A stretch of DNA of 64,000 nucleotides from an uncultured virus (IMG/VR IMGVR_UViG_3300027804_000002) (taxonomy: Duplodnaviria > Heunggongvirae > Uroviricota > Caudoviricetes): IMG/VR virus record IMGVR_UViG_3300027804_000002. One strand, written 5' to 3'. The notes beneath the pieces are model-generated. The model did no database searches, was not told where the DNA came from, and saw nothing but the letters and a program-made list of their open reading frames with translations. Both the position numbers and the translations under genes were made by a program. Of this stretch, positions 1 to 64,000 are shown piece after piece; positions within the stretch are counted from its first letter, which is position 1, and each line of letters opens with the position of its first letter.

Positions 1-2
1 AC

Positions 3-434
3 TTGCGTTTTGTTGTGTATGTGGTGCGTAAAATGACCGCATGGCATCATGGCAAAGTGCCTGTTGAGGACATATTGGCGATGGGTAACAAAGCCCTACT
101 GATCGCAGCCAAACGATGGCAACCCAAAAACAATGCTAGGTTTGCCACATACGCTAGGTCTTTTATTGAAAAAGGGGTGCGTAGGGACTTAGACAATACG
201 GCTAACCTCATTCGATTACCGATAAACATTATGGAACAAATAAAAAAACTTAACTACAACAAACGAAACTTGACCCAAATATTAGGGCGAGAACCTAAAA
301 TATCTGAGCTGGCGACAATTATGGGGGTGTCTGAGAATAAAATACACCAACTGCAAGGTCACATCAACAAAGAACCTATTTCTTTAAATAATCTTAAACA
401 AGAAAAATATGCAGAGGAAAGCACCGATGATTGA
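3..434 (+). CDS. Sigma-70 family RNA polymerase sigma factor (5' truncated by window edge)
   Basis: Region 2-3-like segment 'EDILAMGNKALLIAAKRW...RFATYARSFIEKGVRRDLDNTANLIRLP...LGREPKISELA' resembles RpoD/RpoS regions 2.1-3. The ORF ends soon after 'PISLN', so region 4 is absent. Confidence 0.85.
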   Translation: MRFVVYVVRKMTAWHHGKVPVEDILAMGNKALLIAAKRWQPKNNARFATYARSFIEKGVRRDLDNTANLIRLPINIMEQIKKLNYNKRNLTQILGREPKISELATIMGVSENKIHQLQGHINKEPISLNNLKQEKYAEESTDD

Positions 435-768
435 ACTTAACCTTGAACAGCAAAGAGCCTATGACCGCTATATAACTGCTCGTAATAAGATGGGTATTGG
501 TTGTAGAACAAAACCAAGGAAATGGATTCCATCAAGGGATTATTTGGCTTGTGTTGATATTGCAGGTATGAACCACCCTATGTTTGTCCAAAACGATGAT
601 TGGGTTGAATACAAAGAGGCATTCTTGGCATGGCTTGAGGTTGAGCCACGATTTAGGCACGAAGAAAGAATGCGGATGAGCCGAGGTGACTACGGCACAC
701 AAGATTCTTGGGATGAACGGGAACGGGGTGTGACCGATAGTTTTTCTAAATTGAAGGAGGAAGAATGA
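427..768 (+). CDS. Hypothetical phage protein
   Basis: ORF 409..768; likely ATG at 427 overlapping the sigma gene stop, preceded by GAGGA. Confidence 0.6.
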   Translation: MIELNLEQQRAYDRYITARNKMGIGCRTKPRKWIPSRDYLACVDIAGMNHPMFVQNDDWVEYKEAFLAWLEVEPRFRHEERMRMSRGDYGTQDSWDERERGVTDSFSKLKEEE

Positions 769-959
769 AAGCCATACCAGTCGATGTTTACGATAAAGAC
801 GGCAACATGATAAAAATTGAGTTCAACGATGGCACAGGTGAGCATATAATCGATGCCCTTTGGGATGAAACCGACCCCCAAACTGCTAAAAACAGGGAGG
901 CTTTCAGGCGGTGGGCTTACATCATGGTTGAAAGAAAAGGCTACGAGATTCTTAAATGA
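765..959 (+). CDS. Hypothetical phage protein
   Basis: ATGA overlap with the upstream ORF; GGAGG RBS. Confidence 0.6.
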   Translation: MKAIPVDVYDKDGNMIKIEFNDGTGEHIIDALWDETDPQTAKNREAFRRWAYIMVERKGYEILK

Positions 960-1117
960 AAGTCGGTGATGACATGGGTAAACCCCATCGAAAGCAAATG
1001 ATTGATTTTGACCCCATCGAGGAGAAAACCCAAAGGTGGGTCAACAGGGCTTTGCTTGCAGTTCTTTTATATCTATCCGCGCATGTTATTTACGCGCTAT
1101 ATAACCAAAAGTTATGA

Positions 1118-1406
1118 TTGTCCAACTTGTCCAACTTCCATTTTCAAAAACCACGAAAGTTGGACAATTTTTTATTGAGCAGAATCAAGGAGTTAATCGA
1201 AAAATTGTCCGACTTGTCCGACTTGTCCGACTTTATTTCACTTTTTTACTCACAGAAAAAAAATTTAAATTTAATAGAGGTATGGTAAATTGTGCAAAGA
1301 AGTTGGACAAGTCGGACAAGTCGGACAATTTTAGAGCCAAGTTGTTGATTTCATGGAATAAAAAAGTGTCCAACTTTATGCCCAAATTGTCCAACTTGTC
1401 CGACTT
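1118..1406. repeat. Iteron-like array of 9-bp TTGTCCRAC repeats, putative replication origin (copy A)
   Basis: Triple direct TTGTCCGAC at ~1205-1231, AT-rich spacer, inverted triple at ~1302-1328, plus flanking copies. Lies directly upstream of the primase-helicase. Confidence 0.75.
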
Positions 1407-1407
1407 C

Positions 1408-1437
1408 TTGACAAATACCCAAAGTTTGCATTAGTAT
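1408..1437 (+). promoter_or_regulatory. Promoter TTGACA-N18-TAGTAT overlapping the TTGCATTAGT motif
   Basis: TTGACA at 1408-1413, TAGTAT at 1432-1437; primase ATG 6 nt downstream. Confidence 0.65.
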
Positions 1438-1443
1438 AGACAC

Positions 1444-3765
1444 ATGAAAATTATGAACACTAAACCACAAACCCTACCCGTACAATTCACCAACATCCCC
1501 ATGGAGTTAAAACGCATCCCCCGTTGGGTGCTATGGAGATATGTAGAAATAGGTGACGAGACTACCAAACGCTGGTCTAAAATACCCACACAGGCAAATG
1601 GACAGTCCGCATCGTCAACCAACCCTGACACTTGGGCAGACTTCCTATCTGTCCAACATGCCTACGAAGACAACCCCAACCGATTTGATGGAGTGGGCTT
1701 TGTGTTCTCAGATCACGACAACCTAGTCGGTATCGATTTGGATGACTGCTACGACCACACACAGAGGGTTTTCACAGATGCTGCACTGCAGCAAATTGCA
1801 GATAAGGTCGATGGCTATATGGAAGTCTCCCCATCTGGCACAGGGGTCAAGATATTCACCAGAGCCGACATGCACTCAGCCCATGTAGACCACGACAAAG
1901 GATTGGAGTGCTACCCCCGTGGACGCTATTTTACGGTCACAGGACACGAGATCAGTGGCAAGGTGCCACCCACCCCTCAAGACCTAACCGATATCGTCCC
2001 TGAGCGCGAAATAAGGCGTACAGGGGACTCGTTTGCGGACTACACACCCCCTGTCGAAGGATATGACATCCACAAGGTCGAAACTGAGATCTTAGCCAAA
2101 CTAGACCCATCGTCAGGCTACACAGACTGGCTGTCTGTTGGATTTGCGCTACACCACCAATTCAACGGCGATATGGAAGCCTTGGAGTTGTGGGATAGAT
2201 GGTCGTATGGGGATGGCAGTGTGCCTAACTACACACCCAACGCATGTGACAAGAAGTGGACAACCTTTAAAGGATCAGGTGCAACCCTACGAAGCCTTAT
2301 ATTTAAAATCAACCAAATGGAGCGGGCAGAAGCCTTAGCATCGGGCGAGATCATTCTCGACCAAGGTGCTATGAACCATGCCCGTACCTTTCTCGAAAAT
2401 CAGTATGTCACAGAGGAAGGCTACCGCCTAGTCCATTATTCGGATGACTTTTATGTGCATGCAAGAACGCACTACGAGATCATGGAAGAGGCAACCATTC
2501 GGTCAGACTTATACAAACTGCTGGACAAATGCAAAAAGCCAGGGAAGAAAGGTGAGTTAGTGCCATTCAACCCATCGCCAGCATCGGTGTCAGCGTGCAT
2601 GGATGCGATCAAGTCCATCGTGCATTTACCCAACCACGCAAACACCCGACCACCGATTTGGTTAGATGCCTATCGTTTAAACAAACCCGAAGCATCCAAA
2701 CTTATCAGTTTGGAGAACGGACTGTTTCACCTCGAAGATCGTGTGTTGATCCCGCACTCATTGGGTTTCTTTACACAGAACTCGTTGCCGTTTGCGTATG
2801 ATCCATCGGCTAAGTGTCCGATATGGGATAACTTTTTAAAGTCTGTATGGACAACCGACCCGCAGTCGATAGAAGCCTTGCAAGAAATGTTTGGTTACAT
2901 CCTCAGTGGTGACACCCGCCAGCAGAAGTTTTTTAACATCATCGGCCCCCGCCGTTCAGGTAAGGGAACAATCAATAAAGTGTTGGTGTCCCTCTTAGGA
3001 CAACACAACACAGTGGCGCCCGAACTAGGAGAACTATGTGATACTTTCGGCTTGCAACCTTGGCTCGGCAAACTGCTGGCTTCTTTTACTGATGCACGCG
3101 CTCCTGAACGTAATCGTTCTGCTGTTGTTAGCCAGCTTCTGCGTATTGTCGGTGGTGATACTATTACGGTTAATAGAAAAAATAAGGAGTCGTGGAACGG
3201 ATACCTCCCCACCAGAATCGTAATCTATTCCAACGAGACCTTGCAATTAACCGAGAACTCAAACGCACTCACAGGGCGAATGATTGTATTGAAGATGACC
3301 AAATCCTTTTACAACCAAGAGGACACTGATCTATCCCACAAGTTATCAAGCGAACTGTCAGGCATTTTTAATTGGGCGATGGAAGGCTTGCAACGCAGAA
3401 TAGATCGTGGCGGTCACTTCATACAACCTGAGAACGGCAAGGATTTAATCGAAGTGATGGCTGAGGCTGGCAACCCAATCGGCGCATTTGCTGAGGAAGT
3501 GCTAACATTCGACCCATCATCGTCAGTGCCAAAGGATCATGTGTTTGCTTGTTTCAAACATTGGGCAACCAAGAAGAACCTGCCATTTGGTACAGAGATG
3601 TCGTTTAAACGCAGATTCTTAGCGGCGACTCAAGAGCATGCAGTCACAGTAACAAAGGCGATGGTAGGCGGTCAGCGCAAACATGTGTACGATGGTATCA
3701 AGTTAAGTGCCAAGGCACAGAAGTATGTTGACCAAAACGTAATTGAAGACGAAGGAGTGTTCTGA
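1444..3765 (+). CDS. Primase-polymerase / PriCT-2 / D5-like SF3 helicase
   Basis: N-terminal 'GIDLDDC...EVSPSGTG' primpol motifs; 'YTDWLSVGFALH...WDRWS' PriCT-2; Walker A 'GPRRSGKGT'. Confidence 0.9.
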   Translation: MKIMNTKPQTLPVQFTNIPMELKRIPRWVLWRYVEIGDETTKRWSKIPTQANGQSASSTNPDTWADFLSVQHAYEDNPNRFDGVGFVFSDHDNLVGIDLDDCYDHTQRVFTDAALQQIADKVDGYMEVSPSGTGVKIFTRADMHSAHVDHDKGLECYPRGRYFTVTGHEISGKVPPTPQDLTDIVPEREIRRTGDSFADYTPPVEGYDIHKVETEILAKLDPSSGYTDWLSVGFALHHQFNGDMEALELWDRWSYGDGSVPNYTPNACDKKWTTFKGSGATLRSLIFKINQMERAEALASGEIILDQGAMNHARTFLENQYVTEEGYRLVHYSDDFYVHARTHYEIMEEATIRSDLYKLLDKCKKPGKKGELVPFNPSPASVSACMDAIKSIVHLPNHANTRPPIWLDAYRLNKPEASKLISLENGLFHLEDRVLIPHSLGFFTQNSLPFAYDPSAKCPIWDNFLKSVWTTDPQSIEALQEMFGYILSGDTRQQKFFNIIGPRRSGKGTINKVLVSLLGQHNTVAPELGELCDTFGLQPWLGKLLASFTDARAPERNRSAVVSQLLRIVGGDTITVNRKNKESWNGYLPTRIVIYSNETLQLTENSNALTGRMIVLKMTKSFYNQEDTDLSHKLSSELSGIFNWAMEGLQRRIDRGGHFIQPENGKDLIEVMAEAGNPIGAFAEEVLTFDPSSSVPKDHVFACFKHWATKKNLPFGTEMSFKRRFLAATQEHAVTVTKAMVGGQRKHVYDGIKLSAKAQKYVDQNVIEDEGVF

Positions 3766-4130
3766 TGATCGCTGGAGTGGGTGTTGATATTGTCAAGGTA
3801 AACAGGTTTAAAAACCTACGAGTGCCGTTAAACATTTTGGGTTTGCATGAACAACAAGAATACGAGCGCAGAGGTAAACCAGCAGACTACCTAGCCACTC
3901 GATTCGCCGCTAAGGAAGCGTTTCTAAAAGCACTTGGGTCTGGCATAAGTCCGATTGCTAACATGGATCTTGTGCAGTTGTTAAATGACGACAACGGGCG
4001 CCCGTATTTTGCGCTCAATGGCTGGGTGTATGACTTTGTAAAGAAAAACAAATATTACCCGCATGTAAGCGTAAGTGACGAAGAGGATGTGGTGGCGGTG
4101 TTTGTAACCATTGAGAAACGCAGACGATGA
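3765..4130 (+). CDS. acpS: Holo-ACP synthase (AcpS-type 4'-phosphopantetheinyl transferase)
   Basis: 'GVGVDIV', 'LATRFAAKEAFLKALGSG', 'NGRP', 'VSVSDE' motifs; 121 aa. Confidence 0.92.
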   Translation: MIAGVGVDIVKVNRFKNLRVPLNILGLHEQQEYERRGKPADYLATRFAAKEAFLKALGSGISPIANMDLVQLLNDDNGRPYFALNGWVYDFVKKNKYYPHVSVSDEEDVVAVFVTIEKRRR

Positions 4131-4375
4131 AACCTTTTCGTTTTAAGAAAACCATTTTGCGCAACGGTTTTACCAGCATATTTGGTAAAGTAGGTAAACG
4201 GCGCATTGTGTTTATTAGCAAAAATGGGAAACCAAACCACTACAAACGCGCCCGTATGCAGATGTACCGAAGAGCCGCGCAAGGGTGGCGCAACCAAACG
4301 TATGCACGTCTATGTGCTTTAAAGATATACGTAAGATTTGGCAAACGTAAACCATCGAGGAGGTTTGGATTATGA
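4127..4375 (+). CDS. Hypothetical basic protein
   Basis: Overlaps the stop and start of both neighbours. Confidence 0.45.
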   Translation: MKPFRFKKTILRNGFTSIFGKVGKRRIVFISKNGKPNHYKRARMQMYRRAAQGWRNQTYARLCALKIYVRFGKRKPSRRFGL

Positions 4376-4704
4376 ACACACCGGACAGGTGGGTAGTGAT
4401 CGAAGTAATCGCCGGCGACACGCACCTCTACCGCGTGTTTGGTTGTTGGTATGGCGGGTATGCCGGATCAGACTCGTGGCAGATGAATAGTGGCATCGTG
4501 GGCGTAGATGAAGAGAAACAATACTACGACTTTCATGGCGCCTCGGGGTCTGTGTACCGGTGCTACAAACATAATTACGGCTCACACCTGTACGGCGCAT
4601 CAGTGCTCAATAACCTGATCGCCAAGGCAAAGGAGCAGGGCACCACGATCAACATCATGCCGGAAGAAACAAATTGGAAGGAGTTAGTATGTACCACACA
4701 GTGA
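4372..4704 (+). CDS. Conserved phage hypothetical protein
   Basis: 'PDRWVVIE...WYGGYAGSDSWQMNSGI...GASGSVYRC' is a recurring phage protein pattern. Confidence 0.65.
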   Translation: MNTPDRWVVIEVIAGDTHLYRVFGCWYGGYAGSDSWQMNSGIVGVDEEKQYYDFHGASGSVYRCYKHNYGSHLYGASVLNNLIAKAKEQGTTINIMPEETNWKELVCTTQ

Positions 4705-5662
4705 AAGAATATGAGGATGCAGTTAATCGCACACCAATGACCGACGAAGAGATCCGCGTAATGATTATCAACATGAATAAAACCAACCAAATGTGGAGCA
4801 TGCGCGACTTTGTGCGAACAGTTGAAGAATACCACGGGATAAAAAATGAAACCAACCGATGAGTATAAAGTCTGCTCGTTAGAAGAGGCAGAAGAATTTG
4901 CGAAGAGAAGAGAAATGAACAATGAACCAGTAGCGTGGATGTCAAACGGAAAAGAGTTTTATGTTCAGAAGAATTACTGCCCTGACTTTATTCCACTCTA
5001 CACCCATCCAGTAAAAGAATTAACAGATGAGGAAATAGAAGAAATTTATTACAAAGACTTTAACCATGATGGTGAAGATATGCTTGAGTTTGCTAGAGCA
5101 ATACTAAAGAAAGCGAGTGAGAAATGAAAGTTAAAATGATTGATCCACCCAAAGGGTGGTTGTACGGATTTCCTAAAGAGATACCCGAGCACGTCGACAA
5201 CACTGTGCAGTGGCTAATTGAGAACGGCTACCCTGAGAAGTTAGTTAAAGACTTTGGGGATGCTTTTTATGTACGTGGCTGGTATGAGGAAATAGAATGA
5301 ACTTACAAACAATCCATGAAAGAACCGCTAAATGGATTGGGGACACTTGGCAAGTATCCGATGTGCCTAGTTATTATTGGGAAAATGGGTCAATAAAATC
5401 ACCAGCATTTAACACATTGACTCTTGCGTTACAGTGGATAATTAAACATGATGAGGAAAAAATGAAACCAAACTATGTAGCAGAGGCACCGTACCAACCT
5501 GGCTATGAGGATGCCGTAGTCACGGAGCCAAAGCCATTTTTATGCGGAATCTACAAATCAAAACCCCTTACAAATCAAGAGATTATTGGAATTAGAATGC
5601 AAACGGAAGGTGACATAATTGCGTTTGCCCGAGCAATAGAAAAGGCACACGGAATAAAATGA
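4689..5662 (+). CDS. Cluster of four small hypothetical genes (4689-4862, 4846-5127, 5124-5300, 5297-5662)
   Basis: Tightly overlapping ORFs; three contain an '(L/M)TDEEI...F(A/V)RAIE'-type phage motif. Confidence 0.55.
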
Positions 5663-6258
5663 AAAACAAAAAAGCATTGCCGTTTTATATAGCAACCACT
5701 GGTTTTTATGAAGCCAAGGTAAAGGTATGTTTTTCGGATGATTCATTTCAGGCGGCGCTAAAACATTCTAAGATAACAACTAAACATTCAAGCCTAGATG
5801 TCGGTGTAGCAGAGTCGCATTACATCCAACAAGAGGGCACACAAAACGCTATGCTGGCGATTGTGTTTGATCTTAAAGCCATGGAGGACTACGACCCACT
5901 TGAACGTATTGGTGTCATAGTGCATGAGTGTGTGCACACTGTCACCCATGTGTTTGAGTATATTGGGGAAGACGAAGCCAAGATTGGTGATGAAACCCGA
6001 GCCTACTTTACAGAGTATTTGTTTAAACAAGTGTTTGCGGCATACGCAACGGAGCAAGAAAACTATGAGAATTTTAGAAAGCGACATCGAGCAGCATCTG
6101 AGCAAATCCGTGAAAAAATTGAACGGGCTCTCACTGAAATGGTTAAGCACGATATCGGGAGTGCCGGACAGAATAGTGTTCCTGAACCAGCAAGTGTTCC
6201 TAGTGGAACTGAAAACACCGACAGGAAAAATAAGCGAAAGACAAAAGATAGTCTTTGA
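5659..6258 (+). CDS. Hypothetical protein with HExxH motif (possible metallopeptidase)
   Basis: 'VIVHECVHTV...DETRAY'; the C-terminal ~65 codons overlap the VRR-NUC gene. Confidence 0.55.
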   Translation: MKNKKALPFYIATTGFYEAKVKVCFSDDSFQAALKHSKITTKHSSLDVGVAESHYIQQEGTQNAMLAIVFDLKAMEDYDPLERIGVIVHECVHTVTHVFEYIGEDEAKIGDETRAYFTEYLFKQVFAAYATEQENYENFRKRHRAASEQIREKIERALTEMVKHDIGSAGQNSVPEPASVPSGTENTDRKNKRKTKDSL

Positions 6259-6367
6259 CCAACTAGGCGAACAAGGCTTTCCTGTTCACATTTTAAGATC
6301 CAAGGATGACGTAGATGATTTTATTAAACAAGCAATGCCCAAAATGCAAACAGTTAAAAAGCTATAG
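6065..6367 (+). CDS. VRR-NUC domain nuclease
   Basis: 'ESDIEQHL...SGVPDRIV...LVELKTPTGKISERQ'; start at ATG 6065 inside ORF 5924..6367. Confidence 0.88.
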   Translation: MRILESDIEQHLSKSVKKLNGLSLKWLSTISGVPDRIVFLNQQVFLVELKTPTGKISERQKIVFDQLGEQGFPVHILRSKDDVDDFIKQAMPKMQTVKKL

Positions 6368-7205
6368 CGAATTTAATAAAGACAAATACAGACAAGATGA
6401 ATTAAAAACGTATTGTAAACTTTGTGATCGGGAATACTCAGCAAGCTGGTCTAAAAATAATAGAGACAAAGCAAATGCTAAACGTAGTCGGTATCGTGTT
6501 GCAAAATTAAACCGCATGTTAAAATGGGGCAAGTTGCATTTAAAACCGGAAATAGAAGTATGGTATCGCCGAGCACAACTAGCCACAATTTTTATGGAGG
6601 AATTATATGAAGTTGAACATATTGAACCGTTGCAAGGAAAAGATGTATGCGGATTACACGTTCCATGGAATCTAACCTTGCTTACTAAAAAAGAAAACGC
6701 ATCAAAAGGAAACCGACGTGCTAAAGAGAACACAACTACATCAGTATCAGCAGGAGATTATATCCCGGGCGCAGTCGGTGCCGAACTTGGGTCTGTTTCT
6801 ACCCCCTGGACTTGGAAAGACAGCGACGACGCTAACGATTATCGCGGAGCAACTCAAGGGGAAAACTCTTATCGTAGCGCCAAAGAGGGTAGCGGAAACA
6901 GTATGGGAACAGGAAACACAGAAATGGGAACACCTACAACACCTGAAGGTAGCCAAGATATTGGGCACCCCGAGTCAACGGTTAGCAGCGTTGAAGAGTT
7001 CTTCGAGCGTGTACGTAGTCAATCTCGAGAACTTGATATGGTTGTTGGATCAACCAAAGATGCAATTCAACAATCTGATAATCGACGAGTCGAGTCGCTT
7101 CAAAGATCCTTCGACGAAAAGATTCAAGAGCTTGAAGAAACACTTAAAGAGCTTCGAGCGACGTATTATTCTGACAGGGACCCCGACACCTCAAGGGATG
7201 GCTGA
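6315..7205 (+). CDS. HNH homing endonuclease
   Basis: CxxC...CxxC N-terminus and 'EVEHIEPLQGKDVCGLHVPWNLTLLTKKENASKGN'; 3' half overlaps the helicase gene. Confidence 0.8.
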   Translation: MILLNKQCPKCKQLKSYSEFNKDKYRQDELKTYCKLCDREYSASWSKNNRDKANAKRSRYRVAKLNRMLKWGKLHLKPEIEVWYRRAQLATIFMEELYEVEHIEPLQGKDVCGLHVPWNLTLLTKKENASKGNRRAKENTTTSVSAGDYIPGAVGAELGSVSTPWTWKDSDDANDYRGATQGENSYRSAKEGSGNSMGTGNTEMGTPTTPEGSQDIGHPESTVSSVEEFFERVRSQSRELDMVVGSTKDAIQQSDNRRVESLQRSFDEKIQELEETLKELRATYYSDRDPDTSRDG

Positions 7206-8061
7206 CTTGTGGTCACAGGTAGGTATTTTGGATTTGGGGCAAAGATTAGAAACGAGCTTAACGGCGTTCAGGTCAAAGTACCTGACACCGGGGCAGATGA
7301 ACAGGCATACACACGTTGTGTATAAGTGGGCGCTCCAGCCAGGGGCAGACAAAAGGATACAGGATAAGATTAGTGACATATGTTTTAGTCTGCGGGCTGA
7401 GGATTATTTGACACTACCCAAACTAACTAAGTTGTATCACAAAATAGACATAAACCCGGCGGAGCGTAAACAATATGACACACTTACAAAAGACATGGTC
7501 GCTAGTATCAATGGTGAACTCATCACGGCTCCAACAGCGGCAGCACTGGCGGGCAAACTCTTACAGTTCACATCAGGCGCGGTGTATGCAGAAGACGGAA
7601 GCTGGCAAAAAGTACACGATGTTAAATTGGAATACCTTGAGTCGATCATGGAAGAGTCCTCGTCCCCCACACTCGTGTTCTACCACTTCAAGCATGCGCT
7701 TGCGAGAATCCAAGAGAAGTTTCCCGAAGCAGTGGTGCTGGATGATGACAACATCCAAGCGTGGCGTGATGGCAAAATTCGTATGCTCCTTGCCCATCCC
7801 CAGTCCGGGGGTATTGGGCTCAATCTACAGTGCAACGTTGGAGAAACAGCACAGACTGTGTGGTTTGATTTACCATGGAGCTCAGAAAACTACATCCAAG
7901 CCAACGCACGGATTTACAGGCAAGGGCAGGAAAAACCGGTTATCATTCATCATTTGACAATTAGTAAAACAATTGATGAACAAGTGATACGAGTTTTAAA
8001 TGGTAAAATAAGTTTACAAGAAGCGTTATTAGAATCACTTAACATGAAAGAAACAGCATGA
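6718..8061 (+). CDS. SNF2-family helicase
   Basis: 'PGLGKT', 'IIDESS', 'LTGTP', 'GIGLNLQ', 'QANARIYRQGQ'. Confidence 0.92.
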   Translation: MLKRTQLHQYQQEIISRAQSVPNLGLFLPPGLGKTATTLTIIAEQLKGKTLIVAPKRVAETVWEQETQKWEHLQHLKVAKILGTPSQRLAALKSSSSVYVVNLENLIWLLDQPKMQFNNLIIDESSRFKDPSTKRFKSLKKHLKSFERRIILTGTPTPQGMADLWSQVGILDLGQRLETSLTAFRSKYLTPGQMNRHTHVVYKWALQPGADKRIQDKISDICFSLRAEDYLTLPKLTKLYHKIDINPAERKQYDTLTKDMVASINGELITAPTAAALAGKLLQFTSGAVYAEDGSWQKVHDVKLEYLESIMEESSSPTLVFYHFKHALARIQEKFPEAVVLDDDNIQAWRDGKIRMLLAHPQSGGIGLNLQCNVGETAQTVWFDLPWSSENYIQANARIYRQGQEKPVIIHHLTISKTIDEQVIRVLNGKISLQEALLESLNMKETA

Positions 8062-8357
8062 CAGACCAAGAACTGCTACTAATTATGAACGGCATCGTAA
8101 AGGTTGCAAGACCTGTGAGTGCCGATGAATTAAAGATAGAAAGCCTCGACACATTAATTAAAGACACTGGTCTTGATAGCCTGGACTTCTTGATGGTCGG
8201 TGTTTATTTGTCCGACATCTATGGTGTGTCTGAGGAAGACGTCAAACTAATGAAACTCACGGAAGAAAGCACAATCCGCGATGTATTTGAGTTTATGTTT
8301 AAACACTCCACACAAACACCAAAGACCGTAGAAGAGGCACTTGAAAACGTAAAATGA
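8058..8357 (+). CDS. Acyl carrier protein
   Basis: 99 aa and acidic; 'DTGLDSLDFLMVGVYLSDIYGV' phosphopantetheine site (Ser codon 8178-8180); 'TIRDV' helix IV motif. Confidence 0.85.
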   Translation: MTDQELLLIMNGIVKVARPVSADELKIESLDTLIKDTGLDSLDFLMVGVYLSDIYGVSEEDVKLMKLTEESTIRDVFEFMFKHSTQTPKTVEEALENVK

Positions 8358-9463
8358 TCTACTTAACAGACTACCGCACAGTGGCGGCAACCCATACTGA
8401 TTTATTCGATGAAATGTCTTATCCGCAAAGAGCATTCTGGTTTCCAGAATTGTTTGCCAAAAAAGATAGCGGATTAGTTTACGTGCCGCACAAGCTGGCT
8501 GACCGTGTGTTAGATGTGGAACTACTTAGATCACTTAGAGAGCGCAAAGGCAAGACTGCTTTTATCTTGGCATCTGGTAACGCACACTTTGCCGGTATCA
8601 ACCCATACGCTATTAAGAAAAGCCGTTTGACCTATGACTACAAACTACTACCACTCACACTGACGCAGGTGTACGCTGGTCGTATCGGGCAGATGTGCGG
8701 GGCGGACGATTTGATCACAACCGATGCCAGCGCTTGTGCATCCAGCCTCAAAGTTATGTCGGACGTGTGCCAACTGATGACATACCAAGGGTTTGATCGG
8801 GTGTGCGTGTTGGGCGTAGAGGACACTATCAACGACAAGGTATTGCATTTCTTTGGCGAATCGGGCGCGTGTTTGACATACGATAAAGAACAGCAAGGAA
8901 TTAAACCATCTGCGTTTGACCACCATAACGGCGGGTTTTACATCGGTCAGGGCGCAGTGTTTGCCGTCTTTGAGAATGAGAATGTATTAGTTAATAAACC
9001 AAAAGCAAAACTAATAAGCGCTGGTGTGGCTAGTGAACAAAGCACCAACGCAATCGGGCAACGTGAAGATGGGCAAGGTTTTGTAAAAGCCGCCGCCCTA
9101 GCATTACGATCAGGTAACATAAGCACAGAGGAGATACAAATTGTTAAAACGCATGGTACAGGGACTAAGTCAAATAACATGTCTGAGAAAGCGGCTTTAC
9201 AGGCGTTGTTTCATACGCCGTTTATTGCGACATCCTTTAAACAAATAATAGGACATACAATGGGCGCGTCAGGTTTGTTGGAGACCTGTTTGCTATTAGA
9301 TAGTTTGCAATCAGGTATAGTGCCAGCCATTCCAAACCGTACCCAAAAAGATGATGTTTATTTGTCTGAACCCATGATGATTAAACGCAAGCCAAAGATT
9401 TTAAGCCTAGCCGCAGGTATGGGGAACATTTACGCAGCCGCAATTTTTGACACACGAGTATGA
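8354..9463 (+). CDS. Beta-ketoacyl-ACP synthase (FabB/FabF-like ketosynthase)
   Basis: Cys-His-His triad intact: 'ASACASS', 'KTHGTGT', 'SFKQIIGHTMGASG'; 'PSAFD...GFYIGQGA'. Confidence 0.92.
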   Translation: MIYLTDYRTVAATHTDLFDEMSYPQRAFWFPELFAKKDSGLVYVPHKLADRVLDVELLRSLRERKGKTAFILASGNAHFAGINPYAIKKSRLTYDYKLLPLTLTQVYAGRIGQMCGADDLITTDASACASSLKVMSDVCQLMTYQGFDRVCVLGVEDTINDKVLHFFGESGACLTYDKEQQGIKPSAFDHHNGGFYIGQGAVFAVFENENVLVNKPKAKLISAGVASEQSTNAIGQREDGQGFVKAAALALRSGNISTEEIQIVKTHGTGTKSNNMSEKAALQALFHTPFIATSFKQIIGHTMGASGLLETCLLLDSLQSGIVPAIPNRTQKDDVYLSEPMMIKRKPKILSLAAGMGNIYAAAIFDTRV

Positions 9464-9765
9464 TAACAAAACATAAAATCCAAGCAGTTACTCCAAGACT
9501 ATCAGACGAAGACCCAGATCCATTAGAGCAAGATGACGTGGAGGGCACATCCACCCAACTTATTGAAGGCTGGCTACCCTGGGAACCAGATGACATCCAA
9601 GACATCCGTAATTTGATAGAAAACAACATGCCGTTTAAACAACGGGAGGTTTTGCTTGCTTTTTTAAATGGACAGAGTTATAATGAAATACATGTAACCG
9701 AAAAACATTGGCGTTACCATTTCTCAAAAGGTGTAGAGTTTATCAAAAAGGAATTAGGACTATGA
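9460..9765 (+). CDS. Hypothetical protein, possibly a sigma region-4-like HTH
   Basis: 'NMPFKQREVLLAFLNGQSYNEI' resembles 'LPxxQREV...GxSYxEIA'. Confidence 0.5.
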   Translation: MITKHKIQAVTPRLSDEDPDPLEQDDVEGTSTQLIEGWLPWEPDDIQDIRNLIENNMPFKQREVLLAFLNGQSYNEIHVTEKHWRYHFSKGVEFIKKELGL

Positions 9766-9962
9766 GCCATTTTGTAATTGAATACTTATACGACGGGTGT
9801 TACATGATGGAAACACTTATGGGTGTTGAAGACGTTGATTTAAGCGAAAAACGTTTTGGGGAGTTGATGGGTGTTTGGGAATGCTCAACAATGGAAGAAG
9901 TTAAAATTTTGCATGAACATTTAAGGGAGATGAGACGTGAACGATCCAGTAAACAAGCCTAA
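9762..9962 (+). CDS. Hypothetical protein
   Basis: ATG 9762 overlaps the upstream stop. Confidence 0.5.
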   Translation: MSHFVIEYLYDGCYMMETLMGVEDVDLSEKRFGELMGVWECSTMEEVKILHEHLREMRRERSSKQA

Positions 9963-10146
9963 GCACTATACGGCACACCCCAGCGGTGTAGACTGCATAC
10001 AGATTACTGAGCATATGAATTTTTGCTTAGGTAATGCTATTAAATATATTTGGCGCGCTGATTTAAAAATCGATACCATTGAAGACTTGCGCAAAGCTCG
10101 TTGGTATATTGATCGTGAAATTGAACGCAGATTGGGAGTCCAATGA
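9937..10146 (+). CDS. DUF3310 (T7 gp1.7-like) protein
   Basis: 'DPVNKPKHY...FCLGNAIKYIWRA...EDLRKARWY'. Confidence 0.85.
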   Translation: MNDPVNKPKHYTAHPSGVDCIQITEHMNFCLGNAIKYIWRADLKIDTIEDLRKARWYIDREIERRLGVQ

Positions 10147-11262
10147 TGGAGTTCATCTTTGTAGCCATTATGTGCATAGGAACTAAATGTGATTTCATGG
10201 CAAGCGATATAGCTGTTCCAGAAACTCATTGTATTAAAATGAAAGAACAGTTTTTAACATTGCCGTTTAAACCAGAAATAACCCTAGCCGCCGCTCAGTG
10301 TATGAGATTTAATCAAGGAAAAAATGTATGAAATACTGGACAGAATTAATGCAGTTAGAAAATGCGTCAATTGAATTAGAAAGTGCGGTAGCAACGTTCA
10401 AAGCAGTTAACTGTGCAATTAAAGAACTCAGCGCAGAAGAAATGCAACTAGCGTATTGGAATGTTGAAAAGCAATTAATAGATTTACAAGAACGTATTGC
10501 TGCGGACTTTCAAAATCTGTTTGAAACTATTCGTGATGATGAACCAAAAAAGAAAGGTAAAAAATGAATCTGTGGAGTGAATACGACCGCTTTGACCTGG
10601 AGCAAGATATTATAAAGTGTTCTCAGATTGAGGAATACCTTGACGAGTTCTTACGGCAGTATTTAGATAAGCCCGAGCACATGACCGAAGATGAGGTATA
10701 TAACTATATCAGCGGGATCAAGTACGCCGCAAAACTTCAGAACCAACGGCTGTGGGATGGCTTTGAACAAATGGTAGGAAACGGTCATTTTGTGCAACTA
10801 GACAAATATAAGCCGGATGTGGACGTAGAACTTAAAATAAAGAAAGGTAAGAAGTGAGCAAAGATTTATTAGATGATTTTAATGTGACACTAGAGTTTTC
10901 TGTAAAGGACATCAACACGCTGTTAAATGTGTTGGCACAGTCACCGTTTATTCAAGTTGTTAACATTATTAATGCAATTCAAATACAAGCAGGTCCTCAG
11001 GTTGAGCAAGCAAAGAAAAACCTAGAGGCGGTTGAGAAAGCGCAAAAAGATGAAACTTAAAGATTTGTTGGACCGGGCCGGTATCCGTAACGATATAGAC
11101 AAGGCGCTGGAGGACAAAGAAGCAGCCAAGGAGAAACAGATCCAGGAAATGGCTGGAGCAGTAACCCGACTCATTATCAATGAGTCACTTAGGGAGGCCA
11201 AGGCTCGCGCTGAAGAGCGCGATAAACTCCTAATTAAACCAAATGGGGCGGAAAAGCAGTAG
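10143..11262 (+). CDS. Five small hypothetical genes (10143-10331, 10328-10567, 10564-10857, 10854-11060, 11050-11262)
   Basis: Successive overlapping start and stop codons with RBS-like purine runs. Confidence 0.6.
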
Positions 11263-11275
11263 ATTTTGCATTAGT
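11246..11275 (+). promoter_or_regulatory. Phage late-type promoter GGGCG-N15-TTGCATTAGT
   Basis: Same consensus and spacing as six - strand copies in the virion arm. Confidence 0.75.
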
Positions 11276-11349
11276 AAGTATAGGGTAGTACGTCTCGCCG
11301 GGAGGCGCCCGGAACCCCCATTTTACATACACAAACACAGGAGAATTAT

Positions 11350-11607
11350 ATGAATCCATTTGAATTACGCTATGACTTACTCAAGACCTCCAAGGAGTTC
11401 TTAACCGAGCAGTACAACGCCCAGCTAAAAGCCTGGGAAGTAGCTGACGAAGCTGGTAAAAAACTGCTTGAGCAAGCGCCCCAGTTCCCCACAATGCACG
11501 AAATCATTGACAACGCAATTGAGATGAACAAGTTTATCAGCACCACAATTGAGGCTCAATTGGTTGACGGCGTCAAGCGCTTTAACCGTATCACTGCAGT
11601 ATTTTAG
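11350..11607 (+). CDS. Conserved phage hypothetical protein
   Basis: 'NPFELRYDLLKTSKEFL...FPT...II..A.EMNKFIS'; AGGAG RBS. Confidence 0.65.
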   Translation: MNPFELRYDLLKTSKEFLTEQYNAQLKAWEVADEAGKKLLEQAPQFPTMHEIIDNAIEMNKFISTTIEAQLVDGVKRFNRITAVF

Positions 11608-11612
11608 TATCG

Positions 11613-11658
11613 GTTGCGACTTTTTTGAACCAATTTACAAAAAAGTCGCGACTTTTTT
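11613..11658 (+). terminator. Long hairpin with U-tract, overlapping a 20-bp palindrome
   Basis: GTTGCGACTTTTTTG (11613-27) pairs with CAAAAAAGTCGCGAC (11638-52), followed by T6. Confidence 0.6.
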
Positions 11659-11663
11659 ACAAT

Positions 11664-11744
11664 GGGGTAGGTATAGTTTCGACGAGGGGCCAAGGCTGAT
11701 ATGCAACCCAGCGGACCACGGGGCAGTACCGTGCTACTCCACCA
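11664..11744 (+). ncRNA. Minimal tmRNA-like RNA (tRNA-like domain only, alanine identity)
   Basis: Acceptor stem GGGGTAG/CTACTCC with G3:U wobble and encoded ACCA; tmRNA-type stemless D-loop ...TTTCGAC; GGAC followed by T-arm CACGG-GGCAGTA-CCGTG. Confidence 0.8.
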
Positions 11745-11749
11745 AACAC

Positions 11750-11860
11750 ATGACAACAAAAGACATTTTTTATTTAACAACCGTGCCAGTAGCTATGTTA
11801 GTAACTTATAAGTTACTATTGGAGCTGTGGTGTATAACTTATGGGTTAATTTATGGATGA
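11750..11860 (+). CDS. Small hydrophobic peptide (36 aa)
   Basis: ATG just after the RNA 3' end; hydrophobic sequence. Confidence 0.35.
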   Translation: MTTKDIFYLTTVPVAMLVTYKLLLELWCITYGLIYG

Positions 11861-12035
11861 TTTTAAGTGCCTTCCCAAAATGAAATCTGGCGGCCCAGTC
11901 GGCCTTTATGCCAACATCCACGCCAAACGAGAGCGCATCAAAGCCGGCTCCGGTGAGAAGATGCGTAAACCCGGTGCCAAAGGCGCACCAACCAAGGACG
12001 CATTTGTTCAGTCTGCAAAGACAGCTAAAAAATAA
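11853..12035 (+). CDS. Small basic phage protein with a GG-terminated leader
   Basis: 'MDDFKCLPKMKSGG' followed by 'GLYANIHAKRERIKAGSGEKMRKPG', a recurring small phage protein. Confidence 0.7.
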   Translation: MDDFKCLPKMKSGGPVGLYANIHAKRERIKAGSGEKMRKPGAKGAPTKDAFVQSAKTAKK

Positions 12036-12424
12036 TGGCAACCAAAAAACACCCCCAATCTAAGTATGACCCAGACATGTGCGATCGTATGATCGAACTA
12101 GGTAAGCTGGGCGCATCGCAAAAAATGATATGGTCCGAATTGGGCATATCAAAAGGAACGGCAGAAGCCTGGAAAAAGAAGTATCCAGAGTTTGCCGAAG
12201 CCTTAGATCTTTCCCTAGTCCATGCCCAAGCCTTTTGGGAACGGGAACTCCTAGCCAATGTGGACAATAAGAACTATAATAGCCGTCTAGCCGAGATTGC
12301 CCTCAGAGGCCAGTTCCAGCAAGACTATCGCGAAACCCGCGATACCAAAGTAGATCTTAAAGCGGAAGTTGTAGTCGATTTTAACAAAGAGATAGCTAAC
12401 CTAATTTCCGCCCTAAAGTCATAA
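12035..12424 (+). CDS. Terminase small subunit-like protein
   Basis: 'SKYDPDMCDRMIELG..G.S...LGISKGTAEAWKKKYPEFAEAL' HTH pattern typical of TerS; 129 aa. Confidence 0.7.
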   Translation: MATKKHPQSKYDPDMCDRMIELGKLGASQKMIWSELGISKGTAEAWKKKYPEFAEALDLSLVHAQAFWERELLANVDNKNYNSRLAEIALRGQFQQDYRETRDTKVDLKAEVVVDFNKEIANLISALKS

Positions 12425-12439
12425 AAAAGATATTTAGTC

Positions 12440-12478
12440 AAAATGGGACTTGACAGGTCCCATTTTTTGCATTAGTAT
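12440..12478 (+). promoter_or_regulatory. Terminator hairpin fused to promoter TTGACA-N17-TAGTAT
   Basis: AAAATGGGAC/GTCCCATTTT stem with TTGACAG loop; also contains TTGCATTAGT. Confidence 0.7.
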
Positions 12479-12508
12479 ATATACACTAATCTGACTAAAA
12501 AGGCTAAT

Positions 12509-13642
12509 ATGACTGCACACGCTATACTATCCGCTTCATCATCTAAAAGATGGATTTCTTGCACGCCCAGTGCTAGACTTGAAGCAACACTCCCAGAACC
12601 TAAAAAACCATCAGGGTCATTTGATTTTTCAGCGGAAGGCACTCTTGCCCATTCCCTGGCAGAAATCAAATTGCGCTTGCACTACACACAAATCACACAG
12701 GAGCAATATGAACAAGATCTGCAAGAAATACAAAGAAACAAATATTTCACCGACGAACTCGCTGATTACGTGGATAATTACGTACTCTACGTGCGTAGCC
12801 AAATCGGGGAGTCGGACACGCCGCTTTTTGAGCAACGTGTGGACTTCTCTGACTGGGTTCCTGATGGCTTTGGTACAGCCGATGTGGTTATACTTTCTCA
12901 GCACTCCATTCGGGTCATCGACCTCAAGTTTGGAAAAGGCATCCCAGTCTCAGCGCAAGACAACACACAGCTCAGACTCTACGCCCTCGGTGCGTACTCC
13001 AAGTTCAAAGACGAATACCCGGACATCAAAGAAGTCAGCTACACAATCCACCAACCGCGCCTCGAAAGCATCTCAACAGACGGCACAACCATCACGAAAC
13101 TCGTCGACTGGGCGCAGTACTTCGTCAAACCAAAAGCCAAAAAAGCATGGAGTGGCTCAGGCGACTTCCTCCCAGGCGAATGGTGCCAGTTCTGCAAAGC
13201 CAAAGCGCAATGCCGCGCCCGCTCGGACTTCAACAACGAGCTCGCAAAGCTCGAGTTCAGGGCGCCCCCGCTCCTCAGCCAAGAAGAAGTAAGCGACGTT
13301 TTAGTAAAAGCTCAGAACCTACGCACTTGGGTTAACGATGTAGAAGAGTTTGCTTTGGAAAGAGCGGTTACAGAAAATGTAATACCAAAGGGTTTTGAAT
13401 TAGGGACAACAATTACGCATCGTAAAATTGCTGATTCTCAACTAGCCGCTGAGATTTTAAAAGAAAAGGGTGTACCAGAAGAACAAATATGGGAGCCACG
13501 TAAAATAAAATCAATTGCCTCATTGGAAAAACTAGGCGCTAAAGGACAGGTTATGGCGTGGCTTGGCGGTTTGGTTCAACGCCCTGAAGGAGCTCCTAAA
13601 TTAGTCAGAGCAAAAGAAACTGCTAAAGAGGACTTCCAATGA
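12509..13642 (+). CDS. DUF2800 Cas4-like PD-(D/E)XK exonuclease
   Basis: 'HAILSASSSKRWISCTPS', 'GFGTADVVI', 'IDLKFGKG', 'NTQLRLYALG', 'WCQFCKAKAQC'. Confidence 0.9.
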   Translation: MTAHAILSASSSKRWISCTPSARLEATLPEPKKPSGSFDFSAEGTLAHSLAEIKLRLHYTQITQEQYEQDLQEIQRNKYFTDELADYVDNYVLYVRSQIGESDTPLFEQRVDFSDWVPDGFGTADVVILSQHSIRVIDLKFGKGIPVSAQDNTQLRLYALGAYSKFKDEYPDIKEVSYTIHQPRLESISTDGTTITKLVDWAQYFVKPKAKKAWSGSGDFLPGEWCQFCKAKAQCRARSDFNNELAKLEFRAPPLLSQEEVSDVLVKAQNLRTWVNDVEEFALERAVTENVIPKGFELGTTITHRKIADSQLAAEILKEKGVPEEQIWEPRKIKSIASLEKLGAKGQVMAWLGGLVQRPEGAPKLVRAKETAKEDFQ

Positions 13643-13782
13643 GCACATGGCTAATAGCTGCAATGGGGTTTGTTTATTTTATAGTAGCCATTGATCAGTT
13701 TATGAAAGGTGGCGTCGGCACTGGCATTATGTTTATCGGGTACGCACTCGGTAACGTAGGATTAGTAATGGTAGCAAAATAA
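13639..13782 (+). CDS. Small membrane protein (47 aa)
   Basis: Read directly from the sequence: MSTWLIAAMGFVYFIVAIDQFMKGGVGTGIMFIGYALGNVGLVMVAK. Confidence 0.55.
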   Translation: MSTWLIAAMGFVYFIVAIDQFMKGGVGTGIMFIGYALGNVGLVMVAK

Positions 13783-13796
13783 CAAGAAAGGCAAAT

Positions 13797-14054
13797 ATGT
13801 TATTAAAATTTTATGATGCCGAATTTGATATTCCTGAATTTGTAATTGAAAAATTTATTAAAGATTTTGACGGTTTAGCCGGTGGCAAAAACAGAGAATC
13901 GGTGTTACAATTAAGATACAACATTGAAGAAGTTTTGGAAGCAGTTGCAGAAGATCCAGAAATGTTGTATGATTACGAATGTCGTCAAGATTTTTTACAA
14001 GCCATTGCAATGCAACACGCTTTAAAACATCATGGTGTTATGTACGACGCATAG
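13797..14054 (+). CDS. Hypothetical protein
   Basis: ORF with GAAAGG RBS. Confidence 0.55.
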   Translation: MLLKFYDAEFDIPEFVIEKFIKDFDGLAGGKNRESVLQLRYNIEEVLEAVAEDPEMLYDYECRQDFLQAIAMQHALKHHGVMYDA

Positions 14055-14123
14055 TTTTGTAGTAAAGGGTAGACAGATTGGCCCCTATTGAAGCCCAGTC
14101 TCTAACGTTAAAAAGGTAATTTT

Positions 14124-14642
14124 ATGCCAGCAAAATCAGTAAAAACTAAATTTGTAACAGGTAAAGTGCGTTTTTCTTATGCGCACGTTTTTCAACCAGC
14201 AGAAACACCCAATGGCACAATGAAATACTCTGTGTCAATCCTTATCCCTAAAACAGATAAAGATACTATTGCTCGCTTTAATAAGGCTTTTGAAGATACC
14301 AAAACAGCCAATGCTTCTGTATGGGGCGGCACAGTTCCTAAGATGCTCAAAGGCGGTTTGCGTGATGGCGATGCAGAAAAAGATGACGCAACATATGCTG
14401 GTCATTATTTTATCAACGCTAACTCTAATGAGAAACCTGGTGTTGTAGATGCAGATCTCAACCCAATCTTGGATCCATCTGAGTTTTATAGTGGCTGCTA
14501 TGGTCGTGCTTCAATCACGTTGTATGCTTACGATACAAGCGGTTCCAAAGGTATTGCAGCAGGTTTAAACAACGTTCAAAAGTTAGAGGACGGCAATAAG
14601 TTAGGCGGTGCTACATCCGCTGCAGCAGATTTCGCAGTATAA
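14124..14642 (+). CDS. DUF2815 ssDNA-binding protein
   Basis: 'VRFSYAHVF', 'KYSVSILIPK', 'LRDGD', 'FYSGCYGRAS', 'GLNNVQKLEDG'. Confidence 0.9.
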   Translation: MPAKSVKTKFVTGKVRFSYAHVFQPAETPNGTMKYSVSILIPKTDKDTIARFNKAFEDTKTANASVWGGTVPKMLKGGLRDGDAEKDDATYAGHYFINANSNEKPGVVDADLNPILDPSEFYSGCYGRASITLYAYDTSGSKGIAAGLNNVQKLEDGNKLGGATSAAADFAV

Positions 14643-14669
14643 GTAGTCCTTTCGGTAGTAGGTAGTCCG

Positions 14670-14703
14670 GGGAGTGTCCGTAGAAACTACGGCCTCCCTT
14701 TTT
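14670..14703 (+). terminator. Intrinsic terminator
   Basis: GGGAG..CCGTAG-AAA-CTACGG..CTCCC followed by T5. Confidence 0.6.
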
Positions 14704-14733
14704 CATCAACCCATATAACATAGAGAACAACAC

Positions 14734-16608
14734 ATGGATCAGTATCAAGAATATATAGCCGCCAGCCGTTACGCACGTTTTGTAGATGACAAGCAACGCA
14801 GAGAAACGTGGGCAGAAACAGTAGATCGCTATGTCGACTATATTTTTAGTCGCACCCCAGCAATACAAGGTAAGACCGAATTACGAAATGAAATTTTTGA
14901 TGCTATCCATAACCTAGATTTGATGCCGTCCATGCGCGCCATGATGACGGCAGGAAAGAGTGCCGATCGTGATAACACTTGCGTATATAATTGCTCGTAT
15001 CTCCCAGTGGATGACCCCAAGTCCTTTGACGAAGCCATGTTCATCTTGCTCTGCGGTACTGGCGTTGGATTCTCAGTTGAATCCAAGTACATTAACAACT
15101 TGCCAGAAGTGCCAGAAACTTTGTTTGATTCAGAGCACACCATCGTCGTACACGACAGCAAAGAAGGCTGGGCGAAATCACTCCGCTTACTCCTTGCGCA
15201 CCTTTGGGCAGGCGAAGTCCCAAAGTGGGATGTTAGCGGGGTTAGACCTGCGGGAACAAGACTCAAAACATTTGGTGGAAGAGCTTCCGGGCCGGAACCA
15301 TTAGTAGATTTATTTAAGTTTGTTGTCAATACGTTTAAACACGCACAAGGGCGCCGCTTGAACAGTTTGGAGTGCCATGATATAATGTGCAAAATTGGTG
15401 AGGTAGTTGTAGTGGGTGGCGTACGTCGCTCTGCAATGATCTCGTTATCTGATCTTGATGATGAAAGGATTCGTCATGCAAAAGCTGGACCCTGGTGGGA
15501 CACTGCGCCGCATCGTGCGCTTGCGAACAACAGTGCGGTGTATAACGAAACACCTACTGTCGGAAAATTCATGGAAGAATGGCTCTCACTTTACAACTCA
15601 CATTCCGGAGAGCGAGGCATTTTTAATCGCGAGGCTGCTAGAAAGACGGTTGAAAAATACGGGCATCGTGATCCCAATTTTGAATTCGGAACTAATCCTT
15701 GCTCAGAGATCGTGCTCAGGCCGTATCAGTTCTGTAATCTCACTGAGGCGGTGGTAAGACATGACGACACTGAGGAAACGCTTCTTAGAAAAGTACGAAT
15801 TGCTTCGATTCTTGGCACAATACAGGCCACCTTTACAAAGTTTCCGTATCTGCGCAAAGTGTGGCAGCGCAACACCGAGGAAGAAAGATTGCTGGGAGTG
15901 TCGCTTACAGGAATTTACGATAACCCATTGCTCACAACACAAGGAGACAAACTAAATGCCCTACTTACCAGACTGCGGGAGGAAGCTCGAAGAGCCAATG
16001 AGGAATTTGCAATACTGCTTGGAATACCTAAGAGTGCTGCAATTACTTGCGTCAAGCCAAGCGGCACCGTCTCCCAACTCGTTGATAGCGCTTCTGGAAT
16101 CCACCCTCGACACTCTAAGTATTACATCCGCAGAGTTAGAGGAGATAAGAAAGACCCTTTAACTCAGTTCTTAGTCAGCCAAGGAATACCAAGTGAAGAC
16201 GATGTTTACAAACCTACTCAGACGACTGTGTTCAGCTTTCCAATTAAAGCCCCAGCAGGAATCACCAGAGCAGACGTCACACCAATGGATCATCTTTCCC
16301 TATGGCTTACATTCCAACGACATTGGTGTGAGCATAAACCTAGCGTCACCATCTCAGTGGAAGAAAAAGACTGGCCTTCAGTTGGCGCTTGGACCTGGGA
16401 TAACTTCAGCGAAATCTCAGGAGTTAGTTATCTACCGTACGATGGCGGAACCTACCGTCAAGCCCCGTACGAAGAGTGCACCGAAGCAGAGTACAACGAG
16501 CTAAAAGCCAAGGTCCCAACGATCAACTGGAACGAGTTCAAAGAAGTAACAGACAATGTGGAAGGAGCGCAACAGCTAGCATGTAGCGCTGGATCTTGTG
16601 AGATCTGA
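14734..16608 (+). CDS. nrdJ: Class II (adenosylcobalamin-dependent) ribonucleotide reductase
   Basis: 'YNCSY', 'GGVRRSA', 'TNPCSEI', 'TCVKPSGT', C-terminal 'ACSAGSCEI'; no small-subunit gene nearby. Confidence 0.9.
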   Translation: MDQYQEYIAASRYARFVDDKQRRETWAETVDRYVDYIFSRTPAIQGKTELRNEIFDAIHNLDLMPSMRAMMTAGKSADRDNTCVYNCSYLPVDDPKSFDEAMFILLCGTGVGFSVESKYINNLPEVPETLFDSEHTIVVHDSKEGWAKSLRLLLAHLWAGEVPKWDVSGVRPAGTRLKTFGGRASGPEPLVDLFKFVVNTFKHAQGRRLNSLECHDIMCKIGEVVVVGGVRRSAMISLSDLDDERIRHAKAGPWWDTAPHRALANNSAVYNETPTVGKFMEEWLSLYNSHSGERGIFNREAARKTVEKYGHRDPNFEFGTNPCSEIVLRPYQFCNLTEAVVRHDDTEETLLRKVRIASILGTIQATFTKFPYLRKVWQRNTEEERLLGVSLTGIYDNPLLTTQGDKLNALLTRLREEARRANEEFAILLGIPKSAAITCVKPSGTVSQLVDSASGIHPRHSKYYIRRVRGDKKDPLTQFLVSQGIPSEDDVYKPTQTTVFSFPIKAPAGITRADVTPMDHLSLWLTFQRHWCEHKPSVTISVEEKDWPSVGAWTWDNFSEISGVSYLPYDGGTYRQAPYEECTEAEYNELKAKVPTINWNEFKEVTDNVEGAQQLACSAGSCEI

Positions 16609-16690
16609 TCCATGGAAGTGCCCGCCACTCAATCTCTTTAACTGGAGTATTGCGTGGCGGTGGCGTAAATAGTTTCACGTGGTGGTGATT

Positions 16691-16727
16691 GGGGGCGCTT
16701 GCACAGGCCCCCTTTTTTATGTATAAT
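16691..16727 (+). promoter_or_regulatory. Terminator hairpin fused to promoter TTGCAC-N17-TATAAT
   Basis: GGGGGC/GCCCCC stem followed by T6; the -35 lies in the loop; TATAAT at 16722-27. Confidence 0.65.
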
Positions 16728-16767
16728 AGTTTTATCGCCGATACGTCGGCTTGCCTAAGGAGCGATT

Positions 16768-18702
16768 ATGATTTACAGCATTGACTTTGAAACCCGTAGC
16801 TTTGCCGATCTACCAGAAGTAGGACTCGACAAATACGCTAACTGCCTATCCACCGAAGTGTTGTGTATTGCGTGGGGCACATCACCAGATAACGTTTGTG
16901 TTGCAACTCCTGATGTTTTAGAAGACGAGGAGCATGAACTTATATCGCACGTTAGAAATGGTGGCAAGATTGCCGCATGGAACGCCATGTTTGAATACGC
17001 AATATGGAACTGTGTCTGCGTGCCTAAGTATGGTTGGCCTGAGTTAAAGCTGGAGCAGTGTATTGACACCATGGCCGTAGCGGCGGCTAACAACGTGCCA
17101 CAGAGCCTTGATGATGCCGGTTTGTTTATGAACGCCCAGTACCAGAAAGACCCTATTGGCAAGAGGCTTATTCAGAAGCTATGCAAACCCAATAATAAAG
17201 GAGTCTTTAATAACGACCCGGAACTGATGATACAGCTATGTGATTACTGTGCCCAAGACGTCCGCACAGAGATGGCCATAGGAAGCGTTTTAAGGCCCCT
17301 AGAAGACGCCGAACAGGTAGTCTGGACCCTCACCCAGCGGATCAATACAAGAGGCGTACCGGTCGATCCAGACGAGCTTAGAAACGCCGTATTAGCATGT
17401 GAGAAAGCCCAAGCAGCCTTAGACCAGGAATGCCTTGAACTAACCGGCTGTAAGCCATCTGAACGCCAGAAGTTACTGGACTGGCTTAATGAACAAGGCG
17501 CCGACATGGAAGACTTGACCGCCGAGACCGTTTCAAAGAAGTTAGTGAACACTAACTTTGATAATTTGTTTTCAGGGGAAGATGTTAAAAGGGCGCTAGA
17601 GTTGCGCCAAGAAGGAAGCCAAACTAGCGTGGCTAAGTACGCTAAAATGTTGGAGGTACAAAGGAATGGCAGGATACGAAACACGCTCGTCTATCACGGG
17701 GCTTCTACTGGTCGCTGGGCTTCTCGCGGTGGACTTAATCTTCAAAATATTGCTCGCCCCACTATCAGTGATACAGAGATTGAGGCGGCGATACCACGAC
17801 TTTTTGGCGAGGCAAATGGATCGATGGACGAACTGTCCTCACTCGTTCGATCTGCTATTAGGGCGCCACAAGGCCGTACATTCGTGGATGTGGATTTTTC
17901 AAGCATTGAAAACCGAGTTGGCGTATATCTTGCGGATCAAAAAGACAAGATAGAACTATTCAGGAAAGGATTAGATGAGTATAAAGTATTCGCCTCCACA
18001 TCCCTGTACCGAGTCCCGTATGAAGAAGTTACGAAGGATCAAAGACAAATTGCTAAGTCGGCGGTTCTGGGCGCAATGTTTGGTCAGGGTGCTAAGGGCT
18101 TAGTTAAGTATGCGGCAGGCATGGGCGTCAACATAACCGAGACCCAAGCTAAGAGTGCGGTAGACAACTACCGGGCGTCGTATCTGATGGTTAAGAACTT
18201 ATGGACTAAGTGTGAGACCGCTTCAATTCAAGCCGTACAAAATCCTGGCACAACGTTTGATGCCGGCAGTAAGATTAAAATGAAAGTCACAAAGAACGCA
18301 CTGTGGATGAGATTACCAAGTGGTAGATTGATCTGCTGGCAAAGGCCAGAGCTCGAGTTGCTGACCACACCATGGGGCGCGCAAAAGATGGGTGTTACTG
18401 TCCATTCCCAAAACACTTACACTCGGCAGTGGAGTAGAAATGCTTTGATTGGTAGCAGTATCTTCCAGTCCGCCGTTCAGGCTACTGCTAGGGACTTCTT
18501 GGCTAATGCCATGCTCAATCTTGAAAATGCGGGATATAGCGTTATAAACAGCATCCATGACGAGGTACTCCTTCTTGTGGAAGAACAAAACGGGGAGTCC
18601 GCAATGAGTGATGTGGTTCGTATTATGACCACGCCACCATCATGGGCTCCCGATTTTCCTCTTGCTGCGGAGGGTTGGTACGGTAAACGTTACAGGAAGT
18701 AA
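16768..18702 (+). CDS. Family A DNA polymerase with 3'-5' exonuclease domain
   Basis: 'IDFET' exo I, 'TGRWAS', motif A 'DFSSIENR', motif B 'RQIAKSAVLGAMFG', motif C 'IHDE'. Confidence 0.92.
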   Translation: MIYSIDFETRSFADLPEVGLDKYANCLSTEVLCIAWGTSPDNVCVATPDVLEDEEHELISHVRNGGKIAAWNAMFEYAIWNCVCVPKYGWPELKLEQCIDTMAVAAANNVPQSLDDAGLFMNAQYQKDPIGKRLIQKLCKPNNKGVFNNDPELMIQLCDYCAQDVRTEMAIGSVLRPLEDAEQVVWTLTQRINTRGVPVDPDELRNAVLACEKAQAALDQECLELTGCKPSERQKLLDWLNEQGADMEDLTAETVSKKLVNTNFDNLFSGEDVKRALELRQEGSQTSVAKYAKMLEVQRNGRIRNTLVYHGASTGRWASRGGLNLQNIARPTISDTEIEAAIPRLFGEANGSMDELSSLVRSAIRAPQGRTFVDVDFSSIENRVGVYLADQKDKIELFRKGLDEYKVFASTSLYRVPYEEVTKDQRQIAKSAVLGAMFGQGAKGLVKYAAGMGVNITETQAKSAVDNYRASYLMVKNLWTKCETASIQAVQNPGTTFDAGSKIKMKVTKNALWMRLPSGRLICWQRPELELLTTPWGAQKMGVTVHSQNTYTRQWSRNALIGSSIFQSAVQATARDFLANAMLNLENAGYSVINSIHDEVLLLVEEQNGESAMSDVVRIMTTPPSWAPDFPLAAEGWYGKRYRK

Positions 18703-18703
18703 G

Positions 18704-21079
18704 TTAGCACTTCCACTTGCGGAGTGCTTTGTTGATGCGTGAATCCGGATCGTTGGCGGTCTTTGAAGAAGTTAGTTTTTTCTTCATGCCGCCCATCCTA
18801 GCGCAAAATGACTTCTTACGTGAGCCGCCTTCTGGCTGTGGTGCCTTCAATGTGCCACCAGTCTCACGCTTGTATGACGCACGACCTAAAGCGTTTAAAC
18901 CGCCCGATGGGCTTTTGCCTTCAGAACGTTGCCATGCTGGTGTAGTACTGCCACCCTCAGCAAACATTCTTCTTCTAGGCATAGGTTTTGGTATTGGCTT
19001 TGGAGTATAAGGCAGGGCTCTTTTAGCAAACGATGGGTTTATATTACCACTTAACGGAGGCGCAACACGTCTTTGTTGAAACGGCTGTTGCGGTGTTATT
19101 GGTGCAACAGGTTTTGGTGCGGTTGTTGGCGCAACAGGAGCTAAACTATTTAAACCTGATCCAACACTAGGTGTGTTAGTTACAACTGGCGACCCAGATT
19201 TATCAAAATTATTTATAGGATCCGTGCCAGGAGCAAAAGTTGGCAACGGTGCTACTTGTGAATTACCAGGAGAACCTTGAAGCCAATCAGCAGATGGGGG
19301 TGTGTATCCACCGCTAGGAGCATTCCAGGTTTCACCAGTTGCTTTATTGTAATAAGGCACTAAGGCCTGTGTAGAAGGACCCGTCGGAGCCGTAAATCCA
19401 TATGGGTTAGAATTTGTTTGTTCAGTAGATTGAACCAAACCGCCCGTAAGATAATGTTTTACTTGTCCACCTTCTTTAAAGTTTAGATTAAGTGGGTTCA
19501 GTATCTGAGCAGCGCCTTGACCGGTTGTTTCTTGAGCACGACTGCCGACAGGGGCATTGACAGGTATTGCTATTCCACCGCCTGTATAAATGGTGGGTTT
19601 TTTCTTTTGCACATGTACGCCAGCGGGGCCAAGGTTTACTTTATTAACGTCATACTTTTCACCCAGCATGCGTTTCATGTAATCTTCTAACTCCTGCTTG
19701 GTAAAACCTTTTTGGTACGTATCACGGCTTGTGATGATTGACATTGGTTCTGGGCCGGGTCTGCCTTTTGCTTTCATTACATCGGCGCCACGTGTTGTTA
19801 CAATGCCCTGACCGCCCGGTTCAATTACTCTGCCGATGTGGCTTGCAATCTCATCTCTAACTTTAGGCGGCACAACATTCATAACATTTAAGTTAGTCAG
19901 TTTGCCGTATGCTTCTGTGGGGATTTGTTTAGGATCAATGAACGTTGGCTTCCAACCTTTTGGAAACGGCTCATAGGTATCTGCTTTTAGAATCTTAGCA
20001 CCTTCACCAAGACCAGCACCAAAGTCTAGTGCTCTACCCTGTGCGCCGCGTTTTTTTAATTCTTCTTCAGCTTTTTCGTATGTTGGCAAAGTGCCAATGA
20101 TTTGAGTGCGGGCTGCATTCTCAGCCGGCGGCAAACCACCCTTACTTAAATGCGGAACTTTTTTTTTATTATTTTCCCGTATTGCTTTAGCTGCGCGTTC
20201 AGCCTTAGACATTTTATTCTTTGCTGACCCACCTTCAGCCATCTGTTGTGGCTGCTGGGGTTGAGCCTGTGCAGGATTTTGACTTTTCTTTTTAAGATAA
20301 TCAAGGAACGTATTTAAACCCTCAGCACCTAGTCCAATAGCCGTACCACCAATACGTGTTACAGGGTGTGGGATCATAGCCGCTGCAGTACCTAACGCAC
20401 CAATACCGCTAATTATTGAACCGCTGGTGTCACCAGCGTTGTAACGATTAAGCGCATCTGAACCTTGCAGACCAGCACCAAGTCCAACAGCACCACGACC
20501 AAGCATACCCATTGGCGCAGTTAATGCGGATTTAAAACCTCTAGGAGCTTTTGCTGCAGTTTGTTGGTTTTTTAAGGCGTCCATTTCTGCTTGACGTTGT
20601 GCAGCAAAGCGAGCTTGACGGGCAGTTTCTGCATCTGCTAGTTCAGCGGCTTTTTCAACATTGTAAGGGCCAGTCATCTTAGAAGCAATTTTACCTCTAC
20701 CTACAGGCTTATTTTTTTCGGCCTGTATGCGTTTAAATTCTTCATTTACTTCTTGAACTGTTTTACCTTCACCAGCACCAAAGCCAGTTTTTCTTGCCCA
20801 TTTTTGACCGGCTGAATCCCATTCTAAATCAGCAGGATTAACACCCATTTGTTTTGCAATGCTAGTACGTTGTCTTTCTTTTGCCCCAACATTTACAACG
20901 GGACCAGCGGCGGCTCCAACTGCAGCTCCTGCACCACCCATCATAACTTGATTTACGGCTTCAGTAGCTGCGTCAGGAGAAGGAGGTGCTGACTCTGTTT
21001 GTTTTGACGCAGCAAGCTCTTGTTCAGCCCGCTGCCTAAATTCAAATTCTTCTAGTTCTTGAGCAGTAAATTGAGACAT
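18704..21079 (-). CDS. Modular virion/ejection-region protein with an internal SAM-methyltransferase domain and a C-terminal DUF6321-like module
   Basis: 'ALDFGAGLG' motif I; C-terminal 'AWQRSEGKSPSGGLN...SFCARM...RINKALRKWKC'; modules separated by xxxGG motifs. Confidence 0.7.
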   Translation of the reverse strand: MSQFTAQELEEFEFRQRAEQELAASKQTESAPPSPDAATEAVNQVMMGGAGAAVGAAAGPVVNVGAKERQRTSIAKQMGVNPADLEWDSAGQKWARKTGFGAGEGKTVQEVNEEFKRIQAEKNKPVGRGKIASKMTGPYNVEKAAELADAETARQARFAAQRQAEMDALKNQQTAAKAPRGFKSALTAPMGMLGRGAVGLGAGLQGSDALNRYNAGDTSGSIISGIGALGTAAAMIPHPVTRIGGTAIGLGAEGLNTFLDYLKKKSQNPAQAQPQQPQQMAEGGSAKNKMSKAERAAKAIRENNKKKVPHLSKGGLPPAENAARTQIIGTLPTYEKAEEELKKRGAQGRALDFGAGLGEGAKILKADTYEPFPKGWKPTFIDPKQIPTEAYGKLTNLNVMNVVPPKVRDEIASHIGRVIEPGGQGIVTTRGADVMKAKGRPGPEPMSIITSRDTYQKGFTKQELEDYMKRMLGEKYDVNKVNLGPAGVHVQKKKPTIYTGGGIAIPVNAPVGSRAQETTGQGAAQILNPLNLNFKEGGQVKHYLTGGLVQSTEQTNSNPYGFTAPTGPSTQALVPYYNKATGETWNAPSGGYTPPSADWLQGSPGNSQVAPLPTFAPGTDPINNFDKSGSPVVTNTPSVGSGLNSLAPVAPTTAPKPVAPITPQQPFQQRRVAPPLSGNINPSFAKRALPYTPKPIPKPMPRRRMFAEGGSTTPAWQRSEGKSPSGGLNALGRASYKRETGGTLKAPQPEGGSRKKSFCARMGGMKKKLTSSKTANDPDSRINKALRKWKC

Positions 21080-23106
21080 TACTTAGGGCCCCTTTGTTGT
21101 AAATACAACTGATATCTTTTTTCTTTATCTGCGTCTTTATAAACAAATGGAGATGCAGCTGGTTTTGCTGCAGAAGATTGAGCTTCTCCAGTGCCCATTA
21201 CAACGCTATTACCAGATCTATCTTTTTCATTTAATGAGGCACCAACATTTTTAGCTTTACCCATGTCAATGTTGACACTATTAGCAAAATCCATCATTCT
21301 GTTGTTATAATCTTCACGCAATGCGCGGGCTTCTTTAGTAACTCTATACTGATCAAAATTACCCCTTGGATTACTGCCTTTCCAAGTATCGTAACTGTCG
21401 CCAACTTTTTGATCGTATTCAGCGCGCATTTTGCCCCATGCAAGATATTCTTTAATTGCACCTGGTGAGTTAAGTCTACTACCAGTAAGTTCTGCAATTA
21501 AGCCACGTTCAGCATCAGATACCGCACCTTGACCGGCAAGAAGTACTTTAGCTTCTTGCAATTTCATTTTAGCAAATTCACGACCTACAATTTGAGCTGC
21601 ATCTTTTTCAGCTTGACTAGCGTCTTTCATTGTGGACGCTATTAATTTATCAAAGTCTGTAATACCAATAGAATAATTTCCAGCCTTCACAGCGCTTTGA
21701 ACTAATGCACCAACACCGTTCCAAAATCCAGGTTTTTCAAATACACCAAAAACACGATTCGTTCTTGGATCTGTAACGTATTTTTCAATATTTACAATAG
21801 ATGCAAGTCTTGTACCAGAAGTACTACCGGCTTCAAGTATCTCAGCTTCTTTACCACCAATATATTTACCAGAAGCAGTGCCTGCGGCAACTTCTTTAGC
21901 TTCTGTACCTTTTAATTCAACTTCAGCTTGCGGTATAGTTTTCCGTTGTGGTGCACCAACTACAACTTCAGCCGGAGCTGTAGTTAAACCAGCTTTTTGT
22001 TTTGCTTGCGCAATATACTCACCAACAGTTGGGGCATTTGGATTACGTGGATCACGACGGTTTACATCAATAGTGCCGTCTGCTTTAATAGCACCAGGAC
22101 CGCCATAATAGGCAGCCATAACTTTATCTGGATCACCTTTGTACTGTTTATAGTATTTATCAATTAACGCATCACCAGCAGTTTTGTTGTGCTGGGGGTT
22201 GTTAATATCATAGTTTTGGGGAATTAATCCTTCTTTCTTAAGTCCTTCAAATGTATCAGGTAGAATTTGCATAGGACCAACAGCACCAGCGTAGTTTGGT
22301 TTAGAAGTATCTAGTTTACCGCCTAAACTTTCTTGGTTAAATATGCCGGTTTTAATTGCAGACAGCGTGTCTGCCGGAGCTTTTGCTGCACTTGGCTTAG
22401 ATGTAGGCATAATAATCCTGTCACCATAACCTATTTCTTTATAACGTTTAGCAGTTTCCGCGTCAATATAATCAAGTTCACCAGTTTGGGGATCAACAAA
22501 TTTAATTTTGTTTTCGTAAGTTGCTGGGTTGTATCTAAATTGCGCTTGTATTTGCGCCATTTTTTGAGCGTATGGATTGTAAATGCTGTTCCACTCTTCT
22601 TGTGTTCTTGCGTTGCTTAATGCTCTTTTAATTTCAGCAGGCATTTGATCAAATACAGACTGGCGCATACTAGCACCACCAGGAGCACCGGCACCACCGG
22701 CACCACCGGTTGGGACGCCGCCAGTTAACTCAGCTTGTTTACGCTCGTTAAAGGCTTTTTGTTGTGCAGCAGATGAACGTAATGCAGCCATTTGTTGGCG
22801 CATGTTAAATAACTCACGATCTTCTGCTAATTTTTGTTGGTCCATAGCTGTCAACGCAGCAGATGGCCCTTTTTCACCACCGGATCCCCAAGCAGCCGCA
22901 CGTTGTAAACCACGCTCAAATGTACTAAATGCGCCTGTTCGTTCATTAACCATACCTTGCATATTGGCTAATAACTCTTCAGTTTGAGTTGGGTCCATAG
23001 CAATGGTGCCAACAGGTGACAAACCTTTGCCAGTGGCTTTTACAGCAGCACCAGTAGCAGTGGGTTTTTCGTCTTCTTCTAAGGTATCAAGTCCGGGTGT
23101 TGTCAT
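21079..23106 (-). CDS. Ejection protein with lytic transglycosylase domain
   Basis: 'NQESLG', 'GAVGPMQI', 'AAYYGGPG' SLT motifs. Confidence 0.8.
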   Translation of the reverse strand: MTTPGLDTLEEDEKPTATGAAVKATGKGLSPVGTIAMDPTQTEELLANMQGMVNERTGAFSTFERGLQRAAAWGSGGEKGPSAALTAMDQQKLAEDRELFNMRQQMAALRSSAAQQKAFNERKQAELTGGVPTGGAGGAGAPGGASMRQSVFDQMPAEIKRALSNARTQEEWNSIYNPYAQKMAQIQAQFRYNPATYENKIKFVDPQTGELDYIDAETAKRYKEIGYGDRIIMPTSKPSAAKAPADTLSAIKTGIFNQESLGGKLDTSKPNYAGAVGPMQILPDTFEGLKKEGLIPQNYDINNPQHNKTAGDALIDKYYKQYKGDPDKVMAAYYGGPGAIKADGTIDVNRRDPRNPNAPTVGEYIAQAKQKAGLTTAPAEVVVGAPQRKTIPQAEVELKGTEAKEVAAGTASGKYIGGKEAEILEAGSTSGTRLASIVNIEKYVTDPRTNRVFGVFEKPGFWNGVGALVQSAVKAGNYSIGITDFDKLIASTMKDASQAEKDAAQIVGREFAKMKLQEAKVLLAGQGAVSDAERGLIAELTGSRLNSPGAIKEYLAWGKMRAEYDQKVGDSYDTWKGSNPRGNFDQYRVTKEARALREDYNNRMMDFANSVNIDMGKAKNVGASLNEKDRSGNSVVMGTGEAQSSAAKPAASPFVYKDADKEKRYQLYLQQRGPK

Positions 23107-23108
23107 AA

Positions 23109-24173
23109 TTATGGTTCGTAATTCTCTATGTTATTATAACCTTCATATGGGTTTGATGGTTCGTAAGTATTCCAATCAAAATCAGATCCGCCGCCACCGC
23201 CGCCACCCATATCAAAATCTTCTCCGGTATCGCCGGTACCGCCACCAACATCCCTGTTATCTAAATCTGGATTTGGGTTTGGTATGTATGTTCCACCGCC
23301 ACCACCACCTCCAGGTACATATACATCACCACTTCCGCCTCCGGTGCCACCAATGTTAATTCCAGCACGTTTAAAGAAATCCATTAAGCCACCAGCAGGT
23401 TTGTAGCCGGGTTCTCCAGGTTTTCCTACCGCAGGGAATAGCTCTTTGAGTAACTTATCAGTACCACTAATAGAACCACCAAGAGCAGAAACAATAGAAC
23501 CAATTTGGTTAAGAGGTGATAGGTTGGTAACGTTTTTGGTTGTAGTTGGGATCTGCATACCGCCAAGGATTTTACCTAGAGCAGATGAGGCAAAGAACGG
23601 ATCAGACTGTTGGGCCTGTCCTAATGACGTCATAGACTGAACGCCTTGACTTCCTACTTGACCTAGTGCGCCGGCGGCTTGTGCGCCAACGCCTTGAGCT
23701 TGTAAGGCTGCGTTCATTTGGTCGGCAAACAACTTAGACTGTGCGTCGGCCATGGCTTTATTAACTGCAGTCTGCCCACGCAAACTACCAAAATTACCAG
23801 AAGCAATATTACCCCCTTCAACGGGAGCAGTATATTGAGGCATTAATTGTTCTAATGCTTGGTTTTGAGCTTGGAATAAACCACCCATTGGAGTGGCTAC
23901 ATTGGGAGTAACTTGACCTGTGTCACTAACAAGCCAAGGATTAGCAGCACCAGAAGCAATTTGGTTTAGGGTTCCTTGAGCTTGAGTAAAAGGATTTTGT
24001 GAACCGCTAAGTTGATTAATAGCTTGACCAGCAACAGTGTTTTGTAAACTAGGAACATTACCAGCCGCAGTGGTTGCTTGGTTTACAACATTCTGTTGCG
24101 CGGTATCAAACCACGATGGCATTGAGGTGGATTGAACCGCCTCGTTTGATATAAAATTAGATAAGCCAGCCAT
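23109..24173 (-). CDS. Putative ejection/pilot protein
   Basis: Gln/Ala/Gly-rich, located among internal virion genes. Confidence 0.55.
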   Translation of the reverse strand: MAGLSNFISNEAVQSTSMPSWFDTAQQNVVNQATTAAGNVPSLQNTVAGQAINQLSGSQNPFTQAQGTLNQIASGAANPWLVSDTGQVTPNVATPMGGLFQAQNQALEQLMPQYTAPVEGGNIASGNFGSLRGQTAVNKAMADAQSKLFADQMNAALQAQGVGAQAAGALGQVGSQGVQSMTSLGQAQQSDPFFASSALGKILGGMQIPTTTKNVTNLSPLNQIGSIVSALGGSISGTDKLLKELFPAVGKPGEPGYKPAGGLMDFFKRAGINIGGTGGGSGDVYVPGGGGGGGTYIPNPNPDLDNRDVGGGTGDTGEDFDMGGGGGGGSDFDWNTYEPSNPYEGYNNIENYEP

Positions 24174-26197
24174 TATTTTTTCACCTTCTTTTTCGCTTCC
24201 GTTAGGTATCCCAACGCGCCTTTACTATCTGGCGGTAATTTTCTTGAATCTGCTTTACGTTTATGTTCACGAATTGTTTTTAAAAATTCGCTTAATATTT
24301 CTGCACCACTATCATTACTGCCGTTACCTAATGATGATACAACATCTGCGGGAATTACAAACTCACCGTTTGCTAACATTGCTGGGATACTATCGCTAGT
24401 ACCATCACCCTTACCTTTTACGTAACTGTTCTTTAACGAGTTTAAACCACCTTCGCTAAAGAACTCAGGATTGTGTCCAATAGGACCACCTTCTTTTGCA
24501 GCTTTCCATTCTTTACCAAATGGGTAACCTGCCAATTCATAATTTAATGTTTTTGGTTTAACTATTCCTGGTTTTAACGCCATAATACTAGAACCGCTGC
24601 TTAAAAATGGTGAAGTGCCAGTGTAGCTTAAATCATAAACACCTTGTGTGTCAGTAGCAGGTCTGCCGCCGGTTGCCATTTCTTGAGGTTCTTGTTCTGG
24701 CGCCGAACCAATTAAACTATAATTTGGATCTCCAGTTAATACGTTAGATGTTAGTTGTGAACCGTATTGTGAGTTTAACATTAAACCAGGATCGGCCGCA
24801 GTTTGATTTGCGCCAGGTGTTGGTTTTTTAACCATGCCTTTGCGAATAGTTGCTGCTCTTGACAAACCAGGTCTACCAATTTTTACAGCAAAACCAGAAC
24901 CAGATTTTTCATCAGGAATTTCTGTGTATTCTTCTTCTTGATACTCACCGCTCATGTCAAAGTCTTCGCCGGTGCCTTTATCACTCATGTCAAAGTCTTC
25001 GCCGGTGCCTTCTAAACTACCTAAACCACCCGTACTAGTTGCTTCAGTAACATCAATAACTTCACCGTCTGGTGACATTGTAAGCGTGGATCCGTCATCA
25101 TAAGTATATATTAGATTACCGCGCGTGTCAGGTTTTTGGTTTTCCAATCCATCCGAAACAATTTCTTTTGGTTCTGGAATAGGCGCACTCATATCAAAAT
25201 CTTCACCGGTTGCGTCTATTGGTGATTCTTCTTGATATGGGTCAACATAATCTAATGTAGATCTTGATTCACCAGCAGTTGGCAACATGCGGTCATACTC
25301 TTCTTGAGTAATCTCACCATCAGCTAATTGCTGGTCTAATTCTTCTTTAGTTGGCGCAGGTAAAGATACACCTTCACCCTCAACATCCTCTGCGCCAGTT
25401 ACGGTAACAGATGCTTGTGGTTGATCGCTAGTTATTGTGCTTGCTGTTTTAGCGTAGGGCGATGGGCCAGATTGTTCTGCGTCCGCTTGCCCTTTAGCAA
25501 TTGCGTATGATTCTTCTGGTGAAAAACCGTTTTGAATAGCGTCTCTAAATGTTTGAGACATTGTTATTTCATCAGAAGGAATATTTGTTTCTGCGGTTTG
25601 TATTGTTTCAGTTGGTGGTGTGTAAGGCTCACTTCTGTCAATTACGGGGGCAGTTCTGTCATCCAGACCGGCATAATCTCTAACACCGCCAGCTATTTCA
25701 TTAGTACCGTATCTAATAGCTGCGTTGCCAATCATAGAACCCAGTGCTTGAGCAGGATCTCTTCCTTGAGCTGCAGCAACTGCGGTATTGGCAATTGCTT
25801 GGTCAGCAAAACTTGAACCAGTGCTAAGATCAACTGGTAAATTAGCTGTAATGCCCTGGGTTATCATGCTAGTGCCAATGTTTTGCGCCACTTGCATTGG
25901 GTCGGCGCCGTTTGCTAATGCCAAGCCAGTGTTTAATACCATAGCCGCTTGGGCGGTAGTTGCACCAGCCCAAAGATAAGGCGCTACATATGGTGCCGCA
26001 ATAGCAACAGCAATAAGCGGTAACGCTTTAGCTGGGTCGTTAGCAATTGCTTCTACTGTTCTACCAACAGATTGAGCTGTATCTTCAACAAAATTACCTA
26101 CTTCTTGGGCAGCGTCGCCAATGGCTTCACCAACCGCGCCAACTGCGTCACCAACCGCTTCAAATGTATCTGATACAACTTCAACGACGGCAGCCAT
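24173..26197 (-). CDS. Putative ejection protein
   Basis: N-terminal amphipathic and hydrophobic segment, acidic middle, C-terminal 'GDGTSDSIPAMLANGEFV' motif also typical of tape-measure C-termini. Confidence 0.6.
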   Translation of the reverse strand: MAAVVEVVSDTFEAVGDAVGAVGEAIGDAAQEVGNFVEDTAQSVGRTVEAIANDPAKALPLIAVAIAAPYVAPYLWAGATTAQAAMVLNTGLALANGADPMQVAQNIGTSMITQGITANLPVDLSTGSSFADQAIANTAVAAAQGRDPAQALGSMIGNAAIRYGTNEIAGGVRDYAGLDDRTAPVIDRSEPYTPPTETIQTAETNIPSDEITMSQTFRDAIQNGFSPEESYAIAKGQADAEQSGPSPYAKTASTITSDQPQASVTVTGAEDVEGEGVSLPAPTKEELDQQLADGEITQEEYDRMLPTAGESRSTLDYVDPYQEESPIDATGEDFDMSAPIPEPKEIVSDGLENQKPDTRGNLIYTYDDGSTLTMSPDGEVIDVTEATSTGGLGSLEGTGEDFDMSDKGTGEDFDMSGEYQEEEYTEIPDEKSGSGFAVKIGRPGLSRAATIRKGMVKKPTPGANQTAADPGLMLNSQYGSQLTSNVLTGDPNYSLIGSAPEQEPQEMATGGRPATDTQGVYDLSYTGTSPFLSSGSSIMALKPGIVKPKTLNYELAGYPFGKEWKAAKEGGPIGHNPEFFSEGGLNSLKNSYVKGKGDGTSDSIPAMLANGEFVIPADVVSSLGNGSNDSGAEILSEFLKTIREHKRKADSRKLPPDSKGALGYLTEAKKKVKK

Positions 26198-26664
26198 TAC
26201 GCACCCATCCTTTCACCTTGCAATACAAGAGTTACTCGAATTTGTTTGCCGTCAGTTGACTTTTGTACGGTGTATCCCATATTGGGGTTTCCCAGTTCTT
26301 GTTCTTCTCGGGCGATATATTTAAAAATATTTAAAAGGGAAGGGTCGGAGAAAGTAGTCTGCAGTCCAGTAAAACCATCTTCAATTGCTTTGTCTACAAA
26401 CATTTTGCTGTTTTGTATAAAGTTTTCAGCGGTGTCTGCATTAAGGGCACGGAACACACCGAACTCTTCACGTTGTTCGGAAGGGTGGATTACAAAAACA
26501 GTATTGCCAAACTTATACAATCTGGCGTTAGGCAATCCTAATTCTGCCGTAAAAAACAAAAAAACTTGTTTAAATGGATACGGCGAACGAGTGTTTTCAG
26601 CCGCGATCTTTACGATCATGTCTGTGCCTAGTTCTTCTTGTTTGCTGTCGACCATTTGAGTCAT
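26197..26664 (-). CDS. Hypothetical protein heading the ejection-protein operon
   Basis: 155-aa ORF directly downstream of a late promoter. Confidence 0.6.
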   Translation of the reverse strand: MTQMVDSKQEELGTDMIVKIAAENTRSPYPFKQVFLFFTAELGLPNARLYKFGNTVFVIHPSEQREEFGVFRALNADTAENFIQNSKMFVDKAIEDGFTGLQTTFSDPSLLNIFKYIAREEQELGNPNMGYTVQKSTDGKQIRVTLVLQGERMGA

Positions 26665-26700
26665 AGCTGTTCCTGTTTAAAAGGTATGATTCTTACATAT

Positions 26701-26730
26701 ACTAATGCAAAAATATTGCATTTATCGCCC
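26701..26730 (-). promoter_or_regulatory. Late-type promoter GGGCG-N15-TTGCATTAGT
   Basis: Exact consensus match. Confidence 0.75.
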
Positions 26731-26734
26731 TAAA

Positions 26735-26986
26735 TCAAGTGGTTGGGCCGTTTAAAATAAAGCTAAGGGCTGAGGCCCAGTCTTGCCAAGTCTCAAATGC
26801 TTCCGGGTCTGGGACCGGATAGCTTTCAAATGTAGTTAGTTGGCTAATGTTTTTAGCTACTAGTTTCCAATTATCCTCGTTGTCATACATAATTGGCTCT
26901 TCGCCAAAGTAATGTAGGAAGTTGCCGTTCCAATCATCCCAAGACATATACTCTGGGTTGATTGGGAAGAATGTTTGGATACTCAC
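26735..26986 (-). CDS. Hypothetical Trp-rich protein
   Basis: Overlaps the stop of the tail hub gene. Confidence 0.6.
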   Translation of the reverse strand: MSIQTFFPINPEYMSWDDWNGNFLHYFGEEPIMYDNEDNWKLVAKNISQLTTFESYPVPDPEAFETWQDWASALSFILNGPTT

Positions 26987-29118
26987 GGACGCTCGTCGCC
27001 GTACTCTGCAGTAATAAGCAGGCGGCCCATTTCAAAGTTACCGTCCAATACGTTGGACTCAAACTTGAGGCGTACTTCGCGGTGCTCTACGCGCAGGTCA
27101 ATCTTACCGGTGTCTGGGTCAAAGTAAAATGGCCCCGAGGTCTCTGTATCTCCGCGGGCAAATTTACGGCCCAATATGGTCATAGCCATTGTGCCGGACT
27201 GTACAAAGTCTGGCTCAATACGTCTTAAGTGCATACGCCGGTTAACGCCAGTGGCGCTGTCTTGTGATGGTATCCCACCAACCCAGCTAATGTCGCAAGT
27301 CGTGATGCTAGATGTAATGGCAAACTCTTGGTTAAACGTAATAGCGTTTGTGCCAAACTCATGCTGCCATAGTGGATATCCACCTTCAATATAATATATG
27401 TAATCGCCGGCTACTTGAATTGGGTCAAAGTTTACATCTACAGTAATTAATGTCACACCCTCTGGGTTTGTTGCTGTAATTGCAGAGGTAAACATAAAAA
27501 CACTTGTTACAATTTTATAAACAACAGGGCTTCCCGTATTTGTCAGCGAGATATAGTCACCCGCGCCAAAAGTAGCCGTCACGTCACCATTAATATATAC
27601 CTGGTTATTATTCGGTGGCGATTCACTGGGTGGCTCGTCAATAACTTCAAACGGTACGCTAAATGTATTAATGTCTTCCCATCCAGCCCAGATTGGTGTT
27701 GGGAACACCTCGGTGGTATATCCACACGATCTACGTGATCCAGGCGCGCTTCCGGCGTCGTACCAGATTTTGTCTTTGACGTTGTATACAATTGCGTCGG
27801 TGCATTCTGTGGCATCGCCGCGGGGATAAAAAAACCAGATCTCATTATACCTAGGTACTTTGGTTGCCCATACCTTTTGGCGCTGTACAAAGTTGAGGTT
27901 ATCAAATAGCCAGTTTACGTTTTTATCATTTGGCAGTACAGAGACCGCACCATTGTATAGGTAGAAACGGTCGACACCCATCCAGTAAAATATACCATCC
28001 ATCTCAACAAAGCACGAGGATGATATGGTAGAGATCTGGCTAGAAATAATATCATAGCGCCAGTAAAGCGGAGTTGTGCCGGTAAACGAAACACGGATCA
28101 AACTATCAGTTGCCCAGAACAATCCAGACGGTGAGTTAGTACCGCCGCGTACTGGTATGCCTTTAACAATCTTAGACGAGGCCATGTTGACCTGGTTAGA
28201 CGTTGGGCCGTTCCAGTCGGTAATTGTTTGCTGGTTGTATAATGTTAGCGTTGTATTGGTGTCGACGTTGTTGTTGGCAATAAAGCCATCCGACCCATAC
28301 ACAAACGTGTAGGGATACAACACGCAAACACCACCATCTACTACTATTGGTCGATAGGTTGGATTCTGACCGCCAGTATCGGCTAATCCGTAAAAGTTCC
28401 ATTCGTTTGATGAGTCTGGCAATAACCCACCAGTTAATACTTGGGTCTGGATGGCGTTGTCAATGTTTGCTAAGTTTTGACCCGGATGCGCCAACACTTG
28501 TAACGATCCACCCGCAGGCGAATACTGTAAGTCAAACTGCCACAACAGATTTGGATCTGGTGTAAATGTAACATCGTACAACGCTACCGTTGTGGGCGTT
28601 CCAGCAATACTGGAGGCCGTTACAGTTACCGTTGTATTTGGTGACGAATATACCGCACTAACTACTGTAGTTGCGGTAGTAATGTCGTCGTCAAATATAA
28701 CCGTCATTGCGGCAGGAAACGCCGCGGTTACGTCGCCAGCAATTACAAAGGTGCTGGTTGTGTTTGATACCAATGTAAAAGGTGCATAGCCAGGTAAAAT
28801 ATTTACAGTAAGCGGACCACTGCCAACGCCAAACGTAGTGCCTGTTGTAAATGCTTCTAAGCCATACTGGTTACCAACAAAAATGTAGTTAACTCCGTTA
28901 AAAGAGTTAGATATCATACCTCTTGGTATGCCGGTAAACGTCGCAAACAGTTCACGGTAGCCACCCATTTTTCTAGGCGTGCCACGTTGAAAACGGCACC
29001 ATTCTCCGTCACTGAACTCACGTGACTCAAATATTGTGCCGTCTCGTTTTATACCTGGCTGAACACCAAGCGTGTAGACCAGATTATACTGTTCTGGTAA
29101 GCTGTTTTCTCCGGCCAT
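26983..29118 (-). CDS. Tail hub / head-closure (P22 gp10-like) protein
   Basis: 711 aa, beta-rich; 'FYWMGVDRFYLYNG', 'YNEIWFFYP', 'LRRIEPDF'; position in the tail module. Confidence 0.65.
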   Translation of the reverse strand: MAGENSLPEQYNLVYTLGVQPGIKRDGTIFESREFSDGEWCRFQRGTPRKMGGYRELFATFTGIPRGMISNSFNGVNYIFVGNQYGLEAFTTGTTFGVGSGPLTVNILPGYAPFTLVSNTTSTFVIAGDVTAAFPAAMTVIFDDDITTATTVVSAVYSSPNTTVTVTASSIAGTPTTVALYDVTFTPDPNLLWQFDLQYSPAGGSLQVLAHPGQNLANIDNAIQTQVLTGGLLPDSSNEWNFYGLADTGGQNPTYRPIVVDGGVCVLYPYTFVYGSDGFIANNNVDTNTTLTLYNQQTITDWNGPTSNQVNMASSKIVKGIPVRGGTNSPSGLFWATDSLIRVSFTGTTPLYWRYDIISSQISTISSSCFVEMDGIFYWMGVDRFYLYNGAVSVLPNDKNVNWLFDNLNFVQRQKVWATKVPRYNEIWFFYPRGDATECTDAIVYNVKDKIWYDAGSAPGSRRSCGYTTEVFPTPIWAGWEDINTFSVPFEVIDEPPSESPPNNNQVYINGDVTATFGAGDYISLTNTGSPVVYKIVTSVFMFTSAITATNPEGVTLITVDVNFDPIQVAGDYIYYIEGGYPLWQHEFGTNAITFNQEFAITSSITTCDISWVGGIPSQDSATGVNRRMHLRRIEPDFVQSGTMAMTILGRKFARGDTETSGPFYFDPDTGKIDLRVEHREVRLKFESNVLDGNFEMGRLLITAEYGDERP

Positions 29119-30380
29119 TAGAACGTCCCGCCACCAATTAACCCTGCGTTAAATGTTGCTGGTGTAGATACCTGTGGACTTAGCGTGTTAGTGTTATCAA
29201 TCTCCAACATGAGCGTAGAGTTTGCCGATAGTCCAAGCACGTTAGTACCAACTAAGTACATACCCGTGTTGGTATCATTTGTAAAGGAGAACGATGGTGC
29301 CGCAGCAGAACCGTTGTCTGCATAGTAGACACCCACGGTTGTTTGGCTAATAATATACAACTGGTTACCATCACTTAACGCCAGTACAACACCGCCGTTA
29401 GCTAACGCAATTGGTGTCTGTAAACTGCCAGAAATTTGGAATGTAACATTATATCCAGATTGTCCCGTATTGTTTACCAACACATACAACTGAGTTGTTG
29501 CTGGTAGGGTGACATCCAAATCAACCGCACGAGTGCCGGCTAATGCAACATAAGTCTGGATAATTGGTGCGTACGATACTAAACTAAATGTGTTACCTAC
29601 AACGGAGTCCACGTCGTACGTTGCCGATGTAAAGGTTACATTTGACGGTACAGATAAACCAACGGTAAAGAAATTACCAGAGGATTCTTGAAAGACAATA
29701 AAGCCAGACTCTGCGGGGTTAACAGTTATATTTGCTAGACTGTCAATTGTTGAAGTGCCTTGTGGCGTGATTGTAATCGCACCAGTTCCGTTATTTCTAA
29801 ACGCAATATACCAGCCGGTAGTTAAACTAGCCGCCGTTGGTAGTGTAAATGTGCCATTACCACCCGTCCAGACAAATGTAGCGGCACGGCTTGCGTCTGT
29901 AATTGATGGTGTTGACGATACCTCTACAACGTTTTGCGTGGTGTTTAGTTTGCCAGATAGGGCAACTAAACCGTTTCCAGCTAACGAAGCGGCATCGGCG
30001 GATGATGTGCCAGCGCCAAAGGTTACATTTTGCCAGACACCAGCAGAAGTAGAGTTATCCGATAGATAAAAATATTTAGACACTCCTGCGGGGATTGACA
30101 CAGATCCTGTGCCAGCAAAGTCTTGTACAGTAAATGCTACGCCACCAAAGTTACGAATTAAGATATCCGCGCCGGTAGTTCCTTGGTTTGCCTCGGGTAA
30201 TGAAATAACCAAGTTAGAAGTAGACGGTGTGCAGTCGATAATACGAGCGGCGGGTACTTGCTGTGGGTTAACAACCGCCGGCCAATATAGTTGTACGTTT
30301 GCGCTAAAGTTAAGCTCGTAGTACGATACGTCGGTTGGCTGTACGACTGTGCCGGTAAACGGTGATGTGTAGATTGGCAT
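29118..30380 (-). CDS. Tail structural / fibre-like protein
   Basis: Thr/Ser/Gly-rich beta repeats; 'GSAAAPSFSFTNDTNTGMY'. Confidence 0.6.
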   Translation of the reverse strand: MPIYTSPFTGTVVQPTDVSYYELNFSANVQLYWPAVVNPQQVPAARIIDCTPSTSNLVISLPEANQGTTGADILIRNFGGVAFTVQDFAGTGSVSIPAGVSKYFYLSDNSTSAGVWQNVTFGAGTSSADAASLAGNGLVALSGKLNTTQNVVEVSSTPSITDASRAATFVWTGGNGTFTLPTAASLTTGWYIAFRNNGTGAITITPQGTSTIDSLANITVNPAESGFIVFQESSGNFFTVGLSVPSNVTFTSATYDVDSVVGNTFSLVSYAPIIQTYVALAGTRAVDLDVTLPATTQLYVLVNNTGQSGYNVTFQISGSLQTPIALANGGVVLALSDGNQLYIISQTTVGVYYADNGSAAAPSFSFTNDTNTGMYLVGTNVLGLSANSTLMLEIDNTNTLSPQVSTPATFNAGLIGGGTF

Positions 30381-30383
30381 ATA

Positions 30384-31004
30384 TTATGGTTCCTGGACCG
30401 TAGTATTTCGATCAATACGACGCGAGTTGTCTTCCTTCTTCAACGCGGCTAATGACTCGGTGTAGTAGCTTTTCCATACGGGCAGCTTATCCAACGCCTT
30501 TAGATAGCCCTGGGCCTGTAGTAAAGTTCCAAACAACATCGCCTGCGGGCACTCGCGCGTGAACAAGTTGGTCTGGTTAGATGTATCTAATGGCTGGATT
30601 AGGCTGTAGTAAATAATTTCTACTGGGTAGTCATCGTCTGGCTTTGGCGCAAAGTTCCAGTTGTTGTAGTCATACTCGCCGTAGTACTTTGGCTGCCCGT
30701 TGCTAGACTCTGATTGGTACTGCGCAATATAATCCTGTGAGCGCAACAATACTGGCGCGCCGTTGACCTTCATAGACACAGTTTTACGCCAGCGTGCTGG
30801 TTTAGCTAGCACGTCCTGGTTAGTTGCCAGTGTGGTTTCTACGACAGTTAATTGCAGTAGCGACTTTAACTCTGCCGCAATCGCTGCCTCAGCCAATCCA
30901 ATTAGGCTGGGGATCTGTGCAACAAACCCGGCGTCGTCACGTTCCATGTAACGCTGGACGTCATCTACCAGATTGTTGTAGGTCATTACGTATGCGCCGC
31001 TCAT
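30384..31004 (-). CDS. Tail adaptor / tubular protein
   Basis: 'IPSLIGLAEA', 'GQPKYY', 'FAPKPD' adaptor pattern. Confidence 0.65.
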   Translation of the reverse strand: MSGAYVMTYNNLVDDVQRYMERDDAGFVAQIPSLIGLAEAAIAAELKSLLQLTVVETTLATNQDVLAKPARWRKTVSMKVNGAPVLLRSQDYIAQYQSESSNGQPKYYGEYDYNNWNFAPKPDDDYPVEIIYYSLIQPLDTSNQTNLFTRECPQAMLFGTLLQAQGYLKALDKLPVWKSYYTESLAALKKEDNSRRIDRNTTVQEP

Positions 31005-32080
31005 CGTGTATAGTAGCTGTAGTTAGGTTGGAAGTAAATAGGCGACTTGTCGCGCTCTTCTTGTGCTGCGTCGTACTCTAATTTAACGGCTTGTTGTTCT
31101 AAATACCCAATACGTTGCAGATCAATCTGTGGTAACTGTATTGCCAGCTTGTGTGATAGGCTGGCTTGGATAGAACCAATCCAACGGTTTGGTAGGTATA
31201 ATTCGTCAGTTAGCGAACCAACGTCTGGCATTTGTGTCTCTATAATTAATTGAAACACTTGGTAGTTATTATTTGGTACGGGCCACAAGTACATGCGTGG
31301 TTCGATCAAACGATCGTACCAATATTGCAATGAGCGTTGGCTTGGGAATTGTTTGTTGGGTAGGTTCCAGTAGTCGTCACGGTTTAGTCGTGCCAATGGA
31401 ATAACCTGCTGACTCTGTGCGAACTGGATGGCACGCAACGAGAATGTTGCTAGTGTGTTTCGGTTTTTTAATCTAAAGTAATAAAACTGTTGGGTGGCGT
31501 TAATGCTAAAGTAGGCCCACTCACGGTCTGCTAGTGTGGTGGATGGGAACGACTCCCACACCGTCCAGTTTGTTCCGTCGTTGCTGACCTCAAAGTCTAG
31601 GGTATAGGTTGCCGTTGTTCCTGGGCAGTACGCATTAAATCCAACGTAAAACAAACGTGTTTGGTTACTGTACGCCGCACCAAAAAAGTTATTACCTAAT
31701 GAACTGGTTGCAAACAAATCAAGTGTGTCGTTTGCGTCTTGGTCAAACAGGTTGACAACGTTTGGGTTTGATGTTGGCAATAAACCGCTGTACGACGGGT
31801 TAGTAATATAAACCCAGTTTGCCTCACGCACGTCAATCGTGCTCTCTGGCAACGAAATCCATTGTGCGTTTGTTGGGGCACCAATGACTTTATTTTCTAA
31901 TAGCCATAGGTTAACGCCACGGTTAGATAGGTTTTGTAGAATGTAGTAGAGTGCTTGTTTGCCTGCATCAATATACTCAGGCGTGATTTCTTCTGCCGTC
32001 TTACCAGCATCACGATATGCGTACGAGATCAACTGATCTACGTTGATCTTGGTCTGGTTGATGGTACCAGAATATGACAT
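31001..32080 (-). CDS. Adaptor-family virion protein with an inserted beta-sandwich domain
   Basis: 'NRGVNLW', 'YWNLPNK', 'YLWPVP'; insert 'EVSNDGTNWT' is discoidin-like. Confidence 0.6.
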   Translation of the reverse strand: MSYSGTINQTKINVDQLISYAYRDAGKTAEEITPEYIDAGKQALYYILQNLSNRGVNLWLLENKVIGAPTNAQWISLPESTIDVREANWVYITNPSYSGLLPTSNPNVVNLFDQDANDTLDLFATSSLGNNFFGAAYSNQTRLFYVGFNAYCPGTTATYTLDFEVSNDGTNWTVWESFPSTTLADREWAYFSINATQQFYYFRLKNRNTLATFSLRAIQFAQSQQVIPLARLNRDDYWNLPNKQFPSQRSLQYWYDRLIEPRMYLWPVPNNNYQVFQLIIETQMPDVGSLTDELYLPNRWIGSIQASLSHKLAIQLPQIDLQRIGYLEQQAVKLEYDAAQEERDKSPIYFQPNYSYYTR

Positions 32081-32083
32081 AGA

Positions 32084-32251
32084 TTAACGTCCTCTGCCGG
32101 ATGCGCGTTTAGTTACTTTTTGTGGAAGGTTTGGTTTTGCTTTGCCGGCTTTGATAAACTCCTTGCCAACCTTCTTTGGGATGCCAAGGGTTGATTTACC
32201 AGCCGCGGCGGCGTACATTGCCTTCTGTTGTTGTTTAGATTCTATCGGCAT
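32084..32251 (-). CDS. Small basic phage protein
   Basis: Start at ATG 32251: [32 protein letters not shown]. Confidence 0.65.
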
Positions 32252-32252
32252 A

Positions 32253-33422
32253 TTAAGGCTTGTATCCACGGTTGCGTTGTGATTTGCCAAATCCTGGTCC
32301 AAAAAAATCGGATAAGTTATAACCTTTTGTGCCCCTCAAGAATGAACGTGGTGCCATAGGAGCAGTACGTAATTGATTTTCTTGTGGGTATGCTAAACCA
32401 GAATCTGCATCAACATTGGGGCGTTGTTGAACAGCAGGAGCTGCAGCAGGACGGCGAACAGGAGCTTTAACTGGTGCAGTCGGAGTCATCTTATTAATTG
32501 GCGTATATAAATCGCCATACTCATTACGCTGCATAGTTGATGGTGCGCCAGTTTCGTCACGCAAAGTGCTGTCCATTGGTGCTAGTGCTGGTGCAACAGT
32601 TTGACCTACGTCACGGTTATCCATAGCTGGAACGGCGTTTGGAATGTAGTTTTGCTTTTGTGGGATTGCTCTGCGCATACGAGCCATGATGAATGGGTCG
32701 GTGCGATCAGCACCACCTAAGTATGCTTCTTCTTCAGCAGTCAAAGGGCCAGTAGAACCACCAGTGTTAAACTTCTTAATTTTGCCGCCTTTTTTCTTGG
32801 CAACAGCTTCACGCTCTGCATCAGATACGGAGCCTTGTCCTTTTAGCGCAGACTTAGCAGCACTAATACCTTTAGTGATCATTTTTCCAGCAGCCCGAAC
32901 CGGTTTCATAATCATTTCACGGTCTTGGGTGTTTTCCTCAAGGGCAATATCATCGACCAGCTTTTGTGGATCTTTTACTTGCTGGCCGTTACTATACTTT
33001 TTTACTTTACCACCCTTCTTAAAAAACTTAGGGGTGTTCATTACATCTTTAGTTGCGGCGCTAGGAGCGGCTGCCTTTTTGGGCTTGGTCTGCTTGACTT
33101 TTTTAATGTCATCTTTATCACCGGCGTCTTTCTTCATTTCGATAGCGCCGCCGGCTTTATACTTTTTTACTGTACCAACCTCTTTCTTCATCCGCCCACC
33201 TTTTTTGAGCTTGGATAGGTTAGTTTTTTCTCCCTCGTGGGATTGTTTGTCGTGCATGGCAAATGCCTTCTTGACAACTTTCTTGTCTTGGACAATGTCC
33301 TTTTTCATTTCTTTGGACTCGGAGTGGCCGCCTTTTTTCATTTTGCCGCCGTAGGCCATGGCTTTAACAGAGCCGCCTTCTTTAAAACATTGCATCTTGG
33401 GGAGTGATTTAAAGCCTTCCAT
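32253..33422 (-). CDS. Lys-rich protein with repeated xxxGG motifs
   Basis: FKEGG, MAYGG, MKKGG, LKKGG, YKAGG, FKKGG, KKKGG, FNTGG. Confidence 0.7.
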
Positions 33423-33474
33423 TTTGTATTTCCTCGAGGTTTATTGTTGAATAGGGTGATCAGCCCTTATATCT

Positions 33475-33504
33475 ACTAATGCAAAAATACAGGGGTTTAC
33501 GCCC
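33475..33504 (-). promoter_or_regulatory. Late-type promoter GGGCG-N15-TTGCATTAGT
   Basis: Exact consensus match. Confidence 0.75.
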
Positions 33505-34030
33505 CTGCTAAGAACAATGTGCGCTCTATTTGACGGCGCTTTTTAAGTACTGGTGGGGTGCTCCAGTTAAGGAACGCATCTCCAGCCTTGTGCACATTAC
33601 CATCGTTTAGGTGTTTGACTACCTCAGAACGCATAATGTTGTTAGGTCCAATGTTGTGGCACAGGCTCATTAGGGCGTCAATCTGGTGCCTTCTAGGAAT
33701 GGTGTTTAAAGCCGATTCCAGGGCCGTAGAGCACTTTTCTAGGTCACGGTGTAGGATACCCATTACCTCGGCTTCAGAAAGCTCTTTGTGAAGCAAATGG
33801 GTGTCTTTTTGGCGAATTAAATGCCCCACCCCAGTCGTCCAGTAACCGCCAGCATCCTGATAAGCGCGGTAGCGCTTTCCTTCAAAGTGTTCTATTAACT
33901 CAACGGTTGAGTCCGCAACCCATTGGAATGGGGTGTGGGCTATAGCCCACTTAGCCAGGGGATCATGGAAGCACATTCCCCAAACAAGCGCGATCGCGCA
34001 GGCGTACACCGCCAACTGATGTCGTAGCAT
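33497..34030 (-). CDS. GH24 lysozyme, SAR-type endolysin
   Basis: Catalytic E-x8-D-x5-T in 'FEGKRYRAYQDAGGYWTTGVGH'; N-terminal hydrophobic segment. Confidence 0.85.
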   Translation of the reverse strand: MLRHQLAVYACAIALVWGMCFHDPLAKWAIAHTPFQWVADSTVELIEHFEGKRYRAYQDAGGYWTTGVGHLIRQKDTHLLHKELSEAEVMGILHRDLEKCSTALESALNTIPRRHQIDALMSLCHNIGPNNIMRSEVVKHLNDGNVHKAGDAFLNWSTPPVLKKRRQIERTLFLAGA

Positions 34031-34049
34031 AACGTCTCCTTAATTTAGA

Positions 34050-34484
34050 CTAATTGTACGGTCTTGTTCCGTTTTTGTCAATAATTAAGGCCTGACGCCT
34101 TGGTTGTTGTTCTTTGGTGTTTGGCACGCTGATATGCGTCCAGGAGCCAAACTCTTCAATGATCTGGTCAAATGGTATTCCTCCATCGATGCAGGCCTGT
34201 ACGACCTGTTTGGGGGTCAATCCGGGGACTCTGATATCGGCGGCACAACCTAGCCTATGCTGGCTAGTGTCCTTGCTGCCAACAGAGTCGTTAACTGGTT
34301 TAGAGCGAAACGCTGAGTTTACAAGGATCGGCTTGTTAAGTAGCGATCTGACTTGTTCTAGTAACTCTGCGGTGCGTACTAGGTTAGCCGTCTCGGTGGC
34401 GTTTGGGGTGTTGTCTAGCCCCTTGCGCTGTGCCACCTCGCTGGCGGTTAGTTCTTCTAGTGTAAAGTTAGGGCTTAGGTTCAT
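34050..34484 (-). CDS. Peptidase M15A endolysin
   Basis: 'LSPNFTLEEL', 'SAFRS', 'SQHRLGCAADI', 'WTHIS'. Confidence 0.88.
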   Translation of the reverse strand: MNLSPNFTLEELTASEVAQRKGLDNTPNATETANLVRTAELLEQVRSLLNKPILVNSAFRSKPVNDSVGSKDTSQHRLGCAADIRVPGLTPKQVVQACIDGGIPFDQIIEEFGSWTHISVPNTKEQQPRRQALIIDKNGTRPYN

Positions 34485-34881
34485 TCTTGCCTTTCTTCAT
34501 TTCCATTATCTTCTCCAGCGAGCGTCCGCCGAAATAGAATGACATAATCAGCATGCCCCACTGGCCCAGGAGCTCAACATAATTGTTGTTGACCTCGATG
34601 TCTGCGGCGCTCATGGCGGCAAATATGGTGTACACGATTAGTATAAAGATCAGCGTCATCGGGCGGATGTTTTTAGACAGCCACGAGTCGCTTGCCATGT
34701 CGGCCTGCTGGCGCTTGGTTAGCTCCTGTGCCTCAATGTTGTCGGCGTTAAGCTCTGCCAGCCGGCCCTCTTGTTGCATCTTGAGGAGCTCTTGTTGCGC
34801 CTTGGCCTTAGCCTCTGGGTCTGGGATAAACTTGTCTAGGATTTTCATCCCGACATCGACGATGGCGGTTAGCGGGAACAT
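34468..34881 (-). CDS. Holin (3TM, GTA-holin type)
   Basis: 'DSWLSKNIRPM', transmembrane segments, 'FYFGGRSLEK'. Confidence 0.8.
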   Translation of the reverse strand: MFPLTAIVDVGMKILDKFIPDPEAKAKAQQELLKMQQEGRLAELNADNIEAQELTKRQQADMASDSWLSKNIRPMTLIFILIVYTIFAAMSAADIEVNNNYVELLGQWGMLIMSFYFGGRSLEKIMEMKKGKNEPKP

Positions 34882-34887
34882 TATTTT

Positions 34888-35331
34888 TTACCCCTTATGA
34901 CCCCACACAAGGTAGTAGGCAACGAGCGCAGCCACGAGAAAGCAGTAGAGCTGTACTCTTTTAATTTCGTGTAGGTCTTTGTTAAACAGCTTTTCATTTT
35001 CTTTTTTCTCCTTTAAGAGACGCGCCTTGATGACCTGTATGTCATCCCACGCCTTGGGGCCGTAGTTTCGTGTTACCTCGGCCTTCATCTTTTGCTCGAG
35101 GCGCTTGACTTCCTCGATGATCTTGAACTCGTCGAATGCCTTTAATATGGTGTGGTCGACGTGGACTTTTTGCGCCCTAATGCGCTCTTGGGCGCGTTGC
35201 TGGGCTAGGTCGGTTGCTTCTTTTTGTACGTTGGCAATACTGGTAGATAACTCCTTGCTGACCCCGCGCGCGGAGTCAAGGGTGCTACCAAGAGATTTTG
35301 CTCCTTCTAAAAAGCCAAATTGGTCTGACAT
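34888..35331 (-). CDS. Hypothetical protein with C-terminal transmembrane segment
   Basis: Coiled-coil-like body with a hydrophobic C-terminus. Confidence 0.55.
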   Translation of the reverse strand: MSDQFGFLEGAKSLGSTLDSARGVSKELSTSIANVQKEATDLAQQRAQERIRAQKVHVDHTILKAFDEFKIIEEVKRLEQKMKAEVTRNYGPKAWDDIQVIKARLLKEKKENEKLFNKDLHEIKRVQLYCFLVAALVAYYLVWGHKG

Positions 35332-35337
35332 TATTCA

Positions 35338-35508
35338 TTAGTGTAATTTTACTAGTAGGGCGATCATGGTCGCCACAATGAATCCCACCGACCCGACGAG
35401 GATCTGCTCGATGCGTTTTAGTCTGGCGTTGATGCCGGCGTAGCGCTCGGCGCAGACCGCCTCGTGGGCGGAGAGCGCGGCTGCGTTTTTATCGATTAGT
35501 TCACTCAT
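35338..35508 (-). CDS. Small membrane protein (XhlA/holin-like, 56 aa)
   Basis: Read directly: MSELIDKNAAALSAHEAVCAERYAGINARLKRIEQILVGSVGFIVATMIALLVKLH. Confidence 0.6.
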   Translation of the reverse strand: MSELIDKNAAALSAHEAVCAERYAGINARLKRIEQILVGSVGFIVATMIALLVKLH

Positions 35509-35765
35509 TTAGGATACTTCGCTTTAACAGCAAGACAGTCAGCAATGTATTTATCAATCTGTGCTTGGTCACCCTTTACTACACCATCAATGTAATCGGT
35601 GATGGGAGGATATTCTGCGGCTCTTTTAGCAATATAAGCATGAGCATCTACATAAGCCTGCACTGCGGCTTTATCGTATGCGACTTCGTTGCCGTCTGCA
35701 TCATAGGCTTTATCATCGCTTGTGCAAACTACTTGCGGATATAGTTTATAAATTGCATCAATCAT
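35505..35765 (-). CDS. Fibre chaperone-like protein, type b
   Basis: Paralog of 37638..37916 and 38900..39157. Confidence 0.6.
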   Translation of the reverse strand: MIDAIYKLYPQVVCTSDDKAYDADGNEVAYDKAAVQAYVDAHAYIAKRAAEYPPITDYIDGVVKGDQAQIDKYIADCLAVKAKYPK

Positions 35766-36319
35766 GCCGCAATCTCCAATAAAGTAATTGTGCTATTTTC
35801 ACCACCATTGTCTGTATTAACTGCAACAGGACCATTACTTGCATCTCTACCCCTTATTTGCATTTTATAAGTTGTTGAAGAAGTTGTTGCTGGCGAATCT
35901 AAATAAGTAAAACCTGTTGTTACTTGAAAATAACCAATAGAACCCGCAGAATACATAATATTAACTTGTGCGGCAATTTCTATTGCTCCACGCAAAAGTC
36001 TAAGCGATGGTGCTTCTTGAGTATTGCCTGATGGTTTTTGAAGTCCAGCAACAGTTACCAAAACAAGAACTTTGCTAGATGAACTTGTGGGTGTAATTGA
36101 AGCGGTTAAATTTGTGACATCGCCCCAATCTGTTGATTGTCGTGTGGTTTTTGTTGAAGTTGATACACTAACAACCTGTAAAACTTTTCCACCGCCCGCA
36201 GGTGCGGCTGAAGTCCAAACTGTTCCGTTAGATGTTAATACATTGCCAGCGGTGCCCGGAGATGGGAATGTACCAACTCCAGTTCCACCAACTCCTGGTT
36301 GTACGATTGTCAAAGCCAT
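35762..36319 (-). CDS. Tail fibre / receptor-binding module, type B
   Basis: 'GKVLQVV...DSPATTSSTTY...LLEIAA'. Confidence 0.65.
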   Translation of the reverse strand: MALTIVQPGVGGTGVGTFPSPGTAGNVLTSNGTVWTSAAPAGGGKVLQVVSVSTSTKTTRQSTDWGDVTNLTASITPTSSSSKVLVLVTVAGLQKPSGNTQEAPSLRLLRGAIEIAAQVNIMYSAGSIGYFQVTTGFTYLDSPATTSSTTYKMQIRGRDASNGPVAVNTDNGGENSTITLLEIAA

Positions 36320-36537
36320 TATGGAAGCTCCTTAATAAAATCGTCTGCCTGTTCTTGTGTCATCACATTCCCATCGGCATCTTGCAGTTCTGCGCCAGCT
36401 AAAACATTAGTTTTAAATGCTTGGTAATCGGTGTTGGCTGGGTCAAAGGGAATGTATGCGTTGTCAGCAATACGCAATATTGCATTTGCATCTACTAGAC
36501 CATTTGGTGTTTTTTGTTGTGGTAATAATTTATACAT
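36319..36537 (-). CDS. Fibre chaperone-like protein, type a
   Basis: 'IPFDPANTDY...FIKELP'; paralog of 39651..39857. Confidence 0.6.
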   Translation of the reverse strand: MYKLLPQQKTPNGLVDANAILRIADNAYIPFDPANTDYQAFKTNVLAGAELQDADGNVMTQEQADDFIKELP

Positions 36538-37641
36538 TTATAGCTCCGCACTTGCTCTAATTGTTACATTTCCATTTGGGTATAACCAAGTAGCATTACC
36601 TTGCACAAAAGATGCTGAATAAGATCCCCCTGATATTACAAAATTATTTACACTAGGATTATTAACTGTATTTGTTCCTGTTGATGCTGGATAACTACCA
36701 GAGCTTGTTAAAAATGATATTGTTCCTGATGTTTGTCCAGCGGAGGGTAAAGTAATCGTTGGATTTGAACGCATTGTTTGTAACAAAATTATTGTACATT
36801 CTTGATTAGTTGTTGAAGTGCATAAACCAATAGCCAGTATTGAGTTAGCAGTATAAGCAATGGATTGATAATAGCGATAGCAAAGACTTAACTCAGTTCC
36901 ATAAGGTCTGTAATCAAAGCTAGTAGCTGTAGAGCCTACCTCTAGCTGAACTCCTGTGATGTAGAAAGTTGCTCCTGCGGTAGAAATAGTGTTTACAGTT
37001 CCGTTTAGAGCATAAAAATCACCACTTACCCAAGTATTTGCAGTAGAAGTGTAATAAGTAGAACCCATGCCTAAACTAAAGTTAACTTGAATACCAGTAG
37101 CATTAGTTGTATTTATTGCTCCACCAGTAGTTAACGGCGGTATAGTTACTGTAATGTACTGCCAAGTATTTGCAGTAGTTAAACTAAAAGAAGTGGCATA
37201 AGAATAAGCACCACCACCCGGTTTTAACAATAATGTATAAGAGCCAACAATTGAAGCGTATGCCCAAAATGAAACTGTTACTGTTTTTCCATTAGCAGTG
37301 CCCCAGTTTAAATCAGCAGAGTTATAACCTTCTACAGTTGTACCAAACCAAAAATAATCACCCGAAGCAATAGTTACTGCGGAAGTAGTTGTAAATCCTA
37401 AATAGTTTGTAAACCCCGCTGGTGGGGTTACTGAACCAGCGTTTTGTTGAACTGTAAATTTAGATGCTTGAGAACTATTTTGCCGCCATCTATCAACAGA
37501 ATATTGTGAGCTTCCATTATTTGTTAAACTAGCACCAGCATTACGCTGGTCAATCACCATCGCACCATTGATGATTCTATTTTTGAAACCCTGAGATACC
37601 CCTGTTGAGGCTTGTTGGGCTAAGGCTACGGCTTGTGTCAT
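36538..37641 (-). CDS. Tail fibre / receptor-binding module, type A
   Basis: 'FKNRIING...VQLEVG...ELSLCYRYY...SAEL'. Confidence 0.7.
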   Translation of the reverse strand: MTQAVALAQQASTGVSQGFKNRIINGAMVIDQRNAGASLTNNGSSQYSVDRWRQNSSQASKFTVQQNAGSVTPPAGFTNYLGFTTTSAVTIASGDYFWFGTTVEGYNSADLNWGTANGKTVTVSFWAYASIVGSYTLLLKPGGGAYSYATSFSLTTANTWQYITVTIPPLTTGGAINTTNATGIQVNFSLGMGSTYYTSTANTWVSGDFYALNGTVNTISTAGATFYITGVQLEVGSTATSFDYRPYGTELSLCYRYYQSIAYTANSILAIGLCTSTTNQECTIILLQTMRSNPTITLPSAGQTSGTISFLTSSGSYPASTGTNTVNNPSVNNFVISGGSYSASFVQGNATWLYPNGNVTIRASAEL

Positions 37642-37916
37642 TCTGTTGCTCCTTTAGGATACTTGGCTTTTACGGCTTGTACTTTAGCGAGCATCTCAGC
37701 AGCAGCCTCGCCACCTTTCCATAAAGCATCTAGTTGGTCCCCGATGGGTGGGTATTCTGCTTGGCGTTTGGCGATATACGAGTGGGCTTGTACGTAGGCT
37801 TCTACGGCAGCCTTGTCATAGGATACCTCGTTGCCGTCTTTGTCATAGGCGATGTCGCCTACTGTTTTTACAATTTGCGGATTAAGTTTAAAAATTGCGT
37901 AAGTAGTATTTATCAT
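37638..37916 (-). CDS. Fibre chaperone-like protein, type b
   Basis: Likely start at ATG 37916 (ATGA overlap). Confidence 0.6.
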   Translation of the reverse strand: MINTTYAIFKLNPQIVKTVGDIAYDKDGNEVSYDKAAVEAYVQAHSYIAKRQAEYPPIGDQLDALWKGGEAAAEMLAKVQAVKAKYPKGATE

Positions 37917-38896
37917 GCCGCAATCTCCATAAGGGTAAGTTGAAATGTATAAAATTGCCAAGGCACACCAGCACCACCAGCACTAAAATCTCCGACAATC
38001 GTATAAGAAATTGCACTAGTCGTAGCTGGAGAATCTAAATAGGTGTGGGTTGCTATTCCTCTTGTTCCGCTGGCTTCTTGATACCCTGTGGCATTACCCC
38101 AATTAGATACAATAGTTGAGCCATTTCTTAAAAGACTAACAAGAATATAGTTGCCTGAATTACCACCATTTCTTTCTACTGTGTAAGACATTAATGCCAA
38201 GACTTTGTTTGAAGCACTTGTAGGAGTAAAAGATTGTGTTAACAGAGTTAATGCAGAACTAGTTGAAGTGTAGTTTGCTGGTGCTTGCTGAGAAACCACT
38301 TGCACCACAGTACCTGCTGGTGCCCATGCACCACTAGCAGCCATCTTAGCCGCAGTTATTGCACCGTTATTAATGTACGAAGTCGTTACGGCATTTGCCA
38401 CCGCTGGGATCGCATTTAACACACTACTCACAAAGAACGACTCGGTGACCACCAAGTCGCCCGAAGATGCTGGGTTGGCTAGTACGACCGTCGTACCACT
38501 GGTCGCTGTGTAGTCAGATGTTCCCAGCAACGCGCCGTTACGGTAGACGTTGATGTAGCCTGCCGTGTAGCTTGGTACCGAGAAACTTGTCTGCCCTGCC
38601 GTTGCGGTGAACTCGGTGACCGTACGGTAGGCAGTAGTTGCCACGCCACTGGCGGGGATGCCTAGGAAGCGTACCGAGATGTTGCCCGTGCCCGATGGGG
38701 GCGCGGCAGAGAACGTGAGGGTGGTCCCGCTGACGGCGTAGGTCGTCGGGTCTTGTAAGACGCCCGAGACGGAGACAAGGATCGAGCTAGTCGTTGCGGG
38801 TGCGACAGATAACGTAAAGGCGGTCTGTGAACCGGTGCCATTAAATTGGTCTGTTATGAACGCCGCTGTGGTTGGTTGTGCGCCTATGTATGACAT
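37913..38896 (-). CDS. Tail fibre / receptor-binding module, type B with N-terminal anchor repeats
   Basis: 'MSYIG' N-terminus shared with 39860..41224; C-terminal 'LMEIAA'. Confidence 0.65.
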   Translation of the reverse strand: MSYIGAQPTTAAFITDQFNGTGSQTAFTLSVAPATTSSILVSVSGVLQDPTTYAVSGTTLTFSAAPPSGTGNISVRFLGIPASGVATTAYRTVTEFTATAGQTSFSVPSYTAGYINVYRNGALLGTSDYTATSGTTVVLANPASSGDLVVTESFFVSSVLNAIPAVANAVTTSYINNGAITAAKMAASGAWAPAGTVVQVVSQQAPANYTSTSSALTLLTQSFTPTSASNKVLALMSYTVERNGGNSGNYILVSLLRNGSTIVSNWGNATGYQEASGTRGIATHTYLDSPATTSAISYTIVGDFSAGGAGVPWQFYTFQLTLMEIAA

Positions 38897-38899
38897 AAG

Positions 38900-39157
38900 T
38901 TATTCCTTCGGGAAACGGTCTTTTACTGCTTGAATCTGGGCTTTCCATGCGTCTATGCCTTCATGGAAGATGGTGTCAAATTGGTCGGCAAACGATGGGT
39001 AAGCTGCGGCACGGAGGTCTTTATAGGCGTTAGCGTCTATATAAGCCTGAACTGCTGCCTTGTCGTACTGGACTTCGTTACCTTCTGCATCATAGGCAAT
39101 ATCACCACGAATGGTGACTACGGATGGGTTTAATGTGTATATGGCTTTGTGGTTCAT
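38900..39157 (-). CDS. Fibre chaperone-like protein, type b
   Basis: 'AYDAEGNEVQYDKAAV...RAAAYP'. Confidence 0.6.
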   Translation of the reverse strand: MNHKAIYTLNPSVVTIRGDIAYDAEGNEVQYDKAAVQAYIDANAYKDLRAAAYPSFADQFDTIFHEGIDAWKAQIQAVKDRFPKE

Positions 39158-39651
39158 GCCGCTATCTCCATAAGGGTAAATGAAGTAATAGTGCTGTTTG
39201 CATTTCCATTAGTAAAATTAAAATATGTTGTTCCACCGCTAGTAGCAAAATAAACTGTGTAAGTGGTTGAAGATGTTGTTGCTGGGGAATCTAAAAATGT
39301 TAAAGAAAGTAGACCACCTACAGTTCCTGCTGAACTATAAGGACCACCCATAATAGATGGAGAAGTTCCTGTGGCTAAATTAGTACCACCTCTGTAAACT
39401 GTATACATTCCACCAGTTGCTGTATTTCCTTGATATACATTTGAATTTAAAAGAATAAAAACTTTACTAGATGAACTTGTTGGAGTAATTGATGCACTAA
39501 TTCCTGTCGTTGTTAAGCTGGTTGAAGTTGTACTTACAGATGACCCTGAATAAACAGAATTAACCACTTGCAACACAGAACCCGCTGGCAACTTAGCTGC
39601 ACTCGGAACCCCGCTTGCCAAAGAAGCATTAATGATTTGACTAACAGCCAT
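39154..39651 (-). CDS. Tail fibre / receptor-binding module, type B
   Basis: 'GSVLQVV...DSPATTSSTTY...LMEIAA'. Confidence 0.65.
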   Translation of the reverse strand: MAVSQIINASLASGVPSAAKLPAGSVLQVVNSVYSGSSVSTTSTSLTTTGISASITPTSSSSKVFILLNSNVYQGNTATGGMYTVYRGGTNLATGTSPSIMGGPYSSAGTVGGLLSLTFLDSPATTSSTTYTVYFATSGGTTYFNFTNGNANSTITSFTLMEIAA

Positions 39652-39857
39652 TATGGTAACTCCTTAATAAAGTCTTTTGCCTGTTCTGCGGTCATGGTGT
39701 TGCCGTCTGCGTCTTGTAACTGCGCCTTGTCTTCGAGGATGGCGGTCTTGAAGTTAGCGTAGTCGGTGTTGGCTGGGTCGAATGGGATAGCCGTATTACC
39801 ATTTAAAATTACACTTGGTGGTTTTCCATTAGGTGCGTTTGGTGATAATTTATACAT
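39651..39857 (-). CDS. Fibre chaperone-like protein, type a
   Basis: 'IPFDPANTDY...FIKELP'. Confidence 0.6.
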   Translation of the reverse strand: MYKLSPNAPNGKPPSVILNGNTAIPFDPANTDYANFKTAILEDKAQLQDADGNTMTAEQAKDFIKELP

Positions 39858-39859
39858 TT

Positions 39860-41224
39860 TTATAGCTCCGCAGAAGCAGTTATATAAGCAGATGAAGTAA
39901 CTCCATTAACACCTAATGCTCCACCATATCCAGAAGAACTAGATGAAGTTGAAACATCAAGCCTACCAGCATATTGATTTGAATAGTTTGAAGCAATTCC
40001 TGTTACAGATGGATAGCCAAAGGTATTGATTTGTAAACTTGCTTGTGCAAAAGTGGGAGTTGCTCTCATTTGAACTGGATAAGGAATAAACGCAGAAAAA
40101 CTGGTAGAAGATAAAAATCCACCAGCACCTATATTCGCATATCCAGTTCCTGATGTTCCATAAATAGCCCAAAAATAGCGTTGGCAAAGTTGCAATTCAG
40201 CACCGTATGAACCACCCGCTGTTGTGAAGGTCGTTGCCTGTGTGCCTACTTCGAGTTGTACGCCTGTGAGGTAGAAGGTGGCTCCGTTTGTGCCGACTAC
40301 GGATGTTGCTCCTGTGGCTGATGTGTAAGTTGCTCCAGCCCATGCACCAGCCGTTCCGCTGTAAGTCGAACCAGCACCAAGACTTAAAAACACAAATAGC
40401 CCAATACCATTGGTTTTTAACCAAGTTCCAGATGTATCGCCAACAATGGTTATTGATTTTTGTTCCCAAGTGTTTGCTACGCTTATTGTGTAACTAAAGG
40501 GGAAAGAGCGATTAGCCGCGCTGTTATTTATAGACCCCCCAAAAGTTCCTGTCAGGCTTGAATAAACCCAAAATGACAAAGTAACTGTTTTAGCATTTGC
40601 AGTTCCCCAAGCCAAATCTGAAACATTAAATCCTTCAATTTTTTGTCGAACATAAAATAGTTCAGAGGCTCCTACGGTATACGCCGAAGAAGATGTCATT
40701 CCTAAATAATTTACAAACCCAACAGGAGGTGTAACAGAACCAGCGTTTTGTTGTGCTGTAAATTTTGATGCAACACTACCTGACATATCCCATCTATCAA
40801 CAGGAAACACATCCACAGTAGTATTACTAACACTAGCACCAGCATTACGCTGGTCAATCGCCATGTTGGAATTTATGATGCGGTTCTTAAAGCTAATACC
40901 CAAATCACCCTGAACATTACTGTCTAATGTATTCCAGCTAACAGTATTCTGACTTGGTGTAATTGCCTGAGTCGTGGTGCTGAGGTAACGCACGTAGACG
41001 TTCTGTGTGCCAGAGCTTGGAGCTGAGGTAAAGGTAATAGTCGTACCACTGATGGTGTACGCATCGTTAGGCACTTGTACTACGTTGTTGACTACCGCCT
41101 GAATGTCGTTAACAGAGGCTACCGTGCGGGATAAGGTAAACGCAGTCTGAGCGCCTGTGCCATTGAAGTAGTCAGTGCCAGAGATAAAACTCTGGGTGGT
41201 TGGTGTATTGCCAATATATGACAT
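39860..41224 (-). CDS. Tail fibre / receptor-binding module, type A
   Basis: 'FKNRIINS...VQLEVG...ELQLCQRYF...SAEL'. Confidence 0.7.
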   Translation of the reverse strand: MSYIGNTPTTQSFISGTDYFNGTGAQTAFTLSRTVASVNDIQAVVNNVVQVPNDAYTISGTTITFTSAPSSGTQNVYVRYLSTTTQAITPSQNTVSWNTLDSNVQGDLGISFKNRIINSNMAIDQRNAGASVSNTTVDVFPVDRWDMSGSVASKFTAQQNAGSVTPPVGFVNYLGMTSSSAYTVGASELFYVRQKIEGFNVSDLAWGTANAKTVTLSFWVYSSLTGTFGGSINNSAANRSFPFSYTISVANTWEQKSITIVGDTSGTWLKTNGIGLFVFLSLGAGSTYSGTAGAWAGATYTSATGATSVVGTNGATFYLTGVQLEVGTQATTFTTAGGSYGAELQLCQRYFWAIYGTSGTGYANIGAGGFLSSTSFSAFIPYPVQMRATPTFAQASLQINTFGYPSVTGIASNYSNQYAGRLDVSTSSSSSGYGGALGVNGVTSSAYITASAEL

Positions 41225-41234
41225 TATCTACCTC

Positions 41235-41561
41235 TTAGGTAATGTTAAGTACTGAAGTTACTACGTCAGCAGATGACGCGGCAGATGTAATCACCTTGAG
41301 CGCATCGCTGGTGATCATTACCGTCTTCTGATCGCCACCGACAACCACCAGAGAGCTACCGACGGGGACTACTGCGTCCTTGATGAGGTAGTAGTCTACC
41401 GCAGAACGTGTGATGTACGCGCTGGCGGTGATTGGTGATGTCGTGGTGTTTGCAAACGACAAACCAATGATGGTGGTCTGTGTGCTTGCGCCAACCGTCA
41501 CTACCGTGGCGGCAGAAGTGCCAACGTTTTTGTTAACGTAACTTGTAAATGTATTTGCCAT
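41235..41561 (-). CDS. Small virion structural protein
   Basis: Beta-rich, 108 aa, in the fibre module. Confidence 0.55.
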   Translation of the reverse strand: MANTFTSYVNKNVGTSAATVVTVGASTQTTIIGLSFANTTTSPITASAYITRSAVDYYLIKDAVVPVGSSLVVVGGDQKTVMITSDALKVITSAASSADVVTSVLNIT

Positions 41562-41570
41562 TTCTTTTCC

Positions 41571-41777
41571 TTATCCTAATGCGATTGCCATTGCTACGGC
41601 GGTTCCAGCGGGGTCATTTAACTGCACGATACTAGAACCCGCCGCGTTTTTAAAGTAAGCTACGCCATCGGCAATGTTTAATCCGAGTTCACCCAACACC
41701 AAGTTTCCAGTTGTTGGCTGTGTACTTGCCGTGCTGCTGTAGTATAAACTAATTGGTGTAAAACCTGCCTGTGCCAT
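41571..41777 (-). CDS. Small fibre-associated protein
   Basis: 'GELGLNIADG' and C-terminal 'AVAMAIALG'. Confidence 0.55.
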   Translation of the reverse strand: MAQAGFTPISLYYSSTASTQPTTGNLVLGELGLNIADGVAYFKNAAGSSIVQLNDPAGTAVAMAIALG

Positions 41778-41779
41778 AT

Positions 41780-42823
41780 CTATTCCTTATAATACTCAAG
41801 ATTTTTTAGTAATCTTTCGTCATTGGGTTCAAATTGTAATGCGTTGGTGCCGTGCCTAATTGCTTCTTCTTTAAATCCTAACCTATAGGCTGCGATTGCC
41901 GCCAAATCGTGCGGCCTTGCCTTCCAGTTGTTTGCATCAATGGTGTACGTGTAGGTACACTCTGTCAGCCTGAGTGCGTTACATGCCGCGCCGTAACACT
42001 CCTCCCATAATCCTTTTCTGTAGCACGCCTGTGCTAACTCACACCACGTCTCACGCACGCCCGGGTCTTCGGATACTGCACGACGGTACCAACCGATGCC
42101 GTCGTGTCCAAGGTTGTCGTAGCAGTTACCGATTAACCTAAATGCGTAGGCTCGTTCGTTGTTCCATGTCGCCTCTGGCATCGCCAAATACTTTTGCAGT
42201 GCCACAATCGCCTCTTGCCAACGCTGGTAGTATGTTAACTCCCTAGCGTAATAAAACGCATTGCGTGGGCAGCTTGGGTCTTCCTTGACCGACATCTCCA
42301 ACAGATCTAAGTACTGACCCCGTGACTTTGTCTCGTCGGGGTGGTGCGTAATCATCAACATCTCACTATACGCAAACACTTCCTTGGTCCGATGGTCTGG
42401 CCTAATGTACTCGTGGCACGGGTGGTGCCAGTGGTAACCCTTGCGGGTGTGTACCTTCGTACTGTAAAACACTTTACCGTGCCCCCAGTCAAACTTATAA
42501 CTGAGTCTGGTGGTCTCTGGTTTCCAGAGACACTCTAATTCTTCACGCCAGCCTGGCTCTAACTGCTCGTCTAAGTCTAGCGATATGCAGACATCGATGT
42601 CTGCGGGAAGTAGCGCCAAAGCGGCATTCCGAGCATGATCGAAGCGCCAAGGAGAAATGCAAATGCTATGAACAACAGCCCCATACTTTTTAGCCTCCTC
42701 GACCGTACCATCCGTAGAACCAGTGTCGGCGATCATAATATAATCCGCTAACTTACTGGACTCGCAGAATGTCTTTACAAACTGCTCTTCATTTTTGCTA
42801 ATCGCATATACGGCGATTTTCAT
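41780..42823 (-). CDS. GT2 glycosyltransferase with C-terminal TPRs
   Basis: 'ISKNEE', 'DTGSTDGT', 'FDHARNAAL', 'LDLDE', 'HPCHE'; TPR-like helices. Confidence 0.88.
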   Translation of the reverse strand: MKIAVYAISKNEEQFVKTFCESSKLADYIMIADTGSTDGTVEEAKKYGAVVHSICISPWRFDHARNAALALLPADIDVCISLDLDEQLEPGWREELECLWKPETTRLSYKFDWGHGKVFYSTKVHTRKGYHWHHPCHEYIRPDHRTKEVFAYSEMLMITHHPDETKSRGQYLDLLEMSVKEDPSCPRNAFYYARELTYYQRWQEAIVALQKYLAMPEATWNNERAYAFRLIGNCYDNLGHDGIGWYRRAVSEDPGVRETWCELAQACYRKGLWEECYGAACNALRLTECTYTYTIDANNWKARPHDLAAIAAYRLGFKEEAIRHGTNALQFEPNDERLLKNLEYYKE

Positions 42824-42836
42824 GTGCTACCCCTAA

Positions 42837-44435
42837 TTAAAATGTACCGCCACTCACTCCAATGTATGCCGTTGCGGTTATTGTACCAGCACTAAAGTCA
42901 CCGTTGGTATCGCGCTGTACCAGCGCGCTTGCGGTGTTAGCACTTGCTGCCACTAATGACGCACCCCACGCCGTGCCAGTAGATACTGCCACGCCAGCGG
43001 CTGGGTATGTCGTAGGTCCTGTCGGTCCCGTGTCGCCAGTTGGGCCCTGTGGTCCAGTCCATCCTGTCGGACCGGTTGGGCCTTGAGGTCCGGTGTCCCC
43101 CGTCGGACCAGTCGGTCCCTGAATGCCTTGCGGACCAGTCCATCCTGTTGGACCTGTAGGTCCCTGTATTCCTTGCGGACCTGTGGGACCTTGTGGTCCA
43201 GTGTCACCAGTTGGACCCTGTGGTCCTGTTGGTCCAACCACGTTAAACGCAATCGTCGTAACAACGTGTGACTGCGTGTTGTTGCGCATGTTCAAGGATG
43301 CGGTTGTGCTTCCTGTCTGACCTTGCACATAAACGTTAAGTAATATACGGCTGTTAACGGACGCTAGTGTAGATGTAGGAACATACAGATCATACTCGTA
43401 CAGAGAAAGAGTTGATGTTGCAACGAGGGTTCCAGACGCATAGTTTCCACTAGCAAGTGTCTGTAATACCGTCGTGCCGTCTGATGCAACCTCTTGGACC
43501 TCAGTCCAAAATCTAAATGTTGCCCCACCACCAGCGTGATTTATCCACCCATATAGTTCCCACAAGCCACCTGTGAAAGATGTGTTGTTAGGTACACCGG
43601 CAGCAGTTACAAACGAGCCAAGTAAAACCGGTGTGCTTGTATTTGTTGTTCTTGACAGTATTGTTTGCGCACCGGTGTTTGGCACCACTAATAAATTGTA
43701 TGCCTGTGGTCCAGTTGCCGTTGCACCATCAAGGAATAGTGTTAATCCTGTCGTCTGGCCTTGTGGTCCTGTCGGTCCTGTGACACCCTGTATACCTTGA
43801 GGTCCAGTGTCACCAGTTGGGCCAGTTGGTCCTTGTATCCCCTGCGGTCCAGTAGGCCCTTGTGGTCCAGTGTCACCAGTGGGACCTTGAATTCCCTGCG
43901 GGCCAGTTGGACCCTGAATGCCTTGCGGACCAGTTGGTCCTTGTGGACCAGTGTCGCCTGTCGGACCAATTGAACCCGTGTCGCCTGTCGGTCCTACGGG
44001 ACCTATTGGCCCAGTTGGTCCTTGTATTCCTTGCGGTCCCTGTGGTCCTGTGGGACCTACTACGCCCTGTGGTCCAGTATCGCCTGTCGGTCCAGTATCG
44101 CCTGTCGGTCCAGTCCAGCCTGTTGGGCCTGTTGGACCTTGAATACCTGTTGGCCCCGTAGGTCCAGTTCCTGTTGCGCCCGTTGCGCCGGTTGGGCCAG
44201 TTGGGCCCGGACTACCTGTTGGCCCCGTAGGTCCGGTTCCTGTTGCACCGGTTGCACCGGTTGGGCCAGTCGGTCCGGCGTTGCCCTGCGGTCCTGTTGG
44301 ACCAGTTGGGCCACCAAGATTAGAAATATCTTGGAGCTGGGTCTGCTTAGTGATCCCGTTTTGGACAACAACAGTAACTTCGTTACCTGTTAACGGTCCC
44401 GCTACTTGTAGTTGTGTTATTGAACGGTCTGCCAT
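42837..44435 (-). CDS. Collagen-like fibre protein
   Basis: Two long Gly-X-Y blocks dominated by GPT, GPQ and GDT, flanking a globular insert. Confidence 0.9.
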
Positions 44436-44445
44436 TTAGGTCTCT

Positions 44446-44793
44446 TTATGTTTTTATATCGCCAGACTCGCCAGCGTTTGGTGGTGTGCCATCAATAAAG
44501 AAGCTGTCGTATTGCGTGGTTTGATTTGGGTTGCCCTGTGTAACTAATTGTTGGCCACCAATTGGGCCAGTAGCAACACTCTGATCTGGGCGGGGGAAAC
44601 GCAACGCAATGTTTTCTGTTTGACGCGCTGGTAATCTCCAGGGGTCATAGTTATCTTTATCTGCCGCGCACACGCGCATGCCCGGAAAATTAGGGTCGGG
44701 CATTAATTCTGTGTACGCAAATTTCCTGTTGCAGCGATCACAGATCGCCACAGACAGGACACTGTTACCCCGAGTGTCGAGGTATACAGGCAT
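44446..44793 (-). CDS. Hypothetical virion-module protein with CxxC
   Basis: 'AICDRCNRKF'. Confidence 0.6.
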   Translation of the reverse strand: MPVYLDTRGNSVLSVAICDRCNRKFAYTELMPDPNFPGMRVCAADKDNYDPWRLPARQTENIALRFPRPDQSVATGPIGGQQLVTQGNPNQTTQYDSFFIDGTPPNAGESGDIKT

Positions 44794-45095
44794 TACTTAA
44801 CTCCGGATTGAATTACTGTAAGTGTGTCACCTTCGGCTGCACCAGATAAACGGATAGCACGATACGGCTGTGCTAAAAAAGTTGCGGTGTTTGGTGCTGT
44901 TGTGGGTGCAGTAATCCAAGTAAAGGTAGCAGAAACAAAGTTACCGTTTTCGACGGGATATGGATCCGTTGCTGTTGCTTGAACAACACCAGATCCAGTC
45001 TTTGAATATGTTACCTGAAACGGGGCAATGTATTGGTCGAGTACAACTGGAGTACTTACTCCAGTTGCATCAGCCGTCACGGTTACTTGACGCAT
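44793..45095 (-). CDS. Hypothetical structural protein
   Basis: Beta-rich, 100 aa, in the head module. Confidence 0.55.
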   Translation of the reverse strand: MRQVTVTADATGVSTPVVLDQYIAPFQVTYSKTGSGVVQATATDPYPVENGNFVSATFTWITAPTTAPNTATFLAQPYRAIRLSGAAEGDTLTVIQSGVK

Positions 45096-45108
45096 GATTG
45101 GCTCCTAA

Positions 45109-45681
45109 TTAGTTATTGGTGTAACCAGAACCGTAGGCGATGATAGAACCGTCATTGTTACGTGCAGTGTAGTTAACATCCAACGTGCCACCCAAAGAAC
45201 CGCTTGACAATGTTGTCACAGAGGCCGCAGAGAATGTCAATGTGGCGTCAAGTGGTCCAATGTTACCAATGATAGCTGCGGTTGCTGCGGTTGCAGTAAA
45301 CACACCAGCGATACGGCCGCCGGCCGCTGTTGGGGTAATTGTGCCGAGAGCGGTAGTGGTTATAGCACCAGTTGTTGGGTTGGTGATGCTGATAGACATT
45401 GTAATTACGCCACCAACGAGACCACCAGCGGCTACGTCTTGGTACAGCGAGAATGACTCGATAATAGAGCCGGCTGGCAATACAAAAGGAACTGCTGTGG
45501 TTGTACCAACGGGGGCGGTTGTTAATGCAGTTGCTGCACCAGTGGTTGTAGTAATTGGATTTAAAATTACATCTTGTTGACTTAGACGTACGGCGCCAGT
45601 ATTATCTGGGGCGATTGTGCCGTCGTTGGTTGGGTTGTTACGCTTAAATACACGAATGGGGGATGTAAATGTGCTAGACAT
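45109..45681 (-). CDS. Putative capsid decoration protein
   Basis: Thr/Ala/Gly-rich; 'LPAGSII' pattern; follows the capsid gene with its own promoter. Confidence 0.55.
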   Translation of the reverse strand: MSSTFTSPIRVFKRNNPTNDGTIAPDNTGAVRLSQQDVILNPITTTTGAATALTTAPVGTTTAVPFVLPAGSIIESFSLYQDVAAGGLVGGVITMSISITNPTTGAITTTALGTITPTAAGGRIAGVFTATAATAAIIGNIGPLDATLTFSAASVTTLSSGSLGGTLDVNYTARNNDGSIIAYGSGYTNN

Positions 45682-45778
45682 TATTTGATTCCTTATCTCA
45701 GTGGGTATCCCAAGCTGTCTCTGAGTCGTCTCACCGGGAAGTAACGGCGGTCAGAATGGGATTATTCTTCCTATAACT

Positions 45779-45808
45779 ACTAATGCAAATTAAATAGAAA
45801 AACCGCCC
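45779..45808 (-). promoter_or_regulatory. Late-type promoter GGGCG-N15-TTGCATTAGT
   Basis: Exact consensus match. Confidence 0.75.
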
Positions 45809-45815
45809 CAAATAG

Positions 45816-45844
45816 TAAAAAAGCCACCCTTGTGGGGTGGCTTT
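45816..45844 (-). terminator. Intrinsic terminator after the major capsid gene
   Basis: AAAGCCACCC/GGGTGGCTTT stem followed by a T run on the - strand. Confidence 0.75.
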
Positions 45845-45863
45845 ATGACTACGGAGGTGTTGC

Positions 45864-46781
45864 TTAGACGCCTTGCGTACCGAAAATGTTACGCGCATCG
45901 TGCCAGCCGGTCGCATAACGCTCGGTGGCTTTGTAGCGCATAGAATCAGTCTCGAAGTCGCCTTCCATGGATTTCTCCATTGGACGACGCATTACGAGCA
46001 TGAGACCATTCTCAGCATCGGTCTGTACCCACCATGCCTTGGAAGAGCTCAAACGAGTTACAACGTGTGTACCCTTTGGTAGCATACCAGTAGACTTGAT
46101 TGGGTTGAGATCGTTGTCAGCAGTACCAGAACGGAGAACAGACTTGAGGATTACCTCTGCCTGGAACTCGAGTGCTGGGGGTACTACTAACTGCTCGGCC
46201 TTTAAGCGAATACGCTTACCGTTGTTGTCGATTGCAGAACGGATCTGGATGAGGATTTGCTCAACAGAAGTCTGCGACAAAGCGGCAGGGGTAGTCAACT
46301 TGTTGCTATAGGTAAGACCGTTAGCTACAGGGTGAGCTGTGTTTACTAAAGTTACGCCGTCACCACCGGTATAGCCGGCAGTAAATGCAAAGTTTAGTAA
46401 GTTAGCGCACAATGTCTCTTTGGTCTCAATCATAGACTGAGCCAAGTGCTTGGCGAAGGTGCTGCCGATACGGATGTGATCACCGTCTTCCATCAATACC
46501 TTGGTCAAGGCATATGCCAAGCCATAGATTTGATAGATGAAGCGAGTGATGTACAAAGTACCGCCCTGATCATAGCTGACAGGAGTTCCGTCAGGCATAG
46601 CAGGAGCTGCATTCATACCGTACAGCATTACTTCTTCGTGATAATTACGTGGAATACCTTGGATCTGTTCTACAAATCCCTTCCACTCGTCAGCGCGTTG
46701 TTCATAAACGCCATCAAAGACTTCGTTGATAATCGGCTCGACTACCGCACGAAAGTCTGTACTGCGCATTGGGGTTGCCAT
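45864..46781 (-). CDS. Major capsid protein
   Basis: 305 aa; 'GGDGVTLVNTAHP', 'LVVPPALEF', 'GDFETDSMRYKATERY'; strong codon bias. Confidence 0.85.
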   Translation of the reverse strand: MATPMRSTDFRAVVEPIINEVFDGVYEQRADEWKGFVEQIQGIPRNYHEEVMLYGMNAAPAMPDGTPVSYDQGGTLYITRFIYQIYGLAYALTKVLMEDGDHIRIGSTFAKHLAQSMIETKETLCANLLNFAFTAGYTGGDGVTLVNTAHPVANGLTYSNKLTTPAALSQTSVEQILIQIRSAIDNNGKRIRLKAEQLVVPPALEFQAEVILKSVLRSGTADNDLNPIKSTGMLPKGTHVVTRLSSSKAWWVQTDAENGLMLVMRRPMEKSMEGDFETDSMRYKATERYATGWHDARNIFGTQGV

Positions 46782-46804
46782 TTGCTAGTTCCTTTCGTTA
46801 AATG

Positions 46805-47482
46805 TTAGACCGAAGCCTTAGGCGCTACAAACGTGTTGTTAGCGATCTGTACTTGAACAATCGTGTAAGTGTCACCCCAGGCATTTGTTTCGCCGGGTGG
46901 GTAAGCTACTTCACGTCCTAGACCAATCACACGCACCTGACCTTGTACTGTGGTAGCTACAGCGGCCGCTGCTAGTGCAGTGGTTGAGAAACCAGCGCCA
47001 CCGTTACCAATGGAGATACCATCAGCAGTAGTGTAACCAGTTGCAGTACTAAAGTCATACTGTGCGCCGATAGAGCTAGCGTCAGCAGAACCATTGATCT
47101 GCGCTTCGTAAACCATAGCTGGATCTGTCCAGAGCCAGAAAATGATTTGTGTGTAAGCATCTAACTGGGTCTTAGAGGCCCACTTAGATACGGAACGACG
47201 GCCTTGGGCGTCGGTAAACTCTACACCATCAAATACGCCGTACACAGTACCAGCGGAACCGCCGGTTGCTGATGCGGCAGCAATTGTTAATTGGTTTGAG
47301 GCATTTAGACCAACTGGCTGATATTGATAGAACGCTTGACCAGCACTCAAAGAGTAGGGAGCGTTGTATGTGTTATCAGTAGCAGCTTGGAAAGAGTTCG
47401 TACCCACGAATGCAGTGGCACGGTCCAAACCGCTTGGATGGTATGCAGGCTTCAGACCAAAGGGTTTAAATGTTGTGGACAT
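46805..47482 (-). CDS. Capsid cement / minor capsid protein
   Basis: 'PFGLKP' start; immediately precedes the major capsid gene. Confidence 0.6.
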   Translation of the reverse strand: MSTTFKPFGLKPAYHPSGLDRATAFVGTNSFQAATDNTYNAPYSLSAGQAFYQYQPVGLNASNQLTIAAASATGGSAGTVYGVFDGVEFTDAQGRRSVSKWASKTQLDAYTQIIFWLWTDPAMVYEAQINGSADASSIGAQYDFSTATGYTTADGISIGNGGAGFSTTALAAAAVATTVQGQVRVIGLGREVAYPPGETNAWGDTYTIVQVQIANNTFVAPKASV

Positions 47483-47513
47483 TTATGTTTTTCCTTTGTT
47501 ATTTTGAAGAATG

Positions 47514-48068
47514 TTATTGGAAGCGAATATTACTATTTGCTTTTGCGGCCTCTTTTTCCATTTCCAAAACTCCACCTTCAAGAATAGATCTGCCGCCTTT
47601 GCCGTCTTGAGCAGTGCTCCGAACGGATGCGGTGATATTGCGTTGATGTTCGAGGGGGTCCTCGAGGTGCATCATGCGCATCACTTCTTGATAGATTTCT
47701 TCTGGTAACTTAAAGAGAACCATCTCGTTACAACTAACACAGCCTTCAAACTTGCCCGAGCTCATTTTACCTAGTGCTTCAAAGCCTTTTCCTAATTCTG
47801 CGGCTTTCACTGGCTCATAACCCAATGCCATACGTTTGTCGATACTGTCATAATTATTTGTGGTGGATAACCAACACAAATGGAATCCAGGGATTGCTCC
47901 TGCTGGAAGGTCTGGCAACGCGCTATTTTGCCATTTATCTCTGAACGCCTCTGCACGTTCGCGCCGGGATTTTGCATCCGGATCTTCTGCTGCCATCCGG
48001 TCTTTTACCTCTTCGACTCGATCTACTAAACGATCTTCTAAGTCGCGTTTGATTCTTGTATTTGCCAT
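47514..48068 (-). CDS. Conserved head-module hypothetical protein
   Basis: 'PGFHLCWL...GYEPV' between the scaffold and capsid genes. Confidence 0.6.
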   Translation of the reverse strand: MANTRIKRDLEDRLVDRVEEVKDRMAAEDPDAKSRRERAEAFRDKWQNSALPDLPAGAIPGFHLCWLSTTNNYDSIDKRMALGYEPVKAAELGKGFEALGKMSSGKFEGCVSCNEMVLFKLPEEIYQEVMRMMHLEDPLEHQRNITASVRSTAQDGKGGRSILEGGVLEMEKEAAKANSNIRFQ

Positions 48069-48073
48069 GATAA

Positions 48074-49063
48074 TTATCCTTTGTTAGCGCGGTCATACGA
48101 AGCGTATGCGCGGATCATTTTATTTCGTTTCTCAACATCGTCCCACGCACCCGCGTCTTTAATTGCCTGAACACGGTCACGACTTAGCGTAATGGTTCCA
48201 GGTTTTGCGCTGGTTGTGTTTGCCACCCGGCTAGAGGCCGTTGGGCCCGCTCTACGGGTTTGCTGACCTCCCTTTGAGGTGTAGCGGTGTGGCAGACGTG
48301 CCGATAAACGATTGTCTAACTCTTCCCAGTACTCGGAATCACTTGGATCCCAACCATCTGCGGCAAGTTCTTGATCAATTACCTTGGCGATTCTACTATC
48401 TGTATCTCGAGCCTGCGGATCGTACCAAGAGTTTTTCTTTAACCACTGAGTTGCATTATATTGTACTTCAGTGCTAATTTCGTTTGGTACGTTTTGCTTA
48501 GGAGCTTTTACTTGCTCGAGCTGTTGTTTTTTGTAATATTGAGCTTGTTTTAAACGCTCTTTGGCGTCTGTCAATTGCTCTAAAAACTCAACTTGACCTG
48601 CTGCATCGCCAGATTGCGCGGCTTGCAACATTTTCATTTTTGCATACTCAACTCTGGTAGCCTCATCTTCGATGGACTTATCTAGTTGTGCAAATTGATA
48701 TGATGCTGCTGCGTTTTCTACTTTGGCTAAACGTTCAGCCAACTCAGCGTTGCGGCGCTCAAGTGCGCTAATCTTGTTACGAGCTGTTGCGTCTCGTTGT
48801 TTGTTTAATTCTTTTTTGAGTCTACGCTCTTCTCTGCGTGCCTCACGAATCCGTTCCCGGTCTTCGTCTGTTTCGTCTTCATCTTGCTCATTTGAAGAAT
48901 CTTCTTGATCTTCATTTGGCTCTTCGTCTGTTTCTTCTGCCTTTACTTCTTTTTTAGGCTCTTCTTCAGCATCAGCAAGAGGATCTGGTTCCATTTCATA
49001 CGCTACCAGTGCGCTGCCGTCAGTTTGTTCTTTGACGGGTATGTCTTTTTCATTATCTGCCAT
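48074..49063 (-). CDS. Scaffolding protein
   Basis: Acidic N-terminus, coiled coil, 'WLKKNSWY', position in the head module. Confidence 0.7.
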   Translation of the reverse strand: MADNEKDIPVKEQTDGSALVAYEMEPDPLADAEEEPKKEVKAEETDEEPNEDQEDSSNEQDEDETDEDRERIREARREERRLKKELNKQRDATARNKISALERRNAELAERLAKVENAAASYQFAQLDKSIEDEATRVEYAKMKMLQAAQSGDAAGQVEFLEQLTDAKERLKQAQYYKKQQLEQVKAPKQNVPNEISTEVQYNATQWLKKNSWYDPQARDTDSRIAKVIDQELAADGWDPSDSEYWEELDNRLSARLPHRYTSKGGQQTRRAGPTASSRVANTTSAKPGTITLSRDRVQAIKDAGAWDDVEKRNKMIRAYASYDRANKG

Positions 49064-49078
49064 AATTTTCTTTCAAAA

Positions 49079-49519
49079 TTAGTCTACAAACGCTTTCATC
49101 TTCTGCGCATGGTCAAACGACTTGATGCGTGAGATAATTTCACGTGCCTGGATGGTAATAAACACCACGGGGGCGCCTTCATCATCCGGATTAACAACAA
49201 AACGGTCACCGCCGTACTTGATGGTTCTAACCAAATCGCCTTCTTTGCACCAGGGGCCTTCAATCCAAGGCTCTAGGGTATCTGGCGACTTATATGCTAG
49301 AGGGCCAATCTGGCGTACTTTAGCTACAGTCTCATTGAAACGTAACGTCTGTCGGGTTTCGTCAACTAAAATGATTCCGCCCTTGCTTCTATCCTTCTCC
49401 CGTCGTAACTGCACTAAAACACGGTCTCCGGCTACTTCAATACCTGGATCAATGTCCGGAAAGCACTCGGCTTCCGAGCGAAGATCTGGGTCTTCCTTTT
49501 GTGATAAATCAAATGCCAT
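49079..49519 (-). CDS. GroES-like co-chaperonin
   Basis: 'GDRVLVQ...SKGGIILVD...GPLAY...WCKEGDLV...YGG'. Confidence 0.85.
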   Translation of the reverse strand: MAFDLSQKEDPDLRSEAECFPDIDPGIEVAGDRVLVQLRREKDRSKGGIILVDETRQTLRFNETVAKVRQIGPLAYKSPDTLEPWIEGPWCKEGDLVRTIKYGGDRFVVNPDDEGAPVVFITIQAREIISRIKSFDHAQKMKAFVD

Positions 49520-49541
49520 GCGGCATCTCCTTTCTTAAATC

Positions 49542-49736
49542 TTACGATTCGTCTTCGTCGTCTTCTCTTAAAATTTCATCAATGATGTCTAAAATTTCTT
49601 TAAACCCTTCAAATCTACCAACTAGACGCTGGTAATCATCAAAAGAATTAACATTAATGCCGGCGGTAAGAGTAATCGCCAGTTTTGCTTGTTCGTCTCG
49701 CGTACGCGAAATAATTTCAGATATAAAGTCCTTCAT
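49542..49736 (-). CDS. Hypothetical protein
   Basis: 64-aa ORF typical of the portal-GroES interval. Confidence 0.6.
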   Translation of the reverse strand: MKDFISEIISRTRDEQAKLAITLTAGINVNSFDDYQRLVGRFEGFKEILDIIDEILREDDEDES

Positions 49737-49742
49737 AATCTT

Positions 49743-49772
49743 ACTAATGCAAGGTTATGAAGGAATCCGCCC
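49743..49772 (-). promoter_or_regulatory. Late-type promoter GGGCG-N15-TTGCATTAGT
   Basis: Exact consensus match; ATG 6 nt downstream. Confidence 0.75.
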
Positions 49773-49777
49773 TAAAA

Positions 49778-49999
49778 TCAATAAAAATTGCCGCCTTTGA
49801 TGTCTTTAAGGTTTTTGCTTGGGCCAATGCTGCAGTCTTTAGCCATTTTGTTTTGGGCTGCGCCCTTTTTCCAGTTGTTATCTCTGTGGCTGCCAGAAGC
49901 GCCCTTGTCGAGGTTTTTCTCGCCAGGACCGCCGCCGTAACCCATATTGCCAGTTTCTTGGTAAACTTGGCGAAAACCTTTTAAATTCTCATCAGACAT
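49778..49999 (-). CDS. Small Gly/Lys-rich hypothetical protein
   Basis: Overlaps the portal stop. Confidence 0.5.
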   Translation of the reverse strand: MSDENLKGFRQVYQETGNMGYGGGPGEKNLDKGASGSHRDNNWKKGAAQNKMAKDCSIGPSKNLKDIKGGNFY

Positions 50000-52817
50000 T
50001 TGTTACTCCTGTTGGGGGTGTGGGTGGTTGTAAACTTGCTTGTTGCTGTTGTAATGCTGCTTGATTTTGTGCATCTACTGCAGATTGCTGTTGTGCCAAC
50101 ATGGCGTCAGCGTTTTTCTGAGCCATTTGGGTTTCGTGTGCAAAACGTTGTTTTTCTATTTCGATGCCATGGTCACGAATGCTACGTTCGGCTTCATTAG
50201 TTGCCTGGATAGCTAGCTCATTTTGCTCTCGCTGCATAGCAAGATGGTCAGCAGCCAAACTGGCGCCGGCTGTAATTGACGCCACACGCTCTTTAGCGGA
50301 ATTGTTAATATCAGCCAAAGCAATTTGGGTTGCGTTTTTCTGTGAGTCAATAGTAGCCTGAGTTTCGTACTTAGCCTGTAGGTCAAGCACTTGACGTTGC
50401 AGTTCAGCAATCTTAAGTTCGTAATCTTGCTGATGTTTAGCTGTTTCCATCTGCATTCTAGCCTGAGCTTCAGCTTGTTTACGCTGGGTTTCAGCCATTT
50501 GAGTCTTAAGAATAACCTGAGCTGTTGGATCAGACTCGGCTTGAACTTGACGCTGTTGCTGTTGAGCTTGTTGTACTTTTTGCGCCAACTGTTGGATTTG
50601 CTGAACAAACGGCTGCATAGTCATCTGTGCATCTTGTGATACCAACTGAGCTGCCAAGGCCAAGGCTTGTTGTGATTCCAAATCCAACGGCTTTTCTTGG
50701 TGCAACTCAAGGACATCGCGCCCGCCTGAGGCCTGCGCTACATAACCGCGCATAGATTGCAGGTAGTGTAATGTTAAATGTTGTTTGATATGCTCTAAGG
50801 CATGGGGCGCAAACGCCGGACCAATTACGGGGTTCCCACCATATGCAGGATCCATAGCGTATTGCATGTGGATCTTGATGTGGCTGATGTGATCTTGATC
50901 GGGGTACGCTGCTGCTGGTCGACCCATAGTCATCGACACGTTTTCCAACGCTGGGTTGGATTCTTTTGCACCTAACGGATTTGGTAAGACCTCATCAATT
51001 GCGGGAACCTTAAGCTGTCCAAGGATTCGACGATATACTGCACGAATGTCGAACATATTGGGTGGTGCGCTCTGAGCCATTTGCAATAGCGCTTGGTTTT
51101 GTGCCAAACGTTGTGTCTCAGAGAAAATATTAGGATCAGATACTGGACGTACGTCGCTGTTATACGCAAAGTCACGAACCTGGATTTCTTCACCAGACTG
51201 GTTATCCATCTCCGACAAGTACCAGTGATTGATACGGGAAATAATTGCCAACGATTTAGCCTGGCTGCGGTGCATGCGCGCGTGGATGCTAGAGAATACC
51301 TTAGCGCCTTGCTCAATAAGTGCCTGCACGGTGCCAACTGGCGTTTCATTACTAGCGTCGCCAATTTTTTCTTCGGCGGTGGTTACTACGCCTTTAGCTG
51401 CGTTGGTTAGCCATCCCATTAACTCTAACAATACAGAGGATGGCGGATTGAATGGCATAGCCATTGCAATCTTACGAACGTCGTCTACTCCAGGTGCGCC
51501 TTCAATCTCAACTACTTGCGTAGGTTCGATTCGATCGCTTTGGCCACCAATTCGTCCACCCTTGAGTTTAAGTAGTGTTTGGGAATTATTAATATGCGCC
51601 GCGTCCAATAGAGCACGTAGAGCGCCAGTGAGAGCAGCGCTAAGGCCGCCAATAAGATGGGGAAGACCAATAGCATAAGCGCCACGCCAAGGGATAAATT
51701 TAAACTCGACATACCAGTCCAATTTTTCAAACTTCGCATCATTTGCTTCCCAGTTACGATACAGACCCAAAACTTTGCTTGTGGTCTCGTCAATCATTAA
51801 AATGTAAGGGGCACGTTGGCCGTCTGTTTCCGCGTCTTCTTCCAAACGCATGAAACATGTAATCTCGTAAACACGACGCAATCCGTCAATGTTCTTAGAA
51901 GGCATGTCTTTGCCTTCAATTTTGTTGTTTGCTTTTTCAGACTGGGTCTGATCGTTTAACGGCGCGTCAGATGAATACGCACTGTCGATGTCAATGTAGA
52001 TGCCCTGCTCAACACGCTGCAAAAACGTGTCTTCGGTAATGTCTTGTACTTCAGTTACACGTTGCGCTGTGTAGAAGTTAGTAGACGCGTATGGTAGCAA
52101 AATGTTATCAATTGGTACCCATTCGCACAGTGGTCGCTTTTGTTCTTCATCCCAGCGCCATTTAAGAAACTGTGAACCACCCAAGGGTAGCTGTGTAAGT
52201 AACTGCTCCATTTCATCGCGGTACTCTGGAATCTGTTCTGTTAACTGCCAGTTAAGGAAGTTGACCTTACGATCTGCAGTTTCTTCTCTTAGGCGGTTTG
52301 ATTCGCCCTTGATGTTGGATTTAACTAAACCGTCTGGCGGAAGAAGTTCTTTAGACGCCGAAGCCGCGAAATCAACGCAAGCCTCTGCCATAACTGGGTG
52401 TACCACTTTGCTAGCGCCATCAAACGTGGCACCGCCTGGTGCGTCTTTACCAAGACCTGTTCTTCGTAATCCCTCTTCATACTGTTTGTCTCTTTGTGTG
52501 CGTGATTCTTTGTCTACATCAATAAGGTCTAAATACTCAACGGCTAAATTCTGTAATGTGCCTTCGTCCATGCTTTCTGCCAAGTTGGCATAAAACTCTG
52601 GATTTTTACGTGGGCCTTCTTTTGCTTGAAAATTTACAACAACCGAACCATCTTCTAATTCAACAACTTCCGATTCAACATCACTGGGCTCAAGACCTAG
52701 AGTTTCCTCGTAGTAGTCCATTTCGACGTCTTGCATCTGAGCTTCTTTGACGTTTTCTTGATTCTCCAGACCGGGCAGGTTTGCGCCCATCTGTATAGGA
52801 AGTATTGGATTTGCCAT
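49992..52817 (-). CDS. Portal protein (P22-like, long C-terminal coiled coil)
   Basis: 941 aa downstream of TerL; Gln/Ala-rich coiled-coil tail. Confidence 0.85.
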   Translation of the reverse strand: MANPILPIQMGANLPGLENQENVKEAQMQDVEMDYYEETLGLEPSDVESEVVELEDGSVVVNFQAKEGPRKNPEFYANLAESMDEGTLQNLAVEYLDLIDVDKESRTQRDKQYEEGLRRTGLGKDAPGGATFDGASKVVHPVMAEACVDFAASASKELLPPDGLVKSNIKGESNRLREETADRKVNFLNWQLTEQIPEYRDEMEQLLTQLPLGGSQFLKWRWDEEQKRPLCEWVPIDNILLPYASTNFYTAQRVTEVQDITEDTFLQRVEQGIYIDIDSAYSSDAPLNDQTQSEKANNKIEGKDMPSKNIDGLRRVYEITCFMRLEEDAETDGQRAPYILMIDETTSKVLGLYRNWEANDAKFEKLDWYVEFKFIPWRGAYAIGLPHLIGGLSAALTGALRALLDAAHINNSQTLLKLKGGRIGGQSDRIEPTQVVEIEGAPGVDDVRKIAMAMPFNPPSSVLLELMGWLTNAAKGVVTTAEEKIGDASNETPVGTVQALIEQGAKVFSSIHARMHRSQAKSLAIISRINHWYLSEMDNQSGEEIQVRDFAYNSDVRPVSDPNIFSETQRLAQNQALLQMAQSAPPNMFDIRAVYRRILGQLKVPAIDEVLPNPLGAKESNPALENVSMTMGRPAAAYPDQDHISHIKIHMQYAMDPAYGGNPVIGPAFAPHALEHIKQHLTLHYLQSMRGYVAQASGGRDVLELHQEKPLDLESQQALALAAQLVSQDAQMTMQPFVQQIQQLAQKVQQAQQQQRQVQAESDPTAQVILKTQMAETQRKQAEAQARMQMETAKHQQDYELKIAELQRQVLDLQAKYETQATIDSQKNATQIALADINNSAKERVASITAGASLAADHLAMQREQNELAIQATNEAERSIRDHGIEIEKQRFAHETQMAQKNADAMLAQQQSAVDAQNQAALQQQQASLQPPTPPTGVTNV

Positions 52818-52820
52818 GTT

Positions 52821-53066
52821 TTATTTGAAAAACTGGTTAAAGGCTTTTACTAAAGCTGGATGGGAATAGGGGTCGGTGTTTTGTGGATTTTCTGCCACAA
52901 ATAATTCTGCCTGCATGTCTTTTACTGATTTTCCTTCGGCAAACCTAGGAACCACGTTAGTTTCCTCAATCAACATTTGTTGTGGGGTTTTGAGCATGCC
53001 CGGACTATGAGGCGCCATTCCGGCCTCTTCCATTAATTTTTGGTGTGGAGTCTTTAAGGGATTCAT
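52821..53066 (-). CDS. Hypothetical protein with an internal 'LKTPxQxLxEE' duplication
   Basis: Two copies of the motif plus FAEGK. Confidence 0.55.
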   Translation of the reverse strand: MNPLKTPHQKLMEEAGMAPHSPGMLKTPQQMLIEETNVVPRFAEGKSVKDMQAELFVAENPQNTDPYSHPALVKAFNQFFK

Positions 53067-53072
53067 AATACT

Positions 53073-53102
53073 ACTAATGCAATAAATGGGGGTATTCCGC
53101 CC
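53073..53102 (-). promoter_or_regulatory. Late-type promoter GGGCG-N15-TTGCATTAGT
   Basis: Exact consensus match; ATG 6 nt downstream. Confidence 0.75.
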
Positions 53103-54547
53103 TACTGGGCGTACGGATTGACAAACTTCTTGGAGTAGTCCTCATCGGCATAACTATAATCCCTCGCTGGTAATGGGTCAAGTTGCAACCATCCTGAGTC
53201 ACGCAACACACGCAACGCCTGGGATAGTGAGTCCACATAGTCATCGTGCCCGCCTGCCTCTGGGAACGAACACACCTGACGCAAGAACCGTTTTGCCCAG
53301 CTTGCGTATTCTCCTTTTTGTTTGTTGTCTTCTGGTATCCAAACTTTACCTTTGGCTACCAGGGGTGCAACAATGTTAAGACGCTGCACCTTGTCCGCTC
53401 TGCCAGGATTATACCCCCTGACCGGGACACCGGCACCTTGGAGTTCTTGGATTAGGCTGATACCCGCCGACTTGTCTTCCATTAGGATCAGGTCCGCCTT
53501 TCGGCCCTTGCCAAAGTCGTTGTCCGCACCGTATACCACTTCCTTGAAGTCGTCAATTACTTTTCTACGCAGCTCCGGGTATGACAAGTGCTCATCCCAA
53601 GAGTCTAGCAATATGACCGCCGTGCCGGCGTCTAGTTGTTCAAACACGCCCCAGATGGTGCAGGCGGTTGGGTCGTTCATAGTCTTCTCAGAAGTCGCCG
53701 GATCATACGACGCAATAACATACTCCAGCGTCGGAGTGGGTTTGTTCGCCGGCCACAGGCGAAACTGTTTGCGCTTGATGATACCCGACTGTTCCGGGTC
53801 AAGGATCTCACCATAGATCTCTTGTCGGCCAATATCAGTGCCGTCGTAAGTCTCAAGCTGTTTGAAGAACGTTTCTGATAGGTTGGCTCGGTTGTCATAG
53901 GACGAGGCGTTTGACACATACACGTCGCCTCCAATTTTTCCTTCGTTAAGATCGACAATTAATTCTTTTGGCTTGGGAGTGGTGGTAATAATCTGCTGCA
54001 CTCGGGGGATGCGTGGGTCCCGTAGACGTAAGGTAAACTGTACGCCATCGTAGGCATCGTCGATGTAATCAAACGCACACAGTTCGTCGAACCAGGCGCC
54101 GTGATACTGTTTACCACGATACCGTTCTGGCTCGGAAGCTGGGATTCCTTGGATAAGAGACCCGTTTGTAAGGGTAATTTCAAAAAGGGACTTGTTGTAG
54201 TCTCGTATAAGTGACGGGGGAATGATATTGAGAAGTCCAGAGTCCCCCTCGAAACAAGTTGCACGTATATCGTTTGATGTTGGGGCGGTAACGAGCCAGC
54301 GTGTATTGTCAAAACGCCAAGCGCGAATGCCAATCCAATGGCTAGCAGTGTGCGTCTTCCCCGATCCTCGGCCAGCCAACATAAGAAACGTGTCATATTC
54401 GCCATCTTCTGGCTCCCTCTGGTGCGCTAAGGCTTGTAAGTGCCACCGCACCTGCCAAATGGCAGCCTCAAGCTGCTGCTTAGGCCAGTGTTTGTTGTTT
54501 TGTGCGAACTTTTTTAGTATAAGTTCTTGTTTGTCTGTTAATGGCAT
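53102..54547 (-). CDS. Terminase large subunit
   Basis: Walker A 'AGRGSGKT', Walker B 'AWFDE', 'TTTP', nuclease motifs 'SYDPA' and 'HDDYVDS'. Confidence 0.93.
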   Translation of the reverse strand: MPLTDKQELILKKFAQNNKHWPKQQLEAAIWQVRWHLQALAHQREPEDGEYDTFLMLAGRGSGKTHTASHWIGIRAWRFDNTRWLVTAPTSNDIRATCFEGDSGLLNIIPPSLIRDYNKSLFEITLTNGSLIQGIPASEPERYRGKQYHGAWFDELCAFDYIDDAYDGVQFTLRLRDPRIPRVQQIITTTPKPKELIVDLNEGKIGGDVYVSNASSYDNRANLSETFFKQLETYDGTDIGRQEIYGEILDPEQSGIIKRKQFRLWPANKPTPTLEYVIASYDPATSEKTMNDPTACTIWGVFEQLDAGTAVILLDSWDEHLSYPELRRKVIDDFKEVVYGADNDFGKGRKADLILMEDKSAGISLIQELQGAGVPVRGYNPGRADKVQRLNIVAPLVAKGKVWIPEDNKQKGEYASWAKRFLRQVCSFPEAGGHDDYVDSLSQALRVLRDSGWLQLDPLPARDYSYADEDYSKKFVNPYAQ

Positions 54548-55530
54548 GAAATAAACCCTTCTCCTACGAGAAAGCTGTTGTCCTGTCCGGTTGTCTCAAT
54601 ATGCACGCACATCTGCGCGGCAATTGGTGTTATTTTGGTGATGTACCGTCTAGCCTGGTGTACCTTTATCGGTGGCGAAACCTGATTTTCAACCAACTTT
54701 GTGCGGCTTTTAAAACTAATCGTGTAATACCTGTAAGTGTCATCAAACTGTACCTTAGTTCTATGGCCAAGTGATTCGACAAGACCCTGAACCTGTAACA
54801 TAAGCCCGTAATTAATCGACGTAAAACGAAATTGATCTTTTGCTTTTGAATATTGTCTTGATTTTGCATACAGTATACCACACAACAGTTCGGTTCGTTG
54901 TTCTGCCGAGGCTAATAGGTAGTTTTCGGGTATTTTTGCGGGTATGTTTGGCGCTAATTGTGATTCAATACTGGGACTTACCACAAATTCACGCTCGCCG
55001 GTGTTAATTTTCTTACCAATTACCAGTTTGTAGCCCGCGTCTTTGAATTTTTGCTCCACAAACTTAAACGTGCCCCGGGGTGCTGCCATACTTCGGTTAG
55101 CTCGTCGGTTAAAAAACCAAAATCCAAAGATAAACGGCTCTACCGGCAGGTCTTGCCTGGGAAGAGATAAGGGTTTTGTGGTTGGGACTGAGTAGATTAA
55201 CCTGTTTGCATGGTTTTTTAAGTTGGTATCTACCAACTTATCCACGGATACAAACTTTAATGGGCGCCTAAATTTCTTCTTGCCCTGGTACTCACAGATT
55301 CTTTGGCGGTATTTTGGCGTTTCTACCAAAAATCCTAGCTTATCGTCCCCAGCGGCAGTAAGGTAGTCGTTAAACAACACCTCATAGCAGGTTTGGGCGC
55401 GGTACTCTTGGATTAATTTAACCTGGACAATTTGTCCATCTTTGTTAAAAATATAATCGCCAACTCGCAGTTTGTTTGCTGGCTTCCAATAGTCAAGGGT
55501 TAGTACTTTTTGGTTTGCTAGTATTGCCAT
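54538..55530 (-). CDS. Free-standing intein-derived protein (Hint + degenerate LAGLIDADG)
   Basis: Block A-like 'AILANQKVLT..W...LRVGDYIFNKDG', 'ASAEQRTELLCG', block F/G-like 'VHIET...FLVGEGFISCH*'. Confidence 0.8.
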   Translation of the reverse strand: MAILANQKVLTLDYWKPANKLRVGDYIFNKDGQIVQVKLIQEYRAQTCYEVLFNDYLTAAGDDKLGFLVETPKYRQRICEYQGKKKFRRPLKFVSVDKLVDTNLKNHANRLIYSVPTTKPLSLPRQDLPVEPFIFGFWFFNRRANRSMAAPRGTFKFVEQKFKDAGYKLVIGKKINTGEREFVVSPSIESQLAPNIPAKIPENYLLASAEQRTELLCGILYAKSRQYSKAKDQFRFTSINYGLMLQVQGLVESLGHRTKVQFDDTYRYYTISFKSRTKLVENQVSPPIKVHQARRYITKITPIAAQMCVHIETTGQDNSFLVGEGFISCH

Positions 55531-55798
55531 AGAAGTTTTCGAGGACCCAGAAGTCCAGCCATCGCCCTAACGGCGCTCGAATTTTGTTTTGGATTGGTAT
55601 TGGTAAGCGGTTGATATCCATAGTTTCGGTTAACTTTAGGCGGTACTCAAGAAACTTTACTGTTTCTCTATCAAACACTTCGACCGGTATATCTACGCTT
55701 TCAAAATTGTGAAGGTCACATACCAGCACTCTAAGGCCACGAAACTTCCCCGATACGCTTTCGAGCGCACCTTGGATTTGGTATGCGTAATCGTTCAT
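55493..55798 (-). CDS. Hypothetical protein, first gene of the late arm
   Basis: ATG 6 nt after the late promoter motif. Confidence 0.6.
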   Translation of the reverse strand: MNDYAYQIQGALESVSGKFRGLRVLVCDLHNFESVDIPVEVFDRETVKFLEYRLKLTETMDINRLPIPIQNKIRAPLGRWLDFWVLENFYGNTSKPKSTNP

Positions 55799-55804
55799 AT
55801 TCTA

Positions 55805-55834
55805 ACTAATGCAAAAAAATTAGGCATTGCGTCC
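55805..55834 (-). promoter_or_regulatory. Late-type promoter variant GGACG-N15-TTGCATTAGT
   Basis: One mismatch in the upstream box, same spacing. Confidence 0.7.
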
Positions 55835-55853
55835 CATTTTAAAAAATAAAAAA

Positions 55854-56129
55854 TTGTCCGACTTTATTTAAAAAAATTTGGGAAGTTGGACAATTTTTTT
55901 TCTAATCCAATCAAATACTTAACTCAAAAATTGTCCGACTTGTCCGACTTGTCCAACTTCTTTGCAACTTTTACCCTACCAATTAAATTTATCTTTTTTT
56001 TAAAGTGAGTAAAAAAGTGAAATAAAGTCGGACAAGTCGGACAAGTCGGACAATTTTTCGATTAAGTCTATGATTTTGCTAAATAAAAAATTGTCCAACT
56101 TCTTTCAAAATTGTCCAACTTGTCCAACT
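55854..56129. repeat. Iteron-like array, inverted copy B of 1118..1406
   Basis: 56005..56065 is the exact reverse complement of 1193..1253; ~55927..55966 matches ~1293..1332. Confidence 0.8.
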
Positions 56130-56286
56130 TCTTTTTTAAAAAATTACAAAAATATACAAACTTGCGCTTTGTGGGGCCCCCGGGCCGTGGGGGGTGGGGG
56201 TCTAAAAAAGGGGTATCGACAAATAGGAAAAGCCCCCTATTCCGCATTGTGAGATGCGATTTCACATTGTGAAACGCAACCCCTAA

Positions 56287-56468
56287 TTGGTGCGGTGCAA
56301 CATTGGTGCGGTGCAACATAACCCCCGTTTAAACAATGCACCAATATGGTGCATCATGTTGCGGTGCAATATGCGTGCTTGCGTATATACGCACATATGC
56401 ATATAACCAGCCCGCCCCGTTTAAACAATGCACCAATATGGTGCATCATGTTGCGGTGCAATATGCGT
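56287..56468. repeat. Direct repeats in the non-coding divergence region
   Basis: TTGGTGCGGTGCAACA x2 (56287-56318); 54-bp repeat at 56323-56376 and 56415-56468. Confidence 0.8.
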
Positions 56469-56857
56469 AGGTGCGTATATACGCATTGAGGCATATAGAT
56501 GAATAACCATGCGGGTGCGAGGGGCGATCAGGCGGTGAGGCGAGATAGTGGCATTTTGCCGAGCCAGCGATTGCCCATTATTTCATAATGTGAAAATCCA
56601 TTTAAACGCATTTAAAGCCCCATACAAGCCATTTTTGAAATGAGGTAAGGGGGTATCCTCAGACGATAGGCGATCTCGATTTTCGAGGGTAAACCCTAAG
56701 TATAAAGAGAGCCGAAACCATAACTAAAAGTTATAACCGCCAACTGTAATTTTTCTCACATTGTGGAATGAAAACCCTTGTTTTCCTACACCATATCTAT
56801 ACGATTGAGGTATAGCAATTTTGCTATTTGATTACTAACCTTTAAGGAATAGAACTT

Positions 56858-57466
56858 ATGAACAATAGAGAACAATGGCTCAACACCATTACTAATAAAT
56901 ATCTTCGCCCCCATTTTGCTAGTAAGGGCTACACAATCCCCGCCAATATTAGGCTTTCATGCTCACAATCTAGCAAAGGGATTCACACCAAAAAACATCA
57001 AAAGCGATTCACATTGGGTCAATGCTATCCCGCCTCAATGAGTAGCGATAACACTACTGAGATTATCATTGTGCCGAGTTTGTCCGATTCGGTGCGGGTA
57101 GTTGATGTTTTGATTCATGAACTTTGTCACGCTACTGTCGGCAACAAAGAGGGGCATAACAAGGTTTTCGCTGATTGTGCCTATGCCGTAGGTTTAGAGG
57201 GCAAACCAACCTCAACCAATGCAACAGAGGGTTTAAAACAGGCGATTCTACAATGGGTCAAATATGAGGGCGAATATCCACACGCTACCCTAAACGCTAC
57301 CTATAAAAAGCAATCTACCCGCTTACATAAGTGTGATTGTGTCCATTGTGGTTACACCATGCGGATAAGTAGTAAATGGCTCAAACTCGCTACCCCCCGT
57401 TGTCCTTTAGGTCATGGTGAGATGTTGCACGATTTCGCCTCAGATGATGAGGACACAGAGGAATAA
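56858..57466 (+). CDS. SprT-like zinc metalloprotease
   Basis: 'LIHELCHATVG..EGHNKVF'; C-terminal CxxC...CP. Confidence 0.75.
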   Translation: MNNREQWLNTITNKYLRPHFASKGYTIPANIRLSCSQSSKGIHTKKHQKRFTLGQCYPASMSSDNTTEIIIVPSLSDSVRVVDVLIHELCHATVGNKEGHNKVFADCAYAVGLEGKPTSTNATEGLKQAILQWVKYEGEYPHATLNATYKKQSTRLHKCDCVHCGYTMRISSKWLKLATPRCPLGHGEMLHDFASDDEDTEE

Positions 57467-59212
57467 ACCACAGGGCGGGGCAAACCCCCGCCATGTTTAA
57501 ACACACCAACCAATAGGAAAACAAAACCATGAAATTCACAATCTTAAAACTGATCAAAGAGAAAAAAGTTGTCCCCGCCAAATTGTTAGGCGATCAAACC
57601 CCTAACGGGTTCACATGGCAAGTTAATGATTCTGATGTTTTGGAATATGACCGCACCACTAAGCAATTCACCCTTGAGGTTTATGAGTTCGGTGAAGATG
57701 AATGGGAACTCGTAAAAACTTTAGGGCATGAGCAAGCCTACCAAGTGGCATTAGATGAGGGCATTATTTACGAGTAAACCACAGGGCGGGGCTATCCCCC
57801 GCCATGTTTAAACACACCATATAGGAACTAAAAACATGACACAGACATTAATCATTGAGAAAAAGCAAGTTTATGGGAATGAGGTTTTTTACCCTGTAAA
57901 CGAGCAAGCCAAACTATTTGCAAAGATCGCCAATACTAAAACCCTATTGAGATCAACGATATTGACCGCCAAAGAGTTAGGCTATACCATTGAAGTTAAA
58001 CAACCCGAAACCACATTTTAAGGAACTGAAAACATGACAATCGAACTCAACCCAATCAGCAAAAATATTAATGTTCTAACGCTACCAATGGGGGATATTC
58101 TGTTTAGTTATAAGACCCCTGTTGCGTTTTATGAGATGAACACAGGGAACTATTACAGGACATCTCAAAAGTGGTCAAAAACCACTAGCCGACACATTAA
58201 CCAATGGTTAGCGGATCGACACGCAACAGAGAAAACCACAGAAAAGCCACAGGTATTCTTTGACGAATTGACAGGTTTTATTTAATCAACCACAGGGCGG
58301 GGATTTTCCCCGCATTGTTTAAACATAGGGGCAGTTATGAAAACAAAACTAAAAAACAGATTAGACAAATTAACCAAACTCTATCCGAGTGTGTGGTTTA
58401 AAGATGGGGGCGAGTTTGCCTCTAGCCATGCCAATTCAATTTGGACAGGTGAGGGGAGTGAAATAGAGGGGGATTATGCGTTTAGTTTTTACGGCTACCC
58501 CGACACATTGGGGATACACCCGAAACTAGAAAAGACCCTAAACAAAATGGGGTTATATGCCGAGTTTTATGATGGCGGGACAGTTTTCATTTACGAACAA
58601 TAAGGGGCAACAAAATGCGTAATTTACCATTGATCATCACCACAGTTATTCTCACCGCCATATTCGTTTTGTGCCTGTATGTGGTGCTAGAAAAGGCATT
58701 AGCCATATGCGTAGTAGGGTTAATCTTTACATCTTTTGCTTTTGGGTATATCGTTAGAGATGATTTAAACTAAAGGGGAAAACATGAGGAACAACAGAAT
58801 CACATTATCAATAAATGAAATCGTAAGAGTGGCAGAGGTTTTGGAACTATACAAGGTAGCGTTTAAACAAGACCCCGACAATACCGAATTTTACAGGGGT
58901 GCATATTCCATGCTTACCGATTTGGATATTGAGCCAAAGACCGCAAGCCAATTACTCACCACGATTCAATTCAAGGTGCGTATTGCTAAGATCGATTCCG
59001 AAAAGGAACGACAAGAGGAATACGATTTGACAGTTAAATATCAGTTATGACCAACCAACCACAGGGGGCTATTTTCTAAACCAACCTAGACCCGCCTAGA
59101 TAAGCGGGGGCATTAAACCATTACAACCAAAGAGGCAAATTATGTGAACCAACCTAGACCCGCCTATACAAGCGGGGGCAGTAAACCATTACAACCAAAG
59201 AGGCAGATTATG
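57466..59212 (+). repeat. Intergenic hairpin repeats separating early genes
   Basis: AACCACAGGGCGGGG-loop-CCCCGCCATGTTTAAAC at ~57466, ~57777, ~58289 and a partial copy at ~59057; 66-bp tandem duplication at 59079-59144 and 59147-59212. Confidence 0.8.
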
Positions 59213-59976
59213 ATTGAATATATTGACGAATCAAAAGCGTATGAACTTTATGACGAGATGCTAGACGAACTCTACTCACCCATAAACATAGCGGGCATAG
59301 AGTTCGACCCTAGCAGAGTGTTAAAGGAATTAGACCCAATAGCGTATCAATGCGGGTTTAATGATTGGCTCGACAGTTGCGACCTAACGACTGATCCGAG
59401 TGAACTCGAAACCGAAACCGAATAGGGGAGTGTTTAAACATGACTAAGTTTAGATTTGAGGTTTTTTGTGAAAGTGGCAATTTAATTTATATGGGGGTCA
59501 ATAGTTTAATGGCTACCCAAATTGAATTATTAGGCTACACAGTTAAACGCTATTGGGACAACGAACTTATAGGGAGTGTTTAAACATGGCTAACCCAATT
59601 AATAAAATCCTAGACGATTTGCGGGTGTGTGATGATGTGAAAGAGGCACAGGCAATATTAGACGAAACCTTTTACATTTATGGGGCTGATTCTGAGGAAT
59701 TGGAAAGGGTAGGCGAACTATACCAAACCCGCATAAATGAACTGATCGAGGGGTTAGATCGTGATTATTGACCAACATAGACCGACACTCACAGAGCCAC
59801 AGTTTTATGAGATCGTGCAAACCATAGCCGACATTGGCAAAGATTATGATGACTATAAAACTTATTACAAGATGTGCGACAGATATGGTAAGCAAGTGAT
59901 CGACAACATTGTGTTTAAGATCAATGACATTTATTTAGACATACTAAGAGGGGGTGCGTTTAAACATGAACAATGA
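57529..59976 (+). CDS. Run of small early hypothetical genes (57529-57777, 57836-58021, 58034-58285, 58337-58603, 58784-59050, 59210-59425, 59586-59771, 59761-59976)
   Basis: Co-oriented short ORFs, most with AGGA or GGGG RBS. Confidence 0.6.
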
Positions 59977-60109
59977 AACTTTATTAGAAAAAATTGCATT
60001 GACCATATTGTTTATTTTATTTTTAGGCATTATTCTTAGCGTATGAAAGCATTATTAACATTATTAGGCATTATCAAATTACCAACCACGAAACGAAAGG
60101 CAAAGCCAT

Positions 60110-61192
60110 ATGGCAAACTTATATAAAACCATTTCATTACAGGATACAACCAACCTTATTCAAGCAGTAGGAACGCATACGACTGTATTGGCTCAGGGTG
60201 AGATGGGTATCGGTAAATCATCAATCCTACACGCATTAAGAGCAAAATTAGGGGAAAAATATCATTATTGTTATGGTGATATGACAACCAAAGATGTAGG
60301 CGATTTTCTAGTGCCGAAGATACGCAGTTTAAACGGGGCAGAGGTATGCTCATTTATTCCTAATGAGGAATTTGGTTTTCACCATGACAAACCAATCGTA
60401 TTAATGCTTGATGAGATCGGCAAGGCAAGTAAGGCAGTTATGAATGCTTGTTTACGATTAATGCTAGAACGCAAACTAGGCACTTACTCACTACCGAATG
60501 GATCGATTGTATTTGCAACCACTAACCTAGCCAATGAGGGCATAGGCGATATGTTGCCCCCTCATGCACGCAACCGCCTAACAGTTGTAAAGGTGCGTAA
60601 ACCTACGGCTGACGAGTGGCTCGAAAACTTTGCATTGGATAACGACATAGCCCCTGAAATCTTGCAGACTGTAAAGCAATTCCCGCAGATGTTAGCGAGT
60701 TTCGAGGATTACACTAACCCAAAAGATAATGAGTATATCTACGATCCACGCACACCCCGCCCCGCTTTTGCAACCCCTCGCAGTTTGTCAAAGGCAAGCG
60801 ACATTATTAAAAAGGTCAAACCATTGGGGATCGACATTCTCGGACACGCACTTAAAGGCACTATTGGGGATCGTGCAACCTATGACACATTGACCATTGT
60901 GCAGTTGTCAGAGCAGTTGCCTGATTGGGAAAGCATTATTAAAGAGCCAACAAAAGCACCCATTCCCAAATCGCCCTCAGCAGTTTGTATGCTTGTGTAT
61001 TCGGCAGTTCAACAGATCGACAAGGAAACATTACCCAAGTGGCTTACATACATGAACCGATTAAGCAAAGAATCACAGGGTTTATTTGCTACGAGTGCTA
61101 TGCGAACACAGAAAAAAGCCATTGTTGCAACCAATAAAGAGTTCGTAAAGTGGGCTACCGATAATAACTATATGTTCTCTGGGAGTGTTTAA
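60110..61192 (+). CDS. MoxR-like AAA+ ATPase
   Basis: Walker A 'GEMGIGKS', Walker B 'LMLDE', 'ATTN', 'RNR', 'TPRS'. Confidence 0.85.
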   Translation: MANLYKTISLQDTTNLIQAVGTHTTVLAQGEMGIGKSSILHALRAKLGEKYHYCYGDMTTKDVGDFLVPKIRSLNGAEVCSFIPNEEFGFHHDKPIVLMLDEIGKASKAVMNACLRLMLERKLGTYSLPNGSIVFATTNLANEGIGDMLPPHARNRLTVVKVRKPTADEWLENFALDNDIAPEILQTVKQFPQMLASFEDYTNPKDNEYIYDPRTPRPAFATPRSLSKASDIIKKVKPLGIDILGHALKGTIGDRATYDTLTIVQLSEQLPDWESIIKEPTKAPIPKSPSAVCMLVYSAVQQIDKETLPKWLTYMNRLSKESQGLFATSAMRTQKKAIVATNKEFVKWATDNNYMFSGSV

Positions 61193-61343
61193 ACATGGAT
61201 CAGGCAATTAAAATTATTGATATGCTTATGAACTTAGCCATTGACCTAGCACCCGATCAGGAATTTGCTGAGATGTATGGATTCAATGACAAACTCAATG
61301 AGGCACAAGCATTTATTGACCAACAAAGGAAAGCAAAATAACC

Positions 61344-61766
61344 ATGCCAAACCCAAAAAGCAAAATTGAACTCGATCTATCCAACACCATGCAATATAAG
61401 TTGAGATTGGTTAAGACGATTGAGGAAAAAACCAAACTCATTGACGAGGCTAACCCAATGCTCATGGCTTTTGGTAAAGCACTCAAACCATACAAACCAT
61501 ACCTAACCTATGAGGACAATGTTTAAACTATGCCTAAGATTAAAGACCCATTGTTGATTGATCAAATTTTTGGCTCGTATCAAAAATTTTATGAGGTAGA
61601 TGTAGAGGGTAAGAAAATAATTGCCACTTATACCTTTGATGGTAATGATGGTGAACGAAGTGGGTGGGATTATGACCTAACCCCTTGTTATGTAGATTTA
61701 ACCGAAGATGAAATTCAAGATTTAGAAAATGAATTTTACGAAGTGCTTTGCCAATCCGAAGATTGA
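61344..61766 (+). CDS. Two small hypothetical genes (61344-61526, 61530-61766)
   Basis: Co-oriented short ORFs. Confidence 0.5.
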
Positions 61767-61920
61767 AAGTAATGTTTAAACATGGGGGTAGGGTAAACAC
61801 CTATTGACATGAAACTATTTCACATTGTGAAACCAAGACATGACAAACTTAGGGTTTGCCCTAATATATTTTCCAAGCAAGGTGGGCGAAAATATAGTAT
61901 GGATTTGATGAAAGGCAATT

Positions 61921-62355
61921 ATGAATTTTATATTTAATGATGGTGGTCGATCCAAAGCGGGTTATAAAGGCAAAGCGGGTGATTGTGGGGCAAGGGCTAT
62001 GGCAATAGCGTTAGGTATTGATTACCAAACCGCCTACAACGAATTAGCCCAAGCCAACAAAGACAAAGGGTTTACAAAATCCGCAAGGAACGGCATTTAT
62101 AAAGATGTGTATTCTGATGTATTAAAAAGGCATGGGTGGGTTTGGCACTCAGCACCAAAATTTAAAGTGCTTGAGGGGTATAAAAATTCAGAGGGCAAAG
62201 TTTTATTTGGACGAAAAGCGAAATGTTCAGATATGCCAAGTGGAATTGTAATTGCTAGACAAGCGGGGCATTATGTGGCAGTAATAGATGGTATTCCCAA
62301 TGATATTTGGGATTGCTCAAACAAGATGGTTTATGGATATTGGGGAAAGGTTTAA
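61921..62355 (+). CDS. Conserved phage hypothetical protein
   Basis: 'GDCGARAMAIA...GHYVAVIDG...DIWD' Cys/His/Asp pattern (peptidase-like fold possible). Confidence 0.6.
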   Translation: MNFIFNDGGRSKAGYKGKAGDCGARAMAIALGIDYQTAYNELAQANKDKGFTKSARNGIYKDVYSDVLKRHGWVWHSAPKFKVLEGYKNSEGKVLFGRKAKCSDMPSGIVIARQAGHYVAVIDGIPNDIWDCSNKMVYGYWGKV

Positions 62356-62356
62356 C

Positions 62357-63559
62357 ATGGCACTAACCGCAGAACAACGCATTGAAAAAGCACACATTGA
62401 GATTATGAGGCATGGTGGGTTTGTGGCATACACAAACCTAATCATGGTGGGCGATACCAAGATTGATGACAACGAGCCAACCGCTAGAACTAATGGGCGG
62501 GATATTTGGTATGGTCGCAAGTTCGTAGATTCGCTAACCGACAACGAACTAAGAGGGCTAATCTTGCATGAGGCAAAGCACAAGATGTATCGCCATTTAG
62601 ATACATGGAAACACTTAGCCAAGATCAACCCAATTAAGACCAATGTGGCTTGTGATTTTGTGATTAACATTGAGATCGTAGATGAGGGTAAACAAAATCT
62701 CGACAATCATGGCAAACCATTTTGCGTGTTGCCCGAGGGCGGGTTATATGACGAAAAGTTTAGAGGTTTAAGCACCGCAGATGTGTTCGCATTGTTGCCT
62801 GACTACCAAGGTGGCGGGGGTGGTGGCAAGGGTGATGGCGAGGGTGGTGCGTTTAAACCAATGGATCACCACGATTGGGAAAACGCAGAAAAACTAACCG
62901 AGCAAGAGAAAAAAGAATTAGCCAAAGAGATTGATCAAGCCATACGACAAGGTGCAATTTTAGCGGGTAAAGTAGGCGGGAATCAAAACAGAGCATTTAC
63001 TGATCTTATGAGTGCCAAGGTCGATTGGAAAACCGCCCTTGCTGAGTTCGTTAGTGCAGTATGCAAAGGCAAAGACGATAGCACATGGGCTAAACCAAAT
63101 CGTAGGTGGCTACAACACGATATTTATATGCCCTCTAGCGTAAGTGAAACAATGGGTCGAGTGGTGGTCGCTATTGATACATCAGGGTCTATTAATAATT
63201 ACATATTGAATCGTTTTATATCTGAAGTTGCCAACATGATGGAAAATGTAAACCCCGAATTGGTCGATCTACTTTATTGGGATACAAGAGTTGCGGGGCA
63301 TGAGGTATATGGTTTAAACGAGTTCGACAAAATGACACAATCCACAAAACCCAAAGGTGGTGGTGGAACTGATCCCGATTGTATTGGCAAATACATGACC
63401 AAAAACAATATCGTGCCTGAGTGTGCCATTGTGTTTACAGATGGTTATGTATGTTCATGGGGTGAATGGAGTTGCCCTGTATTGTGGTGCATACTTGATA
63501 ACAAAGATGCTAATCCCAATGTGGGATCAACAATTCATATTGAAATGGGGGATTTATGA
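62357..63559 (+). CDS. DUF2201-type metallopeptidase + VWA domain protein
   Basis: 'ILHEAKH', MIDAS 'IDTSGS', 'GGGGT', 'FTDG'; start at ATG 62357. Confidence 0.88.
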   Translation: MALTAEQRIEKAHIEIMRHGGFVAYTNLIMVGDTKIDDNEPTARTNGRDIWYGRKFVDSLTDNELRGLILHEAKHKMYRHLDTWKHLAKINPIKTNVACDFVINIEIVDEGKQNLDNHGKPFCVLPEGGLYDEKFRGLSTADVFALLPDYQGGGGGGKGDGEGGAFKPMDHHDWENAEKLTEQEKKELAKEIDQAIRQGAILAGKVGGNQNRAFTDLMSAKVDWKTALAEFVSAVCKGKDDSTWAKPNRRWLQHDIYMPSSVSETMGRVVVAIDTSGSINNYILNRFISEVANMMENVNPELVDLLYWDTRVAGHEVYGLNEFDKMTQSTKPKGGGGTDPDCIGKYMTKNNIVPECAIVFTDGYVCSWGEWSCPVLWCILDNKDANPNVGSTIHIEMGDL

Positions 63560-64000
63560 ATCAGGAAAAAATGACCGAGGAATTGTGGGATTGGCTATAC
63601 CTATTTCACCCGCAATTAGTTAGCAAATTTTTAGAGTTTTATTCTTATAAACAAGCATTGAAAGGCAAATAAAATGGGACATTGGAAAGGCATGAGGTCA
63701 TCATCTCAAGTTCAAAGTGAAAGCCCCAATAAATACTTAAACTTTGAAAAGGTTAAAGAGATTTACGAAAACACAAAACCGATCAGGGGTAAGCGGGAGT
63801 GTTTAAACATTCGCCCTGTCGGTGAAAGGGGTCGAACACAGGATAGAGTTATTAAGGTGAGTGATGAGGAATATTACTTAACTTGCAATTCTTATGCGTA
63901 TGTTAGCAAAGACAAAAAAGAGCATGACAACCATTGTAGGGCGATCACATTTAGAATGTGCTACGATACTGAAACTATTATTATCCACACACCAACAGGC

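Follow-up and report, generated by a model that had tools for sequence, protein, structure and literature searches.

A translationally coupled acyl carrier protein and ketosynthase pair as an accessory cassette of SU10/phiEco32-like podophages

The window analysed here, the whole stretch of 64,000 nucleotides from an uncultured virus, a freshwater tailed phage, carries genes for an AcpS-type phosphopantetheinyl transferase, an acyl carrier protein (ACP) and a beta-ketoacyl synthase (KS), which an earlier note had taken as one self-activated acyl-carrier system. We find that the conserved unit is a translationally coupled ACP and KS and not the trio. The pair behaves as an accessory, movable cassette of a large, mostly freshwater SU10/phiEco32-like podophage clade, and the AcpS gene is a lineage-specific insertion that separates the primase from a conserved gene of 82 aa. 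Our favoured explanation, held tentatively and at slightly less than an even chance, is that the pair would act as a NodFE-like orthogonal ACP/KS pair relying on host type II FAS for the remaining steps.

The three ORFs were all found as the earlier note had placed them, inside a complete SU10/phiEco32-like podophage genome, and are given below with the cassette boundaries and a second, unoccupied site.

3765..4130, + strand: AcpS-type (group I) 4'-phosphopantetheinyl transferase, 121 aa, between the primase and an 82-aa gene
6718..8061, + strand: SNF2-family helicase (Pfam SNF2-rel_dom, phrog_62), upstream cassette boundary (type A), outside the module
8058..8357, + strand: acyl carrier protein, 99 aa, cassette core part 1, pantetheine site Asp40-Ser41 in GLDSLD
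8354..9463, + strand: compact FabF-like elongating beta-ketoacyl synthase, 369 aa, cassette core part 2
9460..9765, + strand: 101-aa gene, downstream cassette boundary (type A), outside the module, no Pfam match
26665..26734, - strand: empty 'type B' insertion site, the spacer between a small ORF (26735-26986) and a 155-aa gene (26197-26664)

The primase TGA and the acpS ATG overlap by 1 nt at 3765, and an ATGA is common to the helicase/ACP, ACP/KS and KS/next-gene junctions and is also present at the acpS/next-gene junction, so that the overlap of each gene with the stop of its upstream neighbour was borne out at every junction read. By its sequence, the product of 9460-9765 may be a protein of the sigma region-4 or HTH kind, and the type B site of this genome lies downstream of the tail gene 26983-29118. 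The view that these are phage genes in phage operons and no host fragment also holds, as IMG/VR relatives are syntenic and gene GC tracks phage GC. All three are real genes and appear catalytically intact.

The KS scored 39.1 bits against PF00109 and 58.5 bits against PF02801 (cut-off 20.8), where the match of the N-domain spans profile positions 113-248 only. Cys128, His267, Lys296 and His301 are invariant in both KS alignments (A1 and A2, relatives 27-100% identical) and align to the catalytic residues of FabF 8z5c; the full Cys-His-His triad described earlier is therefore present. The family signatures are PSAFD, HGTGTxxNN and AAGMGN. In the second of these NN stands where GD usually comes after HGTGT, and the third aligns to sfGfGg of FabF 8z5c with GMGN in place of GFGG, which agrees with the divergence reported for the C-terminal loop, the FabF Phe not being kept. 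It may be noted that M356 does not vary in A1 and is conserved to at least 90% in A2. The AF2 model of the KS (pLDDT 86.2, pTM 0.89) has low confidence solely at loop 81-101. What the earlier note called a divergent N-terminus is thus part of a fold that is compact but whole, and no truncation. Foldseek with this model gave TMq values of 0.76-0.81 to FabF, KasA and the actinorhodin KS, the top match being actinorhodin 1tqy_A (E 1.3e-22, TMq 0.80), and the identity to FabF in the structural alignments was about 17-21%. The JGI annotation of the family is 3-oxoacyl-ACP synthase. The FabF equivalog TIGR03150 was missed by a wide interval (101.1 vs 493.75 bits), and the KS also stayed below the curated cut-off of every other one of the 17 listed KS families. 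Taken with the GMGN and NN replacements, these misses suggest that the substrate or partner specificity of the KS may differ from that of FAS. By predicted activity, the KS is a compact FabF-type, decarboxylating condensing enzyme.

The single ACP sequence missed the Pfam PP-binding cut-off (PF00550, 16.9 vs 20.8 bits), and the ACP call therefore leans on three other lines: the match of the family profile to solved ACPs (E 3.2e-4), an AF2 model (pLDDT 89.9, helix 41-55 present) for which the best-ranked Foldseek matches are almost all ACPs, with weak scores (best E 0.055, TM about 0.5-0.6), and the active-site stretch GLDSLD, in which the serine reported as intact is Ser41 and where Asp40 and Ser41 are invariant across 67 distinct ACPs. 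The protein matches phrog_28189, annotated as function unknown. In the HMM searches proposed in the earlier note, AcpS and KS were thus above their Pfam cut-offs and ACP below that for PP-binding. A complex prediction of the KS dimer with ACP gave a score of 0.59 against 0.00 for the best of 3 controls, with a contact agreement of at least 62% and a partner pLDDT of at least 79 in the runs. Of 157 solved complexes 116 reach the mark used for such predictions, as do 2 of 215 mismatched pairs; scores of 0.60 or less belong to just 18 of the 157 solved complexes, plus both mismatches that passed. As KS-ACP complexes have already been solved, a passing score may reflect model memory, and the predicted complex weakly supports the pairing.

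Of 111 distinct KS genes for which 300 nt or more of upstream sequence was available, 110 directly follow an ACP gene, mostly with a 4-nt overlap, and the pair is present in hundreds of related viral contigs. The KS clade, with members of about 370 aa, holds 47 representatives at E <= 1e-30, after which identity falls to 25-30% with PKS and FabF. Viral members make up 86-99% of the nearest Atlas clusters and the KS GC tracks locus GC from 0.37 to 0.62, and among genomes of 185,579 species only 7 KS matches were found, of which 6 come from MAGs and the majority lie on contigs that look phage-like. The KS is an old phage lineage forming a discrete, virus-dominated clade, and its low identity to cellular KS speaks against recent host capture. 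The pair occupies two kinds of site in related phages, one behind the helicase (type A) and the other between tail and ejection genes (type B). For 56 of the 113 distinct KS genes counted, it lies between a tail gene and the ejection/internal-protein genes (type B, for example MW202545), with the order 26983-29118 homologue, small ORF, ACP, KS, 26197-26664 homologue and 24173-26197 homologue; in 53 of 113 it lies in the replication arm. A homologue of the 101-aa gene follows the KS in 47 of 85 sources, all type A, and no neighbour of the pair is conserved across both contexts. In the complete relative G011 (100% complete, portal 76% identical) the helicase homologue (65% identity) is directly followed by the 9460-9765 homologue, leaving a clean empty site; this genome has homologous structural genes and no ACP+KS pair, which shows the cassette to be dispensable. 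Two further occurrences are an isolated pair on a Rhodocyclaceae MAG contig, surrounded by housekeeping genes, and a divergent locus, L146, beside the portal gene, in which ACP and KS are separated by a DUF2269 membrane protein.

AcpS does not follow this distribution. The protein itself is well recognized, with 54.2 bits for Pfam ACPS (cut-off 25) and 60.2 bits for TIGR00556 (cut-off 45.35), the acpS equivalog model TIGR00516 being missed (52.5 vs 59.8 bits). Residues 1-118 align over the full length to 1-125 of the solved AcpS 5cmo (E 7.6e-15), and this alignment shows that the N-terminal Asp motif GvDIV and RFAAKEAFlKAlG are kept. PF01648 was not found in any of 5 near-complete relatives (96-100% complete), nor in MW202545, and among the 50 distinct KS loci whose upstream sequence spans 6 kb or more, just 2 have AcpS. 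At L018 and L021 the homologue of 4127-4375 (82 aa) comes directly after the primase, with no acpS between. The trio as a conserved unit does not survive these counts, since the missing co-occurrence in related phages that the earlier note had named as a refuting result is what was seen for AcpS, and neither does self-activation as a general feature: AcpS is confined to one lineage, which makes the trait lineage-specific. Phage AcpS sequences form one clade (support 95/89) beside Burkholderiales-type AcpS and do not exceed 42% identity to cellular AcpS, which fits an old, phage-adapted enzyme and, as for the KS, no recent capture from a host.

The remaining enzymes of the pathway were searched with Pfam in all 93 window ORFs (two batches, 15 + 78). 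None of them matched a transacylase (FabD), reductase (SDR), dehydratase (FabA/Z) or thioesterase family, in agreement with the earlier note, and PF00698, PF13561 and PF07977 were each not found in 5 of 5 near-complete relatives. Also, the window ORFs hold no acyltransferase or thioesterase by which the ACP product could be unloaded, and a single KS-domain ORF, so that a chain length factor, which would be a further KS-like subunit, is missing. In rhizobia, the specialised carrier protein NodF and ketosynthase NodE draw on the housekeeping type II FAS. The phage genes are like them in having a small ACP gene followed by an adjacent FabF/FabB-type KS with a Cys-His-His triad, in lacking a transacylase, reductase and dehydratase of their own, and in activation by an AcpS-type PPTase. 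The NodFE-like layout in the phages comprises the adjacency (110/111), the absence of MAT, KR and DH, and a presumed supply by the host. The likeness drawn here is one of layout, and there are differences: the phage genes are viral and not on a symbiosis plasmid, the phage KS is about 40 aa shorter with its GMGN loop, and there is no NodA-like acyltransferase to use the product. With FabF (KAS II), AcpP and AcpS of type II FAS the phage proteins share the KS fold and catalytic residues (the best matches being FabF structures), the DSL serine of ACP and the group I family of AcpS, but they differ in the low KS identity (about 17-21%), in the widely missed equivalog cut-offs, in an ACP below Pfam and in the virus-dominated clade. 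In having a free-standing KS together with a cognate ACP and a PPTase, the phage also resembles a minimal type II PKS (actinorhodin 1tqy), from which it differs in lacking a chain length factor, cyclase and ketoreductase.

In the NodFE-like reading, apo-ACP would be converted to holo-ACP at Ser41, a step done here by the phage AcpS but in most relatives by that of the host, and the phage ACP would receive malonyl from host FabD. The KS would then condense an acyl primer, bound at Cys128, with malonyl-ACP, and each cycle would be finished by host FabG, FabZ and FabI because the phage encodes none of them. This would require host FabD, FabG, FabZ and FabI to accept the divergent phage ACP. The outcome would be a phage-controlled acyl-ACP pool beside the host ACP and KS, like that of NodF/NodE or mycobacterial AcpM/KasA. 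We counted for this reading the pairing, the invariant chemistry residues, the KS fold, the host dependence, the old lineage, the intact AcpS motifs and, as weak support, the predicted complex, and also the pair in the Rhodocyclaceae MAG as a case that would work without virion context. Counted against it were the KS below equivalog cut-offs with its altered loops, the ACP below the PF00550 cut-off, the lack of a product-unloading enzyme, the missing pair in G011, and a benefit that is hard to explain in a tailed phage without lipid envelope.

Other readings start from the same observations. If the pair made a dedicated product, a phage-specific acyl or short polyketide for ejection or tail protein acylation or as a small metabolite and not for the host lipid pool, the tail-to-ejection position of the MW202545 layout (56/113), the distinct KS subfamily with its altered gating loop and shortened low-confidence cap region 81-101, and the membrane protein beside the portal gene at L146 would fit. 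This comes close to the view of the earlier note, whose example of virion lipidation the evidence neither favours nor rejects. We consider a dedicated product unlikely, as no partner of the acyltransferase, thioesterase or chain-length-factor type was found in the window, 53 of 113 cases have the pair in the replication arm, G011 has homologous structural genes without it, and it stands alone in a bacterial contig. The pair could also serve host takeover, the KS and ACP draining malonyl-ACP/malonyl-CoA or acting as decoys so that host FAS or ACP signalling is reprogrammed or stopped. FabF overproduction blocks fatty-acid synthesis in E. coli, which we counted for this, together with the arrival of the pair without the rest of the pathway and its accessory, moron-like character with occupied and empty sites. 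The strict co-inheritance of the cognate ACP and its invariant pantetheine serine point instead to a productive carrier cycle and not a decoy, as does the addition of AcpS in the phage lineage, and we regard takeover as decidedly improbable.

Least probable, and to our mind very unlikely, is that these are ordinary AMGs, that is, recent copies of host fabF, acpP and acpS that boost bulk host fatty-acid synthesis. The JGI label of the family as 3-oxoacyl-ACP synthase would agree with it, and the surveys PMC8224337 and PMC10653327 list fabF, acpP and fabG as viral or prophage AMGs. The cases in these surveys share with ours fatty-acid-synthesis-type genes on viral sequences, but they are host-like fabG-acpP-fabF operon pieces in predicted prophages, or read-level KEGG calls, unlike the divergent virus-specific pair with defined insertion sites in lytic-type podophage genomes. 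Also, a KS at 101 bits against a 494-bit fabF cut-off, its own viral clade at 25-30% identity to cellular KS, the 7 matches in genomes of 185,579 species (6 in MAGs, most contigs phage-like) and an AcpS no more than 42% identical to cellular AcpS all stand against recent copying.

Beside the favoured NodFE-like pair, we give a small chance, similar to that of takeover, to a stronger proposition, whereby ACP and KS would be a virus-native minimal biosynthetic system with a phage-specific product, either an unreduced beta-keto compound or short polyketide, or an acyl group on ejection proteins, tail proteins or the host envelope. If this is true, the AcpS lineage would be its fully self-priming version, and tailed phages would own a natural-product-type pathway instead of borrowing host metabolism.

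The three open reading frames of the earlier note were found where it had placed them, and the overlapping junctions it claimed were borne out by reading the sequence. The genes concerned are as follows.

3765-4130, + strand, AcpS
6718-8061, + strand, SNF2 helicase
8058-8357, + strand, ACP
8354-9463, + strand, ketosynthase (KS)

The ATG of acpS at 3765 shares 1 base with the TGA of the primase, and ATGA overlaps are present at four junctions, those of acpS with its next gene, helicase with ACP, ACP with KS, and KS with its next gene. AcpS scored 54.2 bits with Pfam ACPS (cut-off 25) and 60.2 bits with TIGR00556 (cut-off 45.35); also, a solved AcpS aligns with it end to end, the GxDIV and FAAKEAxxKA motifs being kept. 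The ACP by itself reached 16.9 bits, under the Pfam PP-binding cut-off of 20.8. Its assignment is therefore based not on this single-sequence score but on the match of its 20-member family profile to solved ACPs (E 3.2e-4), an AF2 model (pLDDT 89.9) with Ser41 at the start of helix II, fold matches of that model, weak ones (best E 0.055) but almost all to ACPs, and the invariance of Asp40 and Ser41 in 67 distinct sequences. For the KS, both Pfam KS domains were above cut-off (39.1 and 58.5 bits). Cys128, His267, Lys296 and His301 are invariant across the aligned relatives and align to the catalytic residues of FabF, so the Cys-His-His triad (Cys128, His267, His301) is intact as first read, and the 'SLAAGMG' string does occupy the position of the FabF GFGG loop in the alignment. 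The N-terminus, described earlier as divergent, is no truncation: the AF2 model (pLDDT 86.2, pTM 0.89, TMq ~0.8 to FabF and actinorhodin KS) shows the whole KS fold, ~40 residues shorter than FabF, in which a single loop, 81-101, is of low confidence. This model and the invariant catalytic residues rule out truncation or pseudogenisation of the KS. In AcpS, ACP and KS alike, the residues that would bear the chemistry are shown by alignment to be intact.

The complete phage gene set in the window and the synteny of the cassette in many viral contigs rule out a host fragment or prophage edge, and AcpS, ACP and KS are phage-owned, as had been proposed. The window holds a whole tailed-phage gene set in two arms.

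Replication and early genes, + strand: sigma factor, primase, VRR-NUC, SNF2 helicase, DUF2800 nuclease, Enc34-type SSB, class II RNR, family A polymerase
Structural and lysis arm, - strand: terminase, portal, capsid, SU10-type adaptor, tail fibres, lysozyme, holin, SLT-bearing internal proteins

The sigma factor (Sigma70_r3, phrog_351) at 3-434 (+) and the SU10-type adaptor protein at 30384-31004 (-) place the phage near SU10/phiEco32-like podophages. Amid the tail-fibre genes lies a GT2 glycosyltransferase with TPR repeats (41780-42823, -; phrog_13126, E 8.6e-105), adjoined by a collagen-repeat fibre (42837-44435), and in the head module 49079-49519 (-) matches Cpn10 (GroES-like) weakly, at 24.6 bits. 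The early arm also encodes an AAA_5 (MoxR-like) ATPase (60110-61192, +) and a DUF2201 metallopeptidase/VWA protein (62288-63559, +), and a SprT-like protein was found at 56858-57466. Upstream of the primase, at ~1100-1440, overlapping ORF translations carry repeated LSDLSD/KSDKSD-like strings, which points to short DNA repeats that may be an origin or iterons. An HNH/zinc-finger-like ORF (6315-7205, +) enters the helicase gene by ~490 nt in another frame; its conservation in relatives is limited to the first ~160 aa, and the same long overlap is present in two other loci (L013 and L021). The overlap may be genuine, or it may come from a wrongly called helicase start or mark a frameshift site. 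Two metatranscriptome-type RNA runs contain 0.10 and 0.07 of the sampled words of 3700-9800. One short contig from these (X1) covers 3928-4123 inside acpS with zero differences, and parts of the helicase are covered by another (X2); that a sequence is found in an RNA library does not show that it is transcribed. ACP and KS are mostly uncovered, which is evidence neither for nor against their transcription.

The earlier note had taken the trio as the unit, and here our result differs, the conserved unit being the ACP+KS pair. GenBank phages gave no megablast match to 3500-9800 and a single relative, MW202545.1, with a KS identity of 57.6% and an ACP homologue (33% identity, E 3e-19) in the small ORF directly upstream. 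The family is far larger in metagenomes: 1401 KS matches at E <= 1e-5 were obtained among 8000 candidates scored in a metagenomic protein collection (the best 120 all at least 61% identical and of 351-375 aa), and at least 507 to 540 stretches in IMG/VR encode a KS relative. ORFs were called in every fetched locus, whereby 144 sources with KS gave 114 distinct KS sequences. In 110 of the 111 distinct KS with at least 300 nt of upstream sequence, the gene immediately before the KS is an ACP homologue, most often overlapping it by 4 nt; in the sole exception, locus L146, a DUF2269 membrane-protein gene separates the two. It may be added that L146 (913-2704) is the most divergent viral member, and that its ACP, DUF2269 integral-membrane protein and KS adjoin a SU10-type portal gene. 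The pair is retained through divergence down to ~27-35% identity. Comparison of the loci shows ACP and KS to be inherited and translated together, with their chemistry-bearing residues under long purifying selection. A fourth conserved gene was also sought by neighbour clustering of 85 sources, and besides ACP and KS no family was common to both genome contexts of the pair.

AcpS behaves otherwise. It is present in 2 of 50 distinct KS loci having at least 6 kb upstream, and Pfam ACPS is missing from MW202545 and from all five relatives rated 96-100% complete. In two loci (L018 and L021) a homologue of 4127-4375 comes directly after the primase, which makes AcpS an insertion at that junction. 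In a tree of 61 rows (the window, L015 and L094 copies with 58 of the best 60 matches, those of 100-150 aa), the phage AcpS form one clade (support 95/89) made up of the window copy, seven metagenomic clusters (52-97% identity) and the L015 copy (39% identity). The adjacent group, placed there with weak support (80/56), includes the AcpS of a Rhodocyclaceae MAG and those of Accumulibacter, Massilia and Pseudoduganella. Given an ACP adjacency of 110/111 against this rarity of AcpS, the pair is the core, and AcpS is an old phage addition of patchy occurrence. The L015 AcpS (1692-2015) keeps its 39% identity to the window copy within the same clade while primase and KS of the two phages are 81-84% identical; AcpS and ACP evolve much faster than KS. 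A tblastn search of GenBank phages with AcpS returned eight unannotated Listeria/Staphylococcus/Enterococcus 'phage' records at 33-38% identity, which we read as host-type and not as relatives.

Neighbour clustering gave two contexts for the pair. The type A order, that of the window, is helicase, ACP, KS and the 101-aa gene (9460-9765), and the type B order is tail gene, small ORF, ACP, KS and ejection or internal-protein genes. All type B flanking genes have homologues in the window (29118-23109, - strand), where the type B site is an empty 70-nt spacer at 26665-26734; type B phages hold the pair there. The empty type A site was found in G011, a relative of 66,213 bp (CheckV 100% complete, portal 76% identical to that of the window), which has no KS in its whole genome and in which the 101-aa gene directly follows the helicase (65% identical). 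Four other portal relatives are fragments, 48-74% complete, with KS in one and not in three, and are uninformative. The 113 distinct full-length KS divide into 53 of type A, 56 of type B and 4 of neither. On the KS tree these labels need 5 changes as against 43.7 when shuffled, and the main type A clade (45 rows, window included) branches from within type B lineages. This suggests, but does not show, a direction for the move, as the tree was made with FastTree only and rooted by seven hand-picked divergent representatives. The pair thus behaves as a movable accessory cassette that has changed place between two defined sites. A third context was observed in L069 (1998-7115), with the pair downstream of a C-5 DNA methylase, an Asn_synthase/QueC-like protein and a SAM methyltransferase.

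In a set of 185,579 species, each represented by one genome, we found seven KS matches, six of them in MAGs. The seven are from Polaromonas, Nitrosomonadaceae, Rhodocyclaceae, Balneolaceae, Lishizhenia, Parvibaculum and an unclassified Pseudomonadota MAG, and most lie on short or phage-like contigs. On the Rhodocyclaceae MAG contig (L088) an isolated ACP+KS pair at 9657-11128 (GC 0.61-0.63, contig GC 0.60-0.71) sits among aldehyde dehydrogenase, NAPRTase, PCMT, an ECF sigma factor, holB and yceG, with no ORF other than ACP and KS in common with the phage loci; domestication, a prophage remnant or a chimeric assembly might each account for it. KS GC follows locus GC over 0.37 to 0.62. Of 1.84 billion representatives searched with KS, 47 matched at E <= 1e-30, and those of them with whole-length alignments are ~345-390 aa long and 31-60% identical; beyond this group come multidomain PKS and FabF-like proteins. 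The KS stayed far below every curated KS equivalog cut-off (fabF, 101 vs 494 bits), the PHROG families of both ACP and KS are labelled 'unknown function', and viral sequences make up 86-99% of the nearest ESM Atlas clusters. Besides the catalytic residues, the broad KS clade has the signatures PSAFD, HGTGTxxNN and GMGN. The IMG/VR matches listed for P0143, the divergent KS leading the broad alignment A2, were of the main clade only, at no more than 39% identity to P0143. The view that the phage genes are not recent host captures is upheld by an identity of 24-30% between KS and PKS or FabF-like proteins and of at most 42% between AcpS and cellular AcpS.

The rest of the FAS or PKS cycle is absent from the window, in agreement with the first reading: a Pfam scan of its 93 ORFs gave no transacylase, SDR reductase, FabA/Z dehydratase, thioesterase, acyltransferase or second KS, and PF00698, PF13561 and PF07977 are each missing from all five near-complete relatives. 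We propose that the ACP would be primed on Ser41, by the phage AcpS in the window lineage and by that of the host elsewhere, and malonylated by host FabD; the KS would then condense acyl primers with malonyl-ACP, and host FabG, FabZ and FabI would finish the cycles. Such joint work of a phage ACP and KS with host enzymes presumably follows the logic of NodF/NodE or AcpM/KasA. A complex prediction for the KS dimer with ACP lends weak support to this putative contact. It scored 0.59 (best of three controls 0.00). The mark it passed was reached by 116 of 157 solved complexes and by 2 of 215 mismatched pairs, although scores no higher than 0.60 came from just 18 of those 157 and from both mismatches that passed. 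At least 62% of contacts are shared between runs, and partner pLDDT is at least 79; the pass may reflect model memory, as KS-ACP complexes have already been solved.

Other roles have to be weighed against this scheme. The pair may make a dedicated product, a reading kept alive by the type B position beside ejection genes, or it may interfere with host malonyl or ACP pools. That captured genes plainly boost host FAS is poorly supported because of the divergence of the phage genes from cellular enzymes.

Viral or prophage 'acpP/fabF/fabG' AMG entries occur in the literature, including PMC8224337 and PMC10653327, and PMC13547368 was also consulted; phage isolates with an ACP gene appear in literature listings and abstracts. 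A full-text search of open-access papers and bioRxiv gave no study of the ACP-KS pair or of a phage AcpS. The protein families are textbook ones and the arrangement is not, being a discrete, virus-dominated KS subfamily coupled to its own carrier protein. The ACP+KS system is a widespread variant, specific to viruses, of an already known type of system, and genomes with and without the cassette, or with and without AcpS, serve as its natural plus and minus controls. The compact KS may interest pathway engineering as part of an orthogonal KS/ACP pair, and the system gives experimenters a practical way to study how acyl-ACP metabolism is acted on by lytic phages whose hosts are freshwater Betaproteobacteria-like bacteria.

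Follow-up and report, generated by a model that had tools for sequence, protein, structure and literature searches.

Judging by its anatomy, by the covariation within its family and by a covariance model that it has in common with mycobacteriophage DS6A, an 81-nt element in the genome of an uncultured virus is a tmRNA reduced to its tRNA-like domain (TLD-only, or CDS-less), which belongs to the DS6A type and represents a divergent addition to it. The same lines of evidence support the initial annotation, which had read the element from its sequence as a phage-borne alanyl-tRNA-like domain without an mRNA-like domain. The element lies in the window, i.e., the whole 64,000-nt stretch of DNA analyzed here, which by its gene content is a tailed-phage genome.

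Anatomy of the Element

The initial annotation had placed an acceptor stem with G3:U70, an ACCA end, a D loop, GGAC and a T arm within the element, and all of them are present where it put them (Table 1). The window therefore holds the parts by which a tmRNA TLD is recognized, e.g., a 7-bp acceptor stem with G3:U70, A73 and CCA, together with a stemless D loop ending in UUCGAC, the GGAC motif, a 5-bp T stem closing a 7-nt loop, and P2 in between. The features held to be tmRNA hallmarks match the RF00023 consensus (GGGG..UUCGAC ... GGAC-T arm-..CUCCACCA), and the attribution of the GGCAGUA T loop to the alphaproteobacterial type agrees with the consensus T loop of the alpha_tmRNA model, GGCgGUA.

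Table 1. Features of the mini-tmRNA gene and its surroundings (positions in the window).
Feature	Position	Strand	Basis
Conserved intergenic leader	11608..11663	+	3/56 columns vary, 8 variants
GCGACTTTTTT in leader	11616-11626	+	sequence
Sigma-70-like TTTACA-18-TACAAT	11634-11663	+	sequence
AAAAAAGTCGC, complement of GCGACTTTTTT	11639-11649	+	sequence
GCGACTTTTTT, second copy in leader	11648-11658	+	sequence
Mini-tmRNA (TLD-only) gene, whole, 81 nt	11664..11744	+	sequence; R1 64.2 bits, R2 55.0 bits
Acceptor stem, 5' strand GGGGTAG, carrying G3 of G3:U70	11664..11670	+	sequence; family pairing
D region GTATAGT without stem, then TTCGAC (11678-11683)	11671..11683	+	sequence, fold, tmRNA consensus
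AG in D region, partner of T-loop letters 2-3	11675-11676	+	D/T-loop covariation
Short P2 helix region, insert between TLD halves	11684..11712	+	fold; family covariation of pairs 1-5
P2 strands GAGGGG x CCCAGC, two A/G mismatches inside	11684-11689 / 11707-11712	+	fold
P2 end: internal loop and 2-bp hairpin GC/GC	11695-11696 / 11703-11704	+	fold
GGAC preceding T arm	11713..11716	+	sequence; RF00023 consensus
T arm CACGG / GGCAGTA / CCGTG	11717..11733	+	sequence; T stem kept in family
Acceptor stem, 3' strand CTACTCC, U70 at 11736	11734-11740	+	sequence
Discriminator A and encoded CCA (ACCA)	11741-11744	+	sequence
DUF2800/PD-(D/E)XK exonuclease	12509-13642	+	protein-family scan

The two halves of the TLD, described earlier as some 30 nt apart, are separated in the window sequence by 29 nt as counted from TTCGAC to GGAC, a distance into which a tag reading frame cannot fit. 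P2 and the insert occupy the place of PK1, the tag frame and PK2-4. Hence, no mRNA-like domain (resume codon, tag frame, stop codon, pseudoknots) was found in the 29-nt insert, and ARAGORN reports no tag. The minimum free energy (MFE) fold consists of the acceptor stem, the T arm and a short helix joining the UUCGAC and GGAC sides; its stability is not distinctive, since the MFE is not lower than that of shuffled sequences (z +0.37).

As an alternative, the initial annotation had offered a tRNA-Ala/tmRNA hybrid, in which GCUG and CAGC pair around a loop containing UGC as an alanine anticodon. This reading was rejected: the loop would comprise 10 nt, the stem is not kept (G35 is replaced by A, without compensation, in 7 of the 8 close variants), and the homologous copy at the related locus L310 displays neither the GCUG/CAGC stem nor UGC. 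Moreover, true tRNA-Ala reaches just 21-27 bits with the covariance models of the family (see below), and ARAGORN finds no tRNA. A canonical tRNA-Ala was rejected likewise, as the element possesses no D stem and no anticodon arm of 5 bp with a 7-nt loop and U33, and neither ARAGORN nor the Rfam tRNA model returns a match. The likeness to tRNA-Ala extends to G3:U70, A73, CCA and the acceptor/T-arm minihelix; the D stem and the anticodon arm set the two apart.

A Family of Phage-Borne Mini-tmRNAs

The relatives of the element were collected by two pattern scans of viral contigs. In the first scan, GGGG, TTCGAC, GGAC and CTCCACCA were fixed and the stems were left free, which yielded at least 120 loci; the set analyzed comprised 120 listed loci and three loci of the near-identical record G001, i.e., 123 rows, and the matches listed contained 91 unique sequences of 66-97 nt. 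The T stem, not imposed by the pattern, was complete (5/5) in 90 of the 91 unique copies listed, and the acceptor stem, in which three pairs were not imposed, was complete (7/7) in 89 of them. One sequence with a single T-stem pair out of five (L038) was considered to be a chance match and removed from the tallies, leaving 90 copies. Among these listed copies, acceptor pairs 5-7 and T-stem pairs 1-4 are represented by two to six pair types each, and P2 positions 1-5 are predominantly paired, each by means of between five and nine types of standard pair.

Covariation was assessed in alignment A2. Since the 5' ends came out staggered when MAFFT was applied to the full set (alignment A1), A2 comprises only those 53 of the 90 copies whose D region measures 7 nt, without the copy with a 45-nt insert (L055). 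The three-helix structure was paired in 96.6% of the cells of A2 vs. 71.2% after shuffling and 50-63% when the partners were slid, with both-sided changes in 13 of the 18 pairs. The covariation score amounted to 0.692 vs. 0.179 in shuffles, 0/500 of which scored as high. The test of covariation across phage homologs suggested in the initial annotation thus came out positive: the stems covary in A2.

In the second scan, the acceptor was left free and the T loop was fixed as TTCGANT. Again, at least 120 loci were found in viral contigs, many of them on contigs from the first scan, with 97 unique sequences among the matches listed. A complete acceptor stem (7/7), with its 7-mer situated 3-14 nt upstream of TTCGAC, was present in 90 of the 97 unique sequences listed and absent from seven. 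Importantly for the question of charging discussed below, G1:C72, G2:C71 and G3:U70 were encountered in 90/90 of these listed copies with the acceptor not imposed, and pair 4 was G:C in 81, C:G in seven and G:U in two of them. The constancy of TTCGAC, GGAC and ACCA in these sets is not evidence, since both patterns fixed these motifs and thus imposed A73 and CCA.

The D and T loops change together as well. Among the copies listed, D-region letter -3 and T-loop letter 2 occur mainly as G-U (46) or A-G (28), with mutual information of 0.60, and D-region letter -2 and T-loop letter 3 as G-C (68) or A-U (10), with mutual information of 0.35. Either value was reached in 0/5000 shuffles, and neighboring positions gave 0.26 at most. 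Since the family sequences are mutually related, these shuffle counts should not be read as probabilities; however, each of the main combinations is found with ten or more different acceptor stems; that of the window is AG / GC. We take these letters to be the places of the tRNA tertiary pairs 18:55 and 19:56, and, as the copies compared indicate, they covary as in a tRNA elbow. Overall, the outcome of both scans is that mini-tmRNAs are a large and diverse phage family, common in viral contigs.

Covariance Models and Kinship with DS6A

A covariance model built from A2 (R1) had a single match in the window, coinciding with the element. Since the window belonged to the seed of R1, a second model (R2) was built from 47 copies, with the window and the five subfamily members closest to it left out. 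The sole match of R2 on both strands of the 64 kb was the same site, 11664-11744 (E 3.2e-10; scores of both models in Table 1). For comparison, R2 scored the sister copy in L310 at 70.7 bits, and true tRNA-Ala scored 26.8 bits with R1 and 21.4 bits with R2. By these scores, the RNA of the window is more than a chance match.

In the genome of DS6A, R1 detects one strong match at 28478-28560 (+) of JN698994 (51.6 bits, E 1.2e-9), and R2 detects the same 83-nt site, also at 51.6 bits. The site is located between gp33 and gp34 and is absent from the annotation of the record. DS6A is listed as "TLD only" and has an entry on the tmRNA Website, according to Hudson, Lau and Williams 2014 (PMC4131195).

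Like the DS6A RNA, that of the window is phage-borne and about 80 nt long, with TLD halves joined by a short hairpin, no tag frame and G3:U70; both are encoded by unannotated intergenic genes matched by identical covariance models. At the same time, the DS6A RNA features GUCGAC, GCAC, ACUA (hence no encoded CCA) and the T loop UUCGAUU in place of the UUCGAC, GGAC, ACCA and GGCAGUA of the window. DS6A has a tyrosine integrase, whereas none was seen among the 63 ORFs scanned in the window, and the two phages differ in host, DS6A infecting an actinobacterium and the phage of the window an unrelated, possibly alphaproteobacterial, bacterium.

Detection by Standard Gene Finders

ARAGORN found 0 tRNA and 0 tmRNA genes in the 64-kb window. 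With Rfam at gathering thresholds, the sole match in the window was the DUF2815 RNA at 14066-14126, with no tmRNA and no tRNA. A permissive Rfam search of 11560-11860 aligned alpha_tmRNA to the 3' half of the element (20.2 bits, E 2.5e-4, gathering 50) and tmRNA_permuted to its 5' half (13.5 bits vs. gathering 47); the tail of the latter alignment, considered as a candidate mRNA-like domain, turned out to be unstructured filler. No mt-tmRNA match was among the permissive hits, in an output that hides overlapping matches of the same clan.

The general tmRNA model RF00023 (gathering 47) behaved differently on the sister copy in L310, which one run scored at 53.3 bits and another, at an identical position, at 44.8 bits. 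The alignment extended over model positions 1-374, of which 312 were deleted, with 19 nt in their stead. In 12 further family loci, RF00023 found seven mini-tmRNAs, six at 52-73 bits and one at 46.2 bits. Thus, 6/7 members with an ordinary T loop scored at or above gathering, and RF00023 found 0/5 members with a T loop starting with GGC, the type of the window. The copy of the window falls below every Rfam tmRNA threshold on account of its alphaproteobacterial-type GGCAGUA T loop, and its sister copies pass RF00023; in terms of sequence, the Rfam miss reflects the T loop and not a different nature of the RNA. In the searches with ARAGORN and Rfam that the initial annotation had proposed, the score of a canonical tRNA, which would have spoken against a mini-tmRNA, did not appear with either tool, and a tmRNA score at the gathering level was not reached by the window copy.

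The RNA shares with bacterial tmRNAs (RF00023; permuted RF01849 and RF04321) the G3:U70 acceptor, the stemless D loop, UUCGAC, the start of P2, GGAC, the T arm and ACCA. It differs from them in the lack of PK1-PK4, the resume codon, the tag frame and the stop codon; as aligned on the L310 copy, about 312 model positions of a standard tmRNA are replaced by some 20-29 nt. The GGCAGUA T loop is common to the window and two alphaproteobacterial tmRNA genes (see below), but the gene order is not permuted as in the two-piece tmRNA of alphaproteobacteria.

Locus, Leader and Phage Context

The RNA is encoded on the + strand between two small ORFs (11350-11607 and 11853-12035). The same strand encodes primase, SNF2-type helicase, a Gp2.5/Enc34-type ssDNA-binding protein, ribonucleotide reductase and family A DNA polymerase, and the - strand encodes terminase, portal, capsid, tail fibers, holin and lysins. 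The Pfam scan covered 63 ORFs, leaving out those running through the element at 11549-11860 (+) and 11604-11780 (-), and revealed no integrase, SmpB or other translation factors among them. The phage is apparently lytic.

Across eight close variants, the leader preceding the RNA hardly changes (3/56 columns vary), in contrast to the adjoining coding sequence upstream (48/244). The RNA itself varies in 2/81 columns, i.e., position 23 (an A/G mismatch in P2) and position 35 (in the loop), both of which are unpaired or mismatch positions. The leader may operate as a terminator or promoter. The sigma-70-like site, the only such promoter found, ends 1 nt before G1 and is badly placed, since transcription would start inside the acceptor stem; the phage may, however, use promoters of another kind, as it encodes a sigma-factor-like ORF. 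Immediately past CCA, two sequences unrelated to each other are found among close relatives. Hence, conservation stops at CCA and there is no downstream mRNA-like part, which led us to reject a permuted arrangement with such a domain past the CCA.

These data also bear on the idea that the element is a decaying remnant, an attP-type ssrA fragment or an odd tRNA-Ala, in any case devoid of function. The ssrA gene is a common integration site for phages, whose genomes then bear the 3' end of the gene (PMC9004378), and the loop of the element does contain UGC. Nevertheless, both halves of the TLD are present and covary, the flanking coding sequence varies more than the RNA does, no integrase was detected among the 63 ORFs (by Pfam, nor in PHROG scans), and no full-length tmRNA was found in the 80 related loci searched; for an odd tRNA-Ala, the D stem and the 7-nt anticodon loop are lacking and the scores of tRNA-Ala with the family models are low (21-27 bits). 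The 3' fragment of ssrA was rejected on these grounds, and the functionless element as a whole is scarcely credible.

The Slot in Related Phages, Transcripts and the Putative Host

Related phages were represented by 80 loci encoding a relative of the exonuclease (65-100% identity). R1 finds the mini-tmRNA in 9/80 of these loci, some of which lack the upstream flank; seven of the nine are near-identical to the window, and the other two are L310 and L311 (66% exonuclease identity). The homologue in L310/L311 is 81 nt long; its acceptor and T stems differ by compensated substitutions, and its T loop reads UGCGAUU. Being present in only 9/80 loci, the mini-tmRNA appears to be dispensable in this lineage. 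Two further R1 matches, at 26.8 bits, are true tRNA-Ala(UGC) genes, which occupy the genomic slot of the mini-tmRNA in the related phages L257 and L261.

The initial annotation had named a full-length tmRNA in related phages, from which the element would be a recent deletion, as evidence that would speak against it. Such genes were looked for in the sister phages and none were found by ARAGORN (0/80 loci) or by Rfam at gathering thresholds (0/20 of these loci, with only the mini-tmRNA of L310 reported), although several of the loci lack the upstream flank. These searches indicate that the mini-tmRNA of this lineage did not arise recently by deletion from a full-length tmRNA.

The slot is otherwise frequented by tRNA genes. 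ARAGORN predicts tRNA-Thr, tRNA-Ala, tRNA-Pro or tRNA-His in 17/80 of the exonuclease-related loci, upstream of the exonuclease in the loci checked. In L310, the mini-tmRNA starts one base past the stop codon of a 44-codon ORF, and in 6/60 family loci a tRNA gene encoded on its strand is 2-12 nt away. The presence of tRNA genes in the slot, the abutment on a stop codon and the adjacency to tRNA genes suggest that the RNA is produced and processed in the manner of a tRNA. Across the 60 family loci, ARAGORN recognizes no mini-tmRNA as such. As a separate observation, in two loci (L012 and L054) ARAGORN calls a 343-nt tmRNA ending at the 3' end of the mini-tmRNA.

Contigs from four freshwater metatranscriptome runs were compared with the window; such contigs convey no transcript ends, strand or level and may stem from DNA. 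In X1 and X2, contigs at >=99% identity span 11596-12354 and 11596-12041, respectively, including the element, and run on into the downstream genes. X3 carries the variant of the relative up to 11745, and X5 leaves the element uncovered.

The spanning of the element together with downstream genes by RNA-library contigs would suit another explanation, under which the element is a tRNA-like processing or stability signal recruiting RNase P and 3' trimming to a polycistronic early transcript, with no role in translation. The tRNA genes that relatives have in the slot would also suit it, as would the abutment of the mini-tmRNA on the stop codon in L310 and on tRNA genes elsewhere. Still, it leaves unexplained the invariant G3:U70, the tmRNA-type D loop and P2 stub, which tmRNA models align, and the covariation of the D and T loops, since RNase P requires just the acceptor/T minihelix, so we consider a mere processing signal improbable.

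With regard to the host, megablast and blastn searches against 50,697 phage records returned no match to the window, and the exonuclease is <46% identical to that of any cultured phage. The exact T arm had no match in 185,579 species genomes. A looser T-loop pattern was encountered in three species genomes, two of which are alphaproteobacterial metagenome-assembled genomes (MAGs) with true permuted tmRNA genes scoring 219 and 225 bits. The type of the GGCAGUA T loop, the two MAG matches and the GTA-type holin domain present in the window suggest an alphaproteobacterial host, although this is a weak guess.

Putative Function in Infection

Proceeding from the anatomy, family, covariation, DS6A kinship and phage context of the RNA, the following course of its processing, charging, SmpB binding and action on trans-translation can be proposed. 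The RNA would be cut, like a tRNA, from the early/middle transcript of the replication module, with RNase P cleaving at G1 and the 3' end formed at the encoded CCA. Its fold would be an L-shaped minihelix of acceptor and T arm that also bears a D loop of the tmRNA type and the stub of P2. The host AlaRS would charge it with alanine via G3:U70, and the host SmpB would bind it. The RNA would then compete with the host tmRNA for SmpB, with EF-Tu and the vacant A site of a stalled ribosome as further probable objects of competition, so that products of stalled ribosomes would not be tagged for degradation during infection. In the broad sense of competition with the host tmRNA, interference of the RNA with host trans-translation appears to us fairly probable.

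Published data on the DS6A-type molecule are in line with such interference. The two functions put forward in the initial annotation, sequestration of SmpB and rescue without tagging, are those that the literature offers for DS6A (PMC4131195, PMC11915505). According to PMC4131195, citing Mao et al. 2009, a DS6A-like molecule is a strong inhibitor of tmRNA whether or not it can be charged, possibly through titration of SmpB; passages of PMC4131195 and PMC11915505, citing the same work, attribute the block of endogenous tmRNA in E. coli to the DS6A form or "a similar molecule". As the inhibition reported in that passage of PMC4131195 is independent of chargeability, a pure SmpB sponge leaves the invariant G3:U70 unexplained. 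The invariance of this pair argues that charging matters, and entry of the ribosome would fit better than pure sequestration of SmpB. It is also conceivable that the RNA is tuned to the host tmRNA partners, since the T loop differs between homologues (GGCAGUA vs. UGCGAUU in L310).

Tag-less relatives are known outside phages. As reported in PMC11915505, the CDS-less tmRNAs of jakobid mitochondria and Mallomonadaceae plastids comprise a TLD of ~65-80 nt with no tag frame; they are found together with an SmpB imported into the organelle, in whose own ribosome rescue they are believed to act; those of jakobids are thought to assist with incomplete mRNAs. The RNA of the window resembles them as a tag-less TLD and differs in being phage-borne, not organellar.

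We would advance only tentatively the possibility that a charged tag-less tmRNA ends translation on broken mRNAs, generated by phage nucleases or abortive-infection RNases of the host, and so spares ribosomes and truncated products from quality control; a need for charging and ribosome entry would fit the invariance of G3:U70 across the family as well as the encoded CCA, the intact elbow and the position among tRNA genes. In the form of an active tag-less rescuer, the Ala-RNA with SmpB would enter stalled ribosomes and take over the nascent chain, followed by drop-off or by Pth or ArfB-type release. If so, the ribosomes would be recycled for the phage and the products would not be marked for proteolysis. 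The G3:U70 pair in 90/90 listed copies, along with the encoded CCA, points to selection for charging, which a sponge would not need, and the role ascribed to the jakobid RNAs in PMC11915505 is similar. On the other hand, without a resume or stop codon there is no known release route, and the published test of a DS6A-type molecule reports inhibition, as the passage of PMC4131195 has it; we regard such a rescuer as rather unlikely.

Roles beyond trans-translation may be contemplated as well, e.g., that of a decoy (bait for a host nuclease directed against tRNA or tmRNA), of the RNA partner to a counter-defence protein of the phage or of an alanine donor (Ala-RNA supplied to a non-ribosomal transferase). 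There are reports linking tRNA clusters of phages and t(m)RNA fragments to counter-defence, e.g., with AcrIIIA1 (PMC11662646), and the mini-tmRNA travels with tRNA genes in some phages. However, no conserved protein partner was seen adjacent to the element, its neighbors being small ORFs of unknown function and the DUF2800 exonuclease, and what is conserved coincides precisely with the features of a tmRNA TLD, making these roles very improbable.

Significance

TLD-only tmRNA is already in print, both from phage DS6A and as the organellar CDS-less tmRNAs. For phages, the printed record rests on the single example of DS6A, and the window adds a divergent, well-conserved TLD-only RNA from an uncultured phage. 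Our literature search found no description of a phage family beyond DS6A, nor of the breadth of the family, the invariant G3:U70, the elbow covariation or the exchange with tRNA genes. Mini-tmRNAs are missed by ARAGORN, and those with unusual T loops are missed by Rfam, too.

Trans-translation is the main bacterial pathway of ribosome rescue and protein tagging. If the RNA does block or short-circuit tagging, mini-tmRNAs would constitute a cheap and widespread phage tool against this core pathway of the host; the RNA would then also represent a natural minimal ligand for SmpB and AlaRS.

Structural Variants of the Mini-tmRNA

The 81-nt mini-tmRNA, a tag-less gene comprising the tRNA-like domain (TLD) only, belongs to a family of which certain members, found in viral contigs, depart or may depart from this layout. 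At two loci, L012 (1243-1585, +) and L054 (1501-1843, -), ARAGORN predicted a 343-nt tmRNA encoding a 30-residue tag; in both cases, the 3' end of this tmRNA is also that of an 85-nt mini-type match. Such a call represents either a true full-length phage tmRNA harboring an internal second 5' half or an over-call by ARAGORN. In a third viral contig (L055, 1501-1597, -), the 18-nt hairpin usual for the family is replaced by a 45-nt insert containing repeated GTCAC(A/C) units. The published TLD-only tmRNA of Mycobacterium phage DS6A was located as well (see the table); it carries no annotation in GenBank record JN698994.

Coordinates and context of the RNA genes and of the elements downstream of the mini-tmRNA
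Feature	Location	Strand	Context or evidence
DS6A TLD-only tmRNA	L124 (JN698994) 28478-28560	+	between gp33 and DNA polymerase III gene gp34
DUF2815 RNA (RF03084)	window 14066-14126	+	Rfam, 67.9 bits
Palindrome GTAACTTATAAGTTAC / conserved stretch 3' of the mini-tmRNA	window 11801-11816 and 11820-11845	+	comparison with relatives

Flanking Sequences

Approximately 60 nt past the CCA of the mini-tmRNA, the window displays the palindrome GTAACTTATAAGTTAC, and another hairpin, AACCTACCGGTTAGGT, occupies the equivalent position in close relatives with a different downstream sequence. Both hairpins are followed, before the next ORF, by the conserved ...GAGCTnTGGTGyATAACTTA...; the whole arrangement may combine a terminator with a promoter of the extended -10 type. 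On the 5' side, at L310, an exonuclease-related phage locus with a sister copy, a 44-codon ORF (2565-2699, +), which starts much like a signal peptide and has a tail rich in lysine and alanine, stops one base before the mini-tmRNA.

Other Features of the Window

The DUF2815 RNA is situated directly 5' of a gene for a Gp2.5/Enc34-type ssDNA-binding protein (14124-14642), and the Rfam scan placed it equivalently in 12 of the 20 exonuclease-encoding related loci covered. The replication module also includes ORFs for a 4'-phosphopantetheinyl transferase (ACPS; 3765-4130, +) and a beta-ketoacyl synthase (8354-9463, +), which are unusual auxiliary genes in a phage. Two neighboring, overlapping ORFs (53102-54547, -, and 54538-55530, -) both match terminase large-subunit families; they may represent a split or frameshifted terminase, or else one may be a second ATPase-like protein. 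Finally, a Sigma-70 region 3 domain is present in an ORF at the window start (3-434, +); if the phage has its own sigma factor, its promoters could be phage-specific and would then be invisible to the sigma-70 scan.

Follow-up and report, generated by a model that had tools for sequence, protein, structure and literature searches.

In an uncultured phage with a short tail, whose relatives include Caulobacter phage RW, HTVC023P and CRP-901, a short peptide, [MFYL]xxGG, recurs in several proteins, which raises the question of why. From the window (the whole stretch of DNA analysed here, 64,000 nucleotides), it had originally been predicted that this motif punctuates late proteins like polyprotein junctions and acts as a processing or capsid-loading tag. 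The proteins concerned are these:

11853..12035, plus strand: 60-aa protein, adjoining the small terminase gene
18704..21079, minus strand: 791-aa protein, last gene of the late operon, with five motif copies
24173..26197, minus strand: 674-aa protein, encoded by the gene that opens the putative ejection set
32253..33422, minus strand: 389-aa Lys-rich protein, with eight copies
52821..53066, minus strand: 81-aa protein, between the large terminase and the portal, with the variant FAEGK (52929-52943)

All listed copies were found at their stated places, at residues 280, 311, 534, 543 and 706 of the 791-aa protein, 507, 567 and 580 of the 674-aa protein, 13, 22, 28, 72, 88, 134, 209 and 218 of the 389-aa protein and 10 of the 60-aa protein, with FAEGK at residue 42 of the 81-aa protein; AKEGG in the 674-aa protein and KKKGG in the 389-aa protein, however, fall outside [MFYL]xxGG, and the latter is the eighth copy beside seven strict ones. 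Using 1000 shuffles of a 100-ORF gene set, 29 motifs were counted on the late strand against 15.9 by shuffling (p=0.001) and 9 against 5.8 for the other genes (p=0.13). The three large proteins (791, 674 and 389 aa) hold 15 copies where 2.9 were expected and the shuffle maximum was 9, whereas the late genes that remain after their subtraction hold 14 against 13.0. Because these remaining genes lie at chance, enrichment is no general late-gene property, and an excess in late over non-late genes was kept for three proteins and rejected across the late genes as a whole. As these three were chosen after the motif had been seen, conservation in orthologs served as the independent check: at least one copy was present in 32 of 32 orthologs of the 674-aa protein, and the motif was kept in all 51 of the 389-aa family, in which the spacers vary freely. 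Among relatives of the 81-aa protein, FADGG stands at the place of FAEGK in one distant sequence and an extra YS[QK]GG was seen in four. Codons vary between copies, so the constraint acts on the protein and a DNA-level repeat is ruled out. Across 150 query-matched proteins 427 copies were counted against 53, a comparison that is partly circular because the query contained the motif, although 175 copies lie outside the query-covered part. Matches in the 420-aa (22/74 orthologs) and 359-aa (16/64) tail proteins were taken as inherited chance matches, and the major capsid and scaffold proteins contain no clear copy, YDQGG at residue 70 of the capsid protein being its only fit to the loose pattern, at chance level. 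The motif is therefore real and conserved at the protein level in orthologs, but narrower in range than first claimed; no earlier description of it was found in the literature searched, which did not reach most subscription papers.

Within the 791-aa protein, copies separate a variable ejection-type N-terminal part (residues 1-280) from a series of exchangeable cargo cassettes:

20228..20242, minus strand: MAEGG, residues 280-284, closing the N-terminal part
20135..20149, minus strand: LSKGG, residues 311-315, opening the methyltransferase-like cassette
19478..20146, minus strand: SAM-methyltransferase-like cassette, residues 312-534, with weak family matches only
19439..19480, minus strand: FKEGG (534) and YLTGG (543), tandem sites
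18950..18964, minus strand: FAEGG, residues 706-710, immediately N-terminal to DUF6321
18704..18961, minus strand: small basic DUF6321 module (Pfam), residues 707-791, net charge +13

Most orthologs in this slot carry a motif near residue 240-290, and in all 16 distinct complete slot proteins one precedes DUF6321 (Pfam, residues 721-789 of the 791-aa protein, E=5e-19). In relatives, unrelated cassettes stand in place of the methyltransferase-like one, whose own matches are all weak (Methyltransf_23, E=0.025; TIGR04096, E=0.0014; PHROG 2774, E=4e-9), and CRP-901 has a stand-alone gene that is homologous to one of the exchanged cassettes. Support for a GNAT identity of the 155-aa gene was looked for and not found. 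When the internal alignment ends of the 16 slot proteins were mapped, 71 of 127 lay no more than 8 residues from a motif, where random placement gave a mean of 7.0 and at most 18, which bears out the proposal that the motif sits at module boundaries whose order is shuffled in relatives. Gain, loss and exchange of cassettes take place at joints marked by the motif. Operon position suggests that the 791-aa protein is part of the virion, and its slot resembles the polyvalent proteins, described as strings of effector domains in late virion genes and proposed to be processed (Iyer et al. 2017, PMC5512222, as far as its text was available). Unrelated effector domains are joined in a late virion gene in both, the evidence here being cassette swaps and weak family assignments, and a relative of the 791-aa protein gave a weak ART-PolyVal match (E=0.0036). 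Unlike here, polyvalent proteins contain zincin-like HEXXH peptidases, and no junction motif is described in the available part of that account; Pfam and PHROG profile searches of the 791-, 674- and 389-aa proteins found no HEXXH or other peptidase.

Exchange at the joints could also be expected if the motif were only a flexible linker and recombination seam, with Gly-Gly hinges easing unfolding as the proteins are ejected, short repeated DNA providing microhomology and the peptide itself going unread. One related locus (L025) lacks the entire stretch from the FKEGG/YLTGG sites to the FAEGG site, with the deletion junction inside the Gly-Gly codons, and the flanks of the motif are low-complexity, as such a seam would have them. 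This explanation is nevertheless improbable, since a bulky residue followed by A, K or S before the glycines is fixed across unrelated phage groups despite the varied codons, conserved terminal copies join nothing, and neither the co-occurrence with a second module nor the T5 cleavage described below would follow from it.

The original prediction that two of the segments following a motif are normally stand-alone proteins was upheld by the match to DUF6321, which in other phages occurs as its own gene as well as in fused copies, and by that of the 60-aa protein to PHROG 16028; PHROG 11180 fuses both types of small module. The 60-aa protein consists of a short leader, of the type that begins the 389-aa protein, followed by MKSGG (11880-11894) and a basic GLYANIHAK module. 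The 74 distinct copies of this module divide into 44 that lack the motif but have an ATG within nine codons, 20 with the motif and no ATG, 7 with both and 3 with neither; read by eye, the motif is directly upstream in approximately 26 of 27 fused copies and approximately 1 of 47 stand-alone copies. In fused modules, the motif takes the place of the start codon seen in stand-alone copies. All nine predicted pieces of the 389-aa protein, in whose family motif copies occur in tandem, are net basic.

The 674-aa protein comprises 507 N-terminal residues that are hydrophobic and then acidic, three motif copies and a C-terminal module, here named GEFV:

24446..24679, minus strand: MATGG (507), AKEGG (567) and FSEGG (580) of the 674-aa protein
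24176..24457, minus strand: GEFV module, residues 581-674, candidate motif reader or cutter

GEFV has a conserved core of approximately 45 residues with G595, G597, G599, D602 and E612 invariant, and is widespread, a search returning 13,051 cluster representatives at E up to 0.001. The motif had been noted to resemble one near tape-measure C-termini; that link held, and proved to be more than an analogy, as GEFV is homologous to the C-terminal module of lambda-type tape measures (hhalign 94.6%, E=7e-8; PHROG 6090, E=8e-8; PDB 8zdo_S, E=2e-6), with FSEGG at 580 directly upstream of the core as in the lambda-type copies. Among 59 distinct lambda-type modules, a motif was found upstream in 57 and downstream in 56, and in lambda gpH itself FATGG (733) and YATGG (778) flank the module. 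Of GEFV, only the helices at the C-terminal end were folded in AlphaFold2 models built on alignments of 79 and 102 rows (pLDDT 50-60), and Foldseek and VIA-align comparisons with the model gave no match above background (best Z 5.1) and no catalytic fold.

Tape-measure proteins also offer a mapped cleavage. According to the accessible text of PMC10038345, T5 pb2 is cut after R1127, as determined by intact-mass MS; A-E-G-G follows R1127 directly, the 1219-residue protein contains just one other x-A-x-G-G site, and the 92 residues downstream agree with the reported remainder. T5 residues 1118-1187 match a GEAGPE-type profile weakly (E=9e-4), and that profile matches the GEFV profile at approximately 3.3% in hhalign. 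Lambda gpH is cut approximately 14 kDa from its C-terminus into gpH* and gpHC, with site and catalyst stated as unknown in the seen part of a 2025 paper (PMC12617516); a cut at F733 would leave 12.5 kDa, and an x-A-x-G-G at 717 agrees better with 14 kDa. Both are ejected, channel-forming proteins, and the present phage shares with them the peptide found at the T5 cut and the module homologous to that of lambda. They differ in undergoing one trimming event in a tail protein, the motif being absent from those parts of the papers' accounts that were available, whereas in the present short-tailed phage five different proteins contain it and it bounds cargo that can be exchanged; Pfam scans of the window ORFs found no tail tube or tape-measure family, and adaptor and nozzle-type genes instead. 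The tape measure of TP901-1, reportedly the phage studied by Pedersen and colleagues, contains neither motif nor module. Pedersen et al. 2000 is cited for tape-measure processing in the available part of PMC1796659. The same peptide at cassette joints and at the pb2 cut probably reflects a shared signal for cleavage. On balance we favour the motif as a processing site, cut before the A/K/S-x-G-G unit rather than at Gly-Gly, as judged by sequence and by analogy with T5. The T5 evidence is a single site, and the T5 module is at most a putative homologue of GEFV.

The adenovirus protease and ASFV pS273R are Ulp1-like cysteine proteases that process polyproteins at Gly-Gly, cutting inside the pair or after it; adenovirus-type sites read (M/L/I)xGG. 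These systems likewise free basic core peptides from precursors at di-glycine sites, but here the evidence puts the cut three residues further upstream: cleavage of T5 pb2 and the start of the modelled part of a crAss001 protein (below) both leave A-x-G-G on the downstream piece. The cut position originally borrowed from adenovirus, ASFV and bacteriocin leaders is therefore not supported, while processing or capsid loading stayed the best class of explanation. Cleavage within or after Gly-Gly by a dedicated adenovirus-, ASFV- or C39-type cysteine protease, such as the product of the 144-aa gene at 61921, would draw on the surface likeness of the sites and on the annotation of some relatives of the 144-aa protein as 'peptidase', and is very improbable. 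The gene (61921..62355) lies in the early region, and its 29 matches include none in the motif-bearing isolates HTVC023P, the Caulobacter phages, DSL-LC04 or MW202545; orthologs of the 184-aa gene (47514..48068) occur in two phages without motif enrichment, CRP-901 and Pag-Yong1. Both proteases put forward originally were rejected on these distributions. In keeping with the original remark that no maturation protease is clearly identifiable, Pfam scans of 96 window ORFs found no such family in the late operon; they likewise found no Ulp1-like cysteine protease, although part of the genome may lie outside the 64-kb window and remote homologues could escape. The lambda gpK protein is a JAB-type peptidase; no such family was found in this window, and gpK was set aside as a general explanation.

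A comparable arrangement was found in cargo protein C1 of crAss001 (gp45; PF25725, crAss_CARG1; PDB 7QOG chain M), which has nine x-[AK]-x-G-G sites; in the present phage, the position occupied by A in T5 and crAss is K, S, N or L in many copies. In the C1 model, the portal-bound domain runs from 425, the A of A-F-G-G, to 552, with the next site at 559, and a second modelled piece (214-245) lies between sites 206 and 260, approximately 420 A away. Across 25 distinct C1 proteins, 89 copies were counted against 14.7 expected, with cassette loss at sites; C2 and the RNA polymerase cargo proteins have almost none. Like the 674-aa protein, C1 is encoded by the first ejection-set gene after the nozzle gene and has a hydrophobic N-terminal part, and its x-A-x-G-G repeats surround small basic cassettes as well as a compact domain built on a GE-hydrophobic core. 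That domain matches GEFV in hhalign at no more than 0.6-3.5%, aligned on the same GE core, and Pfam scans of this phage's proteins gave no PF25725 match. The authors of the crAss001 structure read gp45 as an intact chain and reported no cleavage. Peptides named in the available text of that paper span no motif, but since many motif-free peptides are also unnamed, this absence was given no weight.

Among related phages, the motif and GEFV travel together on an otherwise shared head gene set, a pattern drawn from few independent lineages, with the search pattern tuned on positive cases and partial genomes included. HTVC023P-type loci of at least 14 kb contained the module in 33 of 33 cases and 132 motifs against 46.5 expected; MW202545 (19 against 4.2) and DSL-LC04 (9 against 3.8) also have it. 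The module was found in none of 16 CRP-901-type loci, which held 12 motifs against approximately 23, and Pag-Yong1 (a partial genome without its first 15 kb) and QDWS535 showed neither module nor enrichment. All three groups of relatives examined that lack the module show no motif enrichment. Caulobacter phage RW has the module with no genome-wide enrichment (3 against 3.6).

This association could also arise if the motif were an uncut binding peptide, through which a portal-anchored GEFV module would capture tagged proteins during procapsid assembly and for which the 389-aa protein would be a multivalent scaffold. Copies lie mostly at protein ends in 80 HTVC023P-type loci (82 sites within 35 residues of the N-terminus and 39 within 20 of the C-terminus; 69 in the protein that carries the module, and 20 in other places), as a tag might, and the tandem copies of the 389-aa family, the binding of the C1 domain to the portal wing in the crAss001 structure and an ESM Atlas search in which crAss_CARG1 was the nearest named cluster (score 0.84, a lead only) point the same way. 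We consider such a tag fairly unlikely, though still a serious competitor. One per chain would be enough, yet fused small modules have a motif at every joint and stand-alone ones have none; pb2 is cut at the motif; and tape-measure proteins carry motif and module without portal loading. Two further proteins lack it here:

21079..24173, minus strand: 675-aa (SLT domain) and 354-aa putative ejection proteins, in the same operon as the 791- and 674-aa genes

Neither has a copy of the conserved kind in this genome, and 4 of 26 and 9 of 29 of their respective orthologs match the pattern.

Under the favoured reading, cleavage before A/K/S-x-G-G, the motif-bearing proteins are probably packed in the phage head. 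The 674-, 791- and 389-aa proteins and the two small proteins would be built into the procapsid and then cleaved just ahead of A/K/S-x-G-G, after the motif's first and usually bulky residue, giving every piece the beginning of a free protein. Cutting would free ejection domains from basic anchor peptides, detach enzymes, for example the methyltransferase-like cassette, so that they can be delivered, and leave short basic peptides with the DNA in the head. For copies 6-9 residues apart, or approximately 3-14 from the C-terminus, no obviously useful release is apparent, and a binding tag fits these equally well. Phage T4 uses a prohead protease, gp21, together with capsid-targeting leaders and core peptides. 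As proposed here, one short site recurs in many T4 head-internal proteins, leaders are removed and small peptides stay in the head; the T4 site is different, however, and no gp21/HK97-type protease gene was found in this window, Pfam and PHROG profile scans showing no T4/HK97-type prohead protease family near the head genes.

What would make the cut is the weakest step. GEFV of the 674-aa protein may read the motif and, after oligomerising at the portal, cut it through E612 and D602; as catalyst the module is a doubtful candidate. The location of this module between motif copies, close to the C-terminal end of tape-measure proteins, would account for the trimming of those proteins in long-tailed phages. 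It is possible, if still on the unlikely side, that the motif is instead cut by a protease of the host or by a phage enzyme that escaped recognition, with GEFV only presenting the site or serving some other purpose, such as docking on the portal or hydrolysing peptidoglycan; the probability of this is counted within that of the processing site, as the cutting step is common to both. The failure to find a catalytic fold for GEFV or a maturation protease family in the late operon would agree with an outside enzyme, as would a title from 1973 that PMC12617516 lists among its references, seen as a title only, on selective host involvement in T5 tail-protein cleavage. The T5 counterpart of the module is also described elsewhere, in a source available in part, as a muralytic zinc-peptidase motif. 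Against an outside enzyme, motif and module are present or absent together in phages that share head genes, and SAR11, Bacteroides and E. coli hosts would all need one specificity.

Extended to these other phages, we tentatively suggest that the approximately 45-residue module with its invariant Glu may be a protease in its own right, switched on when it oligomerises during particle assembly and cutting before A/K/S-x-G-G, which would be the catalyst for lambda gpH and T5 pb2 and would act on head polyproteins as well. This phage group, the HTVC023P pelagiphages and the crassviruses would thereby be able to pack any enzyme, together with basic peptides, into their heads. For lambda gpH, the proposal names candidate cleavage sites, F733 first and S717 second, together with a candidate catalytic residue. 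If it is true, one signal would link the tape-measure proteins of long-tailed phages to the ejection proteins of short-tailed ones, the crAss001 structure would be reread as a set of separate pieces instead of twelve chains passing through the portal, and the swapping of injected effectors in abundant marine, freshwater and gut phages would be explained.

The window, which has a GC content of about 45% and covers most of the phage genome, has a minus-strand late operon. The capsid protein shares 65% identity with its counterparts in the Caulobacter phages RW/GB2A and in MW202545 and about 40% with those of CRP-901 and HTVC023P. Because an SU10-type adaptor and a nozzle-type protein (with homologs annotated as "stabilization protein") are encoded and neither a tail tube nor a tape-measure family was found in the window, the phage was read as short-tailed. 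The ejection set probably consists of the final four genes of the late operon (674, 354, 675, and 791 aa), judging from gene order and the SLT domain of the 675-aa protein. Features of the window are as follows.

3-434 (+), partial sigma-70-like gene at the window edge
3765-4130 (+), 8058-8357 (+), and 8354-9463 (+), genes in the replication region for a phosphopantetheinyl transferase, an acyl-carrier-like protein, and a beta-ketoacyl synthase; a ketoacyl synthase is also found in MW202545, there among tail genes
11853-12424 (+), 60-aa motif protein (11853-12035) and small terminase gene; this replication-region pair runs opposite to the late operon, with the large terminase about 40 kb away
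18704-21079 (-), 791-aa protein
24173-26197 (-), 674-aa protein, with the GEFV module at residues 581-674
32253-33422 (-), 389-aa protein
33497-34881 (-), two peptidoglycan hydrolases, a lysozyme and an adjoining M15 peptidase, with a three-helix holin
49079-49519 (-), GroES-like co-chaperonin adjoining a scaffold-like gene, present in all 7 isolates opened from the group and not found in the retrieved portion of DSL-LC04
52821-53066 (-), 81-aa protein in the slot around the large terminase and portal, a second cargo hotspot
54538-55530 (-), 330-aa ORF directly upstream of the large terminase, whose start it overlaps, with a match to the long PHROG 15 terminase profile; by eye it looks free-standing and intein-like with an endonuclease, Ala first and Cys-His last

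All copies of the [MFYL]xxGG motif listed in the original prediction are present. The proposed enrichment across late proteins held for the 791-, 674-, and 389-aa proteins (15 copies versus 2.9 expected from 1000 shuffles) and failed for the remaining late genes (14 versus 13.0); non-late genes gave 9 versus 5.8, and the excess is thus restricted to these three proteins. FAEGK in the 81-aa protein, put forward as a further copy, is a variant, with FADGG at the same place in one distant relative. Codons differ from copy to copy. Across 74 related loci, a slightly wider pattern is universal among orthologs of the 389-aa protein (51 of 51) and the 674-aa protein (32 of 32) and present in most of those of the 791-aa protein (19 of 23). 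The counts are 9 of 29 and 4 of 26 for the 354- and 675-aa proteins, 22 of 74 and 16 of 64 for two other tail proteins, 4 of 61 for the nozzle, and 0 of 72 for the adaptor. The motif is a real and widespread feature.

It is also a junction between modules, as had been suggested, at which relatives swap cassettes. In 16 slot proteins (orthologs in the position of the 791-aa protein), 71 of 127 internal alignment ends fall no more than 8 residues from a motif, versus 7.0 at random; as the sequences are related, these ends are not independent. One locus (L025) has the methyltransferase-like cassette of the 791-aa protein and lacks the FKEGG-to-FAEGG stretch, others (including L036 and L038) carry unrelated cassettes between two motifs, two (L023 and L031) have little or none there, and L057 lacks both motif and cargo. 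The cassette of L036 has a homolog in CRP-901 that is a stand-alone gene, and the motif directly precedes DUF6321 in all 16 distinct complete slot proteins ending in that domain. For GLYANIHAK, the small basic module of the 60-aa protein, 80 loci were fetched, 76 parsed, and 74 distinct copies obtained: 44 with only a nearby ATG, 20 with only a motif, 7 with both, and 3 with neither. By eye, the motif sits directly ahead of about 26 of 27 fused copies and therefore occupies the place of the free form's start codon; where a further module follows, a second motif lies between (5 of 5). In the large terminase/portal slot, MW202545 encodes an 890-aa motif-bearing protein (L076 38651-41323), and CRP-901 has several consecutive stand-alone cargo-like genes following the portal (L078 35175-44747). 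The ejection-type proteins of MW202545 (L076 11333-14494) contain numerous dispersed Cys residues as well as unusual Cys-rich stretches.

The GEFV module is conserved far above the rest of the 674-aa protein, occurs in proteins of 130-1900 residues, matches tape-measure proteins, and is homologous to the lambda-type tape-measure module (hhalign, 94.6%). Invariance in a 102-row alignment, part of whose rows were fetched by a pattern containing the Asp, is limited to three glycines, D602, and E612. Structure prediction yielded no fold for its core. In prophage loci, F/Y-A-x-G-G stands before the core almost always and frequently also after it (by eye, uncounted). Motif enrichment accompanies the module among relatives, across few lineages and partly incomplete genomes: with the module, 132 copies versus 46.5 expected in HTVC023P-type loci (33 of 81, those of at least 14 kb), 19 versus 4.2 in MW202545, and 9 versus 3.8 in DSL-LC04; without it, 12 versus about 23 in CRP-901-type phages (16 loci), 3 versus 3.8 in Pag-Yong1, and 2 versus 2.5 in QDWS535. 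RW is an exception, having the module and only local motif copies (3 versus 3.6).

The T5 tape measure pb2 is reported to be cut after R1127 (PMC10038345), and in the encoded T5 sequence the next four residues (1128-1131) are A-E-G-G, one of two sites of this kind among 1219 residues. The crAss001 cargo protein gp45 has nine x-[AK]-x-G-G sites; residue 425, the first of its modelled portal-bound domain (425 to 552, as described in PMC10172136), is the A of one, and a second piece of that model sits between two others. In 25 distinct crAss C1 proteins the motif occurs 89 times versus 14.7 expected, and cassettes are lost at its sites. Of 110 GEAGPE-type tape-measure modules, 105 have Ala at the second motif position, the first being variable. 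Taken together, the T5, crAss C1, and GEAGPE-type evidence puts the putative cut before A-x-G-G, through a link resting on the motif and its position rather than on module homology, for which hhalign against ours gives 3% (T5/GEAGPE) and at most 3.5% (crAss). For lambda gpH, PMC12617516 states both cleavage site and catalyst to be unknown; this rule predicts F733 (79.8 + 12.5 kDa) or S717 (14.1-kDa fragment).

Terminal and closely tandem copies fit a binding tag that stays uncut, a rival reading that we consider less probable. We lean modestly toward cutting before A/K/S-x-G-G during particle maturation, extended to this phage from sequence. Motif proteins would be packaged in the particle, where the 791-aa protein would release a methyltransferase-like enzyme and basic peptides from its ejection domain, the 389-aa protein would give nine predicted pieces, all net basic, and the 674-aa protein an acidic 507-residue part freed from its C-terminal module. 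The GEFV module is the best candidate reader of the motif and, tentatively, a plausible cutter, since no other element was found to accompany the motif in phages with short as well as long tails. The TP901-1 tape measure, with neither motif nor module, counts against this mechanism, as does the lack of a predicted fold for the module core.

Maturation of head contents by a protease at a shared short site is known from T4, adenovirus, and ASFV; trimming of tape-measure proteins is likewise known. Literature searches turned up no description of the motif or of a tie to the module, and it is apparently undescribed so far. If cutting is confirmed, the motif would be a new form of virion protein processing; the main value is that the lambda gpH cleavage question becomes directly testable.
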